Origin: Thermoanaerobaculia bacterium
Lineage (GTDB): Bacteria; Acidobacteriota; Thermoanaerobaculia; Gp7-AA8
Direction of reading: 5' to 3'
Length of the DNA stretch: 64,000 nucleotides
Assembly (NCBI GenBank): GCA_036389275.1
Contig: DASVQE010000009.1
Span: 30,568 to 94,567 of the forward strand
In this document: piece by piece, positions 1 through 64,000 of the stretch
Numbering within the stretch: the first letter of the stretch is position 1
How the letters are laid out: every line of letters begins with the position of its first letter
Translations under genes and position numbers: made by a program
The notes under the pieces: model-generated
The model's database searches: none
What the model was told of the DNA's origin: nothing
Seen by the model: the letters and a program-made list of their open reading frames with translations, nothing else

Positions 1-104
1 CACCGGGCGGCCGTTGCGCTCGAACAGCGTCTGCGATCCGCTCACCTCGCACTGGCGCACCAGCTCGCGCGCGTCGTCGGCGAGGTCGAGGATCTCGACC
101 CGGT

Positions 105-108
<4 letters not shown>
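1..108 (-). CDS. Phd/YefM-like antitoxin-type small protein, 5' part only (runs off window)
   Basis: GTG at 108 overlaps the galU TGA (GTGA). It reads MNRVEILDLADDARELVRQCEVSGSQTLFERNGRPV, and the xxRNGRPV ending resembles Phd/YefM. Not in the ORF track. Confidence 0.4.
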
Positions 109-1019
<911 letters not shown>

Positions 1020-1034
1020 CAGTGGCGCACGATA

Positions 1035-1610
1035 CTAACGCGTTCCGACGCCGGTCCAGACCATTGCGTGATAGAGCTCGTCCATCTGCTGCGGCGCGAG
1101 GCGCTCGCTTTGCCCGAGCCACCAGGTCAGCGTCGACAGCAGCGCGCCGGCGAATGCATGCGCGAGCGCGGTGCGCCGCGAGGCATCGAGATGCCGGGCG
1201 CGGTCGAGCATACCGAGGCGCTGCTCGATGGCGCGCGCGAAATGCAATCGCCCGAGGTCGTACACGTCGTGGGTGCGGCCGGAGGTCTCGAACGCGCGCA
1301 GGACCTCGGCCGCGCCGGCGACGTGCTCGAACAGCTCGCGCACCGGCGCGACGCGTGACGACGCTTCGCGCGTGCGCAGCACTTTCGAGGAGATCAGCGA
1401 CCAGAAGGCATCGACGTCGCTGATGAGCAGGTCTTCCTTGTCGCGATAGTGCGCGTAGAACGTGGAGCGGCCGACGCCGGCGCGGTCGAGCACGTCCTGC
1501 ACGGTGATGGCCTCGAACGGGCGCTCCGACATCAGGCCGAGCAGCGCGTCGCCGAGGGCGTCGCGCGTGCGCTCGACGCGCGGATCGGATTTCTGACGCT
1601 TTCTGAACAT
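1035..1610 (-). CDS. TetR/AcrR family transcriptional regulator
   Basis: DPRVERTRDAL...ITVQDVLDRAGVGRSTFYAHYRDKEDLL HTH. ATG at 1610 preferred over the track start at 1691. Confidence 0.92.
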   Translation of the reverse strand: MFRKRQKSDPRVERTRDALGDALLGLMSERPFEAITVQDVLDRAGVGRSTFYAHYRDKEDLLISDVDAFWSLISSKVLRTREASSRVAPVRELFEHVAGAAEVLRAFETSGRTHDVYDLGRLHFARAIEQRLGMLDRARHLDASRRTALAHAFAGALLSTLTWWLGQSERLAPQQMDELYHAMVWTGVGTR

Positions 1611-1663
1611 GCGCGGCCGTTCTGTCCCGTTTCTCGTTCGCGAGGCTCGGTAGATTGTGCGGC

Positions 1664-2290
1664 ATGAACGAACGCAACGGTGGATTCGCACTGCTGGCCG
1701 GCAACGCCGCCATGCTCGTCACGATGCTGCTGCACCCGACCGGCCCGGAGGTGGTGCAGTCGGAGCGCGCGCAACTGATCGCCACGATCGCGCACACCGT
1801 CGCCGCATTCGCCATCCCGCTGATGTTCCTCGGCGCGCTGGCGATCTCGCGCAAGCTCAGCGAGGTCTGCGCGCTGGTCGTCTACGGCTTCGCCGAAGCG
1901 GCCGGATTCATCGCCCTGGTGATGAGCGGCTACGTGGCCACGCGCGTCGCGCACGCGATGCAGGGTGCCGAGCCGCAACTCCGCGACACCTGGCGCGTCG
2001 CCTTCAAGTACACCGGCATTCTCAATCAGGCCTTCTCGCGCGTTTTCGTCGTCGCCGCCGCCGTTGCCATCATCGTCTGGTCGACGACGATGCTCCGCCG
2101 CCGCATCTTCGGCCGCGGCATCGCCATCTACGGCCTCGTGTGCGGAATCGTGCTGACGATCGTAGTGGCATCCGGCCTGCTCCGGCTCAACGTGCACGGC
2201 TTCGGCGTGGCCATGCTCGCGCTGGGCATCTGGTTCGTGATCGTCGCCGCGGAGCTGGTCGCCCGACCCGATGGCCGCCCGTTTGCTTAG
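1664..2290 (+). CDS. multi-pass membrane protein (DUF4386-like), divergent from TetR
   Basis: About 6 hydrophobic helices and host-like codon usage. ATG at 1664 is in frame with the track ORF. Confidence 0.75.
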   Translation: MNERNGGFALLAGNAAMLVTMLLHPTGPEVVQSERAQLIATIAHTVAAFAIPLMFLGALAISRKLSEVCALVVYGFAEAAGFIALVMSGYVATRVAHAMQGAEPQLRDTWRVAFKYTGILNQAFSRVFVVAAAVAIIVWSTTMLRRRIFGRGIAIYGLVCGIVLTIVVASGLLRLNVHGFGVAMLALGIWFVIVAAELVARPDGRPFA

Positions 2291-2326
2291 GCGGGCTGTG
2301 GTACAACTAACGGTCACCGGGCGGGT

Positions 2327-4252
2327 ATGCGTAAACTCCTCATTCTCCTTGCGATTCTCACGATCACGACACCTCTTGCAGCGCAGTGGCGGCGGGCCGG
2401 TCTCTTCGGCGCAGACGTCCGCGCGCTGATCGCCGATCCAAGCGCACCCGACACGCTCTACCTCGGCACGAGCGCCGGTGAGGTTTACGTCTCCCGCGAC
2501 GGCGCGAAGAACTGGACCAGCCCGCGCAACGGCATCCCGTTCCCCGGTTACGTCGTCGACAATCTCGTGCTCGATCGCGAAGGCCACCTCTGGGCCGCCT
2601 GCTGGGGCCTCTGGGGCGGCGGCGTCGTCGCCGTCTCGAGCGACGGCGGCCGCACCTGGGCGCGCCGCGACGCAGGTCTCGAGGACTTTTCGCCGCGCGC
2701 CATCGCCATCGATCCGAACGACGCGAGCTTCGTCGTCGTCGGCGGTCTCACCGGCGTCTACTCGAGCCACGACGGCGGCGCGACGTGGAGCAAGATCTCC
2801 GATCAGGAGAATGTCGAGTCGCTGGCCATCGATCCGCGCTCGCGCGACCGCATCTACGTCGGCACCTGGCGCCAGGGCTGGCGCACCGATGACGGCGGAA
2901 AGAACTGGAAGCACATCGCCGAAGGGATGGTGCTCGACACCGACATGTTCTCGATCACCATCGATCCCGTGCAGCCCGACAACGTCTGGGTGGCCACGTG
3001 CGGCTGGGTCTACAACTCGAAGAACGGCGGCGATCTCTGGACCCGCTACCGCGACGGGTTCGACAACCGCCGCATCCACGATGTGGAGATGGATCCGTGC
3101 GACAACAAGACCGTCTACGCCGGCTCGGTCGCGGGACTCTACCGCTCGGACGACGAAGGGAAGTCGTGGTACGCGGTCTCCGATGAAGGTCTGGTGGTGA
3201 ACTCGATCGTGCTGCATCCGCAGCGGCCGAAGCGGATCATCCTCGCCGTCGAAGGCGACGGGGTCTACGTCTCCAACGATCGAGGCAAGAGTTTCGAGCG
3301 CGCCTCGTACGGCCTGCACAATCTGCGCATCGCGACCATCGCGCCCGATCCGTTCGCGAAGGACCGCGTCTACGCCGCGGTGGTGTTCGGCGGCGCCGCC
3401 TCCGGCATCTATCGCTCCGACGACGCCGGCAAGACGTGGGAGAAGGCCAGCCGCACCGCGCTCCCGGAAGTGCTGTCGCTGACGATCGCCTCCGAGGCCG
3501 ATGCCGAGGTGAAGTTCCTCGCCGGAACGGAGAAGGGTTTCTTCTGGAGCAATGACGCGAAGGAGTGGACGCAGGCGGAGCCGGCGGGCTTCCCCATTCG
3601 CGTCGACAAGATCCTCCGCTTCAATCGCTCGCGCTCGTTCGCCGCGACGGTCGAAGGCGTCTTCACCACGCGCGACGGCGGCAAGAGCTGGTATCGCCTG
3701 GCCGGTGCCGCGAAGCGCGCCTCCGACATCGCCATCGGTGCGCTCGACGGACGGAAGGCGCTCTACGCGCTGACGAATGCCGGGCTCGAGGTGTTCGACG
3801 GCGACAAGTGGAACGCCATCGAAGGCGCGCCCGCGAAAGGCCGCACCATCGCCGTGCGCAACGTGAACGGCGCGGAGCTGGTGTTCGTGGCCGGATCACA
3901 GGGCGTGAAGGCGGGAACGATCGACGCCGTGCGCGGCTGGACGCCGGCCGAGGCGCCGGATGCGCAGCTCGCGTCGGTCTACGGCGGTAGCCGCGCCAGC
4001 GGGCAGATGCTGTTCCTCACGTCGCGCCAGCAGCGCGAGATCCTCGTCGGCGAGCCGGCGCAGTCGGAGTGGACCGAGCTGACGCTGCCGACCGGCAACA
4101 CCGAGGTGACGTCGATCGTGCCCGATCCCTTCATCCCGGATCGCTACTACGTCGGCACCCTCGGCGAAGGCGTGTTCGTCTACGAAGGGAAGACGCGCCG
4201 CTACACCGCACCGCCGCGCGAGACGCGCGCTCTCCTGACCGGCGGCAAGTGA
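2327..4252 (+). CDS. secreted BNR/Asp-box (sortilin/YCF48-like) beta-propeller protein
   Basis: Signal peptide MRKLLILLAILTITTPLAA and repeated SxDGGxTW boxes (SRDGAKNW, SSDGGRTW, SHDGGATW, TDDGGKNW, SDDAGKTW). Confidence 0.88.
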   Translation: MRKLLILLAILTITTPLAAQWRRAGLFGADVRALIADPSAPDTLYLGTSAGEVYVSRDGAKNWTSPRNGIPFPGYVVDNLVLDREGHLWAACWGLWGGGVVAVSSDGGRTWARRDAGLEDFSPRAIAIDPNDASFVVVGGLTGVYSSHDGGATWSKISDQENVESLAIDPRSRDRIYVGTWRQGWRTDDGGKNWKHIAEGMVLDTDMFSITIDPVQPDNVWVATCGWVYNSKNGGDLWTRYRDGFDNRRIHDVEMDPCDNKTVYAGSVAGLYRSDDEGKSWYAVSDEGLVVNSIVLHPQRPKRIILAVEGDGVYVSNDRGKSFERASYGLHNLRIATIAPDPFAKDRVYAAVVFGGAASGIYRSDDAGKTWEKASRTALPEVLSLTIASEADAEVKFLAGTEKGFFWSNDAKEWTQAEPAGFPIRVDKILRFNRSRSFAATVEGVFTTRDGGKSWYRLAGAAKRASDIAIGALDGRKALYALTNAGLEVFDGDKWNAIEGAPAKGRTIAVRNVNGAELVFVAGSQGVKAGTIDAVRGWTPAEAPDAQLASVYGGSRASGQMLFLTSRQQREILVGEPAQSEWTELTLPTGNTEVTSIVPDPFIPDRYYVGTLGEGVFVYEGKTRRYTAPPRETRALLTGGK

Positions 4253-4257
4253 GCCGG

Positions 4258-4866
4258 TCAGACGACGGTCACGTCGAAGGCGTGTAGAAAATCGGCGCGG
4301 CCGCGAACGACGCCCCACACCTCGATCTTCCAGGCGATGGTGCGGCGGTCGTCGCCGCGCGGCGGATGCGACGGCGCGATCTCGCGCGGCACCTCCAGCG
4401 TGGCGAAGACTTCGAGCGGCTTCGTGTCGATCGCAGCTTCTCCGTACTCGAGAAAGTTGAACGTGCCGAGGTGTTTGCTCTGCCAGTTCACGTGGCGGTC
4501 GCGCCCATGCCGCGGCCGGGTGATCCAGCGTTCTTCACCGACGAGGTTCGCGCGCAGCGACGCCAGCCGCACCGGCCCCGGCTGCCGGATCAACAGCTCC
4601 ACCGATGCGCCGCGGCGCAGCGTGTCGTCGGGCGCTTCGACGATCGTCGGCGGCGTCTTCGCTGAGAGCTTGCGATGGATCGCGCCGTAGAGCAGCAGCA
4701 GGCCGATGGCGATGAACGCGCCGCCGAAAAGGTAGAACGGCGTGCGGTGTCCCGGCGGCTCGAGCTCGATCGCCAGCCCGATCGCCGCCGTGCCGAGGAT
4801 CATCACGACCAGCGCCGCTGCCAGACCGCGGCCGGCGCTGGTCGTCTCGATGCGCTGCAGTCGCAC
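4258..4866 (-). CDS. hypothetical membrane protein (2 TM plus arrestin-like soluble domain)
   Basis: GTG at 4866 overlaps the upstream TAG; two TM helices followed by a beta-rich domain. Confidence 0.65.
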   Translation of the reverse strand: MRLQRIETTSAGRGLAAALVVMILGTAAIGLAIELEPPGHRTPFYLFGGAFIAIGLLLLYGAIHRKLSAKTPPTIVEAPDDTLRRGASVELLIRQPGPVRLASLRANLVGEERWITRPRHGRDRHVNWQSKHLGTFNFLEYGEAAIDTKPLEVFATLEVPREIAPSHPPRGDDRRTIAWKIEVWGVVRGRADFLHAFDVTVV

Positions 4867-5324
4867 TACCGCGGATCGTAGTAGCGAACCGCGAGCACGC
4901 CCAGCCCCTTTTTCCCCTGCGCCGACGTCGCGCTGTCCGACACCACCACCATCACGTTCGGCAGTACCGCGTCGTAGATCAGGATCGACGAGGTGGCCTT
5001 GCGCGGAGGTCCGAGCGCCTGCCGGAGATACGTCTTCTCCTCCTCGAATACTTTCCGTGTTTCCGGAAGGTAGGGAAAGAGCTCGAAGCGGATGGACTGC
5101 AATCGATCCTTCCGGAATTCCAGCGTCAGCGCCTTGTCGCCTTCGTAGTCGACGACGATCTGGTCGTTGGTGGCGCCGCCTTTCGGGTTCCACGCCGCCA
5201 GCGCCTTGAGCGCGTCGTAGCGCTGCATGCCGATGGCGAGGTGAAACGACTCGGGGCGCATCCAGGAGACGCGGCTGGTCGAGGGCAGTCCTGCTACGAG
5301 GAGTAGAGTCAGAAAAAGGGGCAT
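4866..5324 (-). CDS. hypothetical exported protein
   Basis: ATG at 5324 in an ATGA overlap with the eda stop; N-terminal hydrophobic MPLFLTLLLVAG. Confidence 0.65.
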   Translation of the reverse strand: MPLFLTLLLVAGLPSTSRVSWMRPESFHLAIGMQRYDALKALAAWNPKGGATNDQIVVDYEGDKALTLEFRKDRLQSIRFELFPYLPETRKVFEEEKTYLRQALGPPRKATSSILIYDAVLPNVMVVVSDSATSAQGKKGLGVLAVRYYDPR

Positions 5325-6004
5325 CAGTGCACGTAAGGTCCGTCGAGCTGCTCGATGGTGCGGCGTGATTGCACGATCGACGTGGCCAGCACGCAGCGAC
5401 GCGCGATCTCGTCCCACTGCTCGCTCCGGACGAGATCCGGCACCGCCAGCGAGCCGCCGAGGTTGACCGCGATGCAGCCTGCGTCGAGGTAGGCGTCGAT
5501 CAGGTCGAGCGGCACCGGGCCGCCGGCGATGAGCGGCACGTCGCGGATGGGGCCGCGGATGGTGCGGATGAAGTCCGGCCCGCCGAGGTGGTGGGCCGGG
5601 TAGACCTTCACCAGGTCGCAGCCGATCTCCCAGGCGCGGACGATTTCGGTAGGCGTGGCCGCGCCAGCGATGGAGAGCAGATCGTTCTCGACGGCGTACT
5701 CGATGATGCGCGCGTCGGTGTGCGGCGACACGATGATCTGTGCGCCGGCGCGGCGGGCCAGCGCCGCGTCGTTCGTGCTCCGGACGCTCCCTGCTGCGAG
5801 CGTGATCTGCTCGCCGGGAAAGCGCCGGGCCAGGTCTGCGATCAGGTCGATCGCCTCGGGCGTGGTGAGCGTGATCTCGACGATGCCGATGCCGTTGCGC
5901 GCGTACGCCTCGGCCACCGAAGCAGCCGCCTCGGCACTCTCCTCACGAACCACTCCTACGATCTGCTCGGTGTAAACGCGGGTCAAAAGCTCTTTTCGGG
6001 ACAT
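5324..6004 (-). CDS. eda: KDPG/KHG aldolase
   Basis: IVGVVREES, GIGIVEITLTTP, AAGSV, GAQIIVSPH, GAATPTEI, VKVYPA and IAGG motifs. Confidence 0.88.
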   Translation of the reverse strand: MSRKELLTRVYTEQIVGVVREESAEAAASVAEAYARNGIGIVEITLTTPEAIDLIADLARRFPGEQITLAAGSVRSTNDAALARRAGAQIIVSPHTDARIIEYAVENDLLSIAGAATPTEIVRAWEIGCDLVKVYPAHHLGGPDFIRTIRGPIRDVPLIAGGPVPLDLIDAYLDAGCIAVNLGGSLAVPDLVRSEQWDEIARRCVLATSIVQSRRTIEQLDGPYVH

Positions 6005-6109
6005 GCGTGACCGCTAAAGGGTAGCAAAAGTCGCACGCGACTCTCAGCGGCGTGGAACCGTCTGCGACAATATCGCCGGTCAGCCGAAAATCGATCACGA
6101 GAGGCAATC

Positions 6110-6553
6110 ATGAACCGTCTCCAGATCCAGTTGGGATTCGCGCTCATCTTCCTCGCGCTATCCACCGGCTTCGGCATGCCGCTCTTCAGAAGCCCGCGGC
6201 TGGGCCTCGCCGCGCACACGGTCGGCATTACAGGCGGCCTCGTCCTCATTGCACTCGGCGCCCTCGCCCAATCGTTCGTCCTCGGCAAGCGCGCCTCCGC
6301 CGTGATGATGTGGTCGTGGGTCTACGCCGCATACGCCAACTGGTTCGGCTCGCTATTGGGAGCCCTGACCGGCGCCAGCCGCCTCACGCCCATCGCAGGT
6401 GCCGGCACAACAGGCGGCGCGACCTCCGAAGCCGTCGTCTCCTTCCTCCTCCAATCGCTCGCCCTAACCGCGCTCGTAGGCACAGCGCTGGCCGTCTGGG
6501 GGTTTAGAGGAAACGTAGCGAGGCTGCCTCAATGCACGCGCGACGCAACGTAA
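6110..6553 (+). CDS. 4-TM membrane protein, styrene-oxide-isomerase (StyC)-like family
   Basis: Four TM helices, PRLGLAAHTVG (conserved His) and YANW...LGALTGAS. Family assigned by pattern recognition only. Confidence 0.5.
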   Translation: MNRLQIQLGFALIFLALSTGFGMPLFRSPRLGLAAHTVGITGGLVLIALGALAQSFVLGKRASAVMMWSWVYAAYANWFGSLLGALTGASRLTPIAGAGTTGGATSEAVVSFLLQSLALTALVGTALAVWGFRGNVARLPQCTRDAT

Positions 6554-6990
6554 TTCTCGTCTCCGCATCCGCACTGAGCGCCGCGACCATCTCTATGATT
6601 GCCGGCGTCGTCCGCGCACAATCACTGGCCGCGCAACTCCGCGCCGCCGGTTTCCCGATTACGCGAATCTCGACAACGTTCTGGCGCGAAATCGCCCGCT
6701 GGTCCTACCTCGCCCTCGCAACCGCCGCCGCCGTGGCCATCATCGTAGCCCTCGACCGCCTCGGCGATAGGCGCCGCCTACGCTGGATCCACGCACTCCT
6801 CGTCCTCGCCGCGCCGCTGACTCTCGCCACAGTAGGCCTCGCCGCCTACGTTCCAGACGGCGACGCGAGACTGCAAGGCTTCTACATCCATCCCGGCGAG
6901 CTCCCGCTTCTATGGGGACTCATCGCCGGATTTCCGCTCGTGATTCTTTTCCATGTCATTGGGCGCATCTGGAACCGTTCAGCGCCCTAG
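6532..6990 (+). CDS. hypothetical membrane protein
   Basis: Four hydrophobic segments; overlaps the previous gene's 3' end. Confidence 0.55.
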   Translation: MHARRNVILVSASALSAATISMIAGVVRAQSLAAQLRAAGFPITRISTTFWREIARWSYLALATAAAVAIIVALDRLGDRRRLRWIHALLVLAAPLTLATVGLAAYVPDGDARLQGFYIHPGELPLLWGLIAGFPLVILFHVIGRIWNRSAP

Positions 6991-7361
6991 AACCACTCTT
7001 CTCGCAAGATGGCCGATTGCCGCCGCGGTGCTGGCAAGAGCGGCGGCCCGACCGAAGAAGCCGGCGTGCTCAATGGCGGCCGGCATCAACGTGAGATCGC
7101 CGCCACCATAAGTCAGATGCCCGACCATGATCGCACCGGCCAATACCGGGAGCGCGACCTTCGCACGCGTCCTCACTGGCGCCCACAAAAAAAGCACCGC
7201 CGCCGCCAGAAATCCTGACGCTCGTAAATCGCGATCGCGACAATGACCGCCAGTGCCAGCCGAACCGAGCGAACGCCGTGCGCTTCGCCTCTCGAAAGCA
7301 AAAATCCGCCCGCGAACGCGAGCAACACCTCGAGAAAGGTCAGTCCCGGCCACGTCGCCAT
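6979..7361 (-). pseudogene. probable frameshifted membrane-protein gene
   Basis: MATWPGLTFLEVLLAFAGG...LALAVIVAIAI (7361 frame) continues as hydrophobic GFLAAAVLFLWAP...VVLGR* only after a frame change near 7225. Confidence 0.35.
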
Positions 7362-7456
7362 TTGGTCTCAGGCCCTGCCGTCATCGCCCCAGGCCGCCGG
7401 CGTTGATGTGAACGGCGAACATTAGTGCAGCGAACGCGGCGACTCCCGCGAGGATG

Positions 7457-7717
7457 CTACGAGCGGCCAAGGCCCGCTTCAGTCAGCGCGGTGTAGTGTC
7501 GTCGATTGCGCAAACCGTAGTAGTAGCAAGCCACGAGCGCGGCCAATCCCGTAATCGTGAAAGTGAAGATCACAATGGAGGTTACGCGCACGTAGATCTC
7601 TATCAGCCAATCGGTCTGCAGCGCGCGCAGTATCCGTGGTCGGATCTGCGCATTGAACCTCGGCCATAATGCCGGCCAGGTTTGCCGATAAATGCGGTCG
7701 ATCTCTGACTCCATCAA
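7457..7717 (-). CDS. small single-TM hypothetical protein
   Basis: ATG overlaps the RDD stop (ATGA/TGATG); one TM segment, VTSIVIFTFTITGLAALVACYYY. Confidence 0.45.
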   Translation of the reverse strand: MMESEIDRIYRQTWPALWPRFNAQIRPRILRALQTDWLIEIYVRVTSIVIFTFTITGLAALVACYYYGLRNRRHYTALTEAGLGRS

Positions 7718-8349
7718 CCCACGAACGACAGTAATGCGTCAGCGCCAAGCGTTGCGCCGTCCACAACGCCGGCAACGATGAGGACCAGTACGAACCGGCC
7801 GAACGAACGAACACTGGACTGAGGGGCAGACTTGCGACGGACCACGACCGTGTCGGCCCAGTGATCGCCATACCTCTGCTGCCTCGGAGTCTGCTTCATT
7901 GAATGCTCGGCGACGAGGCCGAAAAATAAAGAATCGTAGAAGAACAAGAGTGACCGTTTGGCTGCGGCGCTCAGAGTGCACGGCCGTGCCGTCTCCTGCA
8001 GGACCGCGATGCCCACAATGAGTTTGCCCACCGTGCTTCCGTGGAGCCCTTCCATGATCGTGTCGTAGAAGAACCCACCCAGCATCCCCAGGATAAAGCC
8101 CTCGAATCCGCCAGTCCCGAGGCGATCGATTGCGATTTGAGCGGAGCGGCCGGTAAATCCCTGGACTACGTACGCGAGGATCGCGATCGCGACGCCCGAC
8201 GCCATACCGATCAGGAAATGGACGACGAGGTCGATCAGCCGGGCGGCAGCCCTGCGGCGGAAGCCGACAAATTCAAGTTCCCTTACGGACGAAACCGGAG
8301 CAGGTCCGGGTACTTCAGCCGGCGGAATGGTGTTGTCATTGGGTTGCAC
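7714..8349 (-). CDS. RDD family membrane protein
   Basis: VGFRRRAAARLIDL, GSTVGKLIVGIAV and QRYGDHWADTVVV. Confidence 0.88.
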   Translation of the reverse strand: MQPNDNTIPPAEVPGPAPVSSVRELEFVGFRRRAAARLIDLVVHFLIGMASGVAIAILAYVVQGFTGRSAQIAIDRLGTGGFEGFILGMLGGFFYDTIMEGLHGSTVGKLIVGIAVLQETARPCTLSAAAKRSLLFFYDSLFFGLVAEHSMKQTPRQQRYGDHWADTVVVRRKSAPQSSVRSFGRFVLVLIVAGVVDGATLGADALLSFVG

Positions 8350-8568
8350 TGCCGGATAGTAGTTGAATTGCGAGCGTCAGGGAAATGAGCCGGCACTCTG
8401 AAAGTCAACCGATGAATTTGAGCGGCGCCCCGGTTTGCCGCGACAGACGACACTGATGAGCGCGGCTGCATGCAGCGTCAACGACCTTGCGCCGCCGGAA
8501 TTTGCACCACATATTCATATCGTCATGGCCAGTGACTGACTCGCGCGACCGGCGCAAGGGGGAAGACA

Positions 8569-8853
8569 ATGGCACGACGAGTTTTCGTAATTGCAGCTTT
8601 AGTCAGCGTAATGTCTGCCGGAGCTCTGTTCGCGCCGACATGCGTTCAAAGTGAACATTGGTACTCCGATAGCGCCTTCACAAATCTTGTAGGCGAGCAG
8701 ATACAAGACTGCGATGGCTTCACCGCGAGTTGGGGCGCGACCTGGGCGCCGTACCTGATGCACGACGTGGAAAACTGCAACACGGGTGGTGGGTCACAAC
8801 GATGCCTGTACTGGGCCAACGATCAGTGGAACCAGATGCAGTGTCCGAACTAG
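8569..8853 (+). CDS. small secreted Cys-rich protein (DUF6289-like)
   Basis: RBS AAGGGGG, signal peptide, WYSDSAFTNLVGE..DCDG...WG pattern; 5 Cys in the mature part. Confidence 0.65.
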   Translation: MARRVFVIAALVSVMSAGALFAPTCVQSEHWYSDSAFTNLVGEQIQDCDGFTASWGATWAPYLMHDVENCNTGGGSQRCLYWANDQWNQMQCPN

Positions 8854-8890
8854 AAAAGTGACTTCGTCGCCGGTCGCGCGAAGACCACCC

Positions 8891-11167
<2,277 letters not shown>

Positions 11168-11200
11168 CCGATTCGTATTCTAGTAACATCTGCCGCGCTC

Positions 11201-12220
11201 ATGGTCCTGATCAACCGCGCCACGAACGAGGTCACGGTGAAGCTCGTCTATTACGGGCCCGGCCTCTGCGGAAAGACGACGAATCTCGAGAAGATCTACG
11301 GCAATCCGAAGCTCGAGAACAAAGGGAAGATGATCTCGATGGCGACGGAGACGGACCGCACGCTCTTCTTCGACTTCATGCCGATGGAGCTCGGCACGAT
11401 CGGCGGGCAGAAGGTGCGCGTGCAGCTCTACACCGTGCCGGGGCAGGTCTTCTACGACGCCACGCGCAAGCTGGTGCTGCGCGGCGCCGACGGGGTCGTG
11501 TTCGTGGCCGACTCGCAGGCCACCATGCGCGACTCGAATCTCGACAGCCTCGAGAACCTGAAGACGAACCTGCGCATCAACCGCATCGATCCGGAGAAGA
11601 TCGCGCTGATCTTCCAGTACAACAAGCGCGACCTCCCGAACGTCGCCTCGGTCGAGGAGATGTCGTCGTATCTGAAGCCGGGCAACGCGCCGGTGATCGA
11701 GGCCGCGGCCATCAACGGCACCGGCGTGACGGCGACCTTGCGCGCGGCAATCACGCGCATTCTCGAAAATCTGAAGGGCAATGTGGATGTGACGCTGGCT
11801 GACGAGCCGCCGCTCGGACCGCCCGACATGACCGCGCGCGCCGGCGTGACCAGCGGCTCCGCGGGAACGCCGAAGCTGTCGATGAAGAGCGAGGAGCCGG
11901 CGGCACCCGCGGCCGCGCCGCCCGCCGACGTCGCGCCGTTCGAGCACGACGACGATCCGTTCGCGAACGTGGCGACGGCGGTCGCCGATCACGAAGAGCC
12001 GTTCGCCGCGCACGACACCGACGTCGCGCCTGCGACGGCGATCGCCGATCACGAGCACCCATTCGCCGCCGCGCACACCGAGCTCCACGACGCCGACGCC
12101 GAGCGCGCCGATCTCGAAGCGCTGCTCGCGAATGCAACCGCACTGGTGGCCTCGCTCGAGAGCGCGCTGGAACGGGCGCGCGAGAACGAACGGGCCATCC
12201 GGCTTCGCCTTGAACGCTGA
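11201..12220 (+). CDS. mglA: MglA-family small GTPase with acidic C-terminal extension
   Basis: KLVYYGPGLCGKTTNL, DRTLFFDF, LYTVPGQVFY, GADGVVFVADSQ and QYNKRDLP. Confidence 0.9.
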   Translation: MVLINRATNEVTVKLVYYGPGLCGKTTNLEKIYGNPKLENKGKMISMATETDRTLFFDFMPMELGTIGGQKVRVQLYTVPGQVFYDATRKLVLRGADGVVFVADSQATMRDSNLDSLENLKTNLRINRIDPEKIALIFQYNKRDLPNVASVEEMSSYLKPGNAPVIEAAAINGTGVTATLRAAITRILENLKGNVDVTLADEPPLGPPDMTARAGVTSGSAGTPKLSMKSEEPAAPAAAPPADVAPFEHDDDPFANVATAVADHEEPFAAHDTDVAPATAIADHEHPFAAAHTELHDADAERADLEALLANATALVASLESALERARENERAIRLRLER

Positions 12221-12289
12221 GCGCGCAGCCGTCGAGATGAAACGGTTGCTTGACCGTTCCCGCTTCCTCGGTCATCGTTCCGCGTTCCG

Positions 12290-13003
12290 ATGACCTGGTA
12301 CCAGGAATGGTTCGGTGAGGAGTATCTCGAGCTTTACGCGCATCGGGACGAGGCGGAGGCGCGCCAGCAGGTGGGCTTCTTTCACGGGCAGTGCGGCGAG
12401 GTCTCCGGGCCGGTGCTCGATCTCGCCTGCGGCATGGGGCGCCACCTTCACGAATTGCGCGCACACGGCTATCGCGCGGCCGGCTGCGACCTCTCCTACA
12501 CGCTGCTGCGCACCGGCATCGGCGAATACGGCGCGATCCCGGTGGCGCGCGCGGACATGCGGCAGTTGCCGTTCTGCGACGGCGTCTTCGGCGGATTAGT
12601 CAACTTCTTTACCAGCTTCGGCTACTTCGCCGACGAGCGCGAGAACGTGCAGGTGGTGCGCGAGATGTCGCGCGTGCTCGCGCCGCGCGCACGATTCCTC
12701 TTCGACTACCTCAACGTCCATCGCGAGCTGCAGCAGCTCGTGCAGCGCGAGACGCGCGAGACGCCGCTCGGCACGGTGCAGATCGAGCGCTGGTTCGACC
12801 GCTCCGACCGCTCCTTCGTCAAGCGCATGGTCATCGGCGGGCGGCGCTACCTCGAGCGCGTTCGCGGATACGATCTGGCCGAGATCTCATCGATGTTCGA
12901 GTCGTGCGAGCTGTCCATCGAGTCCGCGTTCGGCGATTTCGACGGCTCGCCATTCGACGAGTCGTCGGCGCGGCTGATCGTGGTCGGGAGCAAACGGCCG
13001 TGA
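12290..13003 (+). CDS. class I SAM-dependent methyltransferase (candidate NmbA-like bacillithiol N-methyltransferase)
   Basis: VLDLACGMGRH, GCDLS, ADMRQLP and FTSFGYF; GTGA overlap with bshC. Confidence 0.85.
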   Translation: MTWYQEWFGEEYLELYAHRDEAEARQQVGFFHGQCGEVSGPVLDLACGMGRHLHELRAHGYRAAGCDLSYTLLRTGIGEYGAIPVARADMRQLPFCDGVFGGLVNFFTSFGYFADERENVQVVREMSRVLAPRARFLFDYLNVHRELQQLVQRETRETPLGTVQIERWFDRSDRSFVKRMVIGGRRYLERVRGYDLAEISSMFESCELSIESAFGDFDGSPFDESSARLIVVGSKRP

Positions 13004-14511
13004 GAGCGCCGCTGGCGTCGTATCCCGGCATGAACCCGTTCGTGCTGGCCTGGCTCGGCGCCGCGCCGCACGCGACGCGCTTTCTGCCGCGCGATCCGTC
13101 GCCGCGCGGGCCGCGCCCGCGACACATCGACGGCGCGCTGGTGCGCGCGCTGCGCGCGTCGAATCAACGCTGGGGCCTCTTCGTCAAAGACGATCTGCAG
13201 CGCTGGCAGTACGGCGAGAGCGTGACCATCGTGGCCGGGCAGCAGGTCGGCTTCGCCGGCGGCCCGCTCTACACGCTGGCGAAGCTGGCCACGCTGGTGC
13301 GGATGAAGCGCGAGCTCGAGCGCGCCGGCACGCCGGTGACGGCGTTCTTCTGGCTGGCCACCGAGGATCACGACTTCGACGAAGTGGCCACGCTGAACGT
13401 GCCGGTGGCGTCGCTGCCGCGAGAAAAAGAGATCGACCGGCAGCTCGATCTCGTGTCGATGCGCGCGATCCGCACCACCGACTCGCGGGCCGTGGTCGGC
13501 TCGCTGCCGGTGCCGTCGTCGCTGGCGACGCAGCTCGTCGCGCTGTTCGACATGCAGCGGCCGGAGTGGCTGCGCGAAGGCGTCACCTTCCGCGATTCGT
13601 TCGCGGAGCTGGTGGCCTCGGTGTTCGGCAACGAGGTGATCCTCGTCGACGCGCTGCTGCCGGAGTTGCGACGCGCCGGCGCATCGCTCTTCGACCAGAT
13701 CGTCCGCCGCGACGGCGAGATCCAGGACGCGCTGCACGTCCGCTCGCGCGAGCTCGAAGCGGCCGGCTTTCACGAGCAGATCGTGCCGGCCGACGGCGAG
13801 CGCTACACGCTGCTCTACGAGCTCGACGCGCACGACAGCCGCCAGCCGCCGACGCCGCAGCGCCAGCCGGAGCGCACCTCGACGTCCGCGCTCACGCGGC
13901 CGCTGCTGCAGGACTTCGTGCTCGCGCCCGACATCTTCGTCGGCGGCCCGGCCGAGGTCGCGTACTACGCGCAGCTCTCGACCCTGCACGAGCTCCTCGG
14001 CATCGAGCTGCCGCGCATCGCGCTGCGCGGCCACGCGCTCGTCGCGCCGTCGCGCATGGCCCGGACGATGTCGCGCTACGCCATCGATCCCGCCGAGATC
14101 TTCACCGCGCCCGACGAGCTGCTCGCTGCGCGCGAACAGGAAGGCGTGACGGACATTCAGCGCATCAGCCGCGAGGCGAAGCGCGATCTCTTCGCGCGCA
14201 TCGAGGAGATCGCGCAGCGCGCGTTGCCGGCCGATCATTCGCTGGCGCGCTCGATCGAGCGGAGCGTCGGCCATCTCGAGTATCACTTCGACAAGCTCGC
14301 GCAGCGCGCCATCAAAGGAATGGTCCGCAAGGATCGCGAGCGCTACGCGGCCGTGCGCGAGCTCGTGGCCACGCTCTATCCCGACCGCCGCGTGCAGGAC
14401 CGCGTGGTGGGCTGGTTCCCGTTCTGGCGCGAGCATGGGCGCCATCTGGTCGACCGCGTGGTCGAAGAGATCGAGCCCGACAGCGACTCGTTCACAATCG
14501 TTACGCTATGA
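13000..14511 (+). CDS. bshC: bacillithiol biosynthesis cysteine-adding enzyme
   Basis: AGQQVGFAGGPLYTLAK, FWLATEDHDFDE, GGPAEVAYYAQL and VQDRV; GTG start at 13000. Confidence 0.9.
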   Translation: MRAPLASYPGMNPFVLAWLGAAPHATRFLPRDPSPRGPRPRHIDGALVRALRASNQRWGLFVKDDLQRWQYGESVTIVAGQQVGFAGGPLYTLAKLATLVRMKRELERAGTPVTAFFWLATEDHDFDEVATLNVPVASLPREKEIDRQLDLVSMRAIRTTDSRAVVGSLPVPSSLATQLVALFDMQRPEWLREGVTFRDSFAELVASVFGNEVILVDALLPELRRAGASLFDQIVRRDGEIQDALHVRSRELEAAGFHEQIVPADGERYTLLYELDAHDSRQPPTPQRQPERTSTSALTRPLLQDFVLAPDIFVGGPAEVAYYAQLSTLHELLGIELPRIALRGHALVAPSRMARTMSRYAIDPAEIFTAPDELLAAREQEGVTDIQRISREAKRDLFARIEEIAQRALPADHSLARSIERSVGHLEYHFDKLAQRAIKGMVRKDRERYAAVRELVATLYPDRRVQDRVVGWFPFWREHGRHLVDRVVEEIEPDSDSFTIVTL

Positions 14512-14531
14512 GTGTCGTGACGCTATGAGTG
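14498..14531 (+). repeat. 17-bp tandem duplication at the bshC/bshB1 junction
   Basis: TCGTTACGCTATGAGTG (14498-14514) followed by TCGTGACGCTATGAGTG (14515-14531), 16/17 identical. Confidence 0.85.
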
Positions 14532-15247
14532 AAACCGTCGACATCATTTTCTTCGGCGCGCATCCCGACGACGTCGAGCTCTCCGCCGGCGGCACCGCGG
14601 CGAAATGCGTGAAGGACGGCCTGCGCATCGGCATGGTCGATCTCACCCGCGGCGAGATGGGGACGCGCGGCACGCCGCAGACGCGCAAGCGCGAGGCTTC
14701 TGCCAGCGCGCGCATCCTCGGCGCGACGTTCCGCACGCAGCTCGACTTCGGCGACGGCAACCTGCAGACCGGCCGCGAGCAGGAGCTGGAGATTGTCGAG
14801 CTGCTGCGCGCGCATCGCCCGTCGCTCGTGGTGGCGCCGTACCCCGACGACCGCCATCCCGACCACGTGCGCGCCGGCCGCCTCGTCACCGACGCCGCGT
14901 TCTACGCCGGCCTCAAATCGCTGAAGAGCGCGCGCGAGGCGCATCGCCCGCAGACGGTGCTCTACTACATCCTCAACTACATGGCCACGCCGTCCTTCGT
15001 GGTCGACGTCACCGCGTCGTGGAAGACGAAGATGCGCGCCGTGCACGCCTTCAACTCGCAGTTCCACGACCCGAAATCGAAAGAGCCGCAGACCTTCATC
15101 TCCGACCCGAAATTCCTGGAGATGATCGACGCCCGCGGCAAACACTTCGGCGCGCTCATCGGCGCCGCCTACGGCGAAGCCTTCGTCACCAAACAGCCGC
15201 CGCGCGTGGACGATCTGCTGGCGGCGTATGGGGGACGGGAAGTATGA
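14525..15247 (+). CDS. bshB1: N-acetyl-alpha-D-glucosaminyl L-malate deacetylase
   Basis: GAHPDDVEL, DLTRGEMGTRGT, DRHPDH and SQFHDP...EPQTFIS. Confidence 0.92.
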   Translation: MSETVDIIFFGAHPDDVELSAGGTAAKCVKDGLRIGMVDLTRGEMGTRGTPQTRKREASASARILGATFRTQLDFGDGNLQTGREQELEIVELLRAHRPSLVVAPYPDDRHPDHVRAGRLVTDAAFYAGLKSLKSAREAHRPQTVLYYILNYMATPSFVVDVTASWKTKMRAVHAFNSQFHDPKSKEPQTFISDPKFLEMIDARGKHFGALIGAAYGEAFVTKQPPRVDDLLAAYGGREV

Positions 15248-15257
15248 AGCGCTTCGC

Positions 15258-15354
15258 GGTTCCTCGGGTTCCTCGGTTCCTCGGTTCCTCGGGTGCCGAG
15301 CAACGACGGACCGCTCTCCTCCGAGGAACCGAGGAACCGAGGAACCGAGGAACC
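15258..15354. repeat. palindromic element with arms of tandem octamers (TTCCTCGG x4 / CCGAGGAA x4)
   Basis: Left arm 15258-15292 and right arm 15321-15354 are inverted complements; intergenic bshB1-bshA. Confidence 0.9.
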
Positions 15355-15363
15355 ATCTAACCC

Positions 15364-16479
15364 ATGCGCATCGGCATCACCTGCTATCCCACTTTTGGCG
15401 GCTCCGGAGTCGTGGCGACGGAGCTTGGGCTTGCGCTGGCGAAAGGCGGCGATGATGTGCACTTCATCAGCTACGCGCTGCCGTCGCGGCTGAATCTGTT
15501 GCACGAGCGCGTGCACTTTCACGAAGTCACCGTCACGCCGTATCCGCTCTTCGATCCCTATCCGCCGTACACGCTGGCGCTGGCGACGAAGATGGCCGAG
15601 GTGGCGGCGTACGAGAAGCTGGAGATCCTGCACGTCCACTACGCCATTCCGCACGCGATCAGCGCGCATCTCGCCAAGCAGATCCTGCAGTCGAAATTGA
15701 AAGTGATCACCACGCTGCACGGCACCGACATCACTCTGGTCGGGCGCGACGAGAGCTACCTGCCCATCACGAAATTCGGCATCGAAGTCTCCGACGGCGT
15801 CACCGCGGTGTCGGACTGGCTGAAGCAGGAGACGGCGCGCAACTTCTCGACCGACAAAGCCATCGAAGTCATCCCGAACTTCGTCGACCCGGCGCGCTTT
15901 CATCGCGACAGCAGCGCCTTCTGCAACCTCTTCGGCGCGCCGGGCGAGAAGCTCGTCTGCCACGTGTCGAACTTCCGGCCGGTGAAGCGGATCATGGACG
16001 TGGTCGAAGTCTTCGCGAAGATCGCGGCGCAGGTGCCGAGCCGTCTGATCATGGTCGGCGACGGGCCGGACCGCTCGCGCGCCGAAGCGTTCGCGCGCGC
16101 GCATCACCTGCGCGACCGCGTCATTTTCCTCGGCAACGTCCCCAACCTCGAAGAGATCCTCGGCGCGTGCGATCTCTTCCTGCTGCCGTCAGAGTCGGAG
16201 TCGTTCGGCATGGCCGCGCTCGAGGCGCTCTGCTCCGAGGCGCCGGTCATCGCCACGCACTCCGGAGGTCTGCCGGAAGTCGTCGACGAAGGCGAGACCG
16301 GATACCTGCTGCCGGTCGGCGCGGTCGCGGAGATGGCCGAGCGCGGCATCGAGATTTTGCGCGACGACGAGCTGCGCAAGCGGATGGGCCGCCGCGCCCG
16401 CGAGCGCGCCATCGAGCAGTTCAGCGAAGCGAAAATCGTCCCGCGCTATCGCGAGATGTACGAGCGCGTCATCGGTTGA
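15364..16479 (+). CDS. bshA: N-acetyl-alpha-D-glucosaminyl L-malate synthase
   Basis: MRIGITCYPTFGGSGVVATELG, HVHYAIPHA, TTLHGTDITLVG, HVSNFRPVKR and ESFGMAALEA. Confidence 0.95.
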   Translation: MRIGITCYPTFGGSGVVATELGLALAKGGDDVHFISYALPSRLNLLHERVHFHEVTVTPYPLFDPYPPYTLALATKMAEVAAYEKLEILHVHYAIPHAISAHLAKQILQSKLKVITTLHGTDITLVGRDESYLPITKFGIEVSDGVTAVSDWLKQETARNFSTDKAIEVIPNFVDPARFHRDSSAFCNLFGAPGEKLVCHVSNFRPVKRIMDVVEVFAKIAAQVPSRLIMVGDGPDRSRAEAFARAHHLRDRVIFLGNVPNLEEILGACDLFLLPSESESFGMAALEALCSEAPVIATHSGGLPEVVDEGETGYLLPVGAVAEMAERGIEILRDDELRKRMGRRARERAIEQFSEAKIVPRYREMYERVIG

Positions 16480-16496
16480 AAGGAGCAGCACACGCA

Positions 16497-18095
16497 ATGA
16501 GACGCACGATGTCGATCGTCGCTGCGGTTGTCGTAGCCGTGAGCGCGCGGGCGGCGAACGAGCCCGACCTGCAGATGCAGACGCGCATCCGGCAGGAAGG
16601 CTTCCGCAACTCGAAAGTGATGGAGCTCGCCGCGGCCCTCACGGACCTGATCGGCGCGCGGCTGACCGGCTCGCCGGAGATGAAGCGCGCGAACGAGTGG
16701 ACGCGCGACAAGCTGCGCGAGCTTGGCCTGGCCAACGCGCATCTCGAGCCGTTCGCGTTCGGCCGCGGCTGGAGCTACGAGCTCTGCACCGTGCGCATGC
16801 TGACGCCCGACTTCGAGCCGCTCTACGGCATCCCGAAAGCGTGGTCGCCCGGCACGAACGGACCGGTGCGGGCGAAGGTCGCCAAGGTGAAGCTCGAGTC
16901 GAAAGAGGATCTCGACAGGAACGGCGGCGGCAAGTACGCCGGCATGATCCTCTTCACCGCCGACGCGCGCGAGATGAAGCTGCACGAGACGCCGCAGTCG
17001 GAGCGCTACAGCGAGGCGCAGCTCGGCGAGATGTCGGGCTACGCCATTCCCGGCGCGCGCGACGCCGCGCGCAGCGCCGAGTACACGAAGCGCCGCGCCT
17101 TCCGCAAAGCGCTCGCGGAATGGGCGGCCGCGGAGAAAGTGCTGGCCATCGTCGATCCCGGCTCCGGCGACGAAGGGACGTTCACCGTGCAGCAGTCGGG
17201 CTCGTACAAGGAAGGTGAGCCGGCGGGCGTGACCGCGGTCGCGCTCGCGCCGGAGCACTACAACCGCATCGTGCGCCTGCTCGAGCAGAACACGCCCGTC
17301 GAGCTGGAGCTGAACGTCGCCACGACTTTTCACGACGCCGATCGCAACGCCTACAACACCATCGCCGAGATTCCCGGCAGCGACAAGCGCGGCGAGGTGG
17401 TGATGCTCGGCGCGCATCTCGACTCCTGGCACTCCGGCACCGGCGCCACCGACAACGCCGCCGGCTCGGCGGTGGTGATGGAAGCGGCGCGCATTCTCCG
17501 AGCGATCGGCGTCACGCCGAAGCGCACCATCCGCGTCGCGCTCTGGGCCGGCGAAGAACAGGGTCTCCTCGGCTCGCGCGCGTACGTCGCCGAGCACTTC
17601 GGCTCGCGCCCCGAGCCGTCCGATCCCGCCGAGCGCGATCTGCCGCTCTCGATGCGCAAGGAGCGGCCGCCGCTGCGCATCAAGCCGGAGCACGCGAAGC
17701 TCGCCGCCTACTTCAACCTCGACAACGGCGGCGGCCGCATCCGCGGCATCTACATGCAGGAAAACGCGGCGGTGCGTCCGATCTTCGAGCCGTGGCTCGA
17801 CGCGGTGCGCGACCTCGGCGCGACGACGCTGACCATGCGCAACACCACCAGCACCGATCACATTTCCTTCGATGAAGTGGGGCTTCCCGGCTTCCAGTTC
17901 GTGCAGGACGAGCTCGAATATCTGGCGCGCTCTCATCACACCAACTGGGACACCTACGAGCGCCTGCAGCGCGAGGACCTCATGCAGGCCGCGGTGGTGC
18001 TGGCCACCTTCGTCTGGGAATCGGCCAACCGTCCGGAGATGCTGCCGCGCAAGCCGTGGCCGGTCGGCGAGCCGAAGCCGGTTGACGTTAATTAG
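16497..18095 (+). CDS. secreted M28 family metallopeptidase (carboxypeptidase Q-like)
   Basis: RBS AAGGAG, signal peptide, GAHLDSW, GATDNAAG, GEEQGLLGS, NLDNG and HHTNWDT. Confidence 0.9.
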   Translation: MRRTMSIVAAVVVAVSARAANEPDLQMQTRIRQEGFRNSKVMELAAALTDLIGARLTGSPEMKRANEWTRDKLRELGLANAHLEPFAFGRGWSYELCTVRMLTPDFEPLYGIPKAWSPGTNGPVRAKVAKVKLESKEDLDRNGGGKYAGMILFTADAREMKLHETPQSERYSEAQLGEMSGYAIPGARDAARSAEYTKRRAFRKALAEWAAAEKVLAIVDPGSGDEGTFTVQQSGSYKEGEPAGVTAVALAPEHYNRIVRLLEQNTPVELELNVATTFHDADRNAYNTIAEIPGSDKRGEVVMLGAHLDSWHSGTGATDNAAGSAVVMEAARILRAIGVTPKRTIRVALWAGEEQGLLGSRAYVAEHFGSRPEPSDPAERDLPLSMRKERPPLRIKPEHAKLAAYFNLDNGGGRIRGIYMQENAAVRPIFEPWLDAVRDLGATTLTMRNTTSTDHISFDEVGLPGFQFVQDELEYLARSHHTNWDTYERLQREDLMQAAVVLATFVWESANRPEMLPRKPWPVGEPKPVDVN

Positions 18096-18110
18096 CCGAC
18101 GTGCTAATTA
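18082..18110 (+). promoter_or_regulatory. putative promoter with AT-rich palindromic operator (likely ArsR site)
   Basis: TTGACG at 18082-18087; perfect inverted repeat TAATTAGC-N6-GCTAATTA at 18089-18110, upstream of RBS AAGGAG. Confidence 0.55.
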
Positions 18111-18131
18111 TCTCCGCGAAGGAGAACGATC

Positions 18132-18443
18132 ATGCCGCCGGTGAACATGTTGGTGACGTACCGCCCGAAGGAAGGGAAGGAAGAAGAGATCGCCGCGCTG
18201 GTGCGGAAGCACTGGCACGCGCTGCAGGGCGCCGGCCTGGTGACGGACGAAGAGGTCGTGATCTGGCGCGCCGTCGACAAGCGCAGCGGTCGGGTTTCGT
18301 TCCTCGAGAAGTTTCAGTGGAAGGATGAGGAAGCGCCGGGCATCGCCCACCAACTGCCGGAGGTGATGGCCATCTGGGAACCGATGACGCCGATGCTGGA
18401 AGAGCTGAAACTCGATACGATCGAGCGGCTTGAAACCGCCTGA
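18132..18443 (+). CDS. small dimeric alpha/beta-barrel (ABM-like) protein
   Basis: LVTYRPKEGKEEE...FLEKFQWKD pattern and strong RBS. Confidence 0.7.
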   Translation: MPPVNMLVTYRPKEGKEEEIAALVRKHWHALQGAGLVTDEEVVIWRAVDKRSGRVSFLEKFQWKDEEAPGIAHQLPEVMAIWEPMTPMLEELKLDTIERLETA

Positions 18444-18738
18444 CAAGATTGCCGAACCGAAGGCGCGCATCGCCGCGCTCGACGCGATGTTCGCCGCGCT
18501 GTCCCATCCGGCGCGGCGCCAGATCCTGATGACCATCCACTTCCGCGGCGGCTCGATGACCTCGGGCGAGATCGCCGCCCGCTTCGCCCACGCCTGGCCG
18601 ACCACCACGCGTCACCTGCGCGCGCTCGAGGAAGCGAAACTGCTGACCGTCTCCCAGGAAGGCCGCAGCCGCGTCTACCACCTCGAGCGCGCCCAGCTCC
18701 GGCTGGTCACGGAATGGGTGGCGTGGTTCGAGAAGTGA
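18430..18738 (+). CDS. ArsR/SmtB family transcriptional regulator
   Basis: FAALSHPARRQIL, SGEIAARF and TTTRHLRALEEAKLL. Confidence 0.9.
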   Translation: MKPPDKIAEPKARIAALDAMFAALSHPARRQILMTIHFRGGSMTSGEIAARFAHAWPTTTRHLRALEEAKLLTVSQEGRSRVYHLERAQLRLVTEWVAWFEK

Positions 18739-18742
18739 GGCC

Positions 18743-19231
18743 TCAGGACGTGTGGGCGCGCCAGTCGACGTCCCGAAGCTTCGACGCTTCCGCACGGATG
18801 GCCTGCTCCAGCGTCCGATCCGGTCCGGCGAAGCTCTCGCGGCAGTAGTCGCAATCGTGGACGAGGTACCAGTCGGTGAAGCCGCGCGGCGCGAGGTCCG
18901 GCGGAAAGATGTTGCTGAGCAGAGTCGCTGCTTCGCGAGGATGCAGCTCGCCGGCAGCGAGCCGTCTGGCCACGTCCTGGGCGTGAATGATCAGCGCCTG
19001 CTCGCCCGAGATCTTCTCGAGTCCGAGCTCGTCCACCGCCGCCTCGAATAGCGCCCGGAGGTCGGGCGTGAAGAACGGCGGCTCCTCGATGGCCAGCCGC
19101 AGCAGCGCCGGCGAGTCGTGTCCCGCCTCCAGCGCGTCCTGCGCCCAGGCCACGTACTCTTCGGCGCGCGCGCCACCGCGATACTCCGCGGAGCGGACGA
19201 TCGCGTAGGCGGTAAACACGTCCCGCCTCAC
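18743..19231 (-). CDS. hypothetical helical protein
   Basis: Host-like codon usage; GTGA overlap with the SLT stop; ALEAGHDSPALLRLA motif. Confidence 0.65.
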   Translation of the reverse strand: MRRDVFTAYAIVRSAEYRGGARAEEYVAWAQDALEAGHDSPALLRLAIEEPPFFTPDLRALFEAAVDELGLEKISGEQALIIHAQDVARRLAAGELHPREAATLLSNIFPPDLAPRGFTDWYLVHDCDYCRESFAGPDRTLEQAIRAEASKLRDVDWRAHTS

Positions 19232-21603
19232 GGCTCCGCCCTCAACCCGCCCACCGCTCCGCCGCCGCCGTAAATCGCACCATAACGTTCATAAGAATTC
19301 ATCACCTTAAGAACGTAATGCTTTGTCTCGTCGAAATTGATGGATGATATGAAGTAGTCATCTTCGGCGGCAGGTTGCAGGCGCGACCAGAGCGCGACTT
19401 GCTTCGGGCCGGCGTTGTAGGCGGCGCTGGCGCGGTAGCGGTTGCCGCCGAATTGCTGGGAGAGCTCGGCGATGTATTTCGCGCCGAGGCGGATGATCAC
19501 TCGCGGATCGTAGAGGTCCTCCGGCGAGAGATCGACCAGGCCGACGTCGCGGCCGATGTCGCGGGCGGTGGTGATGATGAACTGCAGCAGGCCACGCGCG
19601 GCGGCCTGCGACTTCGCCCGCGGATTGAAGCGCGATTCCTCGCGCATGATCGAGAGCACGAGCGATGGGTCGGCCTCGTATTTTTTCGCGTCTTCCGTGA
19701 TGTACTCGTAGAAGTAGCGCGGATAGAGAAGCTGCCGCACGGCCAGCGGCAGGAGGTCGGGATGGAAGTCGTTCGGCACCGACTTCATCAGCACCTCGAC
19801 CGCGTAGATCGAGTCGCGCGACGCGCCGCCTTCCTGCAGCGCGAGCGAGCGCGTGAGCGCCGTGCGCGGCGGGCGCAGGCCCCACCGCCGCTCGATGGCC
19901 GGCGTCGCGTCGTCGTACAAGCCCATCGCCAGCAGCAGCTCGCCCGCACCGGCGTTCGGAAATTGCGGCAGCGGCTCCGGCTGCAGCTCGAGCACGTTGC
20001 GATACGCCGGGATCTCGCGATAGATCGCGGCCAGCCGCTGCAACTGCGCCTCGCGGTCTTTCGATGACAGCAGCACGCGATCGGTCTGGATGCGCCGCGC
20101 CAGATCGAACTGCTTCGCCGCGAGGAGTTGCGTGACCTGCGCCTCGCGCAGCGCCAGCTCGCCGGCGAGCTTCGGCGCGATGGCCGGCGAGTCGAGGCGC
20201 GTGCGCGCGAGGTAGGCAAAGTGCGACGGCGCCTTCGAGCGCAGCACGTCGAGGTACGAGCGGAACGACGCCGGCGCATCGAGCGGCTCGAGCGCACGCG
20301 CGCGCCAGTAGGCGAGCTCCGCGCGGTCGTAGTCGTCGAGGAGCTTCGGCGGGACGGCGTTCAGCGTGACGATGCACGCGCGCGGATTGCCGAGGGCCAG
20401 CATGCCGAGGGCGTAGGCGAGCGAGCCTTCGAGATTCGCGCGCTCGTTGCCGGCCAGCTTGCGCAGCAGCGCGAGATCGGCCGCGGCCTCGCCGGCGCGG
20501 CGCTGTTTGATGCGCGTGCGGATGCGCTGCGTGAGCGCCGCCGTCGTCGCCGGAAACTTTCCCTTGATGGCGATCGTGCCGGTCATCAGCCGCTCGGCCA
20601 GCGCGTCGTCGCCGCGCAGTTGCGCCGCGCGCGCGGCATGCCAGAAGAACGTCGCCTTTTGCTTCGGATCCTTCGTCACATTCGCGCCGCGCAGATACGC
20701 CGCCTGCGCCTCGGCGTACTGTTCGCCGCCGAAGTAGCAGCGCCCCAGCGCGAACTGCAGATCGTCCGAATACTTCGCGCGCAACGCGAGCTGCAGCACC
20801 GCGACGGCGCGATCGAAGTGACGATGCTTCTGCAGCGACTCGCCCATGAGCGCGAGCTGCTGCGCGTTCATCCGCTGCAGCAGCGCCGGCTTGTCGAGCG
20901 CGCGCGTGGCGCGGTCGGAGGCATCGTCGCCGGTGCCGCCCTGCAGCAGCGCGAGGCCGCGCACGAGCGCGCCGGCCGGATCGTGCGAGGCCGACGCCTC
21001 GACGATGCGCGCGCTCATCTCGCGGCGCAGCGACGTCGGCGCCGACGGCGCGAGTTTCGCCGCGAGCTCCGCCAGCCGCTGCGTGTTGCCGGCTTCGCCG
21101 AGGTAGTCGATCTCGTCTTCGATGGCCTCGTCGCGATACGCCGACTGCGGATAGTCGGCGATCAGCATCGCGCGATAGCGGCTCGCTTCTTCGCCGTCGG
21201 CGATCGAGGCGCGGTGATAGAGCGCGTACTCGCGCAGCGGATTCCCTTCCGCGAGAAACGGCTCGAGCTTCTTCGCCGCGTCGTCGTCTTCGTCATCCTC
21301 GATCAGAGCGCGCGCGTGCAGATAGCCGAGCGACCACTTCGCGTAGAGATCGGGATGCTGCTTCTCGATCGCGGCGAGCAGTTCCGCGAGCTCTTCGCCG
21401 TCGAGTTGGCGGAAGGTCGCCGACCACTGCTCGACCGGCGGGATGCCGCGCGGCGTTTCGCGCGGCGTCTCGGTGCGCGCGGCGGCCGGACGGAAGACGC
21501 GATGGCGCCGCAGCCGCGCGCGATGGATGGCGATGCCGAAGACGACCAGGAGAACGGCGATGGCGGCGCCGATGATGGCGATGCGTTGCGTCTTGCGCGT
21601 CAA
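19228..21603 (-). CDS. membrane-anchored TPR soluble lytic murein transglycosylase
   Basis: N-terminal TM, TPRs, and SLT domain SIMREESRFNP, AARGLLQF, AAYNAGP, ETKHYV. Confidence 0.92.
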   Translation of the reverse strand: MTRKTQRIAIIGAAIAVLLVVFGIAIHRARLRRHRVFRPAAARTETPRETPRGIPPVEQWSATFRQLDGEELAELLAAIEKQHPDLYAKWSLGYLHARALIEDDEDDDAAKKLEPFLAEGNPLREYALYHRASIADGEEASRYRAMLIADYPQSAYRDEAIEDEIDYLGEAGNTQRLAELAAKLAPSAPTSLRREMSARIVEASASHDPAGALVRGLALLQGGTGDDASDRATRALDKPALLQRMNAQQLALMGESLQKHRHFDRAVAVLQLALRAKYSDDLQFALGRCYFGGEQYAEAQAAYLRGANVTKDPKQKATFFWHAARAAQLRGDDALAERLMTGTIAIKGKFPATTAALTQRIRTRIKQRRAGEAAADLALLRKLAGNERANLEGSLAYALGMLALGNPRACIVTLNAVPPKLLDDYDRAELAYWRARALEPLDAPASFRSYLDVLRSKAPSHFAYLARTRLDSPAIAPKLAGELALREAQVTQLLAAKQFDLARRIQTDRVLLSSKDREAQLQRLAAIYREIPAYRNVLELQPEPLPQFPNAGAGELLLAMGLYDDATPAIERRWGLRPPRTALTRSLALQEGGASRDSIYAVEVLMKSVPNDFHPDLLPLAVRQLLYPRYFYEYITEDAKKYEADPSLVLSIMREESRFNPRAKSQAAARGLLQFIITTARDIGRDVGLVDLSPEDLYDPRVIIRLGAKYIAELSQQFGGNRYRASAAYNAGPKQVALWSRLQPAAEDDYFISSINFDETKHYVLKVMNSYERYGAIYGGGGAVGGLRAEP

Positions 21604-22055
21604 GAATCGTCTCGGGCCAGCGTTCCGGTCAGGATGGCTTGCGGAGCTCGCCTGAGGATCTCGGCGCGTGCAATCGCATAGCCAAGAATCGCGTCGACCA
21701 ACATGCGCCGTCCGTCGCGCGAGAGCAGGATCAGCACCTTGTCACGCACCTCGCGCACTTCGACGATGTCTTCCCACCGCATCCACCGCCCGCGCCTGCC
21801 GAACCACGACAGCAGCCGGTTCTCGTACTTCACGCCGACCTCGCTCAGGTAGATGTGATCGCCGTACTGCATGATCGCGGCGGCTACCGTGCCGAGGAAC
21901 AGCAGGATCAGGCCGGCCATCGGCGCGGCGCGATAGTCGGTGGGATGCTCGGCCAGGTACATGAAGAAAATCGCCGCGGAGCCGAAGGCCGCGGCGCAGG
22001 AGATGATGCGCGGCACCGGCGGCCGCTCGAACACGAGGAGGTTCTGCTCGTCCAT
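21600..22055 (-). CDS. 2-TM plus PH-like domain membrane protein
   Basis: Two TM helices then WMRWEDIVEVRE; ATG at 22055. Confidence 0.65.
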   Translation of the reverse strand: MDEQNLLVFERPPVPRIISCAAAFGSAAIFFMYLAEHPTDYRAAPMAGLILLFLGTVAAAIMQYGDHIYLSEVGVKYENRLLSWFGRRGRWMRWEDIVEVREVRDKVLILLSRDGRRMLVDAILGYAIARAEILRRAPQAILTGTLARDDS

Positions 22056-22105
22056 TCCTGGCGCTGTCCTCAACAGTCTGATGCGTCGGATACAATCCCC
22101 GGCCC

Positions 22106-23818
22106 ATGCGTTGGAGCCGTTACTTTCTCAATACGCTGCGCGAGGTCCCGGCCGACGCCGACGTCATCAGCCAGAAGCTGATGATGCGCGCCGGCATGAT
22201 CCGCAAAGTCGCCGCCGGCATCTACACCTATCTGCCGCTCGGCCTCCGTTCCGTACAGAAACTCGAAGCGATCGTGCGCGAGGAGATGAACCGCGCCGGC
22301 GCCGTCGAGCTGCTGATGCCGGCCATCCAGCCGGCGGAATTGTGGATGGAATCGGGTCGCTGGCAGAAGTATGGAAAAGAGCTTCTCCGGATCAAAGACC
22401 GCCACGACCGCGACTTCATCTTCGGACCGACGCATGAGGAAGTGATCACCGACAGCGTCCGCGACACGATCAATTCGTACCGGCAGCTCCCGGTCAATCT
22501 CTATCAGATCCAGACGAAGTTCCGCGATGAAGTGCGCCCGCGCTTCGGCCTCATGCGCGGCCGCGAGTTCATCATGAAGGACGCCTACTCGTTCCACACG
22601 TCGCGCGAGTCGCTCGACGTGACGTACGAGGCCATGCGCGCCGCCTACAGTGCCATCTTTCATCGCTGCGGGTTAGACCACGTACCGGTCGAAGCCGATA
22701 CCGGCAACATCGGCGGCTCCGCCTCGCACGAGTTCATGGTGCTGGCGCAGTCGGGCGAAGACGCGGTGGTGAGCTGCCCGAACTGCCGCTACGGCGCGAA
22801 CGTCGAGAAGGCCACCTCGAAGTTTTTCGACGACGAGGTCGAGCCGGCGCCGTCCGACGCCATCGCCGAATTGCACACGCCCGGCACGCAGTCGATCGAC
22901 GACGTCGGCAAGTTCCTCGGCAAGCCGACCTCGGAGCTGGTCAAGACGCTCGTCTTCGACAGCGACGTCGGCCCCGTGATGGTGCTGGTACGCGGCGATC
23001 GCGAAGGGAACGAGGTCAAGATCAAGAATCACCTCGGCGCGACGTTCCTCGAGATGATCGGCGAGTCGCGCTTCGAGGAAGCGACCGGCGGACCGGTCGG
23101 CTACTGCGGCCCGGTCGGCACCCGCTGCGCGCGCGTGCTCGCCGACTACGCGCTGCACGGACGCAAGCGCTGGATCGTCGGCGCGAACAAGAAGGATGCT
23201 CATCTCGACTACGCCGTGCCCGGCCGCGATTTTCCGGAGCCGGAGTACGGCGATTTCACGACCGTGCTCGCCGGCGATCCATGCGTGCGCTGCGGCACGC
23301 CGCTCGAGATCTATCGCGGCATCGAAGTCGGCCACGTGTTCAAGCTCGGCACGAAGTACTCCGAGGCCATGCACTGCGAGTATCTCGATGAGGGCGGCCA
23401 GCGCCAGCCGATGATCATGGGTTGCTACGGTCTCGGCATCGGCCGCACGGTGGCCTCCGCGGTCGAGCAGAGCCACGACGACGACGGCATCATCTGGCCC
23501 GTTCCGATCGCGCCGTTCGAAGCGGTGGTGACGTCGGTCGGCAAGGACGAGGCGGTCCTGCGCACCGCGACCGAAGTCTACGAAGCGCTGCTGCAGGCAG
23601 GCATCGACGTCCTCTTCGACGACCGCGACGAACGCCCCGGCGTGAAGTTCAAGGACGCCGATCTGATCGGCTTCCCGCTGCGGATCGCCGTCGGCGCGAA
23701 GAGCCTCGCCAACGGCCACGTCGAATGGAGCCACCGCAAGGATCGCGCGAAGCAGCTCGCCGCGCCGGCAGACGCCATCGCGCAGGTCATCGAAGCGGTG
23801 AAAGCGGCGCGCGTGTGA
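22106..23818 (+). CDS. proS: proline--tRNA ligase (bacterial type with editing domain)
   Basis: GIYTYLPLG, GPTHEEVIT, FRDEVRPRFGLMRGREF, GIEVGHVFKLG and MGCYGLG. Confidence 0.97.
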   Translation: MRWSRYFLNTLREVPADADVISQKLMMRAGMIRKVAAGIYTYLPLGLRSVQKLEAIVREEMNRAGAVELLMPAIQPAELWMESGRWQKYGKELLRIKDRHDRDFIFGPTHEEVITDSVRDTINSYRQLPVNLYQIQTKFRDEVRPRFGLMRGREFIMKDAYSFHTSRESLDVTYEAMRAAYSAIFHRCGLDHVPVEADTGNIGGSASHEFMVLAQSGEDAVVSCPNCRYGANVEKATSKFFDDEVEPAPSDAIAELHTPGTQSIDDVGKFLGKPTSELVKTLVFDSDVGPVMVLVRGDREGNEVKIKNHLGATFLEMIGESRFEEATGGPVGYCGPVGTRCARVLADYALHGRKRWIVGANKKDAHLDYAVPGRDFPEPEYGDFTTVLAGDPCVRCGTPLEIYRGIEVGHVFKLGTKYSEAMHCEYLDEGGQRQPMIMGCYGLGIGRTVASAVEQSHDDDGIIWPVPIAPFEAVVTSVGKDEAVLRTATEVYEALLQAGIDVLFDDRDERPGVKFKDADLIGFPLRIAVGAKSLANGHVEWSHRKDRAKQLAAPADAIAQVIEAVKAARV

Positions 23819-23828
23819 CGCGCGCCGC

Positions 23829-24090
23829 TTAGTGCTAAGTGCAAAGTGCTAAGTGCTGACACGCGCCGCGCGATTGCAACTCGCGCTCGGGAGGCACGTG
23901 TCACCCGAGCGCGAGGTGCAATCACGCCGTTCGCGCCAGCACTTAGCACTCAGCACTTAGCACTGCGCTGCGGCGCGAAGTGCTGACACGCGCCGCGCGA
24001 CTGCACCTCGCGCTCGGGAGGCACGTGTCACCCGAGCGGAAGGTGCATCCGCGCCGCTCGCGCCAGCACTTAGCACTCAGCACTTAGCAC
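23829..24090. repeat. tandemly duplicated REP/MITE-like hairpin element with heptamer (AGTGCT[A/G]) arms
   Basis: Units at 23851-23964 and 23978-24090 (period 127). Each has an inner stem (17/18 pairs in unit 1, 23874-23921) and CAGCACTTAGCACT outer arms. Confidence 0.9.
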
Positions 24091-24118
24091 CGTCTTCGCC
24101 TCTGCTATCCTGCGCGCC

Positions 24119-25516
24119 ATGCGCAAGTTCCTTCTGCTCCTGCTCGGTTTCGCAGCATTGCCGACGCTCGCTCAGAACGTCGACATCGAGTCGCTCTCCG
24201 GCCTGCAGTTCAACTTCGGCAATCCCGGCGCGCGGTCCCTCGGCATGGGCGGCGCGTTCCTCGGTCTCGCCGACGATGCTTCGGCCGCCGAAGCAAATCC
24301 GGCCGGCCTGACCATCCTCCGCAAGCCGGAAGTCTCCATCGAGGCGCGCAATTACCTCGAGCAGCAGCTCTTCACCACCAGCGGTACGTATCCCGACGTC
24401 GAGCGCACGCCGTTCACGCACTACAGCGACCGCGTGGTGGTCTCGTTCGCGAGCGCGGTCTATCCGTTCAAGAAATTCACCGTCGGCGCCTACTTTCACG
24501 AGCCGCTGAACAACGAAGGCAGCGGCGTGGTCGCGCCGCGCTTCGACGAGCTCACCGGCCGCCTCGAGACGGCGCTGCCGAATTTCTACCTGCCGGTCAC
24601 CGGCCAGAATCAGTTCGGCGATCCGGTCACGCAGGCGCAGTGCGAGGCGCTCCGTCACACGAACAACAATCCGTTCGCCTGCCTCGAGTTCCGCGTCAAT
24701 CCGTTCATTTCCGCGCTCGACGTGCGGCAGCGCACCTTCGGTCTCGCCGGCGCGTGGCAGATCCATCCGAAGTTCTCCGTCGGCGCGACGGTGCGCCATC
24801 AGCGGTTCCAGGAGGCGGCCTTCACCTTCCGCTTCACGCAGCAGTTTGACGCGGACGCGGTGATCGTGCAGGCGACAGCGAAGGAGAACGGCGCCGACGT
24901 CGATGTGATCGAAGAGAGCGACACCACGTTCGCGGCCGGCTTCAAGTGGTCGCCCACCGACAAGATCAGCGTCGGCGGCGTCTACAAGCAGGGTCCGGAG
25001 TTCGCCGCGCCGCTCTTCTTCGCGAATGCCGCCACGAACTTCGACTTCGTGCGCGCCGCGGAGACGAAGTTCCACATTCCCGACGTCGCCGGCGTCGGCG
25101 TGTCGGTGCGTCCGATCCCGGTGCTGACCGTCAACTTCGACGCGGTGCGCGTGACCTACTCGAATCTCGCCGACGACTTCGTCGCGTCCGTCGCCGACGT
25201 GCGCGAGCTCGACGAGCCATTCGGTGCTGACGACGTCCTGGAGCTGCACCTCGGCGCGGAGTATTTCTTCTCCACCAAGATCCCGTTCGCGCTGCGCGCC
25301 GGCTACTGGCGCGACCCGGCGCACGCCATCGAATGGCGCGGCCCGGTGAACCGCCCCGACTTCATCGCCGAGTCGCTGCTCTACCCGAAGGGCGAGACCC
25401 AGAACCACATCTCCGTCGGCGCCGGCTTCGCCTGGCCCCGTTTCCAGATCGACGCCGCGTACGACTCGTCAGAGCATTACAAGGTGGGGTCGATTTCGAT
25501 GGTGGCGCGGTTCTAG
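24119..25516 (+). CDS. OmpP1/FadL-family outer-membrane transporter
   Basis: Signal peptide, NPGARSLGMGGAFLGLADDASAAEANPAGL and C-terminal Phe. Confidence 0.88.
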   Translation: MRKFLLLLLGFAALPTLAQNVDIESLSGLQFNFGNPGARSLGMGGAFLGLADDASAAEANPAGLTILRKPEVSIEARNYLEQQLFTTSGTYPDVERTPFTHYSDRVVVSFASAVYPFKKFTVGAYFHEPLNNEGSGVVAPRFDELTGRLETALPNFYLPVTGQNQFGDPVTQAQCEALRHTNNNPFACLEFRVNPFISALDVRQRTFGLAGAWQIHPKFSVGATVRHQRFQEAAFTFRFTQQFDADAVIVQATAKENGADVDVIEESDTTFAAGFKWSPTDKISVGGVYKQGPEFAAPLFFANAATNFDFVRAAETKFHIPDVAGVGVSVRPIPVLTVNFDAVRVTYSNLADDFVASVADVRELDEPFGADDVLELHLGAEYFFSTKIPFALRAGYWRDPAHAIEWRGPVNRPDFIAESLLYPKGETQNHISVGAGFAWPRFQIDAAYDSSEHYKVGSISMVARF

Positions 25517-26169
25517 TCGCTGACGGCGTCGAGCGGCACGTCCAGCAGATCGAACTGCTGCCAGCCGCCGAAATCGTAGTGCCACCATTCGCTCGGAAAG
25601 ACTTCGAATCCGTTGCGGGTCATGACCTCGCGTAGCAATGCGCGATTGACGATCGCCTCGGCCGGCAGGTCGTTGAAGGCGTGGGCGGCGCGCGGCGTGA
25701 AGTCGTCGTAGCCGGTCGGCATCGCGAGCTCGTCGCCGGTTTTCAAATCGATCAGGGTGAGGTCGACCGCGGCGCCGCGGTTGTGGCGCGAGCCTTTCTT
25801 CGGATCGGCGACAAAGTCGGGATCGTGGATGGCGTCCCACATGGCCACGGTCACGCGATACGGGCGATAGCCGTCGAAGATCTTGATGCCGAGGCCGCGG
25901 GCGGCGAGCTCGCGCTGCACGTTCGCGAGTGCGGCGGCGGCGGGCGCGCGGAGAAACGCTTTCGCCGACGGATAGAGCGGGCGGTGCATGAAGTTGTTCG
26001 GCGTGGCGTAGCGGATGTCGAGCGGAATGCCGCGCGCGGCGAGGTCGACCAGCTCGTTCGACGCATCGGCGCGCACCGCGGCGCGGTACTCGCGCGCGTT
26101 CGCGACCTGCAGGCGCGAGCTGGCGCAGGCGACGAAGAGCAGCAGCGCGAAGTTGATCGCCCGTCTCAT
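25513..26169 (-). CDS. ddpX: D-alanyl-D-alanine dipeptidase (VanX/DdpX, M15D), lipoprotein
   Basis: LDIRYATPNNF, IFDGYRP, SRHNRGAAVDLT and SEWWHYD; lipobox FVAC. Confidence 0.92.
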   Translation of the reverse strand: MRRAINFALLLFVACASSRLQVANAREYRAAVRADASNELVDLAARGIPLDIRYATPNNFMHRPLYPSAKAFLRAPAAAALANVQRELAARGLGIKIFDGYRPYRVTVAMWDAIHDPDFVADPKKGSRHNRGAAVDLTLIDLKTGDELAMPTGYDDFTPRAAHAFNDLPAEAIVNRALLREVMTRNGFEVFPSEWWHYDFGGWQQFDLLDVPLDAVSD

Positions 26170-26191
26170 CTCTTCTACTGTAGCCCGTCAC

Positions 26192-27385
26192 ATGGAGCTT
26201 GATATTTTCTTTTCGATTTGCCAGACCGAGGTGCACGGCTACCTGCCGAGCGAAAAGGTGATGTTCGAGAACTTCTTCGAACAGGTCGAGCTCGCCGACG
26301 CGCTCGGCTTCGGCACTGCCTGGGTCGCGGAGAGTCATCTCTCGACGGAAGTGCAGAAGACCAATCCCGGGGCGGTCATCCCGCACTTTGTCGGCGAGAT
26401 CGGGCTCAACACCGACATCCTGCAGCTCGCCCATCGCGTCTTCGCGCGCACGAAGCGCATCGGCATCGGCTCGGCCATCATGAACATCCTCTGCAACGGC
26501 GGCCCGATCGCCGCGGCGGAGCGGATCAAGACCTTTCTCGCGCTGCACGGCCTCGACGAGAACGAGCGGCGCCTGCTCACCGTCGGCTTCGCCTCCGGGC
26601 GCTTCCCGTTCATCAACGTCCCGTACGGCATCGTCCCGCGCGATCCGGTCGAGGCGGCCGCGTGGCCGGTGGTGAAGAACAAGATCTTCGAGGAGGCGAC
26701 GGAGATTTTTCTCCGGCTGCTCAAAGGCGAAGTGCTCTCGTCGCGCGAGATCACGCCGCGCGCCCTGCGCCGCGCCGACTTCCGCACCGACGCCGACTGG
26801 CAGCGCGCCGTCGACGCATTCGGTCAACAAGTTGACGAGATTCCGCTGGCGCCGCGCTGGCGCTTCCCGAACCTGAAGATCATCCCGCAGGAGTCGCGCA
26901 TGGACCTGCTGCGCCTCTCCATCGGCTCGCACGATCCCGCCACGCAGATCTTCGCCAACACCATCCTGCCGGTGGGCGTGTTCAATCTCTCCATCACGCC
27001 GGGCGCCGAGATCGAGCAGACCAACGAGCGCATGCGCACGCACTACCATCCGGACGGCGGCGGCTGGCAGCGCCGCCTCATGCCGCGCACGGTGCTCGTC
27101 TTCATCAACGACGACCCGGCGCAGGCCCGCGAAGAAGCGCGCGACGCGCTCTCGAACTACTGGCGCGCCCTCGAAGGCACCCTCGACGAGGAAAAGGTGC
27201 GCCGCGCCACCGACAACGCCCTGGTCGGCGACGCCGCCGAGATCGCCGCCCAGGCCCGCGAGCGCTTCCACCCCGAAGACCGCCTGATGCTCTGGTTCGA
27301 CTTCAACAATCACGACTCAAAAAGAGTCATGAAAAACATGCGCGATTTTGTGGAACGGGTGATGCCTCAGATGCGCAGCTCGTAA
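26192..27385 (+). CDS. luciferase-like (LLM) flavin-dependent oxidoreductase
   Basis: ADALGFGTAWVAESH, RTKRIGIGSAI and GFASG; ATG at 26192. Confidence 0.88.
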   Translation: MELDIFFSICQTEVHGYLPSEKVMFENFFEQVELADALGFGTAWVAESHLSTEVQKTNPGAVIPHFVGEIGLNTDILQLAHRVFARTKRIGIGSAIMNILCNGGPIAAAERIKTFLALHGLDENERRLLTVGFASGRFPFINVPYGIVPRDPVEAAAWPVVKNKIFEEATEIFLRLLKGEVLSSREITPRALRRADFRTDADWQRAVDAFGQQVDEIPLAPRWRFPNLKIIPQESRMDLLRLSIGSHDPATQIFANTILPVGVFNLSITPGAEIEQTNERMRTHYHPDGGGWQRRLMPRTVLVFINDDPAQAREEARDALSNYWRALEGTLDEEKVRRATDNALVGDAAEIAAQARERFHPEDRLMLWFDFNNHDSKRVMKNMRDFVERVMPQMRSS

Positions 27386-29853
27386 ACGCCGCGGCCGTGC
27401 GTGGCCGCGCGCAGCAGCCGCCGGCTCGGGTGAATCTGCAGGTCGAACACCGGCGCGTCCGGCAGTCCGTTCGAGAGCGGCGTCCAGCTCGCGCCTGAGT
27501 CGGGCGAATGCCAGACGCCGATGTCCGCGCCGGCGTAGAGTTTCGCCGGATCGGCGCGGTCGACGACGATGGCGTTGTGCTCGACGTCGAGCAGGCTGTC
27601 TCCGCCGGCCGGTCCGCTGCGCTCTTCCCACGCCGTGCCGTCGTAGTGCCAGACGTGGCGGAAGTCGCCCATGCCGCCCATGGTGATGTACAGCGACTCG
27701 CCGGTGGCGTCGGCGGTGTCGATGGCGATGTCGCTGACCGGACCGACGACGCCGAGCGCGCCGCCCGCGGCCTCCTCGAGATGCGCCGCGTTCCACGCGC
27801 CGCCGCTCTTCTCGATGCGCAGCACTTCGCCTTTCGTCGTGCCGGCGAAGAGGCGCGTCGCGGTTGCGAAGGCGAGGCAGTAGATCTCGCCGGCGCTCCC
27901 GGTGGCGAGGCTTTCGGAGAACGTCGCGCCGAAATCGCGCGAGAAGAAGACGCTGCCGAGGACCGCCACCGCCACGAGCTCCGCCTCGGCCGGCGCCTGC
28001 TCGTTGCGCGGCAGGGCCGCGAGCGGATAGGTCATGAGGAAGAACTGGAAGTCGAGTCCGGCCGGGAACGTCGCGCCGCCGTTGGTCGAGCGCAGCACCT
28101 GTCCATTCGCCGACACGAGCACGCGCTTCGGATCGGCCCAGTTGACCAGGCAGTAGCCGCCGTCGCCGTCCATCACGTGATCCCATGCGGCCGTGCCGAG
28201 CGTGCGCGCGGAGCCGTTGTCCTGCAGGCCGCAGAACAGAATGTGCGGATCGCTCGGGTGCTGCGCGAGGAAATTCGTGCAGAGACAGGAGAGGCCGTCG
28301 TTGCGGCTGGCGAACGTGCCGCTTCCGCGCGGATCGCGGTTGAGAAACACGCCGCCGTCGGAGCCGCACCAGAGCGCGTTCGGATTCGCCGGCGTATGCG
28401 TGAGCACATGCACGTCGGCGTGCGCGTGCTCGCCGATCGACTTCGACGAAATCTTCCCCTTCGCCGTGATCTTGCAGCGGAAGATCGCCGCGCCTCGCGG
28501 CGTCGCGCTGCCGCCGGCGTAAATAATCGCTTCGTCCGACGGGTCGACGGCGATGGCGAGGTCGTAGTCACCCTGGCTGTTGCCGTGTTTGTCCGGCGGC
28601 AGGATGTTCGGCGGATTGGTGAGCGCCGACCAGGCATTCGTGGCGAGGTCGAGACGGAAGATGCCGTGCAGCGTGCCGTTGTTGCGCGCGACCAGCGCGA
28701 AGACGAACTTCGGCTCCGAGGCTTGCGCGGCGAGCGCGACCCGCCGCACGTCGGCAGCCGGAAAGCCGCTGCCGGCCGCGGCCCAGGTCGCGCCGTCGGA
28801 AGAGGAGACGACGCCGCCACTGCCCGCCGCGTAGAAACGCGTCGCGCCGCTGACGGTCGTGACGATGACGCTGGTGAAGATGCCTTTCCGCCGCCGCGTC
28901 CAGACGGGATCGCCGTTGGTGTCGAGCGTCCGCTCGTACAGGCCGTCCGTCGTCGCGGCGACGACATGCTCGCCGTCGCGCGGATCGACGGCGAGCGCGT
29001 AAAACGCTTTGCCGGCCAGCGTCGGCGAGCCGGCGTCGACGTCCTCGACGCGCCACGACTGGCCGCCGTCGGTGCTGCACACCGGGCCGATGCCGCGATA
29101 CGCCGGCAACGCCCGCACGATGCGTTTGTCGAAGAGGCCGTGCGTGTCGCCTTCGCCGGTGCCGACGTAGACGCGATCGGGATCGTCGGGAGCGATGGCG
29201 ATGGCGCCGCAGGCCAGGCTGGTGCTCGCGAAGTTGGTCGGGTCGATGTCGAAGGCGTCCATCAGCGCGCGCCACGTCACGCCGGCATCGTCGGAGCGGA
29301 AGACGCCGCCGTTCGCGCTCGCCGCGTAGATGCGCCGCCCGTCGCGCGCAATGGCGAGGCCGGAGACGCGTCCGGCCACCGCCGGATTGCCGAGGGCCTG
29401 TCCGTTCGTGACCACGGTCGGTCCGAGCGGCGTCCAGTTGTTCGCGCCCGGCACGACGGGACTCGGCATCGCCGCGCCGTCCATCGCCGTCGCTTCCGCG
29501 ACCACTGCGGCCGGCATCGCGCCGACCTTCCGCTGCTTGTATTCGCGGAGGCGGTCGAGCCAGACCGTCTCGTCCACCTGCGGCGCGTTCGCCACCGCTT
29601 CGAGCTCTTCCTCCGGATCGACGCGGCGCGTCTCCGTCACGCGCGTCACTTCGTCGCGCGGCGCGTCGGCCGTCGCCGCGGCGACGATCGCTCCGCCGTC
29701 GTCCGCGTCGATCGTCGTGGCCTGCGGCGCCGCGGCAATGGCGGTCGCGCGCGGCTCGAGACGCGCGTACGTCGCGCGCCGCTGCTCGAACAACCACTCC
29801 CGCGGTCCGCCGTCGCCGCGCTCCTCGTTGCCGCCCTCGACTTCGTCCGCCAT
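27367..29853 (-). CDS. BNR/Asp-box beta-propeller (glycosyl hydrolase/sialidase-like) protein
   Basis: WTPLGP, GRVSGLA, SDDAGVTW, STDGGQSW, HADVHVL and AATHGRGVYEL. Confidence 0.85.
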   Translation of the reverse strand: MADEVEGGNEERGDGGPREWLFEQRRATYARLEPRATAIAAAPQATTIDADDGGAIVAAATADAPRDEVTRVTETRRVDPEEELEAVANAPQVDETVWLDRLREYKQRKVGAMPAAVVAEATAMDGAAMPSPVVPGANNWTPLGPTVVTNGQALGNPAVAGRVSGLAIARDGRRIYAASANGGVFRSDDAGVTWRALMDAFDIDPTNFASTSLACGAIAIAPDDPDRVYVGTGEGDTHGLFDKRIVRALPAYRGIGPVCSTDGGQSWRVEDVDAGSPTLAGKAFYALAVDPRDGEHVVAATTDGLYERTLDTNGDPVWTRRRKGIFTSVIVTTVSGATRFYAAGSGGVVSSSDGATWAAAGSGFPAADVRRVALAAQASEPKFVFALVARNNGTLHGIFRLDLATNAWSALTNPPNILPPDKHGNSQGDYDLAIAVDPSDEAIIYAGGSATPRGAAIFRCKITAKGKISSKSIGEHAHADVHVLTHTPANPNALWCGSDGGVFLNRDPRGSGTFASRNDGLSCLCTNFLAQHPSDPHILFCGLQDNGSARTLGTAAWDHVMDGDGGYCLVNWADPKRVLVSANGQVLRSTNGGATFPAGLDFQFFLMTYPLAALPRNEQAPAEAELVAVAVLGSVFFSRDFGATFSESLATGSAGEIYCLAFATATRLFAGTTKGEVLRIEKSGGAWNAAHLEEAAGGALGVVGPVSDIAIDTADATGESLYITMGGMGDFRHVWHYDGTAWEERSGPAGGDSLLDVEHNAIVVDRADPAKLYAGADIGVWHSPDSGASWTPLSNGLPDAPVFDLQIHPSRRLLRAATHGRGVYELRI

Positions 29854-29903
29854 GCAGACCTCCTTCGGTGTTAGACGGACTCCTGCCCTAGAATCCCCGC
29901 GGG

Positions 29904-30978
29904 ATGACCACGCTCGACGAGCAACAGACCGCCTTCGACGAGAGCGCTGCGCCGAATTTTGCGCGCGTCATGCCGAACTGGCAGCCGCTGGTCGAGTACC
30001 GGCGCAACGGCGTGGCGGAGAACACCATTCACGGCGCGGTGTCGTGGGTGTCGGGCAAGAACCTCATCTACTCGTTCGGCGGGAACGTCGAGGTGTACGG
30101 GCGCTCGATGGTGAAGCCGCTGATGATGAAGGTGTTCACGCGCGAGTTCGCGCGCGCGCTCACCTCCGAGCAGCAGGCCATCTCCGTGGCCTCGCACAAC
30201 GGCGACACCGAGCACGTAGCCGTGGCGCGTTCGATCCTGCTCGAGGGCGAATGGGGTCTCATGCAGACGCCGCACGACGTGCCGCTCGTGCAGTTCGGCC
30301 GGCAGGTGCGCCGCCCGCGCCGCTGGTATCACTGCTGTTCCGGCGAGCACGCCGCCATCCTGCGCGGCTGCAAGCTCAAAGGGTGGCGCCGCGTCGGCTA
30401 CGTCTGGCCGCACCATCCGTTCTTCCAGACCTACCTGCGCTACATCCAGGACGTTCTCGGACCGGAGTGGAAGACCGGCACCATCGCCAAGGACGGCTGC
30501 GGATTGCCGACGGTATCGATGACGGTAACGGATCTCGCTAAATTGTTCGCTAATCTAGTGACGGAAAAGGATGATGATTGGATCTGGCCAGCCATGGTCG
30601 GCCATCCCGATCTCATCGGCGGCTTCAATCGCCTCGACTCCACCATCCTCAAGGCCTGCGGCGGCCGCGTGCTCGCCAAGGAAGGCGCCGACGGTCTCCT
30701 CGGCCTGGCCATCGAGCATCCCGAATATCCCGAGGGTCTCGGCGTGGTCGTGAAGATCGCCCACGGCTGGAATCCCCAGGCGACCTGGTACATCGCCCGC
30801 TACATCCTCGGCGTGCTCGGTTTCGAGTTCCGCAACCCGTACAAGCTGCGCCGGCAGAAGGCCTACATCGTCCCGGAGGTCATCCCGCCGAACCTGCGCG
30901 AGCGCATGGCCGCCATCGTGCCGTGGGACTCCTGGGATCCCGACATCGACCGCTGGGAGTTCGATCCGGAGGAGTTCA

Positions 30979-30992
<14 letters not shown>
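29904..30992 (+). CDS. type-II/Rhizobium etli class L-asparaginase-like amidohydrolase (atypical active site)
   Basis: RSMVKP, ASHNG, HCCSGEH (canonical HNCSGKH), DGCGLP and AKEGADG. Confidence 0.82.
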
Positions 30993-34705
<3,713 letters not shown>

Positions 34706-34713
34706 TCGCCGTT

Positions 34714-35154
34714 ATGCGAGCTCGCGTCGTCGCCGGAGGCGCGATCCTCCTCGCCTTAGCCTGGTGGCTCTTCGGCTTCACTACATACCGCGAAGGCCCA
34801 TTCACAACGACCCTCTATCGCCGTTGGGGCCGCGTCACTCGCATCGATATGTCCGCAAATGATGCCCGCCAAATCACGCACGAACGCATTCTCTTCAAAT
34901 GGTCTGACCCCTACGAGCCCGGCGACCCGACCACCTCCTGTGCCGCAATCCCATCCGAGGTCTGGCAAGACCGGAACCGCGACGGCAAGTGGGACACCTG
35001 GCTATTTCGCACCAGCCCAAACGCCCACGGCGACTGTTCCATCGAATACCGAGTCGACCTGACCAACGACGGCCACCCAGATTGGCAGTTCACCAGCGCA
35101 TTCGGAAAATACGAAGAAGCGAGAGCTGGAATCGTTCGTCGCAGAGGCTACTGA
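34714..35154 (+). CDS. hypothetical anchored/exported protein with two DxNxDGxxD Ca-binding-like loops
   Basis: N-terminal hydrophobic segment; DRNRDGKWD and DLTNDGHPD. Confidence 0.6.
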   Translation: MRARVVAGGAILLALAWWLFGFTTYREGPFTTTLYRRWGRVTRIDMSANDARQITHERILFKWSDPYEPGDPTTSCAAIPSEVWQDRNRDGKWDTWLFRTSPNAHGDCSIEYRVDLTNDGHPDWQFTSAFGKYEEARAGIVRRRGY

Positions 35155-35304
35155 CGCGTGCATCTGCCGTGCATCTCGGGAACGTGCGAGTCAGTCATGC
35201 CGCTGGCGGCGACGCGCGAGCTTCTAACGTTCAGCAGACGCAAACGAACAGTCACGACCCAACCAATGCGCGGCCAGAAGCCGACAAACTGCTAACATTC
35301 GCGC

Positions 35305-35985
35305 ATGTGTTGGGCCAGAAACCTACACGCGGCCGTGGTGACATTCATCCTGCTGCTGGCGACGGGGTGCATCAATACGGGTGCGGCTCGGTACACTGCG
35401 AAATCCACGAATATTGACGGGTTACTCCTCTCGTCGGCAGTAACGGTGGTTCCTGCCGGGCAGTCGCGATCACAACTGTGGAGTGAGTCTGTTGCCTCCG
35501 CCGCGTATGACCTGAGTGCGCCTGTGTCTGTTCAGATCGCCTGTAACGGGACGACTTCGGGTGAGTGGGCCACACGAGCCGCCAGGTATCAGCTCCGTGT
35601 CACGCCGGATCCCGAGCTCCACTTTCGTAAGCTCTTTCTGGACGAAATCTATCGATATTGGAGAGACCAGCCGCGCTCATATCTTGAGTCTTACCAGTAT
35701 CTGCCGGCCGACAAAAGCGTTCTCGAAAAGAATGCCCGCTACGTTCTCTATATAAAGCCCGGTCACGAGCGGCCGGGCGCGACATATCTGTTCTACGCGA
35801 ACAATCATGTGTTTGAGTTGGAATTCAAGTCCGTCGCCGGCGACGGCTCCGGGCCGCTCAGTTCTTTCATTGCCGAGCATGTCGCGTTTCGTGAAGACGG
35901 CGAAACGATCGATCAGATCTACTTCGAGCCACAATATTCGCCTCTCAAACTGATGGCGCTGATCGAGTCCGGCGCCCTGCGGTAG
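35305..35985 (+). CDS. hypothetical lipoprotein
   Basis: Lipobox LLATG-C after a hydrophobic stretch. Confidence 0.6.
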   Translation: MCWARNLHAAVVTFILLLATGCINTGAARYTAKSTNIDGLLLSSAVTVVPAGQSRSQLWSESVASAAYDLSAPVSVQIACNGTTSGEWATRAARYQLRVTPDPELHFRKLFLDEIYRYWRDQPRSYLESYQYLPADKSVLEKNARYVLYIKPGHERPGATYLFYANNHVFELEFKSVAGDGSGPLSSFIAEHVAFREDGETIDQIYFEPQYSPLKLMALIESGALR

Positions 35986-36022
35986 CGGCACCGCGCTTAC
36001 ACGTGCGGGCGCGAGCGCGGCC

Positions 36023-36523
36023 GTGTATTACACTCGTGGCGTGACGCGCTGGGACAACATCGAACGAATCGTTGTTCCACCGCTAGCCTTTGCCTGCGTG
36101 TGCGCAACGTGGCTGTTGAAACTGTGGTACGACTCGAGCTCGTCGCGGGAGGAGCGGTTCTTCGCGTGGCGATCGGCAGTAGCCTCCTTCCGTTGGGAAC
36201 TCGCGGTGGCGTGCGGAACCTGTTGATGGCTCGGAATTGCCTCGCTATTCACCTTCGGCCGGGTGCTGATCTTTATTCGCAGCGCCAACTGGTACTTTGA
36301 AGTGGCCTGGATGTACTACTCCTCGCCCGGAATTGTGTTCTTCGCTGTTCCGCTACTGACCTTGGTTGGAAGCATTGCCCTCTGGCCGCCGCGGGCAAGA
36401 TCTTCGCCACCGCGCACTCTACTGACGGTCCTGTTCGGCGGCATCGGCACATTCGTTCTCTACCACCTATGGGCCGCGTTGTCTCGGGTCGCGTGCGAAG
36501 TTTGTTCCGGGCCGGCGCTGTAG
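36023..36523 (+). pseudogene. membrane-protein gene interrupted by one in-frame TGA (36224-36226)
   Basis: ORFs 36023..36226 and 36263..36523 are in the same frame. Read-through gives a continuous TM segment, LAVACGTC*WLGIASLFTFGRVLIF. Confidence 0.55.
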
Positions 36524-36676
36524 CGGCCCGCCGGGCTCCGATCGCCGGCGGAATGTCGTACTCTCGTTGTCAGTTGCGTGCGCGCGCCGTTCCCAGAGCA
36601 GATGGGGAGCAAGGTGATGTATGGGATGCGCATCGTGATATGTCGTGCGCGTTCATTGGTGCGCTACGCAATTGAA

Positions 36677-37264
36677 ATGGACAGACGCAATGGGGCATAC
36701 GAAGCCGACTATCCAGTCGGTACGACCGTTCGCATCAAGGACGTTGCCGAGCTTCGCGCGTTTCAAAGGACGTGGAAGCTCCACAATCCGCTGAGTGACG
36801 AGCAGCTTCAGTACGCAGGGGAGATGGCTATCGTGCAGGAGGTTGGCTTCTACCATGGTGGCGATGAGCGTTACACGTTGGCCGGTGTGCCTGGTATGTG
36901 GTATGAGCGCTGTGTGAGAGCGGACGCGGACGGCAGCGGTTCAGGGCTCGTTGAACGGGGCGGTCAAAGGGCACGCGACATTGCTGTGATCTGTGCTGCC
37001 GCGGGGCTGTTCGTGCTGCTCGCCGGTGGGATTTATGCCGGGCGTGCTCTGGAGCGAGAGTCGGCTGACCTTCATGGGCCGGTGGCCTTGATCGTTCTCG
37101 CGCCGGTGATCCTTATCTATACCGTCGGTGCGCTATTGCTCGCCGCAACCTGGATGAGGAACAAGCGCACCATGCCGGCGGCAGTGAGGATGATGGCGCT
37201 GGCGCCGACTGTCGTTCTTCTCATTGCAGCGACTCGTGCGTGCTTCCTACGGGTGCCGGTGTGA
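36677..37264 (+). CDS. hypothetical SH3-like domain plus 3-TM protein
   Basis: YPVGTTVRI...VGFYHGGDERYTL.GVPG.W.E.C followed by TM helices; ATG at 36677. Confidence 0.55.
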   Translation: MDRRNGAYEADYPVGTTVRIKDVAELRAFQRTWKLHNPLSDEQLQYAGEMAIVQEVGFYHGGDERYTLAGVPGMWYERCVRADADGSGSGLVERGGQRARDIAVICAAAGLFVLLAGGIYAGRALERESADLHGPVALIVLAPVILIYTVGALLLAATWMRNKRTMPAAVRMMALAPTVVLLIAATRACFLRVPV

Positions 37265-38288
37265 TGCTCGCGCCGTACGCGCGCACGAGCCGCTCCGCGG
37301 CGCGGGTGTAGCCGAATTCCAGAGACCGCTCGTAGACGGCGCGCGAGAGGTCCTGCGACAGCAGGGATGCGGCGAGCTCGGCGAGCGACTCGGGTGTCGC
37401 GGCGGCGGACACGTGCGCCGCGCCGGTGAGGACGGGCACGCCTTCCAGCGGGTACGACGCCGGCGGGACGCCGCAGGCCATGGCTTCGAGAATGGCACGA
37501 TGGCCTTCGTCCGAGCCGCGGGCGGTGAAGAGGAGGAGCGACGAGGCGCGGTAGTGCTCGGCGAGGTCGTCCTCGTGATAGCCGGCCCAGATCGGCTCGA
37601 TGCCGAGCGAGGCGGCGAGGTGCTCGAGGTGAGGGCGGTGCGGACCGTGGCCGATGATCATCAGGTGGACGTCGTCGCGCAGGCGGCGTAACGCAGCGAA
37701 CGTCCGCAGCACGTCTTCGAAGCCGCGCTCGGGCGCGAGCTTGCCGATGGCGGTGACGAGCTTCGGCGGCGCCGCGATGGCCGGGCCGTCGGGATGGAAC
37801 TGGCGGTGATCGACCGGCGGCGGCGTGAAGGTCGCGGTGCGCTCGCCGAAGAGCGGCGCGCCGGCGAAGGCGTCGTTGATAACGAACAGGTGCTGCGTGC
37901 GCGCGACCAGCGAGCGCGTGAACGGATCGGTGCGCAGCACGCGCCGCGCGTGAAACGTGCGCGCCAGCCGCAGCCGCGGATGGTCGCGCGCGGCCATGCG
38001 CGCCAGCCAGTGGTCGTAGGTGAGATGCGCGTGGATGACGTCGAAGCCGTGGCGATGGATCATCCGGTCGAGCGCCTCGACCGTGCGCAGAAACGAGAAG
38101 GGGTTCTGCCGCTTCTCGATCAGTGGATGGGCGAAGTCGTGATGCGCCAGCTTCGCCTGCAGCTTGTAGCCGCCGACGTACGCGTAGTGCGCGTCGATGC
38201 CCGCCGCGCGCAGCGCCTCGACCTCGGCGAAGGCAGGCGCCGCGGCGCCGGTCCAGCGGTTTCCCGCGGCGAGATGCAGAATCTTCAA
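37221..38288 (-). CDS. glycosyltransferase family 4
   Basis: MKILHLAAG..WTG, HAHLTYDH, IIGHGP and AILEAMACGVP. Confidence 0.9.
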   Translation of the reverse strand: MKILHLAAGNRWTGAAAPAFAEVEALRAAGIDAHYAYVGGYKLQAKLAHHDFAHPLIEKRQNPFSFLRTVEALDRMIHRHGFDVIHAHLTYDHWLARMAARDHPRLRLARTFHARRVLRTDPFTRSLVARTQHLFVINDAFAGAPLFGERTATFTPPPVDHRQFHPDGPAIAAPPKLVTAIGKLAPERGFEDVLRTFAALRRLRDDVHLMIIGHGPHRPHLEHLAASLGIEPIWAGYHEDDLAEHYRASSLLLFTARGSDEGHRAILEAMACGVPPASYPLEGVPVLTGAAHVSAAATPESLAELAASLLSQDLSRAVYERSLEFGYTRAAERLVRAYGASITPAPVGSTHESLQ

Positions 38289-38308
38289 TTTGCTATAGTG
38301 CCCGCGCC

Positions 38309-38545
38309 ATGGCCGTCGACCAGGAGTTGCTCCAGATTCTAGCCTGCCCGCTGTGCAAAGAAGAGGTGAAGCTGGTGCCGCTCGCCGACGCGCGCCGCGC
38401 CACCGTGCGCGACAAGTTCCGCGAGAAGTTCCGCGGTGAGGAGCCGGTGGTCGAGCAGGGACTGCAGTGCGTCAAATGCCGCCGCGTCTATCCGATCGTG
38501 AGCGACATCCCGGTGATGCTGGTCGAAGAAGCCTTCGAGGAATAG
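38309..38545 (+). CDS. Trm112-like (UPF0434) protein
   Basis: LLQILACPLCK...LQCVKCRRVYPIVSDIPVMLVEEA. Confidence 0.9.
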   Translation: MAVDQELLQILACPLCKEEVKLVPLADARRATVRDKFREKFRGEEPVVEQGLQCVKCRRVYPIVSDIPVMLVEEAFEE

Positions 38546-38547
38546 CG

Positions 38548-39726
38548 ATGAGCGCGTTGCTGCGCAACGCCGCCATCTTCTACGTCCTCCACATCCTCCT
38601 GCAGGGCAAGATCGCGCTCTCCGAGCAGACGCTCTTCTGGACGGTCTTCTGCCTCGGCTGGGCGATGGCGCGGCGCGAGGCGCGCTTCTCCTTTCACATC
38701 CTCTACTACCCGTTGGCGCTCTACGGCGTCGTCTCGACCGTCTCCGCGCTCGCCGCCGACCGCCGCGTGCACCAGGGTCTCGAAGGGATGCTCTGGTTCA
38801 AGATGCTCCTCTTCCCGGCCGCGCTGATGCTCTACCGCCAGGTGCCGCGCCTCCGGAATTACGTCCTTTCGGCATACACGCTCTTCGCCGGCGGCATCGC
38901 CGTCTGGGGTCTGCTGCAGTACATCGTCTTCGATCAGCGCGATCTCGAGCACCGCATCTCCGGACCGTCGACGCATGTGATGACCTACTCCGGACTGCTG
39001 CTGCCGCTCTCGCTGATGTTCCTGCTGCTCTGGTGGCATCAGCGCAAACCGTTGCAGCTCGCCACCGCGATCGTCGTGACCATCACGCTGCTGCTCACCT
39101 TCACCCGCAGCGTCTGGCTCGGCTGGGGCGCGGCGGTGTGCGCGGTGCTGCTGGTCAGCCGCGCGCGGTTGCGCATCGGCTTCTACGCGCTGCCGGTCGT
39201 GCTGGTGTTCATCACCGTGATGCCGCTGTCGCTCTTCAGCCGGATGATCTCGACCTTCGACACGCGTCAGGAATCGAACTTCGATCGCATCCGCATGCTC
39301 GAGGCAGGCGTCGAGATGATCCGCGATCATCCGCTCCTCGGCGTCGGACCGGCGAACGTGAAAGAGGTCTACGCCCTCTACCGCAAGCAGGACGCGCCGC
39401 GCGCGCGTCCGCCGCATCTGCACAACAACGTCGTGCAGCTATGGGCCGAGCGCGGCATCCTCGGCCTCGGCGCGTACCTGCTCCTGCTCGCGCTCTTCCT
39501 GCGCGAATGCGCGCGCGCCTGGCGCGGGCCGCAGCGGATGTGGGCGGAGATCGGCGTGGCGGTGACGGTCAGCCTCACCGTGGCCGGCCTCTTCGAGTTC
39601 AACTTCGGCGACACCGAGGTCTTCCTGCTGATGCTGAATCTCTTCGCGCTCTGCGTGGCCAACATGGAGCAGCCTGAGCAGGCCATGAATGAAGTGACGC
39701 CAGAGCTTGTTTCGACCGCCGCCTGA
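38548..39726 (+). CDS. O-antigen ligase (Wzy_C) family protein
   Basis: Multi-TM; LLTFTRSVW, HPLLGVG and HLHNNVVQLWAERG. Confidence 0.9.
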   Translation: MSALLRNAAIFYVLHILLQGKIALSEQTLFWTVFCLGWAMARREARFSFHILYYPLALYGVVSTVSALAADRRVHQGLEGMLWFKMLLFPAALMLYRQVPRLRNYVLSAYTLFAGGIAVWGLLQYIVFDQRDLEHRISGPSTHVMTYSGLLLPLSLMFLLLWWHQRKPLQLATAIVVTITLLLTFTRSVWLGWGAAVCAVLLVSRARLRIGFYALPVVLVFITVMPLSLFSRMISTFDTRQESNFDRIRMLEAGVEMIRDHPLLGVGPANVKEVYALYRKQDAPRARPPHLHNNVVQLWAERGILGLGAYLLLLALFLRECARAWRGPQRMWAEIGVAVTVSLTVAGLFEFNFGDTEVFLLMLNLFALCVANMEQPEQAMNEVTPELVSTAA

Positions 39727-39766
39727 GGAGCGCGCGCCGGTGAGGCGGCGCGAAACCTTTGCAACC

Positions 39767-40381
39767 ATGGCCGCGTCGAAACAACGAGAACCGGGCGAGA
39801 TGAAGCACCTGAGCGATCAGGAACTGATGCGCATCGTTCAGGCGGGCGACTACTCCCCGGCCTCGGAGATTTACGACCGCTACAGCGGGCGGATTTACAA
39901 CTTCGCGTTTCGATTCTTGAAGAACGCCGAGGCGGCCGAGGATGCGACGCAGGAAGTGTTCGTCAAGATGCTCAGGTATGCCAATCAGTTTCATGGAGAC
40001 GCCAAGCTGTCGACGTGGCTTTTTTCGATCACGGCCAACTGGTGCCGCGACTATCTGAGGAAAGCGGACAACAAGGCGAAGGAAAGCGACGACGTGCTGG
40101 TGACGCTGCCGGCGTCGAGCGACAACTCGCCGGACCGCAACCTCGAGCAGCGCGAGAACGAGCTGATGGTGCGGCGGGCGCTCGAGGCGCTCACGCCCGA
40201 GCAGCGCGAGGCCATCCTGCTCTCGCGTTACCAAGGGTTGTCGTACGCGGAGATCGCGCAGATCGCGGGATGCTCCGAAGGTGCGGTCAAGACGCGCGTG
40301 TTCCGCGCGATGGAAACACTCAAGAAGGCGCTCACCGGCCAGGCGAGCGGAGGTGACCGATGTCTGAATGCAGTGCCGTAA
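39767..40381 (+). CDS. ECF sigma-70 factor
   Basis: AEDATQEVF, LSTWLFSITAN, LSYAEIAQI and GAVKTRVFRA. Confidence 0.93.
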   Translation: MAASKQREPGEMKHLSDQELMRIVQAGDYSPASEIYDRYSGRIYNFAFRFLKNAEAAEDATQEVFVKMLRYANQFHGDAKLSTWLFSITANWCRDYLRKADNKAKESDDVLVTLPASSDNSPDRNLEQRENELMVRRALEALTPEQREAILLSRYQGLSYAEIAQIAGCSEGAVKTRVFRAMETLKKALTGQASGGDRCLNAVP

Positions 40382-41412
40382 CGCAAAGCATGCCGCTTCT
40401 GCTGACCGAGTCGCTCGACCCGGTGCGGCGTGAAGTGTCGCATCAGCACATCGAAAACTGCGCCGTCTGCGGCGCGGAATGGGCCGCGTACAAAGAGACG
40501 TGGTCGTTCCTGGGCGAGCTGCCCGAGGTGGAAGTGCCGGCGCGCGTGCGCACGCGCTTCCTCGAAGCGGCCGGACTGGCCGCACCGGTTGCGAAGGACA
40601 ACGTCGTGGCGTTCCATCGCCGTCCGGCGTTCAAGTGGATGGCGCAGGCGGCGGCGGTGGTGATCCTCGCCGGCGGCGGCTATCTGGCCGGCACGCGCGG
40701 CTCGCAGGCCGTCGCACCGTCGTCGACCATCGCGCAGACGCCGGCGAAGATCACCCGCGTGCAGGCGCGCAGCCCGTATCAGCCGGTCTCCGCCGACGGC
40801 ATGGCGCTGGCCGAGACGCGCGTGCTCGACGCCGACGCGCTCAGCCCCGAGATCCAGGGACGTCCGAACATCGCCAACGTGCAGTTCGTCGACGCCGACC
40901 CGAGCGACGAGCAGATCGGCGTCTCCTTCGACGTCACCTCGCGCTGGACCGTCACCGGCAATCCGAAGGACAAGAGCATGGTGCGGCTGCTGTCGTACAT
41001 GCTCGAGAACGAGGAAACGATGACGCCGCGCGGCAACGCCCTCGACTGGGTGCGCCGCACCTACTCCGATCCGGCCAACGCCAATCCCGACATCGCCAAC
41101 GCGCTCGCGAAAGTGCTGCGCAGCGACTCGCACGAGGGCGTGCGCATTCGCGCGCTGGAGACGCTGTCGACGCTGCCGCCGGCGGTGGCCATGCAGACTC
41201 GCGACGCCGTCATCGACGCGCTGAAAGACGATCCGAATCCCGCCGTGCGCATCAAGGCGGTGGAAGTGCTCGCGAACATGGTGCGCGGCGGCGGCGCCAC
41301 ACTCGATCCGGCCATGGTGGACACGCTGCGGCAGAAGGCGTCGCAGGGTGACGAAAACCTCTACGTACGCGTCAAAGCAGCCGAGGCTCTGAGCAACATC
41401 CGACCGCAATGA
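40360..41412 (+). CDS. zf-HC2 anti-sigma factor with C-terminal HEAT repeats
   Basis: HIENCAVC, a TM segment, and HEAT repeats SHEGVRIRALETL and DPNPAVRIKAVEVL. Confidence 0.88.
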   Translation: MSECSAVTQSMPLLLTESLDPVRREVSHQHIENCAVCGAEWAAYKETWSFLGELPEVEVPARVRTRFLEAAGLAAPVAKDNVVAFHRRPAFKWMAQAAAVVILAGGGYLAGTRGSQAVAPSSTIAQTPAKITRVQARSPYQPVSADGMALAETRVLDADALSPEIQGRPNIANVQFVDADPSDEQIGVSFDVTSRWTVTGNPKDKSMVRLLSYMLENEETMTPRGNALDWVRRTYSDPANANPDIANALAKVLRSDSHEGVRIRALETLSTLPPAVAMQTRDAVIDALKDDPNPAVRIKAVEVLANMVRGGGATLDPAMVDTLRQKASQGDENLYVRVKAAEALSNIRPQ

Positions 41413-42971
41413 AAACCCGCGTCCTAGCCGCAGCGATCGTCGTCCTCGCCGCCGCCGAGCTTTCGGCCGCGGTGAAGAAGACCTTCCGCGTCGATCAGAA
41501 ATTCACGCTCGCGCCGGGCGGCACGTTCGTGCTGGAGAACCCGGTCGGCAACATCGAGATCACCGGCACCGACACGCCGGGCATCGAGGCCGTCGTGCTC
41601 AAGACCATCGAAGGCGCCGACGACGCCGCGATCGCTGAAGGGAACCAGCAGACCGCGCTGATCGTCGGCGGCGACGAGCGCACGCGCGTGCTGCGCACGA
41701 CCGTCAGCCCGAACCGCACGCGCGACTGGGGCGCGAACGTCGCCTGGCAGTTGCGCGTGCCGCGCTCGGTGTTCGTGCGCGTGGTCTCGAACTCGAGCCA
41801 GCAGATCCGCCTCACGAACATCACCGGCAACGTCTACGTGAAGAACTTCAACGGCGCGATCGTGCTCGACAACGTCAGCGGCGGCACGACGGTCGAGAGC
41901 GTGAACGGCTCGATCGTCTACCGCACGCCGGTGCCGCACGGCAACGTCGCGCTGTCGACGGTGAACGGACACGTCACCGCGAGCGTGAAGCCGAACACCG
42001 ATCTGCGCTGGGTGGCGGAGACGATCAAGGGCTCGATCCGCACGACGCTGCCGGTGCGCGGCCGTTTCTTCGGGCCGACGTTCCGCGGCAGCCTCAACGC
42101 GCCCGGCGGTCCGACGCTGACCACGGTCACGCTGATGGGCAACGTCGATCTGGTCGGCAGCGGGACGTCGGCGAAGGCGGCGGTGCCGCTGCAGCAGGTC
42201 AAGACCATCGACAGCGTGCGCGCGCCGCAGGCGCCGGTCAACGCGGGCCCGGCCACTCCGCGCGCCGGCACGTTCGCGCAGCCGCTCGTGCGCGGGATCT
42301 TTCGCTACGCCACGAACCTCGGCGACGTGAAGGTGCAGCAGATCGACGGCGACGCCGACGTCTTCACCGGCGCGGGCGAAGTGGAGCTCGGCGCGGTGAG
42401 CGGCTCGTGCAAGGTGCGCTCGCTCGGCGGTCCGCTGATCCTCGGCGAGATCCTCGGCACGCTGAACGCCTCGACGCGCGCCGGCGACGTGCTCATCGAC
42501 TCGGCGCGGCGCGGCGGCTCGATCATCACGGCTGGCGGCACGATCCGCCTGCTCTACACGGCTGGCCCGACGCGCCTCGTCTCCGGCGGCGGCGACATCA
42601 CCGTGCGCCAGGCGCTCGGCGCGATCACCGCGGAGACGCGCTCGGGCGACGTGGTGGTCACGCTCGACCGCGACTCGAAGACGGAGCACATCGAGATGAA
42701 GTCGGCGAAGGGGAATCTCAGTCTCAACGTGGCGCGCGGCTTCGGCGCCGACATCGAAGCGATCATCCTCACCACCGATCCCGCCGGCGACACGATCGTC
42801 TCGGAGATCCCCGGCCTCTCGATCAGCAAGGAACAGGACCCGGAAGGCCGCACCCGCGTCCGCGCCACCGGCAAGCTCAACGGAGGCGGCGAGCGCGTGG
42901 TCCTGCAGACCACCGACGGCGACATCAGGATCAACATCGCGCCGGCAGGCCCGACGGTGGTGGGAAGGTAG
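41409..42971 (+). CDS. secreted DUF4097 beta-strand-repeat (adhesin-like) protein
   Basis: Signal peptide; repeated xxNGxI / TxxGDI beta strands in two domains. Confidence 0.82.
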   Translation: MKTRVLAAAIVVLAAAELSAAVKKTFRVDQKFTLAPGGTFVLENPVGNIEITGTDTPGIEAVVLKTIEGADDAAIAEGNQQTALIVGGDERTRVLRTTVSPNRTRDWGANVAWQLRVPRSVFVRVVSNSSQQIRLTNITGNVYVKNFNGAIVLDNVSGGTTVESVNGSIVYRTPVPHGNVALSTVNGHVTASVKPNTDLRWVAETIKGSIRTTLPVRGRFFGPTFRGSLNAPGGPTLTTVTLMGNVDLVGSGTSAKAAVPLQQVKTIDSVRAPQAPVNAGPATPRAGTFAQPLVRGIFRYATNLGDVKVQQIDGDADVFTGAGEVELGAVSGSCKVRSLGGPLILGEILGTLNASTRAGDVLIDSARRGGSIITAGGTIRLLYTAGPTRLVSGGGDITVRQALGAITAETRSGDVVVTLDRDSKTEHIEMKSAKGNLSLNVARGFGADIEAIILTTDPAGDTIVSEIPGLSISKEQDPEGRTRVRATGKLNGGGERVVLQTTDGDIRINIAPAGPTVVGR

Positions 42972-42978
42972 AGGCGAC

Positions 42979-43086
42979 GAGTTCCTCGGAGTTCCTCGGG
43001 AGTTCCTCGGAGTTCCTCGGAGTGGATTGGGGCCGGGGTTTTTCTCCTCCGAGGAACTCCGAGGAACCGAGGAACTCCGAGGAACT
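42979..43086. repeat. palindromic element with tandem decamer arms (GAGTTCCTCG x4 / CTCCGAGGAA x4)
   Basis: Same core as 15258-15354; both right arms start TCTCCTCCGAGGAAC. Confidence 0.9.
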
Positions 43087-43135
43087 GGGCGCGCCAGCGC
43101 CCGTGCTAGCATGCGCGCCTCACGGAGGTGAATGC

Positions 43136-43855
43136 GTGAAACATCTCTTTTTTGGCGCGCTGCTTCTGACGTTTGCCTGTGCCCGCGGCGGCGACAACGC
43201 TGCTACGACTTCGTCCGATCTGGCGCCGGCGTCGGAGGTCAGCGCGACCGAAACCGGCGCGGCGCAGAGCACGTCGTCCGCGCCCGCCACTGACACGACG
43301 GCGTCCGCGCCGCAGGAGCAAGCATCGATGAGCAGCTACGAGAACAAAGTCGCCGAACTCCACACGTCCGCCGGTGAGATCGACATCCGCTTCTTCCCGG
43401 ACGTCGCCCCGAACCACGTCAAGAACTTCATCGACCTCGCCAACAAAGGCTTCTACAACGGCACGAAGTTCCACCGCGTCATTCCCGGCTTCATGATCCA
43501 GGGCGGCGATCCGAACACCGTCTCCGGCGATCCGAACAGTTGGGGCGTGGGCGGCTCCGGCTCGAATGTGAAGGCGGAGTTCAACACGATCTCGCACAAG
43601 CGCGGCATCGTCTCGATGGCGCGCGCGCAGCATCCCGACAGCGCCTCGTCGCAGTTCTTCATCGTCGTGGCCGACTCGCCGTTCCTCGACCGGCAGTACA
43701 CCGTCTTCGGCCAGGTGACCAAGGGCATGGAGATCGCCGACAAGATCGTCTCCGCGCCGCGCGGCCCGAACGACCGCCCGAACAACCCGACTACCATCGA
43801 CCGCGTGGTCATCCGCGACGCGCGTGAGGACGAGAAAGGTCCGACGCCGAAATAG
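43136..43855 (+). CDS. cyclophilin-type peptidyl-prolyl isomerase, lipoprotein
   Basis: RBS GGAGGTG, GTG start, lipobox TFAC, FHRVIPGFMIQGGDP, SMARAQHPDSASSQFFI and YTVFGQV. Confidence 0.93.
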   Translation: MKHLFFGALLLTFACARGGDNAATTSSDLAPASEVSATETGAAQSTSSAPATDTTASAPQEQASMSSYENKVAELHTSAGEIDIRFFPDVAPNHVKNFIDLANKGFYNGTKFHRVIPGFMIQGGDPNTVSGDPNSWGVGGSGSNVKAEFNTISHKRGIVSMARAQHPDSASSQFFIVVADSPFLDRQYTVFGQVTKGMEIADKIVSAPRGPNDRPNNPTTIDRVVIRDAREDEKGPTPK

Positions 43856-43861
43856 GCGGCC

Positions 43862-44843
43862 GTGAGCGCTCTCCCCGAAGAAGCGGCGGCATATCTCGAC
43901 CAGTGGCTCGGCGGCGGATGGTCCGCCGCGCCGCTCGCCGGCGACGCCTCGGTGCGCGCGTACTACCGCGTCACCGACGCCGCCGGCCGGCCGTACATCC
44001 TCGCCTACTATCCGAGCGAGGTGCGCGCGCAACTGCAGCGCGCCGTCGACGCCTATCGCGCGCTCCAGCAGCACGCGCCGCTGCCGGAGGTGCTGCAGCA
44101 GTGGGACGCGGCCGTGCTGCAGCACGACGTCGGCGACCGCACGCTCTTCGACGTGCTGCATGAAAATCGCGACGAAGGGCTGCGCCTCTACCGCGCGGCC
44201 GTCGAGCTGCTGGCCGGCTTTCAACGCGCCGGCGACGCCTGCCTCAACGAGCCCTTCACCGCCGACTTTTTCTTCAACGAGCTGGAGATGGCTCGAGAGT
44301 TCTTCGTCGAGCGGCTGATGGACAGCTCCGCGGACGGGCTGGAACCGCTGCTGAGAACGTTGTGCGAGAACGTGTCACGACATCCGTACGTGTTATGTCA
44401 TCGCGATTATCACGGCCAGAATTTGCACGTAGTAAATGACACGCTGTATCTGATCGATTATCAGGACCTGCGCATGGGGCCGGACACGTACGACATGGCC
44501 TCGCTCCTGCGCGACCGCGCCGTGGCCCGCGTCCTCGGCGACGACGCGGAGCTCGAGCTGCTCGAGCACTACGGCCGCCTCATCGGCGCCGCCGGCAATC
44601 TCCGCGAGCGCTACTTCGAGACGCTCCTGCAGCGCTCGATCAAAATCCTCGGGACGTTCTCCAAGCAGCCGATCGTACGCGGGCGGATGCACTACCTCGA
44701 CTTCATCCCGGCCACGCTCGAGAGCATCTCCCGCTGCCTCGATGAGCTTCCGCGCTACGCCGGACTGCGCGAGCGCTTTCCACTCCGCTTCGATCTCGAC
44801 GCCGCGCGCGTCCGTGCACAGGAATTGAACAGAGACTTCAGCG

Positions 44844-44857
<14 letters not shown>
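43862..44857 (+). CDS. aminoglycoside-phosphotransferase-fold kinase, AmgK-like anomeric MurNAc/GlcNAc kinase
   Basis: LAGDASVRAYYR, HRDYHGQNL, IDYQD and YDMASLLRD. Confidence 0.78.
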
Positions 44858-45872
<1,015 letters not shown>

Positions 45873-45879
45873 TGCGAAA

Positions 45880-45907
45880 GATGAACGCGGAACGATGAAC
45901 GATGAAC
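45880..45907 (+). repeat. heptamer tandem repeat (GATGAAC x4, one degenerate) lacking an inverted partner
   Basis: GATGAAC GCGGAAC GATGAAC GATGAAC directly after icd. Confidence 0.75.
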
Positions 45908-45945
45908 AACAGCCTGGTGCAAAGTCGCGACACGTTTCGCACGTT

Positions 45946-45963
45946 TCGCAGATTGATCTGCAA
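45946..45963. promoter_or_regulatory. candidate operator, copy 1 (TCGCA-N8-TGCAA)
   Basis: Palindromic half-sites upstream of the HTH-TPR gene. Confidence 0.4.
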
Positions 45964-46075
45964 CGCGGGGGCAAACGTTCGTGCGGCGGCGGTTTCGGCG
46001 CCGATTTGGAACATATTAGAGCCACCTCAAGCGCCAGGGTAGGGATATCGCGGGAAGTCGCACTCCTCCAACGGA

Positions 46076-47614
46076 ATGCCCTCTTCCAGCAGGAAGGACT
46101 CTACTCCGGAAAGGACCGCGAGAGCTGCACGCGCTGCGCAGCGTTTCGCCGCGCTCACCGAGGCGTACGTAGAGCGCTTCGACCGGGCTGAAGTAAACAC
46201 GAGGTTGAAGCTGTTCATCGTCAGCCGAGGCGTTACGGTGAGCGATCTCGCCCGGGAGGCTGGCATCAGCCGCAACCACGTTCGCCTTGTCGCCAGTGCC
46301 GAGCGCGAGCCGTCGCGGCGCAAAATGGCGACGATCGTGTCCGCCGCACGCCGGCTCACGTTCGAGCCGGTCAGGACTGAGAATTTATTTGAGTTAACGG
46401 CCGAGGAGAGTGGTACTTGGTTCCTCGCGAAAGATCGAAATAAGGCGATACGCGCGGCTGCAGCGAGTGCGGCACAACTCAAACTGGCGCGCGAACGCCT
46501 CATCGCCGTTGCGCACCATCGGCCGGTGTCGGAATGGCCGACGCGGCTCATGAGGCATCCGCAGGGCGTGAACGTTGCGCTTATCCGCTCGCTCCTAACG
46601 CTCGCTTACCGTACGCTCGACGCTGAGCCCCGCCTAGGCGATGAAATCGCCGACGTGGCGGCTAGTCTCGTCGCGGCCTTACCGGATACGGTCACCGCCG
46701 AAGTTAAAGTGATGATACGAGCCGTAGCGCTGCTGTACCGCGCCTACGCCTCACGGTCCCTCGGCCGGTATGACGAGGCAGCGGCTTTGCTCGACGCCGC
46801 CGAACGCGAAGCCGAACGAACGCCCTACTGCGCTAACGAACTCGCTCGCGTTTGGTATGAATGCGCGGCGCTTTGCGTCCTGAGAGGCGACGTACGTAAC
46901 GCCGAGCGGCACGCGAATCGCGCCATCACGCTTTTCACGGTGCTCGGCGACGTTCACCGGGTCGGCCGAACGCAAAATCTGATGGGAAGCGTCAGGTATG
47001 TCTCCGGTGATGTTGCGGCCGCTAGGGACCTTTGGTTAGCAGCGTACGACCGAATGCGAACAGCCGAGGACAAGAGTGCGCTCGCCGGGATCGCGCGAAA
47101 TCTCGGTGCCGCAGAGACACTCGTCGGAAACGTTGATGAGGCAAGAAACTGGCTCGATGAGTCCGAACGAATGTTTGTAGCACTTCGTCTCCCGACAGAA
47201 CTGACGCGCGTTCGGTGGGCAAAGGCGAAGCTGCAACTGGTCCTCGATCGTGGCGAAGGGGTGTCTCTCCTTAAATCGGTTCGCGCGGAATTCGTACGAC
47301 GAAACATGCCGACAGACGCCGGTTTCGTGGGCCTCGACATCGTTGAAGCTCTTCTCGACGATGAAAGCCGTAGCGAAGACCTTATTGCGCTCGCGCGCGC
47401 GACGGTCGGGGCATTCGAAAAAGCAGGGGCGACGCCGCGAATGCTCGAAGCGCTCAGCTACCTTCGTCAAGCAGTCCAGCGTCAACGCGCGACGAGTGAG
47501 CTTGTCGGAGAAGTCCGTGACTACCTTGCCGAAGCGTTGCGCGGGACGAACCTTCCGTTCGCCCCGCGCGACAGTGTCACGGCTTCGGAATCGACAACAT
47601 GCTCGACAGAATGA
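46076..47614 (+). CDS. XRE-type HTH plus TPR transcriptional regulator (RRNPP-like architecture)
   Basis: TRLKLFIVSRGVTVSDLAREAGISRNHVRLVASAEREPS HTH, then about 8 TPR-like helical repeats. Confidence 0.82.
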   Translation: MPSSSRKDSTPERTARAARAAQRFAALTEAYVERFDRAEVNTRLKLFIVSRGVTVSDLAREAGISRNHVRLVASAEREPSRRKMATIVSAARRLTFEPVRTENLFELTAEESGTWFLAKDRNKAIRAAAASAAQLKLARERLIAVAHHRPVSEWPTRLMRHPQGVNVALIRSLLTLAYRTLDAEPRLGDEIADVAASLVAALPDTVTAEVKVMIRAVALLYRAYASRSLGRYDEAAALLDAAEREAERTPYCANELARVWYECAALCVLRGDVRNAERHANRAITLFTVLGDVHRVGRTQNLMGSVRYVSGDVAAARDLWLAAYDRMRTAEDKSALAGIARNLGAAETLVGNVDEARNWLDESERMFVALRLPTELTRVRWAKAKLQLVLDRGEGVSLLKSVRAEFVRRNMPTDAGFVGLDIVEALLDDESRSEDLIALARATVGAFEKAGATPRMLEALSYLRQAVQRQRATSELVGEVRDYLAEALRGTNLPFAPRDSVTASESTTCSTE

Positions 47615-47651
47615 CTATGATCGGGATCAAAACGACAGGATCGAACGGCAC
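47577..47651 (-). CDS. 24-aa hydrophobic peptide MPFDPVVLIPIIVILSSMLSIPKP (candidate signalling peptide or type I toxin)
   Basis: RBS GGGAGGAGG (47666-47658) 6 nt before GTG 47651; TGA at 47579-47577; overlaps the 3' end of the HTH-TPR gene convergently. Below the ORF-track size cut-off. Confidence 0.55.
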   Translation of the reverse strand: MPFDPVVLIPIIVILSSMLSIPKP

Positions 47652-47811
47652 AGACGTCCTCCTCCCGCGCCGCCGCAGCAGCGCGATGTTTGAGATGTGT
47701 GGAGGGCGCCCTCTCCAAGAGGAGGAGTGTCAGATCGCGCGCTGGCGATATCACGGCTTTCGGGATTTCGGCGCGGGGTTCGGTATACTTCGCAAACCTC
47801 TTCACACGCCG

Positions 47812-48321
47812 ATGACGGACCCTTCTTACGCGCCGCGGCCCGACGACTCGGACCCGTTCGTGGCTGCGTACCGACAGCAGTTCGAGTTCTTACGTCTGCT
47901 TGCGACGCAGCGGTTCGGCATTCCGGTCGCTGACGCGGAGGCGATCGTTCAAGAGGTATTCGTCACGTACCTTCGGCGTCAACCGCATGTCAATGACGAA
48001 CGGCAGTGGCTCATCGCAGGAGTCTGTAACGCGTCGCGCGCGTACTGGCGATCCGTTGCCAAGCATGACGCATTACGCGATGGGCGCAGCCCGGCGCCAC
48101 CCCATTCCGAACGCATCGGGTCGCAACTCGATGCGCGTACGCTGCTGCGGCGCCTACCGCGCAAGTGTCGCGAAGTGTTGCGGCTGAAGTTCTACGACGA
48201 TTTGAGCGCCGCCGAAATCGCTGATCGCTTCCACACTTCGACCGGATACGCGAAGCTCATGATCCATCGCTGTCTCGCGGCAGCGCGTGACCTTCTTCGC
48301 GGTAGAGAGGGCGCATCTTGA
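47812..48321 (+). CDS. ECF sigma-70 factor
   Basis: DAEAIVQEVF, WLIAGVCNASR and LPRKCREVLRL...LSAAEIADRF; TATACT at 47784-47789 upstream. Confidence 0.88.
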   Translation: MTDPSYAPRPDDSDPFVAAYRQQFEFLRLLATQRFGIPVADAEAIVQEVFVTYLRRQPHVNDERQWLIAGVCNASRAYWRSVAKHDALRDGRSPAPPHSERIGSQLDARTLLRRLPRKCREVLRLKFYDDLSAAEIADRFHTSTGYAKLMIHRCLAAARDLLRGREGAS

Positions 48322-49673
48322 AAGGTTCGCACTACACCCGCGATGACTTTCTTGCATACCTCGATGGGAACGAAGACGTGGCTGATCCGGCCGCCATCGA
48401 TGCTCACCTTGAACATTGCGCCACTTGCGCTTCGGTCTTAGCTCAGGTGCGCGAAGACTACAAAATACTAAGCGATCCTGCGCTGTGGGAGCAGGCATTG
48501 GACACCGTCGGTGCAGCGAGGTCAGCGCGTGACGATTTGGCGCGTGAGGAGCATCTCAAGTTTGCGCTTGACGACCATCGCCGCCGAGCGGCTGAGGTAG
48601 CTCAGGCGGAACTCACCTTCGCTGAGCTGTCGAGCAGGTCGCCCGATGTTTGGCTGGAACACCTCTTTGCGCTGCCGGCGGAGCGTACCGACAGCTTGGT
48701 AATGCGTGTGGTTCAAGAGGCGCGCGCGATCGAGGAACAAGCGCCGCTTGAGGCGCTCCGACTGCTCGACGCGGCGCAAGCAATCGTGCTCGTCATCGAC
48801 GACGAACAGATTACTGCGGCGACCATCGGAGCCATCTGGAAGGAGCGGGCGAACACGCTGACGGCCCTCGGCGACTACGCGGCAGCGCTTACTGCATTAG
48901 TCGAAGCTGAGCGCGAGTACGCGCGCTCCATCGTAGCCCCGTACGATTTAGCTCTGGTCGATTGGGCACGAGCAAACGTGTACTTTCAGATGGGCGAATA
49001 TTCGCGAGTGCTACCGTTGACGCGGGAAGCTAAACGAACGCTGCGTAGGTTCGGCGACACGCTGCGCGCCACGCACGTCCAGGTACTCGAAGCGTGTACG
49101 GTTCATGAACAAGGTAATATCGAGCGTGCCGAGGAAATGTATCTTGCTCTTCTAATAAAACTTCAGAACTTCGGAGACGAGATTACATCTGCGCGAGTGC
49201 TTGCGAATCTCGCGTGCTGCAGGCTCCAACGAAATGATTTGATGGCGACCGAGGCATACGCCGCACGTGCGACTGCGATTTACGCTAAGCACGGCCTTGA
49301 CACGGAGATTACGCGCACTCGATGGGCGCTCGCTAAGGCGCTGCTTGCGCGAGGCGACAGAGACGCAGGCGTAGCCGCGCTTGGCCGCATAGCCGCGGAA
49401 TTCGAGAGCCTAGGGATGAGTACTGACGCAGCAGCCGTCCGCCTCGATATCGTGGAAGAGCTGATAAACGGCGAAGAGTACGCTCGTGCCGCCGAACTTG
49501 CGACGCAGGTCGCTACGACGTTCGCACTGGCAACAGAAAAGCTCAATCTTTCGAAGGCGTTGGACGCGCTACGACGAGCGACCGTCGAGCACCGCCCGAC
49601 GCGGGACCTGATTCGCGAAGCCCGGCACATCCTAATGCATCCGCACCTCCACTCCCTCCCGCCATCAGCGTAG
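48318..49673 (+). CDS. zf-HC2 anti-sigma-like protein with soluble TPR domain
   Basis: FLAYLDG...IDAHLEHCATC, then TPRs; TTGA overlap with the sigma gene; no TM segment. Confidence 0.82.
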   Translation: MKGSHYTRDDFLAYLDGNEDVADPAAIDAHLEHCATCASVLAQVREDYKILSDPALWEQALDTVGAARSARDDLAREEHLKFALDDHRRRAAEVAQAELTFAELSSRSPDVWLEHLFALPAERTDSLVMRVVQEARAIEEQAPLEALRLLDAAQAIVLVIDDEQITAATIGAIWKERANTLTALGDYAAALTALVEAEREYARSIVAPYDLALVDWARANVYFQMGEYSRVLPLTREAKRTLRRFGDTLRATHVQVLEACTVHEQGNIERAEEMYLALLIKLQNFGDEITSARVLANLACCRLQRNDLMATEAYAARATAIYAKHGLDTEITRTRWALAKALLARGDRDAGVAALGRIAAEFESLGMSTDAAAVRLDIVEELINGEEYARAAELATQVATTFALATEKLNLSKALDALRRATVEHRPTRDLIREARHILMHPHLHSLPPSA

Positions 49674-49773
49674 AAGTCGCATCGAGATGCACCTAATACG
49701 GTGCGCGCGCGACCGGTTGTTGCCTTCTCGACGTCCATATGGTGTTATGCCCCCACTGAGTGCGGGCAGAACC

Positions 49774-49793
49774 ATCGCAACAAAAACTGCGAT
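49774..49793. promoter_or_regulatory. candidate operator, copy 2 (perfect ATCGCA-N8-TGCGAT)
   Basis: Upstream of the teneurin-like gene. Confidence 0.45.
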
Positions 49794-49956
49794 TCACACT
49801 ACTTTATGGCGGTGGTGTGTGGCACGTCTGCTCTCTCCTTGAACCGATACCGACACTGACGATCCGATGACACCCTTTGGACACCTCAACATTTCTGCCT
49901 TCACCACCACCACCGCCACCATCGGGAAGACCATTCCAGACCTGCAGGAGCTAATG

Positions 49957-52900
49957 ATGATGCGCCTTTCTCAAATCGCCGCTGGACAGAGTCTCTATCG
50001 GTCAACGAACGTCCGCCGCGGCCAGTCGGAGGTGGAACCCAACCACCGTCTCCTAGCTCTGCGCGAGCGCGTGCGTCACGCGTCAAGGCGCTTCCGACCG
50101 CTCCTCAAACTGCGTAGTTCCCGCGCAATCGTGATCGCGCTAGTTGCAGTGCTCAGCGCGTCGATGTCAGCAGCGGGCGCGACCACAGCGTTTCAACGTG
50201 TTGTGACGCTAACCGGCAGTTCTTCCTCGCACGATGTATTCAAGCGTCCCACAGGTGCCGCCGTTTCGCTCTCCGACGGCACGGTATACATCGCGGATCG
50301 TCAACACCATCGCGTGCAAGCGGTCTCGCCTGACGGTCTGACGCGGCCGGTCGCGCCGAGCACGAGCTTCGTAGACCCGACCGCTGTCGCCGTGTCGCGT
50401 GACTTTCTGTACATCACGGACGGCAACGCCATCCGTCGTATATCGCTCGCCGCGGGCGAGGCCGCTTCCACCGTGGCCGGTTCAGAAATGCCGGACGGTC
50501 GCGACGGCGTGGGACCCGCGGCCGGCTTCAAGCAGCCGATGGGCCTCGCATTCAATCAGCGTGGCGAGATCGTCGTAGCGGATACGGGCAATCACAAAAT
50601 CAGATTGGTGACACCCACCGGCGTCGTGAGCACTATCGCCGGAGATGGTCGCCCAGGCTTCACTAACGGGTCCACCGCCATTGCGCAGTTCAAGGGCGTC
50701 GAGGGCGTGGCAGTGGCGCCAGACGGCACGATTTACGTCGCAGATACCGGCAACCACACCATTCGTGGCATCAGGAATGGCGCCGTGTTCACCGTCGCCG
50801 GTACGGGCCAACCCGGCCTACTTGACGGCGAGGCGAACCTCGCGTCCTTTAAGGAACCTTCGAGCGTCGCGATTGATGACTTCGGCACACTTTATGTCGC
50901 CGATAGAGGTAATCACGCGATCCGACGTATCAGCGATGGAGTCGTCAGTACGGTTGCTGGTACGGGCATTCCCGGCTTGGTCAACGCTACTGATGTCGCT
51001 CACGCGCAATTCGCGTTCCCCAGCGGTGTTGCAGCCGCGGGCGCGTTGTATGTAGCCGACAGTGGGAATGACGCATTGCGCGTGCTCTACCCGTCACTGG
51101 CGTTGAGCAGCGTAGAACCGCGCCGAGGAGATCCTGCTGGCGGTGAGATCCTGCACCTCTATGGTATGGGCTTCGTGCCCGGTGCGACGGCAGTTACCGT
51201 CGGCGGCGTTGGCGTCGCGGCAACATACGTTTCGTCGACGGAGCTTGTCGTGACGGCTCCGCCGCACGCGATCGGATTCGTCGACGTTGTCGTGACGACG
51301 CCGGCCGGATCGCGGACGCTTGTAAACGCGTTTGAATACGTCCCGCCGTTCGTCGCGATCGTCATCAGCCCGTCGAATCCGCGACTCGATCCACACGCAA
51401 CCGTGCAGTTGTCGGCGAGTGGAGTCACAGCCGGCGGCACCGCTACGGACATTACGCCACGGGTTGCTTGGAACAGCGACGCACCGGCCGTTGTCACCGT
51501 GGATGCCAGCGGCCTTGCCGAGGCAAAGGCGCCCGGCACCGCCACGATCACTGCGTCACTCAATGCACTCGCCGGCTCGACCACGGTCACGGTGCGGCAA
51601 CCGGAACCGGTACCGCCGGACCCGGTCACGACGGCGCCGCCGCTCGCGACCAGCGCGACAACCTCGTTCATCGGCTCGACCGAATTTCTCTACAGCGGCC
51701 CGGACGCCATTCAGCAAGCCGTCGCACCCGGAACGATCAAGCCGCTGCGCTCCGCCGTCATTCGCGGTCGCGTTTTCACGCGAGACGGACAGCCGCTGCG
51801 CGCAGTACAGGTCACCATCAGCAAGCGCCCCGAGTACGGATCGACCGCAACGCGCGATGACGGCCGGTTCGACATCGCTGTCAATGGCGGCTCACCGCTC
51901 GTCGTGCGTTACGAGAAGAACGGCTACATCGGCGCCGAGCGCACGGTGCTCGTGCCGTCGCAGGACTTCGCGTTCGCCACGGATGTCGTGCTGTCCGCCC
52001 TCGACGCGACCGTCACCACCGTTGCGGCGTCCGCGTCAGCCGCCCAGGTCGCGCGTGGATCGCTCATAACCGATGCATCCGGCTCGCGGCAGGCCACGCT
52101 CGTGTTCTCGTCGGCGACAGCTACGACGTTGCGGCTTAGCGACGGCACGACTGCGAACGTACCGGAGCTGCACGTTCGCGCGACGGAGTTCTCCGTCGGT
52201 GCTGACGGGCCGAAGGCAATGCCGGCCGCGCTACCGCCGCAGAGCGGTTACACCTACTGCGTCGAACTGAGCGCCGATGAAGCAATCGCGGCGAATGCGA
52301 AAAGCGTGCAGTTCTCCAAGCCGGTCTCGTTCTACGTCGAGAACTTCCTCGGATTTCCGGTTGGTCAACACGTGCCGGTCGGCTACTACGACCGCGACCG
52401 GAACGCATGGTTGGCGATGCCCGATGGGCGCGTCGTGCGGGTTGTGACGGTTGACGCTGGTGTTGCCCATCTTGATACCGATGGCAACGGCACCGCGGAT
52501 GATGCGGGCATCGCCACTGAAGAGTTGCAGCGGCTCGGCGCGCTCTACGCGCCCGGCGCGACGCTCTGGCGCGTCACGACGACACACTTCTCGTCAATCG
52601 ATCTCAATTGGGCTTGCTCATTACCACCTGACGCGACACTTCCAAAGGGTCAACCGACTTATTACGCGCCGCGTGATAACGCCTGCACGACCGGCGGCTC
52701 GATCATCGAGTGTGAGAATCAGACGCTCGGCGAAGATGTCGGGATCACCGGCACGTCATTCGCGCTTCACTATCGCAGCGACCGCACCGAAGGTCGGGTC
52801 GCTTCGCGCACGATCGACATCCCGGTGACGGGCGACACGGTCCCGGCGAGCCTGAAACGTGCGGAGCTCGAAATCTCGATTGCCGGAACACTGACGCGGC

Positions 52901-55900
52901 AGTCATTCACAAGCTCACCGAAGCAGACCTATCACTTCGTTTGGAACGGCCGTGATGCGTACGGCCGCGTGGTACAGGGCGGCGCACCGATCACAATTCG
53001 CACCATCTACTACTACGACGGTTTTTATCAGGTTCCGACGCAGGCTACATTCAGCTTCGGGCAGACCAGCGGCATCGCCGGAACCAGCTCGAGCCGCATT
53101 GAAGTCACGACGACCGCGCAGTGGCAAGGCCACTTGGGCGCGTGGCATGCGACGGGCGACCGTATCGGCGGCTGGACGATCACGCCGCATCACTTCTATG
53201 ACGTGACGACGAAGACACTCTATCGCGGCGACGGGTCGCGCAAATCGGCCATGCCGCAGCGGTTCGGCGCGCCGCAGGGCACGTTCACGCCGATCATGGG
53301 CAAACCGGGTGTGCGCGACGCGAAATGGACCGGAAACGGCGGACCGGCGAAAGACGCGACCTTCTCCTACATCACATCCATGAAGGTAGGCCCGGACGGC
53401 ACGCTGTACATCGGTAGCGCCGAATACATTCACAAGATCACGCCGGACGGGACGCTCGTCAGGATCGCAGGGAACGGGGCAGGTGGAGTGCCGACGACTA
53501 CCGAACGCGCCGCCACGGGTCCAGCGCTGCAGACGCGCTTCTATTTCCCTGACAGCATTGCAGTCGCACCGGACGGGACGCTCTTCGTCGCCGAGCCGTT
53601 CCTGAATCAAATCCGCGTGATCACGCCTGACGGCACCGCGTCGCGCTATGCCGGGACGGGCGTCTCGGGCCGTGGCGGCGATGGAGTACCGGCCGCACAA
53701 ACGCCGCTCGCATTGCCGTCGAGCGTCGCGCTGGCGCCGGACGGTTCGCTGTACGTTGCCGAGCCGGAAGCGAACCGCATCCGGCGCATCACACCGGACC
53801 GCCTTGTCTACACCGTCGCGGGCTCAGGGCTGCGCACGTATTCGGGCGACGGAGGCCCGGCGCTCAACGCAGGTCTGGTGTCTCCGCGGGCGCTGACGCT
53901 TGCCTCCGATGGGACGGTCTATTTCTTCGACGCTCTCAGCAGCACGGGATGCCGCATTCGCCGCGTTACGACAGACGGGATGATTTCCACGGTTGCAGGC
54001 GGCGTCCCATGCAGATCATCCACCGGCGACGGTGGCGCGGCTGCCGACGCTCTGGTCAGCATCAATAACATCGAATTCGGCGGGCTGGCGGTAGGACCAG
54101 ACGACTCGATCATTTTCGTCGAGCAGCGCCCGACGAGTCGCGTCCGCCGCATCGATCCGTCCGGCACGATTGACACGGTACTCGGCTCCGGGACGCTCGG
54201 CAGCATCACGCCGGGCGCGTTGGCGACGGGCACGGATATCGGCCCGTCGTATGCGCTGGCGGTCGCGCCGAACGGCACGATGTACTTCGCCGACGATGAA
54301 GACACGCCGACGAACAGCGTGCTTTACAAAGTCGAACCACCGCTGCCACCGTTCACCGGCACAAGCAGTGAAATTCGTATTGCGGATGGTGATCTCGTTT
54401 ACGTCTTCACGGAAGGCGGGAGGCACTTGCGCACGTTAGCGCGCGATACCAACGCCACCCTCTACAGCTTTGGCTACGACGGCGACGGCGTCATGACCTC
54501 CATCACAGACTTCGACGGTAATGTGACTCGCATCGAACGCAGCGGCGGCGACGCGACAGCGATCGTCGCGCCGGGCGGGCAGCGGACCGAGATTGCCGGT
54601 GCCCCGTACGCTACGACCATTACGACAGCACCCGGTCAGACGACAACTTTTACTTACGCCGATGGCCTGATGCAAACCCTGACGGATTCGCGACGCAATA
54701 CAACGAAGTTTGAGTGGGACGAACTCGGCCTCTTGCGTCGCGACAGCGATCCGGAAGGCGGAGCCAAGACGCTCACCCGTCGCCCTACTGCGGACGGTCA
54801 CGAGGTCGCGATTGCGACCGCTGGCGGTCGGACGACGCATTACACAGCGGACGTGCTAAAGACCTCCGATCATCTGATCACCGTGGTTAGTCCCGCCGGA
54901 CTGATCGCCACGACTCTCGAAGGGAAGAACGGCGTGACGACCTCAGTACGGCCGGATGGTGCAACGAGGAGCGTCAGACTTGCGCCTGACCCCGTGTCGG
55001 GCATGCTTGCTCCATTCGAAGCCGAGTCCGCCATGATCTTTCCGAGTGGCCGCACATTTGTGATGTCGTCGACCAGTAAAGCCACGATGCTTAATCCGTC
55101 TACGCCCGCGACGCGAACCGAGACGTTCACGGTCGCGGGCAAAACATTCACCCGCTTGTTCGATATCGCGAAGCTGACGGAGCAGTGGATCACACCGACT
55201 GGTCGGACGATGGCGGGGACAGTAGACGCAGCCGGTCGTCGGCGCTCGACCTCGATCCCCTCGCTCGCGACCGTCTCGTTCACATACAACTCAAACGGAA
55301 CGCTCGCTAGCGTCGCGCAGGGTTCGAGAAGTCAAAGCTTTGCATACAACGCGCGCATCGAACTGACGTCGATGACAGACGCGCTGCACCGCACAACCAG
55401 TTTTGAGTACGACAACGCCGGCCGGGTCACGAAAGAAATTCTCTCCGACCTCCGTGAGATAACGTTCTCGTACGACCCTGCAGGCAACCTGCTGTCTGTA
55501 ACGCCGCCGGGCCGGCCGTTATACGGATTTGCCTACAACAAAGTGAATCTGCCGACACTCTACGCACCGCCACGTGTACTCAACGGCGGAGCGACGGTGT
55601 ACCACTACAACGCAGACCGCGAACTAACGTCGATCGAGCGACCCGACCGCTCGACGATTGAACTCGGTTATGACGGCGGTGGGCGCCTAACGTCTCTGAC
55701 GTGGCCTTCTGGCGCGCTTACATATGACTATTTGTCGTCGGGTGCGCTCCACGTCATAAGTGGTGCCGAGGCTTCCCTAACATACGACTACGACGGTTCA
55801 CTGCTGACTGGAGTCGCGTGGACAGGTGCTCTGAGTGGCTCAATTAGATGGGCATATACACCCGAGTTGCTCATCGCGTCGGAGACAGTAGGCGGCGATT

Positions 55901-57447
55901 CGGTAGACTTCGGCTACGACGACGACGGCCTGCTGGTCAGCGCCGGCGCCTTACATGTGTCGCGAAACGCAGCCGGACTGCCCGACGCAAGCTCACTCGG
56001 CGTCGCGCAAGACGTCCTCACGTTGAACGAATACGGCGAGGCGTCTAGCTACAGCGCCAGCGCGAGCGGCGCCGAACTGCTCGCCTTCGACTACACACGG
56101 GACGACGCTGGTCGCGTGATCGGCATTGTCGAGCGTACGCCGGCCGGCGAGACGACCACAGGCTACTCGTATGACAGCGAAGGACGCCTGACTGACGCAG
56201 TTCACGCTGATGCTAGCGTGCACTACGACTACGACGATAACGGCAACCGCGTTGCGCGCCACGTCTTCACCACGTCCGGTGCGACAACTGAGACGATGGC
56301 GTACGACGCTCAGGACCGGCTTCTTAATTACGAAGGAACACAGTACACGTATACAGCCAACGGCGAACTACTGAGTAAGACCGACGCTGTGGGCACAACT
56401 CGCTACGAATATGATGCTCTCGGCAACCTGAGGCGCGTCTCGCTCCCTGACGGCGCCTCCATCGAATACATTATTGACGCGCAAAACCGGCGCGTAGGCA
56501 AGAAGCTCAACGGTACTCTTACCGCGACCTGGCTTTACGCGGACCAGTTCCGCATCGTAGCCGAACTGGACCCAACGGGCGCCGTCGTCAGCCGTTTCGT
56601 GTATGGCTCTCATTCGACCGTACCCGATTACATGATACGGAGCGGCGTAGCGTACCGCATCTATACAGACCATGTAGGGAGCCCTCGCGTAGTTGTCGAT
56701 ACTACGACCGGCATGGTCGCGCAATTAATGGCCTACGACGAGTTCGGGAACGTAGTTCAAGATACAAATCCGGGGCTGCAGCCGTTCGGGTTCGCAGGCG
56801 GCCTTTATGACGCTTCGACCGCCCTCGTACGCTTCGGTGCGCGCGACTACGATCCGCATACCGGCCGATGGACATCTACGGACCCGGCTGGGTTCGCGGC
56901 TGGGTCGGCGAATCTGTACGGCTACGCATCCAACGATCCCGTGAACCAAATTGACCCCTCAGGTTTGGTCACGCTACCGGTTGTCGGATGGGTAGATACA
57001 GGCGAAACGTCAGGCGAGGCCGCCCTCGAAGCATACGCTGACACTCTGACCGACCCAGATGCCGCGTGGTATTCGAAAGCGGGTGCGGCGGTCGGCGGAA
57101 CGTTTGCCGCGTTATGGACTCGCAAGACGAGCGATGCCACGGCGACGACGCTCGTGTGCGCGTACAGTACGGCTGGAGTCGCGGCACGCCGACCCTACTG
57201 GCGTTATACTGGACCGAGATCCAAGCCAGAGGGTCCGTGGCTAACCCGCGGCTGGCGACCGCCGTACGGGAACAATTTCACGCGCGCGAAGGACGCCCTG
57301 CAGTTGCCCGAAACGCCAACAGGCGTGGTTCAGGTGACGCCGGGGCCGCTCGAACCGGTAGCGGGGCCGCGAGTGATTAAGGGAAATCCGCAGTGGGGCA
57401 CCGGTGGTGGCGTGGAATACTACCGCGGGTTCCGCTTTCCGAACTAG
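49957..57447 (+). CDS. bacterial teneurin-like RHS/YD-repeat protein with C-terminal toxin domain
   Basis: RBS AGGAG before MMM (49954-49962), N-terminal TM/signal, NHL propeller, IPT/TIG, Big_2, teneurin TTR-like domain (IRGRVFTRDGQPL..V...PEYGST.TRDDGRFDIAVNGG), FN-plug (YHFVWNGRDAYG; IGGWTITPHHFYD), second NHL, YD repeats, and RHS core NLYGYASNDPVNQIDPSGL. Confidence 0.92.
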   Translation: MMRLSQIAAGQSLYRSTNVRRGQSEVEPNHRLLALRERVRHASRRFRPLLKLRSSRAIVIALVAVLSASMSAAGATTAFQRVVTLTGSSSSHDVFKRPTGAAVSLSDGTVYIADRQHHRVQAVSPDGLTRPVAPSTSFVDPTAVAVSRDFLYITDGNAIRRISLAAGEAASTVAGSEMPDGRDGVGPAAGFKQPMGLAFNQRGEIVVADTGNHKIRLVTPTGVVSTIAGDGRPGFTNGSTAIAQFKGVEGVAVAPDGTIYVADTGNHTIRGIRNGAVFTVAGTGQPGLLDGEANLASFKEPSSVAIDDFGTLYVADRGNHAIRRISDGVVSTVAGTGIPGLVNATDVAHAQFAFPSGVAAAGALYVADSGNDALRVLYPSLALSSVEPRRGDPAGGEILHLYGMGFVPGATAVTVGGVGVAATYVSSTELVVTAPPHAIGFVDVVVTTPAGSRTLVNAFEYVPPFVAIVISPSNPRLDPHATVQLSASGVTAGGTATDITPRVAWNSDAPAVVTVDASGLAEAKAPGTATITASLNALAGSTTVTVRQPEPVPPDPVTTAPPLATSATTSFIGSTEFLYSGPDAIQQAVAPGTIKPLRSAVIRGRVFTRDGQPLRAVQVTISKRPEYGSTATRDDGRFDIAVNGGSPLVVRYEKNGYIGAERTVLVPSQDFAFATDVVLSALDATVTTVAASASAAQVARGSLITDASGSRQATLVFSSATATTLRLSDGTTANVPELHVRATEFSVGADGPKAMPAALPPQSGYTYCVELSADEAIAANAKSVQFSKPVSFYVENFLGFPVGQHVPVGYYDRDRNAWLAMPDGRVVRVVTVDAGVAHLDTDGNGTADDAGIATEELQRLGALYAPGATLWRVTTTHFSSIDLNWACSLPPDATLPKGQPTYYAPRDNACTTGGSIIECENQTLGEDVGITGTSFALHYRSDRTEGRVASRTIDIPVTGDTVPASLKRAELEISIAGTLTRQSFTSSPKQTYHFVWNGRDAYGRVVQGGAPITIRTIYYYDGFYQVPTQATFSFGQTSGIAGTSSSRIEVTTTAQWQGHLGAWHATGDRIGGWTITPHHFYDVTTKTLYRGDGSRKSAMPQRFGAPQGTFTPIMGKPGVRDAKWTGNGGPAKDATFSYITSMKVGPDGTLYIGSAEYIHKITPDGTLVRIAGNGAGGVPTTTERAATGPALQTRFYFPDSIAVAPDGTLFVAEPFLNQIRVITPDGTASRYAGTGVSGRGGDGVPAAQTPLALPSSVALAPDGSLYVAEPEANRIRRITPDRLVYTVAGSGLRTYSGDGGPALNAGLVSPRALTLASDGTVYFFDALSSTGCRIRRVTTDGMISTVAGGVPCRSSTGDGGAAADALVSINNIEFGGLAVGPDDSIIFVEQRPTSRVRRIDPSGTIDTVLGSGTLGSITPGALATGTDIGPSYALAVAPNGTMYFADDEDTPTNSVLYKVEPPLPPFTGTSSEIRIADGDLVYVFTEGGRHLRTLARDTNATLYSFGYDGDGVMTSITDFDGNVTRIERSGGDATAIVAPGGQRTEIAGAPYATTITTAPGQTTTFTYADGLMQTLTDSRRNTTKFEWDELGLLRRDSDPEGGAKTLTRRPTADGHEVAIATAGGRTTHYTADVLKTSDHLITVVSPAGLIATTLEGKNGVTTSVRPDGATRSVRLAPDPVSGMLAPFEAESAMIFPSGRTFVMSSTSKATMLNPSTPATRTETFTVAGKTFTRLFDIAKLTEQWITPTGRTMAGTVDAAGRRRSTSIPSLATVSFTYNSNGTLASVAQGSRSQSFAYNARIELTSMTDALHRTTSFEYDNAGRVTKEILSDLREITFSYDPAGNLLSVTPPGRPLYGFAYNKVNLPTLYAPPRVLNGGATVYHYNADRELTSIERPDRSTIELGYDGGGRLTSLTWPSGALTYDYLSSGALHVISGAEASLTYDYDGSLLTGVAWTGALSGSIRWAYTPELLIASETVGGDSVDFGYDDDGLLVSAGALHVSRNAAGLPDASSLGVAQDVLTLNEYGEASSYSASASGAELLAFDYTRDDAGRVIGIVERTPAGETTTGYSYDSEGRLTDAVHADASVHYDYDDNGNRVARHVFTTSGATTETMAYDAQDRLLNYEGTQYTYTANGELLSKTDAVGTTRYEYDALGNLRRVSLPDGASIEYIIDAQNRRVGKKLNGTLTATWLYADQFRIVAELDPTGAVVSRFVYGSHSTVPDYMIRSGVAYRIYTDHVGSPRVVVDTTTGMVAQLMAYDEFGNVVQDTNPGLQPFGFAGGLYDASTALVRFGARDYDPHTGRWTSTDPAGFAAGSANLYGYASNDPVNQIDPSGLVTLPVVGWVDTGETSGEAALEAYADTLTDPDAAWYSKAGAAVGGTFAALWTRKTSDATATTLVCAYSTAGVAARRPYWRYTGPRSKPEGPWLTRGWRPPYGNNFTRAKDALQLPETPTGVVQVTPGPLEPVAGPRVIKGNPQWGTGGGVEYYRGFRFPN

Positions 57448-57477
57448 CACGTCAAGTGTCGTAGAAAGGCTTTACCA

Positions 57478-57933
57478 ATGCCTGAAGTCGTCATTGTCAT
57501 CCTCGCTGCGACCGCCACCCTTATAATCGTCGCGGCGATGGTTCCACGACTCATTAGGCGTTCCAGCCGACCGCTGCAAGTCGGCGACCGCATCAGAATA
57601 TCTGGCGGCTATGACTCTCCGCCGCTGTGGCTTGGTGGCCGCGAGTATGTCGACGGGTCGGTCGTACAGTTTCGTACGACCGACCCCGCCGCTAAAAGCG
57701 TTTCAGCGGTGGTAAAGCTGGATTCGCCAATCACCACACGTGGGTTTGCGTCTGACGTTGTGATGATGCACCTGCGGTTCGTGAATGCTCGATGGGGCCA
57801 GCACGAGACCGTTCACCTTGAACTCGTCTCCTCACCTCCCGCCGCCGGTCAGGAGTTCAATGGGGAGACCGGCTACGACGCTCGGGATGGCTGGATTGAG
57901 TCGCATGCTGGCTATCGCGTCATAGCTCGTTGA
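57478..57933 (+). CDS. candidate immunity protein (N-terminal TM anchor plus SH3-like beta domain)
   Basis: Starts 30 nt after the RHS stop; MPEVVIVILAATATLIIVAAM TM; LQVGDRIRISGGY. Confidence 0.65.
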   Translation: MPEVVIVILAATATLIIVAAMVPRLIRRSSRPLQVGDRIRISGGYDSPPLWLGGREYVDGSVVQFRTTDPAAKSVSAVVKLDSPITTRGFASDVVMMHLRFVNARWGQHETVHLELVSSPPAAGQEFNGETGYDARDGWIESHAGYRVIAR

Positions 57934-58002
57934 TGTCTTCCGCGATGTCTCGCGCTTGACTGACTCTTCTACGCGCAGAACGGCTCGCGCGCTTCCGCAC
58001 TT

Positions 58003-58020
58003 CCGCAGATCGACATGCAC
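58003..58020. promoter_or_regulatory. candidate operator, copy 3 (CCGCA-N8-TGCAC)
   Basis: Lies within a 22/27-identical copy of the 45935-45962 sequence. Confidence 0.35.
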
Positions 58021-58227
58021 GAGGTCTACCTTTGCGCTGGCTGTCGCATGCCTCTGGCCGAAGGATGTTATGGACTCTACTGCTGCGAGGTATGCCGCGG
58101 CGTCGCCGACGCGCCGCAGTCCGCGCTAGGTGCTGTTTCCGACTCTGGCCGCCACTCTGCTGCCTGCGTTCAGCGGATGCGCGATGTTTTGGCGCATCGG
58201 CGCGCGCTCATACCCGTTCGCAAGTGA
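58015..58227 (+). CDS. possible small Cys-rich protein (CxxC...CxxC)
   Basis: CAGC and CCEVC motifs; no clear RBS. Confidence 0.25.
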   Translation: MHEVYLCAGCRMPLAEGCYGLYCCEVCRGVADAPQSALGAVSDSGRHSAACVQRMRDVLAHRRALIPVRK

Positions 58228-58250
58228 TCGGTAGGTTCCAAGCCGCCGCG

Positions 58251-58451
58251 TTACTGGAGAAGAACGACTCCGAGCTTCTGCGCTATAGCTAGCATGACGA
58301 TGTCGCGCTCAATCTGACTGTGTAGCGGCGGCTGACCGGCCCCGAGACGCTCGCGGATCGTAGAGCTTAGCCGCTGACACTGAACAATCGCATCGGCTGT
58401 ATTTCCCCGGACCGAGAGTGTTGTGCCGCTGTCTTCGACCCGATGTCGCAT
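58251..58451 (-). CDS. small phage hypothetical protein
   Basis: ATG 1 nt after the upstream TGA, continuing the tail operon. Confidence 0.5.
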   Translation of the reverse strand: MRHRVEDSGTTLSVRGNTADAIVQCQRLSSTIRERLGAGQPPLHSQIERDIVMLAIAQKLGVVLLQ

Positions 58452-58452
58452 C

Positions 58453-58869
58453 TCAACGCACCTCGATCACGATCGCTTCTGCGAGCTGCATGTCGGCGAG
58501 AAACGGCGGCTCCACCGTGATGTTGAACGTCCCAGCGATGTCGAAGTCGAGGGCGAGCGTCAGTTCACCGAGCGCGAGGGGCCGAGTGAATGTCACGCCT
58601 CCGTCGTTTGCGTCGGCGCGGTCGCGAAGGCGGAAGGTGACGGTGCCGCTATCGCTCCGCGGCTCGCCGTCGAAGTCGACGAGCTGCAGGCGTATAGAGA
58701 CGGCGGCCAGGCCGGTCGCGCCGATGTTTGCCGCCGGCGGCGGCGAGAACACCAGAACGGGATCACGCTTGAGGCGCTCTTCACTGACAAGAGCGCCGCT
58801 GTCGTCCGTCACCCTTCGGTGCAGGTATACACCGGTCGCCTCGACATGCTTCAGGATTGTTTCAGTCAT
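58453..58869 (-). CDS. phage tail-associated hypothetical protein (beta-rich)
   Basis: RBS GAGG; directly follows the tail-tip/fibre gene. Confidence 0.65.
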   Translation of the reverse strand: MTETILKHVEATGVYLHRRVTDDSGALVSEERLKRDPVLVFSPPPAANIGATGLAAVSIRLQLVDFDGEPRSDSGTVTFRLRDRADANDGGVTFTRPLALGELTLALDFDIAGTFNITVEPPFLADMQLAEAIVIEVR

Positions 58870-58878
58870 GGTTACGCC

Positions 58879-61800
58879 TCACGTGAGTTTGTATGCGGTC
58901 GCCACGTAAGCGGTATCGGTCGTCGTGCCGACGGTAATCGTCAGCGACGAATTGAAAACGAGACCGTGTTCGTCAAGGTACGGCATGAGGTAATTTACGG
59001 TGCCCGATGCGGACATACCAACTGAACCCACAATGGCGGTGTTCAGGTACGTTTGAAGCGCACCGGAGATGACGAACCCTTGTGCGTTGAATAGCGTGGT
59101 GCCATCGATTGTGAGCGTCAGCGTAACGGTACCGGTAGTCGAGCGTCCCAGCGACAAGAACCGGAGCTGGCCGCGGCCGGTAACGCTGACAACAGTCGTC
59201 GTAGCGTTCGTGACTAGTGCGGTGTTGAGTAGTGGTCCTTTGGGCGTTCCGGTAACTTGAGCGAATCCGTTCTGAACGCCGACAGCCGGACCGCTCGGCG
59301 CGACAGCGGTAACTGCGTTCAATCCTCCTCCGAATGTGGAAAGGGCGCTACGAACATAGGCAGTCGTCGCGAGGGACGTGCTGTTGTCGGCAGTCGCCGG
59401 AGTGGGCGCGGTCGGTGTGCCTGTTAGTGCGGGCGAGTTCTTCGGTGCCGCGTCAGTGATGCCGTAACCGGCGAGCGTCGTCGGCTTTGTGGTGATCGAT
59501 GCCCAGGGCACGGTCCCGACATCGAGCGACCCGCTGTCATTGAAGTGCCAAATCCATGCTACGCCTTCGCGCGCGACGCCGGAGCCGGACGCCGCACCCC
59601 AAAGGAGCGAGCGGTCGAGCGTCGCGCAGTTGAAGCCGGCATAGGAGCCGCTCGCGGCGGCGGCAATGCCGAGCGTCGAATTGGTTGTCGGCGCGGCTGA
59701 AAATTGGCCGATCGGCGTCAGCAGCCGCCATCGTTGCGACGTTGAGTCGTAGCCGAGTGTAACAAGCGCGTTTGGAGGAATATCGACGTTGCGGTTCTGC
59801 GGAAGCGACAGACGGTTCTCAGCCGCGGCAGACGCGTGCTCGTGCACGAGCGTCATCGTGACGGACGTCGTATTCGCGAGCGTGGCCATGACGCCGCCGC
59901 CTTGGCTGATGACGCCGCCGATTGTGAATGGCGAGGTCGGCCCCGTGATGCGCGCCATGCCCGGCCCGGCGGGCAGCCCGACCGCGAGGGAAGCACCGTT
60001 GGGTAGTGCGAGCGCCGACAAGGTCTGCGCGACGTACGGCGACTGGCCGCCCGCGGCGGCGAAGATTGAGGCGAGGTGCGATCGTGCGCCGACGCTTTCA
60101 GTACCGGCCGCGTTCACGACGGTGATCAGCACGTCGCTGACCTTCGATCCGGCCGTGTTCCATTCGGTCGAGACGCTAGTCATGATCGGCGCGACGCTGA
60201 GCGGCGTTGCCGATGTCGGCTGAGCAGATACGGGAATGGTGGTGAAGAGCTTTCGTCCGCCGCTGCGCATGTCATAGACGCGGTACTCGCGAACCTGCGC
60301 GAACGTGCCCAGGTACTCCGCGAAGTGAAATTCTGTAAACGTCTGTATGCCGCCGGGAAAGTTGATGCGCCAATAGCGATGTGCACCGGCGTTTGTCCAT
60401 GTAGCTTGGTTCCCGGTGACGCCACTAGCCGCCGCAAATGGATCTCGCGCCGCTCCGAGCGTGACGAGTGTCCAGGTAATAGCGTCGTCCGAATACTCCA
60501 CCGACGGCGACTGCGTGAGTGCACCTGTGTTGTAGTAAGTCAGCTCGCGGAACGCTTTTGCTTGACCAGCGCCCGCGTCATAGCGGAGCCATGCGGCGCC
60601 GCTCGGTGTTGTAGCGCAAGTGCTCGTGAGCACTCCGTCGTTGACTGCTGCTCCCGAATACGAGGTGAGACCGCTATGCGTCCAGAACGTGGCGCCGTAT
60701 CTCGTTATCGAACGGACCTGCGGCGCAGACCAGAAGCGCGAGTCCGTATCGCCACCGACATCCACGACATCCGGCACGCTGCCCGTGACGCCTTGGACAG
60801 CGACGGAAACCGTAGTGCCGGTGCTGACCTGTTGCGTAACGCGGTGCTTGACTTTGAGGGTCAAAGCATACGAGCCAGTCTCGAAAAGCGCCGGCGTCAG
60901 TGCCGGTGATGAAGAGGTGTCGAACCAATGCCGTTGCGGCCCGCCATTGATCGATACCCACACTTCTACCGTCTGAAGGAATGGGAAATTTGGCGGCGGC
61001 GTGAACGTCAGCGTGCCTTTCGGCAACCAATCGCCACCCGCTGTGAGGTACTGCTCTTCGGTCCAGCCGATGGACGCCGCAGCGATGTCCGGCGGGGCTG
61101 CACTCGGATCGGGCAGCGTCGACTGAATCTTCGGTGTGTCGCTGAGGACGAACTCAGCAAACTTCGCGTCGTTGTGCTCGAACAGCTCGACGTCGTACGT
61201 GTTGTCCGTGTTCTTCGTTCGGCGCAGCAGTCGCATGGGAATCGTAAGTCCGCGCGACTCGATGACGCGCGTCACGATGTCGCCGAGTTGCCGGTCCGAG
61301 GCGATCGCGAGCCATTTTTCCCGAGCCTTTGCGTCGTACTGCCGCGAATTGAGCAAGTAAGTCAGGAGGGACTGGACCTGCGCCGGATCGTGGAGGTGCG
61401 GCAGCCGGTATTCCTCTTCGATCGGGTCTTCTGTGCCCGCATTCACAGCCGATGTCGCAAGCGAGATCGGCTTCTGTTGCCAGTTGTTCGCGACATCGGT
61501 GTACCAGACGGTGACTTTATTCGGCCGGTCGAACACGTCGGTGCGATCAAGGTCGAGAATCGATGAGGACGCGACGTGCCGATCGTCGAAGGTGGCCACA
61601 CTCGCAGCCGGTCGGTCGGCGACGACTCTGTACTTCGTCGCATCCCAAAACCAATAGGCACGTGCCATGATCCGGAACGTCTGGATCACGTCGTCCGGAC
61701 TCGTCGTGTCGAGCAGTAGGAGATGCGACTCGGCCTTGCGCCCGGCCGCCGCGTCCGCGTTACGCGCGGCGGTGAACGATGACGCATCTATGCGCGTCGC

Positions 61801-62418
61801 CGAGAGTCCCTTCCCTTCACTCCACCGCGCGAAGTCGTACCACTGATTCCAAACGCTTGTGGAGTACACGAAGGTGCCGCTGTCCGGCAGCAGGCATTTG
61901 CGCGTGCGCATATGCCAGACGAGATCGGGAAGCGTCGCGTTCCAAAACGTCGAGAACTGCGAGAGCTTTACGATGACGTAGCACGTGCCGGCGAACGCCT
62001 CGTTCCAGCTCGGCAGGACTGCGGCGAGGTTCGGGTCGACCTGACCGGACGCCGTACCGGGATACCACCAGTATTGCCATGACAGCGCTCCGGTCGGCGC
62101 GAGCGGCCGTCCGTCCGCCAGCTTGACCGCGATCAGGCCGTCGCACTCTCCGGCGCATAGCTCGATGACGCACCACAGCTCGTCAACGGAAGAACGGTAG
62201 TGAACAAACTGAAGTTTCCCGGCGAGCCGCTGCTCCCCATACGCAATTGCGCGCGGGCCATCGTCGACGCCGGGCAGCATCAGCTCGCGCTCTTCCTGCC
62301 GCTTGGCGGTGTTTCGGGTGACGTGCGGATGCGGCACGTCGCCTTGCGTTCCGACGTTCGGAGCACGATAGAACTCGGGCGGCGGCGAGGGGTGCTCTAC
62401 AGCGCGGTGGCGCGCCAC
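58879..62418 (-). CDS. phage tail tip/host-specificity protein (gpJ/megatron-like) fused to a fibre region
   Basis: AIAYGEQRLAG, YPGTASGQVD, AGTCYVIV, VATFDDRHV, NKVTVWY; discoidin-like YSDDAITWT; fibre motifs WASITTKPTTLAGYGITDA and SPALTGTPTAPT...ATTAYV. Confidence 0.85.
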   Translation of the reverse strand: MARHRAVEHPSPPPEFYRAPNVGTQGDVPHPHVTRNTAKRQEERELMLPGVDDGPRAIAYGEQRLAGKLQFVHYRSSVDELWCVIELCAGECDGLIAVKLADGRPLAPTGALSWQYWWYPGTASGQVDPNLAAVLPSWNEAFAGTCYVIVKLSQFSTFWNATLPDLVWHMRTRKCLLPDSGTFVYSTSVWNQWYDFARWSEGKGLSATRIDASSFTAARNADAAAGRKAESHLLLLDTTSPDDVIQTFRIMARAYWFWDATKYRVVADRPAASVATFDDRHVASSSILDLDRTDVFDRPNKVTVWYTDVANNWQQKPISLATSAVNAGTEDPIEEEYRLPHLHDPAQVQSLLTYLLNSRQYDAKAREKWLAIASDRQLGDIVTRVIESRGLTIPMRLLRRTKNTDNTYDVELFEHNDAKFAEFVLSDTPKIQSTLPDPSAAPPDIAAASIGWTEEQYLTAGGDWLPKGTLTFTPPPNFPFLQTVEVWVSINGGPQRHWFDTSSSPALTPALFETGSYALTLKVKHRVTQQVSTGTTVSVAVQGVTGSVPDVVDVGGDTDSRFWSAPQVRSITRYGATFWTHSGLTSYSGAAVNDGVLTSTCATTPSGAAWLRYDAGAGQAKAFRELTYYNTGALTQSPSVEYSDDAITWTLVTLGAARDPFAAASGVTGNQATWTNAGAHRYWRINFPGGIQTFTEFHFAEYLGTFAQVREYRVYDMRSGGRKLFTTIPVSAQPTSATPLSVAPIMTSVSTEWNTAGSKVSDVLITVVNAAGTESVGARSHLASIFAAAGGQSPYVAQTLSALALPNGASLAVGLPAGPGMARITGPTSPFTIGGVISQGGGVMATLANTTSVTMTLVHEHASAAAENRLSLPQNRNVDIPPNALVTLGYDSTSQRWRLLTPIGQFSAAPTTNSTLGIAAAASGSYAGFNCATLDRSLLWGAASGSGVAREGVAWIWHFNDSGSLDVGTVPWASITTKPTTLAGYGITDAAPKNSPALTGTPTAPTPATADNSTSLATTAYVRSALSTFGGGLNAVTAVAPSGPAVGVQNGFAQVTGTPKGPLLNTALVTNATTTVVSVTGRGQLRFLSLGRSTTGTVTLTLTIDGTTLFNAQGFVISGALQTYLNTAIVGSVGMSASGTVNYLMPYLDEHGLVFNSSLTITVGTTTDTAYVATAYKLT

Positions 62419-62987
62419 TAGGCCACCACCTTCTGGGTAAATTCACTCTCAATGATCCAAACGTCCGCCTCTCGGTGACGGCCGCGAAATCGAACAGCTC
62501 CGTAATTGCACTCGAACTTGCGCCGCGCGTTGGGCGCATCGAGGGTAATCACGACGCCTACCGACGGCTTCGTGAGGCTTGTGTACTGAACCTGATCCTC
62601 ACCTTCGCCGCCGGTGCCTACGAGCAGCGTTGGCTGTGAGGCTATCGTCACGTTGTTGTGTTTGATGACTGGCGCGATGACGTTTTTCGCGGGCAGCGTG
62701 TAAACAGTCGATACGCCATCCGCAGTGGCGACATAGACGCCGCGCAGCTTGTGGAGAAAAAAGTCGTAGATGTGGAAAGCCGAGGCGGCGAACGACCACC
62801 AATGATCCTCGATGAGGTCGTACTGCTGACGCGTGAGGGTGTTCCACGTCGCCTTCGCGAAGAATTGCTTTACCGGGTCATAGGTGTTGATCTGCAGAAA
62901 GCCGTTCTTCGCGGTGTCGCGCTCTTGATAGTGTTCGTACTCCGGCAGCCACTCGTTTGGATAGATGTCGGGGAAAAGGTTTGCCAT
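62418..62987 (-). CDS. distal tail protein, DUF2460-like
   Basis: ATADGVSTVYTLP and PSVGVVITLD patterns; size and position in the tail module. Confidence 0.6.
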   Translation of the reverse strand: MANLFPDIYPNEWLPEYEHYQERDTAKNGFLQINTYDPVKQFFAKATWNTLTRQQYDLIEDHWWSFAASAFHIYDFFLHKLRGVYVATADGVSTVYTLPAKNVIAPVIKHNNVTIASQPTLLVGTGGEGEDQVQYTSLTKPSVGVVITLDAPNARRKFECNYGAVRFRGRHREADVWIIESEFTQKVVA

Positions 62988-63053
62988 TGAAGGTGCGAAG
63001 GTTCGGTTTCGCCGGACGCGCGAGAGGTGATGCGCCGGAGGTGGCGCGGCGTC

Positions 63054-63596
63054 CTATGTGCGGGTGACGATGGTGAGCTTCTGTCCGGAAGACAGCGGTT
63101 GATGCGTGGTCATGAGATTGCGCGACTTCGTGCGCGGCGAACTGCCGCGCCTGCCTACGTCGGCAACGCAATCGAGGATCAGTCGCTCGCCGCGTAACGA
63201 CGGCTTTCCCGTCTTGCCTTCGAACCACGGCTCCGCTGTGAAGGTCGGCGCGAGCGCTTCTGACCATGTTGTGCCGGTGAACCAAACACGCGTGATCGTG
63301 ATCGGCTTTTTGAAGTTGGCGGCGTTTGAGTACAGGTCAGTGTTGGTATTGTCGGCGTTGCCGATCGTGAGCGTTACGCGCACGGGCGCAACGTCATCGC
63401 TTTCCTCAATGCCCGGAATCTCGAGGATCGCTGCGCGGAAGTAGTTGCTACCGTAAATGAGACCGCGCCGGCCGTCCGCAGTGAGCCCACGGTAGTTCGT
63501 CCAGCGTCGCGGTGTGGGCGTGAGCAGTTCGACGAGCACATTCGTTCTAATTTCTTGGTCATCGAGCAGCGGCACAATTGCCGCGTCGAGTGGCAT
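63054..63596 (-). CDS. tail hub/gpL-like minor tail protein
   Basis: RBS AGGGAGG; RRWTNY..L......YF.A..LEIPGIEES...VTLTIGNAD pattern. Confidence 0.6.
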   Translation of the reverse strand: MPLDAAIVPLLDDQEIRTNVLVELLTPTPRRWTNYRGLTADGRRGLIYGSNYFRAAILEIPGIEESDDVAPVRVTLTIGNADNTNTDLYSNAANFKKPITITRVWFTGTTWSEALAPTFTAEPWFEGKTGKPSLRGERLILDCVADVGRRGSSPRTKSRNLMTTHQPLSSGQKLTIVTRT

Positions 63597-63641
63597 GTGT
63601 GGCCCTCCCTACTTTTGTTGGTGATTGCGGCGCTTCGCGCG

Positions 63642-63998
63642 CTATGCGGCGCGTGGGACGATCAGGTAGGGGTCATCCTTGATGCGCGCGATGACCCGCC
63701 GTTCAGCCGTGGACACGACGCGCTCGCCGAGATCGCCGTTGTCGACGACGATTTGATCAACGGCCGTTAATTCGAGGCCTCGCAGCGCGTCACGAACGGC
63801 TTTTGCGTAGTCCTCGGCGCTTGGATTGACAGCGGGCTTCTGCTCTGGCTGCGCGTTGCGGAGAGCGGTCAGCAGTTCCTCGGCTCTTGCGCGCTGGGCG
63901 GCGATCTCGTCACGTACAGCGGCAAGGTCGTTCATACGCTGCACGAGTTCCGTCATGACGCGCTGAGAGAGATCGTCGCCTTGTGCAGCCCCTGACTT
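63642..63998 (-). CDS. C-terminal end of a probable tape-measure protein (runs off window)
   Basis: Frame is open to the window edge; coiled coil then QIVVDNGDLGERVV, typical of tape-measure C-termini; lies upstream of the hub and Dit genes. Confidence 0.5.
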   Translation of the reverse strand, partial: KSGAAQGDDLSQRVMTELVQRMNDLAAVRDEIAAQRARAEELLTALRNAQPEQKPAVNPSAEDYAKAVRDALRGLELTAVDQIVVDNGDLGERVVSTAERRVIARIKDDPYLIVPRAA

Positions 63999-64000
63999 CT

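What the first reader, a model, noticed from the sequence alone, without database searches (positions are those of the whole stretch)
29904..30992. Asparaginase-II-like enzyme with a remodelled metal site leads the aminophenol operon
Seen: the Ser-Lys motifs are retained (RSMVK, ASH, AKEG) and DGC is kept, but canonical NCSGKH reads CCSGEH (30333-30350). Established: in R. etli-type asparaginase the zinc is bound by the Cys and Lys of CSGK plus the DGC Cys. Inference: Lys-to-Glu and Asn-to-Cys indicate a different substrate. It could be an amidase or lactamase that releases 2-aminophenol from an N-acyl or cyclic carbamate precursor, supplying the missing entry step.
Basis: partly seen in the sequence, partly recalled or inferred. 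Interest (0 to 1): 0.62.

Follow-up and report, generated by a model that had tools for sequence, protein, structure and literature searches.

The report
Asparaginase-like hydrolase in kynurenine-to-aminophenol pathway
This gene is not an ordinary asparaginase: it belongs to a sharply separate, highly conserved branch that always travels with a flavin monooxygenase and usually with 2-aminophenol ring-opening genes, and it most likely splits an oxidised form of the tryptophan product kynurenine into aspartate and 2-aminophenol, a breakdown route I did not find described.

Summary
Window 29904-30992 (+) encodes a 362-aa PF06089 (class 3 asparaginase) protein. It keeps both Ser-Lys tandems, Arg47, Asp187 and both metal cysteines, but reads CCSGEH (30333-30350) where canonical enzymes, including a paralog in the same genome, read NCSGKH.

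Lys-to-Glu does not determine the function: orthologs with Lys sit in the same operon, and this position changed at least 8 times inside the clade. In ReAV the metal holds the amino-acid end of the substrate, not the leaving group.

What defines the clade is its company:
- In 151 Acidobacteriota genomes, orthologs occur in exactly 7.
- The same 7 are the only ones with the luciferase-like monooxygenase (LLM) ortholog (two copies damaged); 6 of them are the only ones with AmnB.
- All 7 have tryptophan 2,3-dioxygenase (TDO); the 6 with AmnB have no kynureninase-like gene.
- Other phyla show compact TDO-SDR-LLM-AsnII-AmnC-AmnB-AmnA::RidA-KynB operons, and one contig carries only TDO-LLM-AsnII::KynB.

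Best reading (about 0.55): the LLM performs a Baeyer-Villiger oxidation of (N-formyl)kynurenine, and this enzyme hydrolyses the resulting beta-aspartyl aminophenol conjugate to L-aspartate plus 2-aminophenol. No activity has been tested.

The parts
29904..30992 (+). AsnII-like hydrolase (PF06089), 362 aa. It keeps the catalytic set R67/S68/K71, S97, C145, H149, Y166, D197/C199, K259. It has E148 in place of ReAV K138 and C144 in place of N134. Proposed activity: beta-aspartyl-aminophenol hydrolase.
30333..30350 (+). CCSGEH motif (canonical NCSGKH).
26192..27385 (+). Divergent luciferase-like flavin monooxygenase (LLM), the obligate partner of the AsnII-like gene. Proposed Baeyer-Villiger oxygenase acting on (N-formyl)kynurenine.
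30979..32403 (+). Aldehyde dehydrogenase. Its best solved relatives are 2-aminomuconate 6-semialdehyde dehydrogenases (AmnC/AMSDH). It overlaps the AsnII stop by 14 nt.
32388..33317 (+). AmnB-like catalytic beta subunit of 2-aminophenol 1,6-dioxygenase.
33314..34705 (+). AmnA-like alpha subunit fused to a RidA-family deaminase domain (2-aminomuconate deaminase-like). The fusion is conserved across phyla.
27367..29853 (-). BNR-repeat / glycosylhydrolase-like gene inserted between LLM and AsnII. The insertion is lineage-specific and not part of the pathway.
24119..25516 (+). FadL/TodX-family outer-membrane channel, syntenic upstream of the cluster in most close relatives.
25513..26169 (-). Secreted Peptidase_M15 (VanX-like dipeptidase), conserved between the FadL and LLM genes in relatives.

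Best explanation
The gene encodes a serine hydrolase of the class 3 asparaginase fold that has been recruited into a kynureninase-independent route of tryptophan/kynurenine catabolism.

Proposed sequence of steps (all inferred):
1. TDO, with KynB where present, makes N-formylkynurenine and kynurenine.
2. The partner luciferase-like flavin monooxygenase attacks the aryl ketone with a flavin peroxide (Baeyer-Villiger). The aminophenyl group migrates, giving the 4-(2-aminophenyl) ester of L-aspartate. With a free amine this ester should rearrange spontaneously (O-to-N acyl shift) to N4-(2-hydroxyphenyl)-L-asparagine.
3. The AsnII-like enzyme binds the aspartyl end as ReAV binds L-Asn. Arg67 and the Cys145/Cys199/Glu148 site hold the alpha-carboxylate and alpha-amino groups. 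Ser68, activated by Lys71, forms the beta-aspartyl acyl-enzyme and expels 2-aminophenol (or 2-formamidophenol, which KynB would then deformylate). Water then releases L-aspartate.
4. AmnBA opens the ring, AmnC oxidises the semialdehyde, and the RidA domain deaminates 2-aminomuconate.

Shown: family membership, residue conservation, gene order, co-occurrence, and absence of kynureninase. Inferred: both chemical steps and the substrates.
For: (1) The acyl-binding and catalytic residues of ReAV are all kept: E17, R47, S48, K51, S80, C135, H139, Y156, D187, G188, C189, T193, K263, A266, D267. The literature assigns R47 and the metal to the alpha-carboxylate and alpha-amino groups of L-Asn, and S48 to a beta-acyl-enzyme. 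The substrate should therefore still be a beta-aspartyl compound.

(2) It is a sharply separate ortholog group. Orthologs are 65-90% identical across Acidobacteriota, Myxococcota, Planctomycetota and Sericytochromatia. Within Acidobacteriota hits are bimodal, at least 72% or at most 34% identity. The genome also holds a canonical paralog.

(3) Co-occurrence in 151 Acidobacteriota genomes:
- AsnII orthologs occur in 7.
- LLM orthologs occur in the same 7 (one is a 66-aa remnant, one is split across two frames) and in 0 of 144 others (Fisher p 3e-12).
- AmnB occurs in 6 of the 7 and in 0 of 144 others (p 5e-10).
- A Sericytochromatia genome whose AsnII gene stands alone still has the LLM on another contig.

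(4) Gene order:
- LLM lies within the flank in 52 of 58 close relatives with enough upstream sequence, and ALDH lies downstream in 62 of 66.
- Compact operon TDO-SDR-LLM-AsnII-ALDH-AmnB-AmnA::RidA-KynB in L087.
- TDO, SDR and LLM also lie upstream of AsnII in L006 and G115.

(5) The minimal module TDO-LLM-AsnII::KynB, with no amn genes on the 17.5-kb locus, is seen in L089. SDR-LLM-AsnII is seen in L090 for relatives only 41-47% identical.

(6) All 7 carriers have TDO, but only 1 of 7 has any kynureninase-like gene, and that one has a decayed cluster. Among TDO-positive non-carriers the figure is 40 of 47 (p 4e-4). None of 6 further carriers has kynureninase above the cut-off.

(7) The downstream genes are confidently 2-aminophenol enzymes: AmnB E 7.5e-132 to 3vsg_B, AmnA 5.7e-56, AMSDH 1e-137, and a RidA domain related to 2-aminomuconate deaminase 6izh.

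(8) Precedents exist. Luciferase-family FMN enzymes perform Baeyer-Villiger oxidations (PMC4631483, PMC12239570). The 4-hydroxyacetophenone pathway goes aryl ketone, aryl ester, phenol, then ring cleavage (PMC3727088).
Against: - No activity of either enzyme is known.
- The LLM is a very divergent family member (Pfam 41.8 bits; almost nothing in PDB by sequence). Foldseek puts it among luciferases and other FMN monooxygenases, with no type II Baeyer-Villiger enzyme among the 50 matches listed.
- This genome lacks the operon-type KynB, having only a 24-28% identical cyclase-family gene elsewhere. Its TDO is unlinked and divergent.
- An outer-membrane channel gene (FadL here, other types elsewhere) hints at an imported hydrophobic substrate that need not be tryptophan-derived.
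- The conserved SDR of other phyla has no assigned step.
- The deeper clade node has weak tree support, 0.275.
Confidence: 0.55

Rival explanations
1. One reading: an amidase or lactamase for exogenous N-acyl aminophenols or cyclic carbamates (2-acetamidophenol, benzoxazolinone and similar). In this view the Lys-to-Glu / Asn-to-Cys metal-site change is the specificity switch.
For: The gene is linked to amnBA-type genes. FadL- or phenol-type outer-membrane channels next to several clusters suggest imported aromatics. Position 134 has lost the canonical Asn throughout the clade.
Against: Lys-containing orthologs occupy the same operon. Lys/Glu toggles at least 8 times. The alpha-amino-acid anchoring residues are fully kept, which argues for an aspartyl acyl group rather than acetyl, formyl or a carbamate. 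TDO and KynB lie in the operon, the LLM partnership is obligate, and kynureninase is missing; all point to tryptophan.
Confidence: 0.1
2. It is an alternative kynurenine formamidase (aryl-formamide amidase). It would convert N-formylkynurenine to kynurenine, especially in genomes like this one that lack the operon's KynB.
For: The gene travels with TDO. This genome has no close KynB. N-formylkynurenine carries an amino-acid end that the conserved anchor could bind.
Against: KynB is present in the same operon in L006, L087, L096, L023 and others. It is even fused to the AsnII-like domain in L089, and two isofunctional enzymes are not expected to be fused. The conserved Ser68-to-anchor geometry fits a carbonyl two atoms from C-alpha, not the distant formamide. 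This reading leaves no enzyme to turn kynurenine into 2-aminophenol.
Confidence: 0.1
3. The Baeyer-Villiger step has the opposite regiochemistry (alkyl migration). It would give O-anthraniloyl-L-serine, which this enzyme would hydrolyse to anthranilate plus serine.
For: It uses the same gene pair and the same co-occurrence data. It would explain modules without amn genes, such as L089.
Against: Anthranilate is not a substrate for the tightly linked AmnBA/AmnC/RidA set. The electron-rich aminophenyl group is the expected migrating group (established chemistry). The acyl group would be anthraniloyl, which does not fit the retained aspartyl-type anchor.
Confidence: 0.05
4. It acts later in the pathway, as an amidase or deaminase on a ring-cleavage product (for example 2-aminomuconate, as the amidase-type CnbZ does, or a picolinamide-like side product).
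For: It is translationally coupled to the semialdehyde dehydrogenase (14-nt overlap). Amidase-type 2-aminomuconate deaminases exist (general knowledge, not checked here).
Against: A RidA-type deaminase is already fused to AmnA. The AsnII-LLM pair persists with TDO and KynB where no amn genes are nearby. In G107 the AsnII-ALDH pair, LLM and amnBA lie apart but all persist.
Confidence: 0.05
5. It is a genuine L-asparaginase (or close variant) that merely sits next to the operon.
For: It has the PF06089 fold and a complete catalytic apparatus. ReAV K138A keeps about 1.5% of kcat/KM, so loss of Lys is not lethal to activity.
Against: A canonical paralog already exists in the genome. Co-occurrence with the LLM is perfect and cross-phylum synteny is conserved. 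Sequence conservation is extreme and separate from the canonical enzymes.
Confidence: 0.03

Closest known systems
Class 3 L-asparaginases ReAV and ReAIV of Rhizobium etli (PF06089; PDB 7os3, 9g66, 8cly)
   Same: Same fold: Foldseek E about 4e-18, TM 0.65-0.73. It has the same Ser-Lys tandems, Arg47, Asp187, oxyanion-hole Ala, and the two metal cysteines. The same double-displacement mechanism through a beta-aspartyl-Ser acyl-enzyme is expected.
   Different: - Only 22-27% identical.
- Lys138 is replaced by Glu here (Lys, Asn, Gln or His in relatives).
- Asn134 is lost throughout the clade.
- It has clade-specific DWIW (225-228) and His287, and an invariant Arg-rich loop (130-143).
- It is tied to an LLM and to kynurenine/aminophenol genes rather than to nitrogen assimilation.
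- The leaving group is inferred to be an aminophenol rather than ammonia.
2-Aminophenol meta-cleavage clusters (amnBACD..., cnbCaCb, nbz) of Pseudomonas, Comamonas and Burkholderia
   Same: AmnB, AmnA, AmnC and a RidA-type 2-aminomuconate deaminase are all present and closely related to the solved proteins.
   Different: - The known clusters receive 2-aminophenol from nitrobenzene or aminophenol and contain no PF06089 or LLM gene (general knowledge).
- Here AmnA is fused to the deaminase.
- The classical lower pathway appears absent in 8 carrier genomes: no 4-oxalocrotonate decarboxylase at E 1e-10 and no 4-hydroxy-2-oxovalerate aldolase above the cut-off.
4-Hydroxyacetophenone pathway of Pseudomonas fluorescens ACB (HAPMO, aryl-ester esterase, hydroquinone dioxygenase)
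   Same: Same logic: aryl ketone, then Baeyer-Villiger aryl ester, then hydrolysis to a phenol, then ring-cleaving dioxygenase (PMC3727088).
   Different: Different enzyme families at every step. It uses an FAD/NADPH type I BVMO rather than a luciferase-like enzyme, and an ordinary esterase rather than the asparaginase fold. The substrate is not an amino acid.
Canonical bacterial kynurenine pathways (TDO, KynB, then kynureninase to anthranilate, or KMO/kynureninase/HAO/ACMSD)
   Same: It shares TDO and KynB at the top, and AMSDH plus a deaminase at the bottom.
   Different: Carriers have no kynureninase. The side chain would leave as aspartate instead of alanine. The ring would enter as 2-aminophenol, without the 3-hydroxyanthranilate dioxygenase and ACMS decarboxylase steps.

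Membership tests
PF06089 / class 3 L-asparaginase superfamily (fold level) | Significant match to the PF06089 profile and the ReAV/ReAIV fold | tested here: met
   Pfam E 6.9e-49, 167 bits against a cut-off of 25. The AF2 model (pLDDT 84.8) has ReAV and ReAIV as top Foldseek hits, TM 0.65-0.73; the next hits are glutaminases and class A beta-lactamases at E about 1e-3.
Class 3 L-asparaginase (functional family, ReAV type) | Two Ser-Lys tandems plus Arg47 ('Pattern II') | tested here: met
   R67, S68, K71, S97 and K259 are aligned to ReAV and invariant in 42 orthologs.
Class 3 L-asparaginase (functional family, ReAV type) | Zn site Cys135 / Lys138 / Cys189 with His139, Tyr156 and Asp187 ('Pattern I', reported as strictly conserved) | tested here: not met
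   Both Cys, plus His, Tyr and Asp, are kept, but Lys138 is Glu148. In the clade the position reads E 21, K 19, N/H/Q 5, and three members lack both Cys. Outside the clade Lys is present in 46 of 49 (PMC11024299).
Class 3 L-asparaginase (functional family, ReAV type) | Asn preceding the metal Cys (NCSGKH) | tested here: not met
   Cys144 here. The clade reads P/C/T/S/A, with N in only 3 of 45. Outside the clade N is present in 32 of 49.
Class 3 L-asparaginase (functional family, ReAV type) | Hydrolysis of L-asparagine as the physiological reaction | not testable with these tools
   Context argues against it: a canonical paralog in the genome and an obligate LLM partner.
amn-type 2-aminophenol meta-cleavage cluster (for the operon the gene heads) | Heterodimeric LigB-type 2-aminophenol 1,6-dioxygenase (AmnB catalytic, AmnA non-catalytic) | tested here: met
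   3vsg_B E 7.5e-132; 7txy_A E 5.7e-56.
amn-type 2-aminophenol meta-cleavage cluster (for the operon the gene heads) | 2-Aminomuconate semialdehyde dehydrogenase and 2-aminomuconate deaminase | tested here: met
   The best PDB hits of the ALDH are AMSDHs (1e-137). The RidA domain hits 6izh, a 2-aminomuconate deaminase (8.5e-24).
amn-type 2-aminophenol meta-cleavage cluster (for the operon the gene heads) | Lower pathway AmnE/F/G/H (4-oxalocrotonate decarboxylase, hydratase, aldolase, acetaldehyde dehydrogenase) | tested here: not met
   No TIGR03218 hit at E 1e-10 and no TIGR03217 hit above the cut-off in 8 carrier genomes, including this one. The hydratase and acetaldehyde dehydrogenase were not searched.
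Type II (luciferase-family, FMN) Baeyer-Villiger monooxygenase (for the partner LLM) | Luciferase-like TIM-barrel fold | tested here: met
   PF00296 at 41.8 bits. The model (pLDDT 84.3) gives RslO1, luciferases and SsuD as top Foldseek hits.
Type II (luciferase-family, FMN) Baeyer-Villiger monooxygenase (for the partner LLM) | Demonstrated ketone-to-ester oxygenation with FMNH2 from a partner reductase | not testable with these tools
   No close characterised relative. There is no dedicated flavin reductase in this window; a Fre-like gene lies near the cluster in L088 only.

The most novel reading that the evidence does not exclude
A third, kynureninase-independent exit from kynurenine exists and is widespread in uncultured Acidobacteriota, Myxococcota, Planctomycetota and other lineages. 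A luciferase-like flavoenzyme Baeyer-Villiger-oxidises (N-formyl)kynurenine. A recruited class 3 asparaginase homolog cuts the product into L-aspartate and 2-aminophenol. Within this clade the otherwise invariant Cys/Lys/Cys metal anchor has become evolutionarily free (Lys, Glu, Asn, Gln or His; both Cys lost in one branch). This would mean that metal-mediated substrate anchoring is dispensable once an aryl leaving group adds binding energy; in the Glu forms the carboxylate may bind the substrate ammonium directly.
Probability: 0.5. Interest if true: 0.85.

Novelty: new variant of a known kind. Interest (0 to 1): 0.74.

Why it matters
Tryptophan degradation through kynurenine is textbook metabolism with two known exits, both of which need the PLP enzyme kynureninase. 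If this reading is right, there is a third exit that salvages the side chain as aspartate and sends the ring through 2-aminophenol. It would also give a natural, non-xenobiotic role to the 'nitrobenzene-type' aminophenol dioxygenases.

For enzymology, it would be the first non-asparaginase function in the class 3 asparaginase fold. It would also provide a natural experiment on the debated role of the fold's zinc site.

For annotation, thousands of proteins now named 'asparaginase' would need renaming: 1776 hits to this query, of which the 120 best listed are 64-90% identical to it.

Tried and rejected
- NCBIfam has no model for the protein.
- The sigma-70 promoter and terminator scan of 25.4-35.4 kb was at the chance level and says nothing about a promoter after the BNR insertion.
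- The plus-strand ORF 25681-26202 looked conserved. It is the shadow of a minus-strand M15 peptidase gene, 25513-26169.
- A sequence search of the LLM against PDB gave one marginal hit. Foldseek listed no type II Baeyer-Villiger enzyme among its 50 matches, so the fold neither supports nor excludes that chemistry.
- Model coordinates are not exposed to scripts, so I could not measure whether W226/W228/H287 or the Arg-rich loop line the leaving-group pocket.
- The specificity-position scan returned only 5 columns: D225, W226, W228, H287 and Q318.
- The deep node uniting all LLM-linked clades has weak support, 0.275. Only the main subfamily is solid, at 0.925.
- Four literature searches for the proposed pathway found nothing relevant. 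The library lacks most subscription journals, so this is absence of evidence only.
- ORFs 34714-35154 and 35305-35985 after the operon have no family match and no homolog in the 88 other loci held at that point (L001-L088), so I left them out of the system.
Full report
**1. What is there.**
Window 29904-30992 (+) is an intact 362-codon ORF. It matches Pfam PF06089 (Asparaginase_II) at E 6.9e-49 and matches no NCBIfam model. It aligns with the solved Rhizobium etli class 3 asparaginases ReAIV (8cly) and ReAV (7os3).
- RSMVK corresponds to R47-S48...K51.
- ASH corresponds to S80.
- AKEGADG corresponds to K263/A266/D267.
- DGC corresponds to D187-G188-C189.
- CCSGEH (nt 30333-30350) sits where the canonical enzymes read NCSGKH.

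The genome carries a second, canonical PF06089 gene (337 bits) that reads NNCSGKH. An AlphaFold model (pLDDT 84.8, pTM 0.85) finds only ReAV and ReAIV as close structures (TM 0.65-0.73). Glutaminases and class A beta-lactamases follow far behind.

**2. The operon.**
The gene overlaps an aldehyde dehydrogenase by 14 nt. The ALDH's best solved relatives are 2-aminomuconate-6-semialdehyde dehydrogenases (1e-137). Next come an AmnB-type catalytic subunit of 2-aminophenol 1,6-dioxygenase (7.5e-132 to 3vsg_B) and an AmnA-type subunit (5.7e-56). The AmnA-type subunit is fused to a RidA domain related to 2-aminomuconate deaminase. The identity of the downstream genes as 2-aminophenol enzymes is therefore well founded.

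The gene 'leads' this run only because a minus-strand BNR-repeat gene (27367-29853) has been inserted. In most of 80 closely related species the preceding gene is a luciferase-like monooxygenase (LLM) that overlaps AsnII (L023: 8821-10008 and 10001-11089). The ortholog of that LLM is in the window at 26192-27385. Before it lie a VanX-like secreted peptidase and a FadL/TodX channel.

**3. Is the metal-site change the point? No.**
According to the literature, C135/K138/C189 bind zinc in ReAV. The metal does not take part in catalysis; it anchors the alpha-amino and alpha-carboxylate groups of L-Asn. R47 holds the alpha-carboxylate. S48 forms a beta-acyl-enzyme. K138A keeps about 1.5% of kcat/KM. 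These 'Pattern I' residues are reported as strictly conserved.

- In this protein everything on the acyl (aspartyl) side is retained; only K138 and N134 differ.
- Among the 120 best homologs (64-90% identical), about 12 keep Lys (PCSGKH or PCAGKH). The residue before the Cys is C, P, T, S or G.
- Two Lys-type orthologs sit in the same operon, one of them in its fullest form (L087, L088).
- On a tree of 94 family representatives the LLM-linked clade reads E 21, K 19, N/H/Q 5, with at least 8 changes. One branch has lost both cysteines (NSSG[HN]H with DGDG). Outside the clade 46 of 49 keep Lys.

The third metal ligand is thus unusually free in this clade, which is interesting in itself. But Lys-to-Glu neither defines the clade nor correlates with gene context.

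**4. What does define the clade: its partners.**
Orthologs are 65-90% identical across Acidobacteriota, Myxococcota, Planctomycetota and Sericytochromatia. Results for one set of 151 Acidobacteriota genomes:

| Gene | Genomes with it |
|---|---|
| AsnII ortholog (at least 72% identity) | 7; every other PF06089 hit is 28-34% identical |
| LLM ortholog | the same 7, 0 of 144 others; one is a 66-aa remnant and one is split across two frames (Fisher p 3e-12) |
| AmnB ortholog | 6 of the 7, 0 of 144 others (p 5e-10) |

Among close relatives, LLM is present in 52 of 58 loci with enough upstream flank, and ALDH in 62 of 66. A Sericytochromatia genome in which the AsnII gene stands alone still has the LLM on another contig.

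**5. The link to tryptophan.**
- Outside the Thermoanaerobaculia the cluster gains tryptophan 2,3-dioxygenase (TDO), a short-chain dehydrogenase (SDR) and a cyclase-family kynurenine formamidase (KynB). L087 reads TDO-SDR-LLM-AsnII-ALDH-AmnB-AmnA::RidA-KynB. L006 (Planctomycetota) and G115 (another acidobacterial family) also carry TDO, SDR and LLM upstream. L003 (Myxococcota) and L088 carry the core with SDR.
- At least 13 of the 80 close relatives have KynB after the RidA fusion.
- Relatives only 41-47% identical to the query still sit next to the LLM. In one of them (P0132, contig L089) the AsnII-like domain is fused to KynB, and the contig reads TDO-LLM-AsnII::KynB with no amn genes on the 17.5-kb locus. 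The conserved core is therefore TDO + LLM + AsnII + KynB, and the hydrolase belongs to the upper, pre-ring-cleavage part.
- All 7 acidobacterial carriers have TDO. Only one has any kynureninase-like gene: G056, whose AmnB is gone and whose LLM is a 66-aa remnant. Among TDO-positive non-carriers 40 of 47 have one, often adjacent to TDO (p 4e-4).
- Six further carriers, two of them further acidobacterial genomes and the rest reached through loci from other lineages, have no kynureninase above the cut-off.

**6. Mechanism proposed (inference).**
Kynurenine is an aryl ketone. Luciferase-family flavoenzymes use a nucleophilic flavin peroxide on carbonyls, and some are proven Baeyer-Villiger oxygenases (PMC4631483, PMC12239570). 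Aryl migration would give the 4-(2-aminophenyl) ester of L-aspartate. By established chemistry, the free ortho-amine should convert this to N4-(2-hydroxyphenyl)-L-asparagine. Either compound is a beta-aspartyl substrate. That is exactly what an asparaginase scaffold with an intact aspartyl anchor and Ser nucleophile would cleave, giving L-aspartate and 2-aminophenol for AmnBA.

If the LLM acts on N-formylkynurenine instead, the order would be LLM, AsnII, KynB. That order would make the AsnII::KynB fusion a fusion of consecutive steps.

The logic copies the 4-hydroxyacetophenone pathway: ketone, aryl ester, phenol, dioxygenase (PMC3727088). I wrote this hypothesis down, before consulting earlier notes of the scan.

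**7. Weak points.**
- Nothing is assayed.
- The LLM is very divergent, and no type II Baeyer-Villiger enzyme is among the 50 Foldseek matches listed.
- This genome lacks the operon's KynB, and its TDO is unlinked.
- Outer-membrane channel genes beside several clusters may mean an imported aromatic substrate.
- The SDR has no assigned role.
- The leaving-group pocket could not be examined. Clade-specific D225-W226-x-W228, H287 and the invariant Arg-rich loop 130-143 (low model confidence) are candidates only.

**8. Comparison with the known, and novelty.**
At fold level the protein is a member of PF06089. It fails two defining sequence features of the characterised class 3 asparaginases (K138, N134), and its context is incompatible with a housekeeping asparaginase. 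The downstream genes are bona fide amn-type enzymes. However, the classical lower meta-pathway (4-oxalocrotonate decarboxylase, 4-hydroxy-2-oxovalerate aldolase) is missing from 8 carrier genomes.

Four full-text searches found no description of a kynurenine-to-aminophenol route or of a PF06089 enzyme in tryptophan catabolism.

Earlier AI notes of this scan on other genomes reach the same pathway hypothesis. They are not independent evidence. I re-derived the gene-context and co-occurrence facts behind it here.

**9. Verdict.**
The enzyme is best described as a new functional variant of the class 3 asparaginase fold. It is most likely a beta-aspartyl-aminophenol hydrolase in an undescribed kynureninase-independent tryptophan pathway. 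My confidence is about 0.55 for the specific chemistry and about 0.75 for the broader statement, namely a non-asparaginase hydrolase working with the LLM upstream of AmnBA on a tryptophan-derived substrate. The Lys-to-Glu change is a lineage-level variation at a metal site that has become evolutionarily free in this clade; it is not the specificity switch.

Noticed in passing
window 27367-29853 (-): An 828-aa BNR-repeat / F510_1955-like glycosylhydrolase gene sits on the opposite strand exactly between the LLM and AsnII genes. Its stop overlaps the LLM stop by 19 nt, and its start lies 50 nt from the AsnII start. The same insertion is seen only in L009 and L011; in other relatives LLM and AsnII overlap. 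How the AsnII operon is transcribed after this insertion is open.
   Followed up: partly
window 25513-26169 (-): A 218-aa Peptidase_M15 (VanX-like D-Ala-D-Ala dipeptidase) with an N-terminal signal-like sequence. It is conserved at DNA level between the FadL and LLM genes in L023 and L010. Its role next to the pathway is unknown; it could be a periplasmic dipeptidase feeding the pathway.
   Followed up: partly
L089:8001-9497 (protein P0132): A natural fusion of an AsnII-like domain (41% identical to the query, PCSGKH) with a cyclase-family kynurenine formamidase domain. It lies in a TDO-LLM-AsnII::KynB module with no amn genes on the 17.5-kb locus.
   Followed up: partly
proteins P0130, P0154, P0157: A branch inside the LLM-linked clade has lost both metal cysteines (NSSGNH/NSSGHH and DGDGLPT) while keeping the Ser-Lys tandems and Arg47. 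The metal site seems dispensable there.
   Followed up: no
P0001 residues 123-143 (window about 30270-30332): The loop PHDVPLVQFGRQVRRPRRWYH is almost invariant in 42 orthologs (four to five Arg), yet it is the only internal segment the model predicts with pLDDT below 50. It may be a lid, a dimer-interface element or a partner-binding element.
   Followed up: no
G000 and 7 other carrier genomes: No 4-oxalocrotonate decarboxylase and no 4-hydroxy-2-oxovalerate aldolase above the cut-off were found. The product of the RidA step is therefore not processed by the classical meta-cleavage lower pathway; a 2-oxoadipate/glutarate-type continuation is possible.
   Followed up: partly
G056:C43:216185-217680 and G070:C32:80605-81702: Decay of the system. 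G056 keeps an intact AsnII gene but only a 66-aa LLM remnant and no AmnB, and it is the only carrier with a kynureninase-like gene. In G070 the LLM is split across two frames, either a frameshift or an assembly error.
   Followed up: no
G000:C42:32480-33181 (-) and L005:9089-9997: The genome's only TDO-like gene (233 aa, divergent) lies next to a ribBA-like riboflavin gene. In the Sericytochromatia locus the lone AsnII gene follows ribF (FAD synthetase). This is a possible flavin-supply link or a coincidence.
   Followed up: no
window 34714-35154 and 35305-35985 (+): Two ORFs after the operon, where relatives carry KynB, have no Pfam or NCBIfam match and no homolog in the 88 other loci held at that point.
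   Followed up: partly
L006:12276-14002; L088:15861-16901: Outer-membrane channel genes of different families are embedded in or next to the cluster in different phyla: a porin O/P-like gene plus a lipoprotein in the Planctomycetota locus, a MetA-pathway phenol-degradation-type gene in L088, and FadL here. This suggests the substrate is taken up from outside.
   Followed up: no

What the first reader, a model, noticed from the sequence alone, without database searches (positions are those of the whole stretch)
46076..47666. XRE-HTH-TPR regulator with an unannotated convergent 24-aa hydrophobic peptide (Rgg/SHP-like layout)
Seen: on the minus strand, GGGAGGAGG-6 nt-GTG encodes MPFDPVVLIPIIVILSSMLSIPKP, overlapping the last 38 nt of the regulator gene. 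The regulator's final residues (RDSVTASESTTCSTE) look like a by-product of this overlap. Established: streptococcal Rgg (HTH plus TPR-like) receptors pair with ~20-25-aa short hydrophobic peptides, and one group is encoded convergently, overlapping the rgg 3' end; AimR/AimP is the phage analogue. Inference: a cognate signal peptide whose C-terminus (e.g. MLSIPKP) may be the mature ligand. The peptide lacks the basic N-terminus of SHPs, so a type I toxin is an alternative.
Basis: partly seen in the sequence, partly recalled or inferred. Interest (0 to 1): 0.8.

Follow-up and report, generated by a model that had tools for sequence, protein, structure and literature searches.

The report
Conserved signal-peptide gene beside TPR regulators
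The unannotated 24-codon gene is real and conserved, and with an HTH-TPR regulator, an ECF sigma factor and a TPR-bearing anti-sigma factor it forms a four-gene module in soil Acidobacteriota that resembles Gram-positive peptide quorum sensing rebuilt around a sigma factor switch.

Summary

It is not a chance ORF.
- All 19 related loci examined (3 genera of one Thermoanaerobaculia family, plus soil metagenomes) carry an 18-25 aa ORF at the same place. Each has an AGGAGG-type (occasionally weaker) SD, an acidic-hydrophobic N-part and the C-terminus [RKM]-[ILM]-[STG]-[IV]-P-x-[PG].
- pN/pS is 0.13-0.53 in this frame and at least 1.08 in shifted frames.
- A strict scan of the 5.19 Mb genome finds only this ORF.

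The gene lies in a fixed module: HTH-TPR, then the peptide on the opposite strand, then ECF sigma, then a soluble zinc anti-sigma. The anti-sigma sensor domain is a paralog of the regulator's (hhalign E 1e-62).

Paralogous sigma/anti-sigma-TPR modules carry either similar short peptides or 56-96 aa Sec-signal propeptides with the same xS/T-I/V-P-x-P motif. This suggests the motif is exported.

Best reading (about 0.6): a peptide signal read by one or both TPR sensors. Secretion, binding and re-import are untested. Neither the protein-family libraries nor the papers searched describe it.

The parts
46076..47614 (+). HTH-TPR regulator, 512 aa. It has a divergent XRE-type HTH at about residues 40-118, a long helical linker and a TPR superhelix at about residues 125-490. 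The tail 500-512 is disordered. A gene caller started it at TTG 46205, which would cut the conserved T42-R43.
   Evidence: TPR_12 at 43.4 bits, above its 30.1 cut-off, and HTH_3 at E 0.013. AF2 pLDDT 88, pTM 0.81; the HTH profile's best PDB hits are all XRE HTH proteins, E 0.017-1. bear on the start.
47577..47651 (-). Peptide gene, 24 codons plus TGA: MPFDPVVLIPIIVILSSMLSIPKP. The predicted signal part is the C-terminal (S)MLSIPKP.
   Evidence: Searches confirm the ORF. It is conserved in 19 of 19 related loci. It shows a purifying-selection signature. It is the only strict hit in the genome.
47658..47666 (-). Shine-Dalgarno sequence GGGAGGAGG, 6 nt before the GTG start.
   Evidence: AGGAGG-type SDs lie 5-9 nt upstream of the start in all 16 peptide genes tabulated; a few later ones (L016, L030) have weaker G-rich SDs.
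47539..47569 (-). GC-rich 13-bp hairpin 7 nt after the peptide stop codon, embedded in the regulator's last codons. It is a candidate terminator for the peptide transcript.
   Evidence: the 73-nt stretch containing it folds at -33.8 kcal/mol, z = -3.0. A comparable hairpin follows the sORF in 13 of 14 loci, with different sequences.
47701..47729 (-). Conserved upstream element, read on the minus strand as CACTCC-N12-AGGGCGCCCTCC (a box plus a palindrome). It lies 50-78 nt upstream of the peptide start, in the divergent region shared with the sigma operon.
   Evidence: The composite motif occurs exactly twice in the 5.19 Mb genome, both times upstream of a TPR-linked peptide gene. The same motif precedes the peptide genes in L025 and L029.
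47784..47789 (+). TATACT, a -10-like hexamer 22 nt before the sigma start. It is conserved in homologous loci.
   Evidence: by sequence inspection. The consensus promoter scan found nothing here, so this part is inferred.
47812..48321 (+). ECF sigma factor. The ORF is open from 47599. The start at ATG 47812 (MTDPSYAP) is supported by the L042 homolog MSDAAYAP.
   Evidence: Sigma70_r4_2 at 37.1 bits, above its 25.7 cut-off. SigE-family and TIGR02937 models match, below their cut-offs. One search supports the start.
48318..49673 (+). Soluble zinc-finger anti-sigma factor (HLEHCATC) fused to a TPR sensor that is paralogous to the regulator's. It has no transmembrane segment and overlaps the sigma stop (ATGA).
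   Evidence: zf-HC2 at 24.1 bits, above its 22.2 cut-off. BLASTP E 2e-18; hhalign probability 100, E 1e-62 over 373 columns. AF2 pLDDT 86.5; maximum KD(19) is 1.52.
49867..57447 (+). Giant NHL/TIG/RHS-type protein downstream. This is variable cargo and not a core part of the module.
   Evidence: NHL, TEN_NHL and TIG domains. Only the closest homolog, L042, also has an RHS-type gene (DUF6531). Other loci differ.

Best explanation
The 24-codon ORF is a real gene. It is the fourth part of a conserved module: HTH-TPR regulator, peptide gene on the opposite strand, ECF sigma factor, and a soluble zinc anti-sigma factor with a paralogous TPR sensor.

The most likely mechanism is as follows. The acidic-hydrophobic N-part of the pre-peptide serves as an export or processing leader. 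The conserved C-terminal heptapeptide (here MLSIPKP, family pattern [RKM]-[ILM]-[STG]-[IV]-P-x-[PG]) is the signal. The TPR sensor of the anti-sigma factor binds it and sigma activity changes. The paralogous TPR sensor of the HTH regulator also binds it and alters transcription from the divergent peptide/sigma control region. In logic this is ComR/ComS-to-SigX or Rgg/SHP signalling, rebuilt independently in a diderm phylum and joined to a sigma/anti-sigma switch.

Shown here: the gene is real, it is under purifying selection, its synteny is fixed, the two sensors are paralogs, the regulator and anti-sigma clades have diversified together, and the motif is shared with Sec-exported peptides of paralogous modules.

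Inferred: export, processing, re-entry into the cell, peptide-TPR binding, and the sign of regulation.
For: 1. A peptide ORF with an AGGAGG-type (in a few loci weaker G-rich) SD is present at the same place in 19 of 19 loci. They include 3 genera and metagenomes.
2. pN/pS is 0.13-0.53 in this frame and at least 1.08 in shifted frames. Conserved residues show synonymous codon variation.
3. The strict pattern has one hit in the genome.
4. The TPR sensors are paralogs. The regulator and anti-sigma clades are each monophyletic, and their topologies mirror each other.
5. The peptide stays with the sigma/anti-sigma-TPR pair when the HTH-TPR is absent (L016). A second clade of anti-sigma-TPR modules carries a co-directional short peptide ending ...YHRLSIPG[ST] in 7 of 7 loci.
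6. Most other paralogous modules carry 1-3 tandem genes of 56-96 aa with Sec signal peptides. They hold the same motif at or near the C-terminus...GDMLTIPRP...DDIIIPRP...SLVVPRP. Short forms have therefore arisen at least twice and kept only a leader plus the motif.
7. Both AF2 models are confident TPR superhelices. Their nearest bacterial structural neighbours are the peptide-bound receptors Rap and NprR. The overall top hits are peptide-binding LGN and KLC TPR domains.
8. The peptide gene has its own conserved upstream element and a terminator-like hairpin.
9. The genome has five OppA-family binding proteins. One homologous locus has such a gene directly after the anti-sigma gene.
Against: - No binding, secretion or expression data exist.
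- The N-terminus is acidic and the C-terminal part basic: 31 acidic against 3 basic residues, and 23 basic against 1 acidic. This is the opposite of SHPs. By the positive-inside rule it would keep the C-terminus in the cytoplasm.
- The module has no dedicated exporter, protease or importer. The OppA-like neighbour occurs in 1 of 5 loci checked.
- A heptapeptide must also cross an outer membrane.
- The structural similarity to RRNPP receptors is moderate (TM 0.4-0.6) and no better than to eukaryotic TPR proteins.
- There is no sequence-family link to RRNPP.
- Within-locus regulator/anti-sigma similarity is not higher than cross-locus similarity.
Confidence: 0.6

Rival explanations
1. The peptide is a non-secreted micropeptide partner. 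It stays in the cell, either membrane-associated with its C-tail in the cytoplasm or soluble. It regulates the TPR proteins directly, for example by tethering or titrating the anti-sigma factor, without any cell-to-cell signalling.
For: The acidic N-part and basic C-part fit an N-out/C-in topology. The module has no exporter or importer. TPR domains commonly bind short extended or C-terminal peptides, as in the LGN, KLC and APPBP2 C-degron hits.
Against: Uncharged runs are 6-15 residues in most peptides, and several have internal Asp or Glu (MLDLLLDLITL). That is too short and too polar for a membrane span. Paralogous modules put the same motif on proteins with clear Sec signal peptides, so there the motif is exported.
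Confidence: 0.17
2. The small peptides are outputs of the sigma regulon, such as exported effector or bacteriocin-like peptides, or carriers of a C-terminal sorting or processing tag. The TPR domains do not sense them and respond to some other ligand.
For: ECF operons often sit next to their targets. The long forms hold a cationic amphipathic helix and occur in tandem copies, as bacteriocin precursors do. A shared upstream element could be a sigma-dependent promoter.
Against: The short forms (18-25 aa) have no payload beyond a leader and the motif, yet they are the most strictly conserved part. Peptide C-termini vary in step with the TPR clades. No maturation or immunity genes are conserved nearby.
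Confidence: 0.15
3. The ORF encodes a type I toxin-antitoxin-like hydrophobic toxin whose mRNA is controlled by antisense pairing with the 3' end of the regulator transcript.
For: The peptide is small and hydrophobic, with a strong SD. It overlaps the convergent gene in the window, L042 and L066.
Against: The overlap is not conserved. In other loci, 20-200 nt separate the genes. The polar C-terminal motif is conserved and shared with Sec-exported proteins. The hydrophobic runs are too short in most members. The gene is strictly linked with TPR proteins.
Confidence: 0.03
4. The ORF is a chance open frame in GC-rich DNA and encodes nothing.
For: Many ORFs of 20-40 codons occur by chance in this 60-65% GC window.
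Against: The ORF is conserved in 19 of 19 loci with an SD. Substitutions are biased to synonymous changes only in this frame. It is the only hit in the genome.
Confidence: 0.01

Closest known systems
Rgg/SHP and ComR/ComS(XIP)-SigX systems of streptococci (RRNPP family)
   Same: Both have a cytoplasmic HTH plus TPR-type receptor next to an unannotated peptide gene of 17-25 codons. The conserved C-terminal 7-9 residues of that peptide are the signal. In ComRS the output is an alternative sigma factor (PMC4497675). SHPs are exported by PptAB, cut by Eep and re-imported by Ami/Opp (PMC7564271). A convergent, overlapping arrangement occurs in group III shp/rgg loci (my own recollection of Fleuchot et al. 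2011, not checked here).
   Different: There is no sequence-family relationship. The host is a diderm Acidobacteriota, not Bacillota. The peptide N-terminus is acidic rather than basic. A second, paralogous TPR receptor is fused to an anti-sigma domain. The sigma factor is an ECF type held by that anti-sigma.
Rap-Phr, NprR-NprX, PlcR-PapR and AimR-AimP (RRNPP systems with Sec-dependent propeptides)
   Same: These are the nearest bacterial structural neighbours of both TPR models: Rap of phi3T, pLS20 Rap, RapF/H/I/J and NprR. Paralogous modules in this genus pair the TPR sensor with small Sec-signal propeptides that carry the motif at the C-terminal end, often in tandem copies. This matches Phr, PapR and AimP.
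   Different: TM-scores are only 0.4-0.6 and no better than to LGN or KLC. The output domains here are an HTH or a zinc anti-sigma domain. RRNPP is described as a system of Bacillota and their mobile elements (PMC10075063).
ECF sigma / zinc-binding anti-sigma (ZAS) pairs such as RsrA and ChrR, and TPR-bearing anti-sigma DdvA
   Same: There is an overlapping sigma/anti-sigma gene pair and an N-terminal H-x3-C-x2-C anti-sigma domain. DdvA (PDB 8rw5, PMC11506125) is also an anti-sigma factor with TPR repeats and appears among the fold hits.
   Different: The anti-sigma here is soluble, with a roughly 370-residue cytoplasmic TPR sensor and a linked peptide gene. DdvA is a transmembrane protein. 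The ECF re-classification paper lists soluble anti-sigma factors in 10 groups and mentions TPR only in an ECF42 extension and a FecR-like protein (PMC7826278).

Membership tests
RRNPP(A) peptide quorum-sensing receptors | Cytoplasmic receptor with a TPR-type peptide-binding superhelix | tested here: met
   TPR_12 is above its cut-off. The AF2 model has 17 paired helices and pLDDT 88. There is no transmembrane segment. The fold hits are peptide-binding TPR proteins.
RRNPP(A) peptide quorum-sensing receptors | N-terminal XRE-type HTH output domain (Rgg, PlcR, NprR, ComR and AimR type) | tested here: met
   The evidence is weak but consistent. HTH_3 scores E 0.013, below its cut-off. The profile of 16 homologs hits only XRE HTH structures, E 0.017-1. 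The model has short helices at 43-95.
RRNPP(A) peptide quorum-sensing receptors | Adjacent small gene for the cognate pro-peptide | tested here: met
   19 of 19 loci carry it.
RRNPP(A) peptide quorum-sensing receptors | Peptide is secreted, processed and re-imported by an oligopeptide permease | not testable with these tools
   Only indirect evidence exists. The same motif sits on Sec-signal propeptides in paralogous modules. The genome has five OppA-family genes. One locus has an OppA-like gene after the anti-sigma gene.
RRNPP(A) peptide quorum-sensing receptors | Peptide binds the TPR groove and switches receptor activity | not testable with these tools
   No multimer prediction or experiment was available.
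RRNPP(A) peptide quorum-sensing receptors | Sequence homology to known RRNPP receptor families | tested here: not met
   No Rgg, Rap, NprR, PlcR or AimR model was hit in Pfam or NCBIfam at E up to 0.1. The structural similarity is generic to TPR proteins.
RRNPP(A) peptide quorum-sensing receptors | Host in Bacillota or their mobile elements | tested here: not met
   The records are Acidobacteriota, class Thermoanaerobaculia. The HTH domain was found only in one family of that phylum, in 3 of 401 genomes sampled.
Rgg/SHP (short hydrophobic peptide) subgroup | SHP precursor with a basic N-terminus and a hydrophobic C-terminal mature part | tested here: not met
   The N-part has 31 acidic against 3 basic residues. 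The C-terminal part is polar or basic with a Pro motif.
ECF sigma / ZAS anti-sigma pair | Sigma-70 regions 2 and 4 of ECF type | tested here: met
   Sigma70_r4_2 is above its cut-off. ECF and SigE-family NCBIfam models match residues 85-234, below their trusted cut-offs.
ECF sigma / ZAS anti-sigma pair | Anti-sigma domain with the H-x3-C-x2-C zinc motif, encoded directly after sigma | tested here: met
   zf-HC2 scores 24.1 bits, above its 22.2 cut-off. HLEHCATC is present. The genes overlap by 4 nt.
Type I toxin-antitoxin toxins | Peptide forms a membrane-spanning hydrophobic helix | tested here: not met
   The longest uncharged run is 6-15 residues in 23 of 24 family members.
Type I toxin-antitoxin toxins | Conserved antisense RNA overlap | tested here: not met
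   The sORF overlaps the convergent gene in only 3 of the loci. The others are separated by 20-200 nt.

The most novel reading that the evidence does not exclude
This would be true peptide-pheromone cell-cell signalling in a Gram-negative-type (diderm) phylum, evolved independently of the RRNPP systems of Bacillota. One exported heptapeptide would be read in the cytoplasm by two paralogous TPR receptors. One is a transcription factor and the other an anti-sigma factor. Together they would form a two-key gate that switches on an ECF sigma regulon, here possibly including the neighbouring RHS-type toxin. Many parallel peptide/anti-sigma channels per genome would act as separate pherotypes.
Probability: 0.3. 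Interest if true: 0.9.

Novelty: new variant of a known kind. Interest (0 to 1): 0.8.

Why it matters
Genetically encoded peptide signals read by cytoplasmic TPR receptors are treated as a hallmark of Bacillota and their phages and plasmids (PMC10075063, PMC7564271).

A conserved peptide/TPR-receptor module in soil Acidobacteriota would extend that logic to a diderm phylum. It would also add a new mode of ECF sigma control, a soluble anti-sigma factor whose sensor is a peptide-type TPR domain. It would show how one sensor domain was rewired to two outputs, DNA binding and sigma release.

The system is compact: four genes and a roughly 7-residue candidate ligand. It is directly testable by reconstitution in E. 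coli with synthetic peptides.

It also shows that 18-25 codon genes missed by every gene caller can be the key part of a regulatory module.

Tried and rejected
- Within-locus against cross-locus similarity of the regulator and anti-sigma TPR domains gave no consistent excess (within-locus rank 1-7 of 9). This neither supports nor excludes a shared ligand.
- The consensus promoter/terminator scan of 47400-47950 found nothing. The upstream element and hairpins came from comparison instead.
- Pfam and NCBIfam scans of the short and long peptides gave no family.
Smaller alignments worked.
- I looked for a conserved OppA-like gene after the anti-sigma gene. It is present in G128 only and not in four other loci.
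- I looked for conserved cargo. It is variable, and an RHS-type gene is shared only with the closest relative.
- A membrane-anchor reading was considered and down-weighted because the hydrophobic runs are short and hold internal acidic residues.
- The palindrome as an operator specific to the HTH-TPR was rejected. The same element precedes peptide genes in genomes where the search found no full-length HTH-TPR.
Full report
OBSERVATION. On the minus strand, GGGAGGAGG (47658-47666) is followed after 6 nt by GTG. A 24-codon ORF (47577-47651) encodes MPFDPVVLIPIIVILSSMLSIPKP and ends in TGA. It overlaps the last 38 nt of a 512-aa plus-strand ORF (46076-47614). Pfam sees TPR_12 in that ORF above its cut-off and a weak HTH_3 match at E 0.013. 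An AlphaFold2 model built on six homologs is confident (pLDDT 88, pTM 0.81). It shows a small N-terminal helical domain, a long helix and a TPR superhelix. The last 13 residues are disordered.

IS IT MORE THAN CHANCE? ORFs of 20-40 codons are common in this 60-65% GC DNA, so I tested conservation.
- Searching the window's own genome and 60 relatives with the regulator found a large expansion of the TPR domain in the genus. Only a few full-length HTH-bearing homologs appeared, at 26-37% identity.
- All five such loci first inspected had, between the regulator stop and the next gene and on the opposite strand, a 19-23 codon ORF with an AGGAGG-type SD. The peptides were MPVEAELLLLIVVIYSRLTVPHG, MSPLMIELLVLAASIMSIPKP, MTEIAIVLALLVLAGRMGVPIP, MYLTIAIITWLVLGSRISVPNG and MEFLLALIVLYSRISIPHG.
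- Closer and more distant relatives behaved the same way. They came from the large protein collection, soil metagenomes and two further genera of the same family. Examples are MSFELIATLIILASILSIPKP beside a regulator 51% identical, MDPLVLLAIIVLASRMSIPNP, MEYVELALLLLVLASRLTVPHG, MLDLLLDLITLSSKISVPDP/NP, MDTAMLLILDFFVTLASKMSVPNP, MLELELLLLIWIASRISVPHPVS and MSEVEILLALIVLYSRLSVPHG.
- In total, 19 of 19 loci with a readable 3' flank carry the gene.
- Conserved residues use different synonymous codons. Pooled pN/pS over the last eight codons is 0.53 for this group and 0.13 for a second group, against 1.08-2.65 for the same DNA read in shifted frames.
- A strict pattern (SD, hydrophobic core, C-terminus [IVLMF][STGA][IVL]Px[GP]) hits the 5.19 Mb genome once, at this ORF.
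- None of the short peptides is in the 15-billion-protein collection, so they are indeed unannotated.

THE MODULE. Every locus has the same order: HTH-TPR, then the peptide on the opposite strand, then an ECF sigma factor, then a protein with a zinc-finger anti-sigma head and a TPR body.
- In the window these are 47812-48321 (Sigma70_r4_2; the start is supported by the L042 homolog) and 48318-49673 (zf-HC2 above its cut-off, HLEHCATC).
- None of the three proteins has a transmembrane segment.
- The sensor body of the anti-sigma factor is a paralog of the regulator's. BLASTP gives E 2e-18. Profile-profile comparison gives probability 100 and E 1e-62 over 373 columns. Only the N-terminal output domain differs, an XRE-like HTH against a ZAS domain.
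- In a maximum-likelihood tree of 48 sensor domains, the HTH-TPR proteins form one clade (100/97). The anti-sigma proteins of the same loci form another (100/98) with a mirrored branching order, so the parts have been inherited together.
- One member of the anti-sigma clade (L016) has no HTH-TPR upstream. It still has the divergent peptide gene MLLIDLIVILSRISIPIG. The peptide is therefore tied at least as tightly to the sigma/anti-sigma pair as to the regulator.
- Genes downstream of the module vary. The RHS/NHL giant at 49867-57447 is shared only with the closest relative.

THE WIDER FAMILY. Other sigma/anti-sigma-TPR paralogs in this genus also have peptide genes.
- One clade has a co-directional short peptide directly after the anti-sigma gene, in 7 of 7 loci. 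It includes C78:19052-19117 of the window's genome. Examples are MEVIVIMALVFLRHRLSIPGS and MEAVLLFSALVVLYHRLSIPGT.
- Most remaining loci have one to three tandem genes of 56-96 aa. Each has a classical Sec signal peptide, a polar spacer and a cationic amphipathic helix, and carries the same motif at or near the C-terminus.
- Examples are ...HALGDMLTIPRP (three copies on C104 of the window's genome)...GDGLTIPRP...DDIIIPRP...SLVVPRP...DIVIPIPAPDKP and ...GGITIPVPRPTDPNAEQ.
- In the window's genome, all five modules have a linked peptide gene.
- These small proteins match no Pfam or NCBIfam family.
- Short forms occur in two separate clades of the tree and keep only a hydrophobic leader plus the motif. 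This points to the motif as the functional part.
- Its presence on Sec substrates indicates that, in those modules, it leaves the cytoplasm.

GENE FEATURES.
- The peptide gene has a GC-rich hairpin starting 7 nt after its stop codon (47539-47569, inside the regulator's last codons). Comparable hairpins with different sequences follow the sORF in 13 of 14 loci.
- Upstream, the element CACTCC-N-AGGG(CG)CCCTCC lies 50-78 nt before the start codon (47701-47729). This composite occurs twice in the genome, both times before a TPR-linked peptide gene. It also precedes peptide genes in genomes where no full-length HTH-TPR was found.
- The divergent sigma gene is preceded by a conserved TATACT (47784-47789).
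- The consensus promoter scan found nothing, so the promoter assignments are inferred.

MECHANISM. The best-supported reading is that the peptide is a signal recognised by this TPR sensor family.
- The two AF2 models resemble TPR superhelices that hold extended peptides in their groove. Top hits are LGN/Pins and kinesin light chain. Among bacterial proteins they are the pheromone receptors Rap (phi3T, pLS20, RapF/H/I/J) and NprR, at TM 0.4-0.6.
- This similarity is generic. No RRNPP sequence family is hit.
- By analogy with ComR/XIP, which turns on the alternative sigma factor SigX (PMC4497675), and with SHP export, cleavage and re-import (PMC7564271), I propose the following. The C-terminal heptapeptide acts on the anti-sigma sensor to change sigma availability. 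It also acts on the HTH-TPR to change transcription from the shared control region.
- The genome encodes five OppA-family binding proteins. One homologous locus has such a gene immediately after the anti-sigma gene. Four other loci do not.

AGAINST, AND RIVALS.
- The charge pattern is the reverse of SHPs. The N-part has 31 acidic against 3 basic residues, and the last eight residues have 23 basic against 1 acidic. This would favour a cytoplasmic C-terminus if the peptide entered the membrane.
- However, uncharged runs are mostly 6-15 residues and several members have internal Asp or Glu, so a membrane span is unlikely.
- A non-secreted partner (0.17), an exported output or sorting tag not sensed by the TPR domains (0.15), a type I toxin (0.03) and chance (0.01) remain as rivals.
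- A test for extra within-locus similarity of the two sensors was inconclusive.

KNOWN OR NEW?
- The RRNPP survey paper treats these systems as a feature of Bacillota and their mobile elements and mentions no Acidobacteria.
- The ECF re-classification lists soluble anti-sigma factors in 10 groups and describes no TPR-sensor/peptide arrangement.
- Further searches found nothing on Thermoanaerobaculia.
- An exhaustive profile search shows the family is sizeable in metagenomes. There are 520 clusters at 50% identity below E 1e-30. About 45 of the 150 best-scoring listed clusters cover the HTH as well as the TPR domain.
- A profile of the HTH domain found it in only 3 of 401 sampled Acidobacteriota genomes, all in one family.
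- Earlier AI notes of this scan had already flagged anti-sigma-TPR plus secreted-peptide pairs in Thermoanaerobaculia. I reached the same picture independently, before reading them.
- This finding adds the HTH-output branch with a short, leaderless-type peptide and the dual-receptor module.

VERDICT. Membership in Rgg/RRNPP is not supported by sequence, so this is a functional analogue: a new variant of peptide/TPR-receptor signalling joined to an ECF sigma switch. Function remains to be shown experimentally.

Noticed in passing
own genome C104:4807-5536 (locus L003 2638-3367, minus strand): Three tandem 56-59 aa genes sit after a sigma/anti-sigma-TPR pair. Each has a Sec signal peptide and ends in ...GDMLTIPRP, ...GDGLTIPKP or ...GDGLTIPRP. 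This is the same motif as the window's short peptide, on an exported propeptide.
   Followed up: partly
own genome C78:19052-19117 (+) (locus L002 2704-2769): A second short peptide gene, MEVIVIMALVFLRHRLSIPGS, lies co-directionally about 110 nt after an anti-sigma-TPR gene. The same arrangement (...YHRLSIPG[ST]) occurs in 7 of 7 loci of that clade.
   Followed up: partly
window 47701-47729 and own genome C49:10159-10184: The composite element CACTCC-N6-16-AGGG(CG)1-2CCCTC occurs exactly twice in the 5.19 Mb genome. Both copies lie 45-80 nt upstream of peptide genes linked to TPR sensors. It may be a promoter or operator shared by peptide genes.
   Followed up: partly
L013 (G007:C21), flipped coordinates 2135-2203 and 2362-2430: Two tandem short peptide genes (MTEIAIVLALLVLAGRMGVPIP and MTEIEMLLLLLVFASRIGVPIP) lie between the regulator and the sigma gene.
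   Followed up: no
L066 3862-5499 / L067 162-1874 (G128:C30): An OppA/DppA-family solute-binding protein gene (SBP_bac_5, E 3e-76) follows the anti-sigma-TPR gene on the same strand. No permease genes lie beside it. It is not seen in four other loci.
   Followed up: yes
own genome C43:35629-35850 (-): A stand-alone 73-aa paralog of the regulator's HTH domain (MATRLERFLKSRGIKPAHLARESGYSRQHLL...) is followed by a receiver-domain gene. Similar HTH-only proteins of 86-168 aa exist in G098 and G128.
   Followed up: no
protein P0018 (metagenome, 901 aa): This is a natural fusion of a full HTH-TPR regulator with a second TPR sensor domain in one chain (two matched stretches).
   Followed up: no
window 47789-47814: The sigma gene's supported start (ATG 47812) has no SD and lies only 22 nt after the conserved TATACT. 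This suggests a very short or leaderless mRNA. The long ORF from 47599 is probably not translated from its first ATG.
   Followed up: partly
G028:C3:2386433-2387431 (L040): The anti-sigma-TPR gene of this homologous module has an in-frame TGA. It may be a pseudogene or an assembly error.
   Followed up: no
window 49867-57447 and L042 7886-10033: An RHS-type giant protein (NHL, TEN_NHL and TIG domains in the window; DUF6531 in L042) follows the module only in the window and its closest relative. It could be a target of the sigma factor.
   Followed up: partly

Follow-up and report, generated by a model that had tools for sequence, protein, structure and literature searches.

The question raised by this locus is what a gene whose product resembles the animal teneurins encodes in a bacterium, and what its place beside phage tail genes means. 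The window, that is, the whole stretch analysed, comprises 64,000 nucleotides from a Thermoanaerobaculia bacterium (contig DASVQE010000009.1, here C9, positions 30,568 to 94,567). The gene is an open reading frame of 2526 aa from its first ATG, found on the plus strand at 49867-57447 by ORF calling, Pfam and phmmer, and all of the teneurin motifs quoted in an earlier sequence-only reading were located in its frame 1. Its predicted product, of 250 kDa, belongs to the bacterial teneurin-like proteins (TLPs) and, by class, is an RHS/YD polymorphic toxin. It is very probable that the locus combines a shell-packaged TLP toxin, an immunity gene, control by a sigma factor and a decayed-prophage or composite island. 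This kind of protein is already known, bacterial TLPs having reportedly been described by Jackson in 2018 and 2019; new here are a toxin tip without a family match and its location within an island of 24 kb that retains phage tail genes. The structure of the Bacillus inaquosorum TLP (BiTLP; PDB 9PT5, 9IFO) has been described along with the toxin tips and immunity genes of TLPs (Raoelijaona et al., Nat Commun 2026; PMC13018210).

In phmmer searches against PDB sequences, the protein aligned with BiTLP over residues 495-2371 (E=0, 1191 bits) and with the animal Teneurin-2, -3 and -4 at E values of 1e-80 to 1e-85. The Pfam cut-offs were exceeded by the TTR_TEN, TEN_NHL and TEN_YD-shell models. 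The N-terminal third contains NHL repeats (Pfam, 133 bits) that form an extra six-bladed beta-propeller at residues ~115-410 (50209-51096, plus strand, as are all the domains that follow), and matches to the six-bladed NHL designs named “Pizza6”, spanning residues 126-404, confirm that this propeller is a separate one. It is followed by an IPT/TIG domain at residues 413-490 (51103-51336; PF01833, 46.9 bits) and by a Big_2 domain at residues 497-576 (51355-51594; PF02368, 35.3 bits), which the alignment matches to Big_2 repeats in 9PT5. [quoted passage not shown] The TIP domain is specific to bacteria and not found in animal teneurins, and in 96% of TLPs TTR and then the TIP insertion stand ahead of the FN-plug (PMC13018210). 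Here the FN-plug region covers residues ~936-1128 (52672-53250; PF24329 FN-plug_TEN1-4), the teneurin-type NHL propeller residues ~1129-1492 (53251-54342; TEN_NHL, 137.5 bits, aligned with BiTLP 920-1258) and the YD-shell, which ends in the RHS core, residues ~1493-2367 (54343-56967; TEN_YD-shell, 115.6 bits, with RHS_repeat and Rhs_assc_core, the latter assigned by NCBIfam to residues 2290-2367). [quoted passage not shown] The DPSGL motif proposed as that site lies exactly where it had been placed, at residues 2363-2367 (nt 56953-56967). Two self-cleavages would free the CTD within the shell, one in the FN-plug between G944 and S945 (nt 52696-52701) and one after L2367, the second presumably made by an RHS aspartyl-protease site composed of R2326, D2339 and D2363. 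The residue roles were defined experimentally in BiTLP, and the signature of the RHS-core cleavage in TLPs is a conserved Arg with two DPxG aspartates 24 residues apart (PMC13018210). In the alignment, C940, G944 and S945 correspond to BiTLP C719, G723 and S724, while R2326, D2339 (in DPAG), D2363 (in DPSG, followed by L) and L2367 correspond to R2103, D2116, D2140 and L2144. Across 12 aligned sequences, G944, S945, R2326 and D2363 are invariant, and position 2339 holds D in ten of them and E in the other two. All residues of both predicted self-cleavage sites are thus conserved.

The two proteins share the core order (Big_2, TTR, TIP, FN-plug, NHL, YD-shell and RHS core, with a small polymorphic domain at the C-terminus), the residues of the two self-cleavage sites with the FN-plug Cys, and a directly downstream immunity gene, which is a candidate here. 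TLPs carry an N-terminal secretion signal (Sec/SPI or SPII; PMC13018210), and for the present protein a Sec-type signal peptide is predicted. However, overall identity is only ~36%; BiTLP has four Big_2 repeats, whereas the present protein has the additional N-terminal NHL propeller and IPT/TIG domain; its toxin tip is unrelated and made of two parts; and it has an upstream pair of ECF sigma and anti-sigma genes and an island with prophage remnants.

How the protein leaves the cytoplasm depends on the reading of its N-terminus. The only segment with a mean Kyte-Doolittle value above 1.6 over 19 residues is AIVIALVAVLSASMSAAGA (residues 87-105; 50125-50181, plus strand), which is predicted to form the h- and c-regions of a signal peptide and lines up with those at the start of relatives. 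Its strongly hydrophobic core spans only ~10 residues and is followed by a c-region of small residues, where signal peptidase I is predicted to cut behind A105 (AGA/TT; small residues A-G-A towards -3/-1). The candidate starts are ATG 49957/49960 and GTG 50071. Starting at the former gives an unusually long basic n-region of 55 aa; starting at the latter gives a canonical signal peptide of 37 aa, but one without a Shine-Dalgarno sequence. The 55-aa basic extension is a possible part of the protein, since ATG 49957/49960 is preceded, at a spacing of 6-9 nt, by AGGAG (49946-49950).

The sequence-only reading had proposed that the protein is either membrane-anchored like animal teneurins or equipped with a long signal peptide. 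As a type II signal-anchor protein, translated from ATG 49957/49960, it would keep an uncleaved transmembrane helix with a basic cytoplasmic tail of 55 aa. This topology would suit that ribosome-binding sequence, the coding-like GC content by codon position in 49954-50070 (0.69/0.46/0.69, resembling the rest of the gene), the length of the 19-residue segment, which is just enough to cross a membrane, and the arginine-rich stretch before it, which agrees with the positive-inside rule. It is nevertheless an unlikely one: 10 of the 11 relatives read open with short classical signal peptides of 20-30 aa that look cleavable (the eleventh, P0278, has an incomplete start), and these include the closest paralogue, 64-84% identical, whose signal peptide aligns onto residues 85-110. 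The short core, the typical c-region and the A-G-A at -3/-1 also argue against an anchor, and the extension has neither a homologue nor any similarity to the teneurin intracellular domain. A cleavable, long signal peptide is therefore the better reading of the sequence; the anchor half of the proposal found no support and its other half is preferred. Through this signal peptide the protein would be exported by the Sec pathway, and its N-terminal NHL propeller, IPT/TIG and Big_2 domains may serve as adhesin domains that bind a surface or target. Two other export signals were considered and rejected: for Tat, SRRFRPL departs from the S/T-R-R-x-F-L-K motif, and 12 residues separate the RR from the hydrophobic core that follows; for a lipoprotein, there is no lipobox Cys after the h-region. 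When the N-terminal 620 residues were used as the query, generic NHL-repeat proteins dominated the matches, and only P0065 and P0006 were informative.

The predicted toxin tip is bipartite. Its first part is a module of three helices (57001-57186, plus strand; AlphaFold2 model, pLDDT 89) and its second a putative toxin domain of ~85 aa with the order beta-beta-alpha-beta-beta-beta (57187-57444, plus strand; pLDDT 91.7), known from 168 relatives in which it is mostly placed at the C-terminus. Homology matches cover either CTD 7-70 or CTD 69-159, and the same helical module precedes differing C-termini in other TLP and RHS proteins. This shared module probably serves packaging or entry, while the ~85-aa domain is predicted to be the toxic part. 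The family alignment of the latter shows the conserved motifs WRY, TRG, PYG, AKDALQLP, PVxGPR and GxGGGxEY. No Pfam family was matched by the toxin domain when 23 members were scanned at E<=1, nor by the CTD of this protein, and a profile search of PDB sequences with the toxin domain returned nothing. Foldseek gave only meaningless helical matches for the model of the whole CTD, and for the model trimmed to 90 aa it gave no PDB match below E=9 and no BFVD match.

The motifs WRY, TRG and GxGGGxEY bear what we take to be a resemblance to ADP-ribosyltransferase (ART) or TNT signatures, namely an aromatic-R strand, a T/S-R strand and a late GGGxEY motif, so the domain might be a minimal ART or NAD+ glycohydrolase of the TNT/Tne type. 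ART tips are documented in this protein family, in the TLP of M. fibrata (PMC13018210). Such an activity is doubtful, however: the idea, which came from GGGxEY, is unsupported because the Pfam scan of the 23 members (ART and TNT families included), the PDB profile search and the Foldseek search with a confidently modelled domain, in which no ART or NADase structure appeared, were all empty. At ~85 aa, the domain is also roughly half the size of a known TNT or ART domain.

Immediately behind the toxin gene, 30 nt past its stop codon, lies a reading frame for a 151-aa protein that has a transmembrane helix at its N-terminus and a domain predicted to be cytoplasmic (57478-57933, plus strand). TLPs carry a small (~15 kDa) hypervariable C-terminal toxin domain, with the immunity gene immediately downstream (PMC13018210), and the genes as read here, a 159-aa CTD followed by this frame, fit that description. 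The two closest toxin tips, which come from unrelated samples and are 65-68% identical to the present one, are each followed immediately by a homologue of the 151-aa protein (L023:8237-8668, 40% identity, E 2e-37; L024:12017-12445), and for this reason the membrane protein is likely the immunity protein of the toxin. Where the tip is less similar (45-57% identical), the gene that follows encodes another small conserved protein. A word-index search for the 151-aa protein found no homologues, which were recovered only from the DNA downstream of the closest tips. The protein would be held in the inner membrane, its domain facing the cytoplasm, and a cytoplasmic target of the toxin is therefore suggested. 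This putative toxin and immunity pair is new: the domain is confidently modelled yet has no fold match, and it co-occurs with a family of membrane-anchored candidate immunity proteins.

Upstream of the toxin gene, and also on the plus strand, are three genes. The first gene of the island encodes a TPR-repeat protein of 512 aa (46076-47614; Pfam TPR_12), paralogous to the TPR part of an anti-sigma factor encoded two genes on. Between them is the gene for an ECF-like sigma factor of 240 aa (47599-48321; Pfam Sigma70_r4_2 and r4), followed by that of the zf-HC2 anti-sigma factor, 451 aa, with its TPR domain (48318-49673; Pfam zf-HC2, TPR_1). Homologues of the pair adjoin TLP genes at 3 of the 10 loci fetched from the same genus (L014, L017 and L020), in addition to this one, and a genome has only ~5 pairs of this sort. 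The pair, which recurs in this way within the genus, is a possible regulator and probably controls expression of the cassette. A scan of the cassette for promoter and terminator consensus sequences found nothing above the shuffled background.

All these genes lie on an island whose limits are direct repeats of 626 bp. A blastn comparison of C9 with itself placed the left copy at 45296-45921 (plus strand), where it comprises the final 574 bp of the gene for isocitrate dehydrogenase (IDH; 44844-45872) and 52 bp downstream, and the right copy beyond the window at C9:100529-101154 (window-equivalent 69962-70587). The copies are 95.7% identical and bracket 24.0 kb. In related genomes DUF309 follows directly after IDH, which represents the empty site. 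The names borne by proteins of the IDH cluster point to Thermoanaerobaculia as the host. Comparison of the repeats with three relatives gave a mixed picture (13 sites speak for the left copy, 7 for the right), and because no clean crossover emerged, the duplication may have arisen by rearrangement.

The island also holds a phage tail module, transcribed from the minus strand. It contains, from the side of the toxin cassette, a gene for a 138-aa protein without a family match directly downstream of the fibre gene (58453-58869), that for a central tail fibre or host-specificity (J-like) protein of 1179 aa (58879-62418; Pfam Phage-tail_3 and PHROG tail-fibre families), one for a 189-aa protein without a match in family searches that included PHROG (62418-62987), one for a 180-aa tail protein (63054-63596; phrog_2048) and the 3' end of a tape measure gene for 1446 aa (63642-64000; PHROG tape-measure families), which runs off the window. 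Past the tape measure gene are a DUF1799 chaperone gene and a Phage_tube_2 tube gene (Pfam), and then the right repeat. Three apparent minus-strand genes past the tube gene (L003:12755-14508) were rejected as antisense frames over the IDH fragment, DUF309 and a NirD/L-like regulator. Between the repeats only tail genes were found, with no integrase, head, terminase, portal or capsid gene, and the island does not qualify as an intact prophage. Because repeats of the IDH 3' end and a headless siphovirus-type tail module share it, this strain-specific 24-kb insertion at the 3' end of IDH is probably either a decayed prophage or a composite element. A similar layout has been described for E. coli K-12, in whose icd gene the cryptic prophage e14 (and phage 21) is inserted, likewise at the 3' end of isocitrate dehydrogenase; the intact gene there flanks the element on one side and a C-terminal fragment of it on the other (PMC13626634). 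Unlike e14, the present island follows the gene of a 342-aa NAD-type enzyme, its duplicated segment is long, it has no integrase or excisionase gene and retains only the tail module, and half of it is a toxin cassette.

The protein had also been called phage-associated, which stands for this locus, and more firmly than mere adjacency would allow, as the cassette and the tail module share one insertion, but fails for the family, since homologues of these tail genes occur at none of 92 other TLP loci. The same evidence bears on whether the TLP is phage cargo or functionally coupled to the tail module; a headless tail might, for instance, deliver the toxin in the manner of a tailocin, with both controlled by the sigma factor of the island. 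The module has genes for tube, chaperone, tape measure and fibre but none for a head, both gene sets lie within a single repeat-bounded insertion, and the TLP family has no known delivery machinery (PMC13018210). Even so, a coupling of this kind is very improbable. Besides the 92 loci, a second TLP copy in the same genome has no phage neighbours; no TLP was found by tblastn in 50,697 phage genomes, and IMG/VR, scanned with two TLP motifs, yielded none either; transcription of the cassette and of the tail module converges; and a predicted Sec signal peptide is unexpected on tail cargo. The cassettes of relatives sit at other sites without tail genes. That the whole island is one functional unit, in which the sigma and anti-sigma pair switches on both the TLP and the headless tail and the tailocin-like tail delivers or releases the toxin, deserves even slightly less credence. 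A horizontally acquired insertion carrying a TLP cassette beside phage remnants does represent one plausible route to the patchy distribution of the family.

[quoted passage not shown] However, the TLP has no PAAR, VgrG-binding or prePAAR N-terminus (Pfam and NCBIfam scans of the protein found no PAAR or related family) and carries a predicted Sec signal peptide and putative adhesin modules instead; it also has the FN-plug, NHL, TTR and TIP additions, and the likeness is confined to its last ~220-310 residues (phmmer against PDB sequences, E 1e-20 to 1e-28). [quoted passage not shown]

Compared with the animal teneurins (Ten1-4 and Ten-m; e.g. PDB 6FB3, 6CMX and 7BAM), the TLP has no EGF repeats, intracellular domain or ABD/Tox-GHH C-terminus. 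No EGF-like repeats were among its Pfam matches, which comprise NHL, TIG and Big_2 instead, and Tox-GHH is among the families that its C-terminal domain did not match. Its TIP insertion and the intact self-cleavage motif of its RHS core are missing from animal teneurins (PMC13018210), and while the latter have a type II topology with a long intracellular domain, it has at most a non-homologous basic extension of 55 aa. Distance was gauged by bit scores against the PDB teneurins: the present protein reaches 272-289 bits and the Bacillus TLP 447-481 bits. The locus had been thought to bear on how the fold moved between lineages. Bacterial TLPs are the presumed ancestors of animal teneurins, but this one is farther from them than BiTLP and therefore says little on transfer into animals. 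Overall, the locus contributes details and no new principle.

An isolate-based survey reported TLPs in six phyla and in <3% of species, and Thermoanaerobaculia were absent from it (PMC13018210). A scan of species-genome contigs with a single sequence found no close relatives of the present protein, while an alignment-based scan found at least 590 TLP loci in species genomes. TLPs are present in many phyla of metagenome-assembled genomes and are common in this Thermoanaerobaculia genus of soil Acidobacteriota, 13 of whose 35 genomes carry one, well beyond the range known from isolates.

Bacterial teneurin-like proteins (TLPs) are a class of polymorphic toxins, and the structures 9PT5 and 9IFO, both of the Bacillus inaquosorum TLP (BiTLP), extend the earlier work of Jackson et al. 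(2018, 2019) (Raoelijaona et al., Nat Commun 2026; PMC13018210). In these proteins variable adhesion modules form the N-terminus, Sec signal peptides are a feature, the shell encloses a hypervariable toxin of ~15 kDa, and the immunity gene lies directly 3' of the TLP gene. Two self-cleavage sites were described, one in the FN-plug between G723 and S724, the other after L2144, cut by an RHS aspartyl protease (R2103/D2116/D2140) (PMC13018210). The TLP of the window, encoded by one uninterrupted 7581-nt ORF on the forward strand (49867-57447; 2526 aa), carries all the corresponding residues in a multiple alignment, namely C940, G944 and S945, R2326, D2339, D2363 and L2367. The glycine, the serine, the arginine and D2363 are invariant in 12 of 12 sequences, and position 2339 is D in ten and E in two. 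The protein therefore belongs to the described family and is not a new kind. Worth keeping are the high prevalence of TLPs in Thermoanaerobaculia, a recurrent sigma/anti-sigma neighbour, an icd-flanked island and a new toxin/immunity family.

All the motifs quoted in the sequence-only reading were found in the translation at the positions assigned to them, with DPSGL at nt 56953-56967. Pfam identified NHL repeats in the N-terminal third, IPT/TIG (residues 413-490), Big_2 (497-576), TTR_TEN1-4 (628-709; 80.5 bits, cut-off 27), TEN_NHL (137.5 bits), TEN_YD-shell (115.6 bits) and RHS repeats, and NCBIfam the RHS-associated core (2290-2367). FN-plug_TEN1-4 (985-1051) reached 26.1 bits, short of its 27.8-bit cut-off, which is of no concern, since BiTLP itself obtains only 31.6 bits on the same model. 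In a PDB sequence search, 9PT5 and 9IFO, both named 'Teneurin-like protein', matched residues 495-2371 (E=0, 1191 bits), and animal teneurin-2, -3, -4 and Ten-m matched with E values of 1e-64 to 1e-85; T6SS Rhs proteins aligned to the last ~220-310 residues only. The full teneurin superfold proposed earlier is thus borne out, and is already published knowledge. Six-bladed NHL proteins aligned to residues 126-404, which marks the N-terminal propeller as an extra domain in its own right. The NHL, TIG and Big_2 layout is common to a clade of ~15 relatives from Thermoanaerobaculia and Acidobacteriota MAGs; it is a conserved form of the 'diverse adhesion modules' and not peculiar to this protein.

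The sole hydrophobic segment, AIVIALVAVLSASMSAAGA, occupies residues 87-105. Ten of the eleven relatives read open with a classical signal peptide of 20-30 aa (for example MRHLSICIVVVFLVLAPWGLAA ahead of TF), the eleventh, P0278, having an incomplete N-terminus. The closest paralogue, (M)RQSSVSRLVRSFFTVCALALPLQA followed by SDTFARVATL, aligns with RSSRAIVIALVAVLSASMSAAGA followed by TTAFQRVVTL in the window TLP. A strongly hydrophobic core of only ~10 residues, a small-residue c-region ending in A-G-A, and the lack of a lipobox Cys or an in-register Tat motif at this N-terminus favour a predicted Sec/SPI signal peptide that would be cleaved. The type II anchor suggested earlier is unlikely in view of the relatives' signal peptides, the short core and the c-region; such a signal-anchor topology is given a small probability, and the short N-terminal tail resembles no teneurin intracellular domain. 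Translation could begin at more than one codon. ATG 49957/49960 is preceded by AGGAG at 6-9 nt, the 39 codons after it have a coding-like GC pattern, and it gives an unusually long, arginine-rich n-region of 55 aa; GTG 50071 lacks a Shine-Dalgarno sequence, and a start there would make the signal peptide a canonical one of 37 aa (MRHASRRFRPLLKLRSSR plus the h-region).

The 159-aa C-terminal tip (residues 2368-2526) has no Pfam family. An exhaustive HMMER search returned 168 relatives, mostly at the extreme C-terminus of TLP/RHS proteins of 1300-2900 aa, or fragments. The matches fall into two sets, one covering tip residues 7-70 only and the other 69-159 only. Elsewhere, the helical part (GExxGxxALxxYADxLTDP...GGxFxALWTPCTSD) is followed by unrelated C-termini, one of them a Hint domain, and the C-terminal part is found after other linkers in other proteins; the tip therefore consists of two independent modules. 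The AlphaFold2 model of the whole tip (pLDDT 89) has three helices and then a small alpha/beta domain, and a trimmed 90-aa model (pLDDT 91.7, pTM 0.80) has the topology beta-beta-alpha-beta-beta-beta. Foldseek with these models gave no match in PDB or BFVD, nor did a profile search of PDB sequences with the tip; the likeness of its GxGGGxEY to TNT-type NADase motifs consequently finds no support in these searches. The Cys of LWTPCTSD is kept in 16 of 22 other aligned tips; the window tip has LWTRKTSD instead, and its sole Cys, C2431, lies 12 residues past that position (stretch 57112-57162, residues 2416-2432).

A candidate immunity ORF (57478-57933, 151 aa) starts 30 nt past the TLP stop codon. 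RLIRRSSR comes right after the N-terminal transmembrane helix of its product, which should place the domain in the cytoplasm. This protein seemed an orphan in a word-index search; clear homologues are encoded 3' of the two tips nearest to that of the window TLP, which share 65-68% identity with it and come from unrelated samples, one at L023:8237-8668 (40% identity, E 2e-37) and one of 142 aa at L024:12017-12445, right after the TLP stop codon and uncalled in the public JGI record. Downstream of more distant tips (45-57% identical), two same-genus genomes encode another conserved small protein of an unrelated family (KGWPGR...WLKTY...WMYDYGE; L019:9920-10342 and L017:5441-5836), which is absent from the window's genome and is probably an alternative immunity family. 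Tip and downstream protein vary together, as would be expected of cognate toxin-immunity pairs.

On the 5' side, in the same strand, lie genes for a TPR protein, an ECF-like sigma factor and a zf-HC2/TPR anti-sigma factor, the sigma/anti-sigma pair (47599-49673) adjoining the TLP gene. Of ten same-genus loci fetched, three have a homologous pair beside the TLP gene, in the same orientation at L014:2908-4807 and divergently at L017:15738-19152 and L020:15263-17568; none of 80 loci of other taxa has one within its 3-kb flanks. The genome has some five pairs of this kind, so that one would be expected beside a given locus by chance in close to 1% of cases. The pair and the TLP are likely to be linked in regulation in this lineage.

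On the 3' side, in the opposite strand, a siphovirus-type tail module runs from 58453 to 64000 and continues to L003:1-12700. It encodes a 138-aa ORF, a 1179-aa J-like/fibre protein, a 189-aa ORF, a tail protein, a 1446-aa tape measure protein, a DUF1799 chaperone and a Phage_tube_2 tube protein. Capsid, portal, terminase, lysis and integrase genes are absent from the module, and integrase, head and terminase genes from the island as a whole; this headless module is what remains of a prophage or else a tailocin-like cluster of the F type. Related genomes keep the upstream LigB-to-PPIase, APH and isocitrate dehydrogenase (IDH) synteny, and there IDH is directly followed by DUF309 and a NirD/L-like regulator, an empty site. 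In the window's genome these two genes resume 24 kb later, and the final 191 IDH codons stand in duplicate ahead of them. This direct repeat of the IDH 3' end (626 bp, 95.7% identity, with no clean crossover point) lies at C9:75863-76488 (window 45296-45921) and C9:100529-101154 on the full contig, C9, and brackets 24.0 kb whose genes are precisely those of the TPR/sigma/anti-sigma/TLP/immunity cassette plus the tail module; with both repeats the region is C9:75863-101154. The insertion is strain-specific and has a G+C of ~0.60-0.64 against 0.65-0.70 upstream. Most simply, the insertion can be read as a decayed prophage, or a composite element, which lies at the 3' end of IDH and carries the toxin cassette or received it later, a layout similar to prophage e14 at icd/icdC of E. 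coli. The phage association noticed earlier holds for this island, with its tail module between the repeats, but not as a general TLP property: no tail-gene homologues occur at the other TLP loci examined and no phage genes at the paralogue's locus, and TLPs were found neither in 50,697 GenBank phages nor in IMG/VR scanned with two TLP motifs.

Protein entries with 90% identity or more to the adjacent IDH bear the names of Thermoanaerobaculia or Acidobacteriota MAGs. The 2026 survey of isolates reported TLPs in 139 genomes of six phyla, with Acidobacteriota represented by Holophagae only (PMC13018210). When each GTDB species was represented by one genome, a profile scan gave at least 590 TLP loci, in Acidobacteriota, Chloroflexota, Actinomycetota, Nitrospirota, Verrucomicrobiota, Gemmatimonadota, Myxococcota, Pseudomonadota, Binatia, Bacillota, Calditrichota, Fibrobacterota, Bacteroidota and others, and a protein search gave >1600 relatives; the distribution is broader than in that survey. 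Strong TLP-type TTR matches occur in 13 of 35 genomes of the window's genus, often two per genome. The window's genome itself holds a second copy split by a contig break (C34:23719-26272 and C48:2-1549; L006:10001-17311), 64-84% identical to the window TLP and with a DUF4329 toxin tip. Two small ORFs lie downstream of this copy, which has no phage or sigma neighbours.

Bacillota TLPs have been placed beside the eukaryotic clade (PMC13018210). Against animal teneurins BiTLP gives a single stretch of alignment (447-481 bits) and the window TLP three to four stretches (272-289 bits); the latter is therefore a more distant cousin than those Bacillota proteins. It says nothing on the route into animals, contrary to the bearing on the fold's movement between lineages that had been proposed.

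Many TLPs of the clade, whatever their toxin type, end in CxC (...CGCK, ...CGCGN, ...CGCS, ...CSCGK), as seen in P0065, P0271-P0274, P0278, P0282, P0184, P0185, P0192 and P0196; the window tip lacks this ending. In BiTLP a Cys of the C-terminal domain is disulfide-bonded to the FN-plug Cys equivalent to C940, and the C-terminal CxC may for this reason act as a tether.
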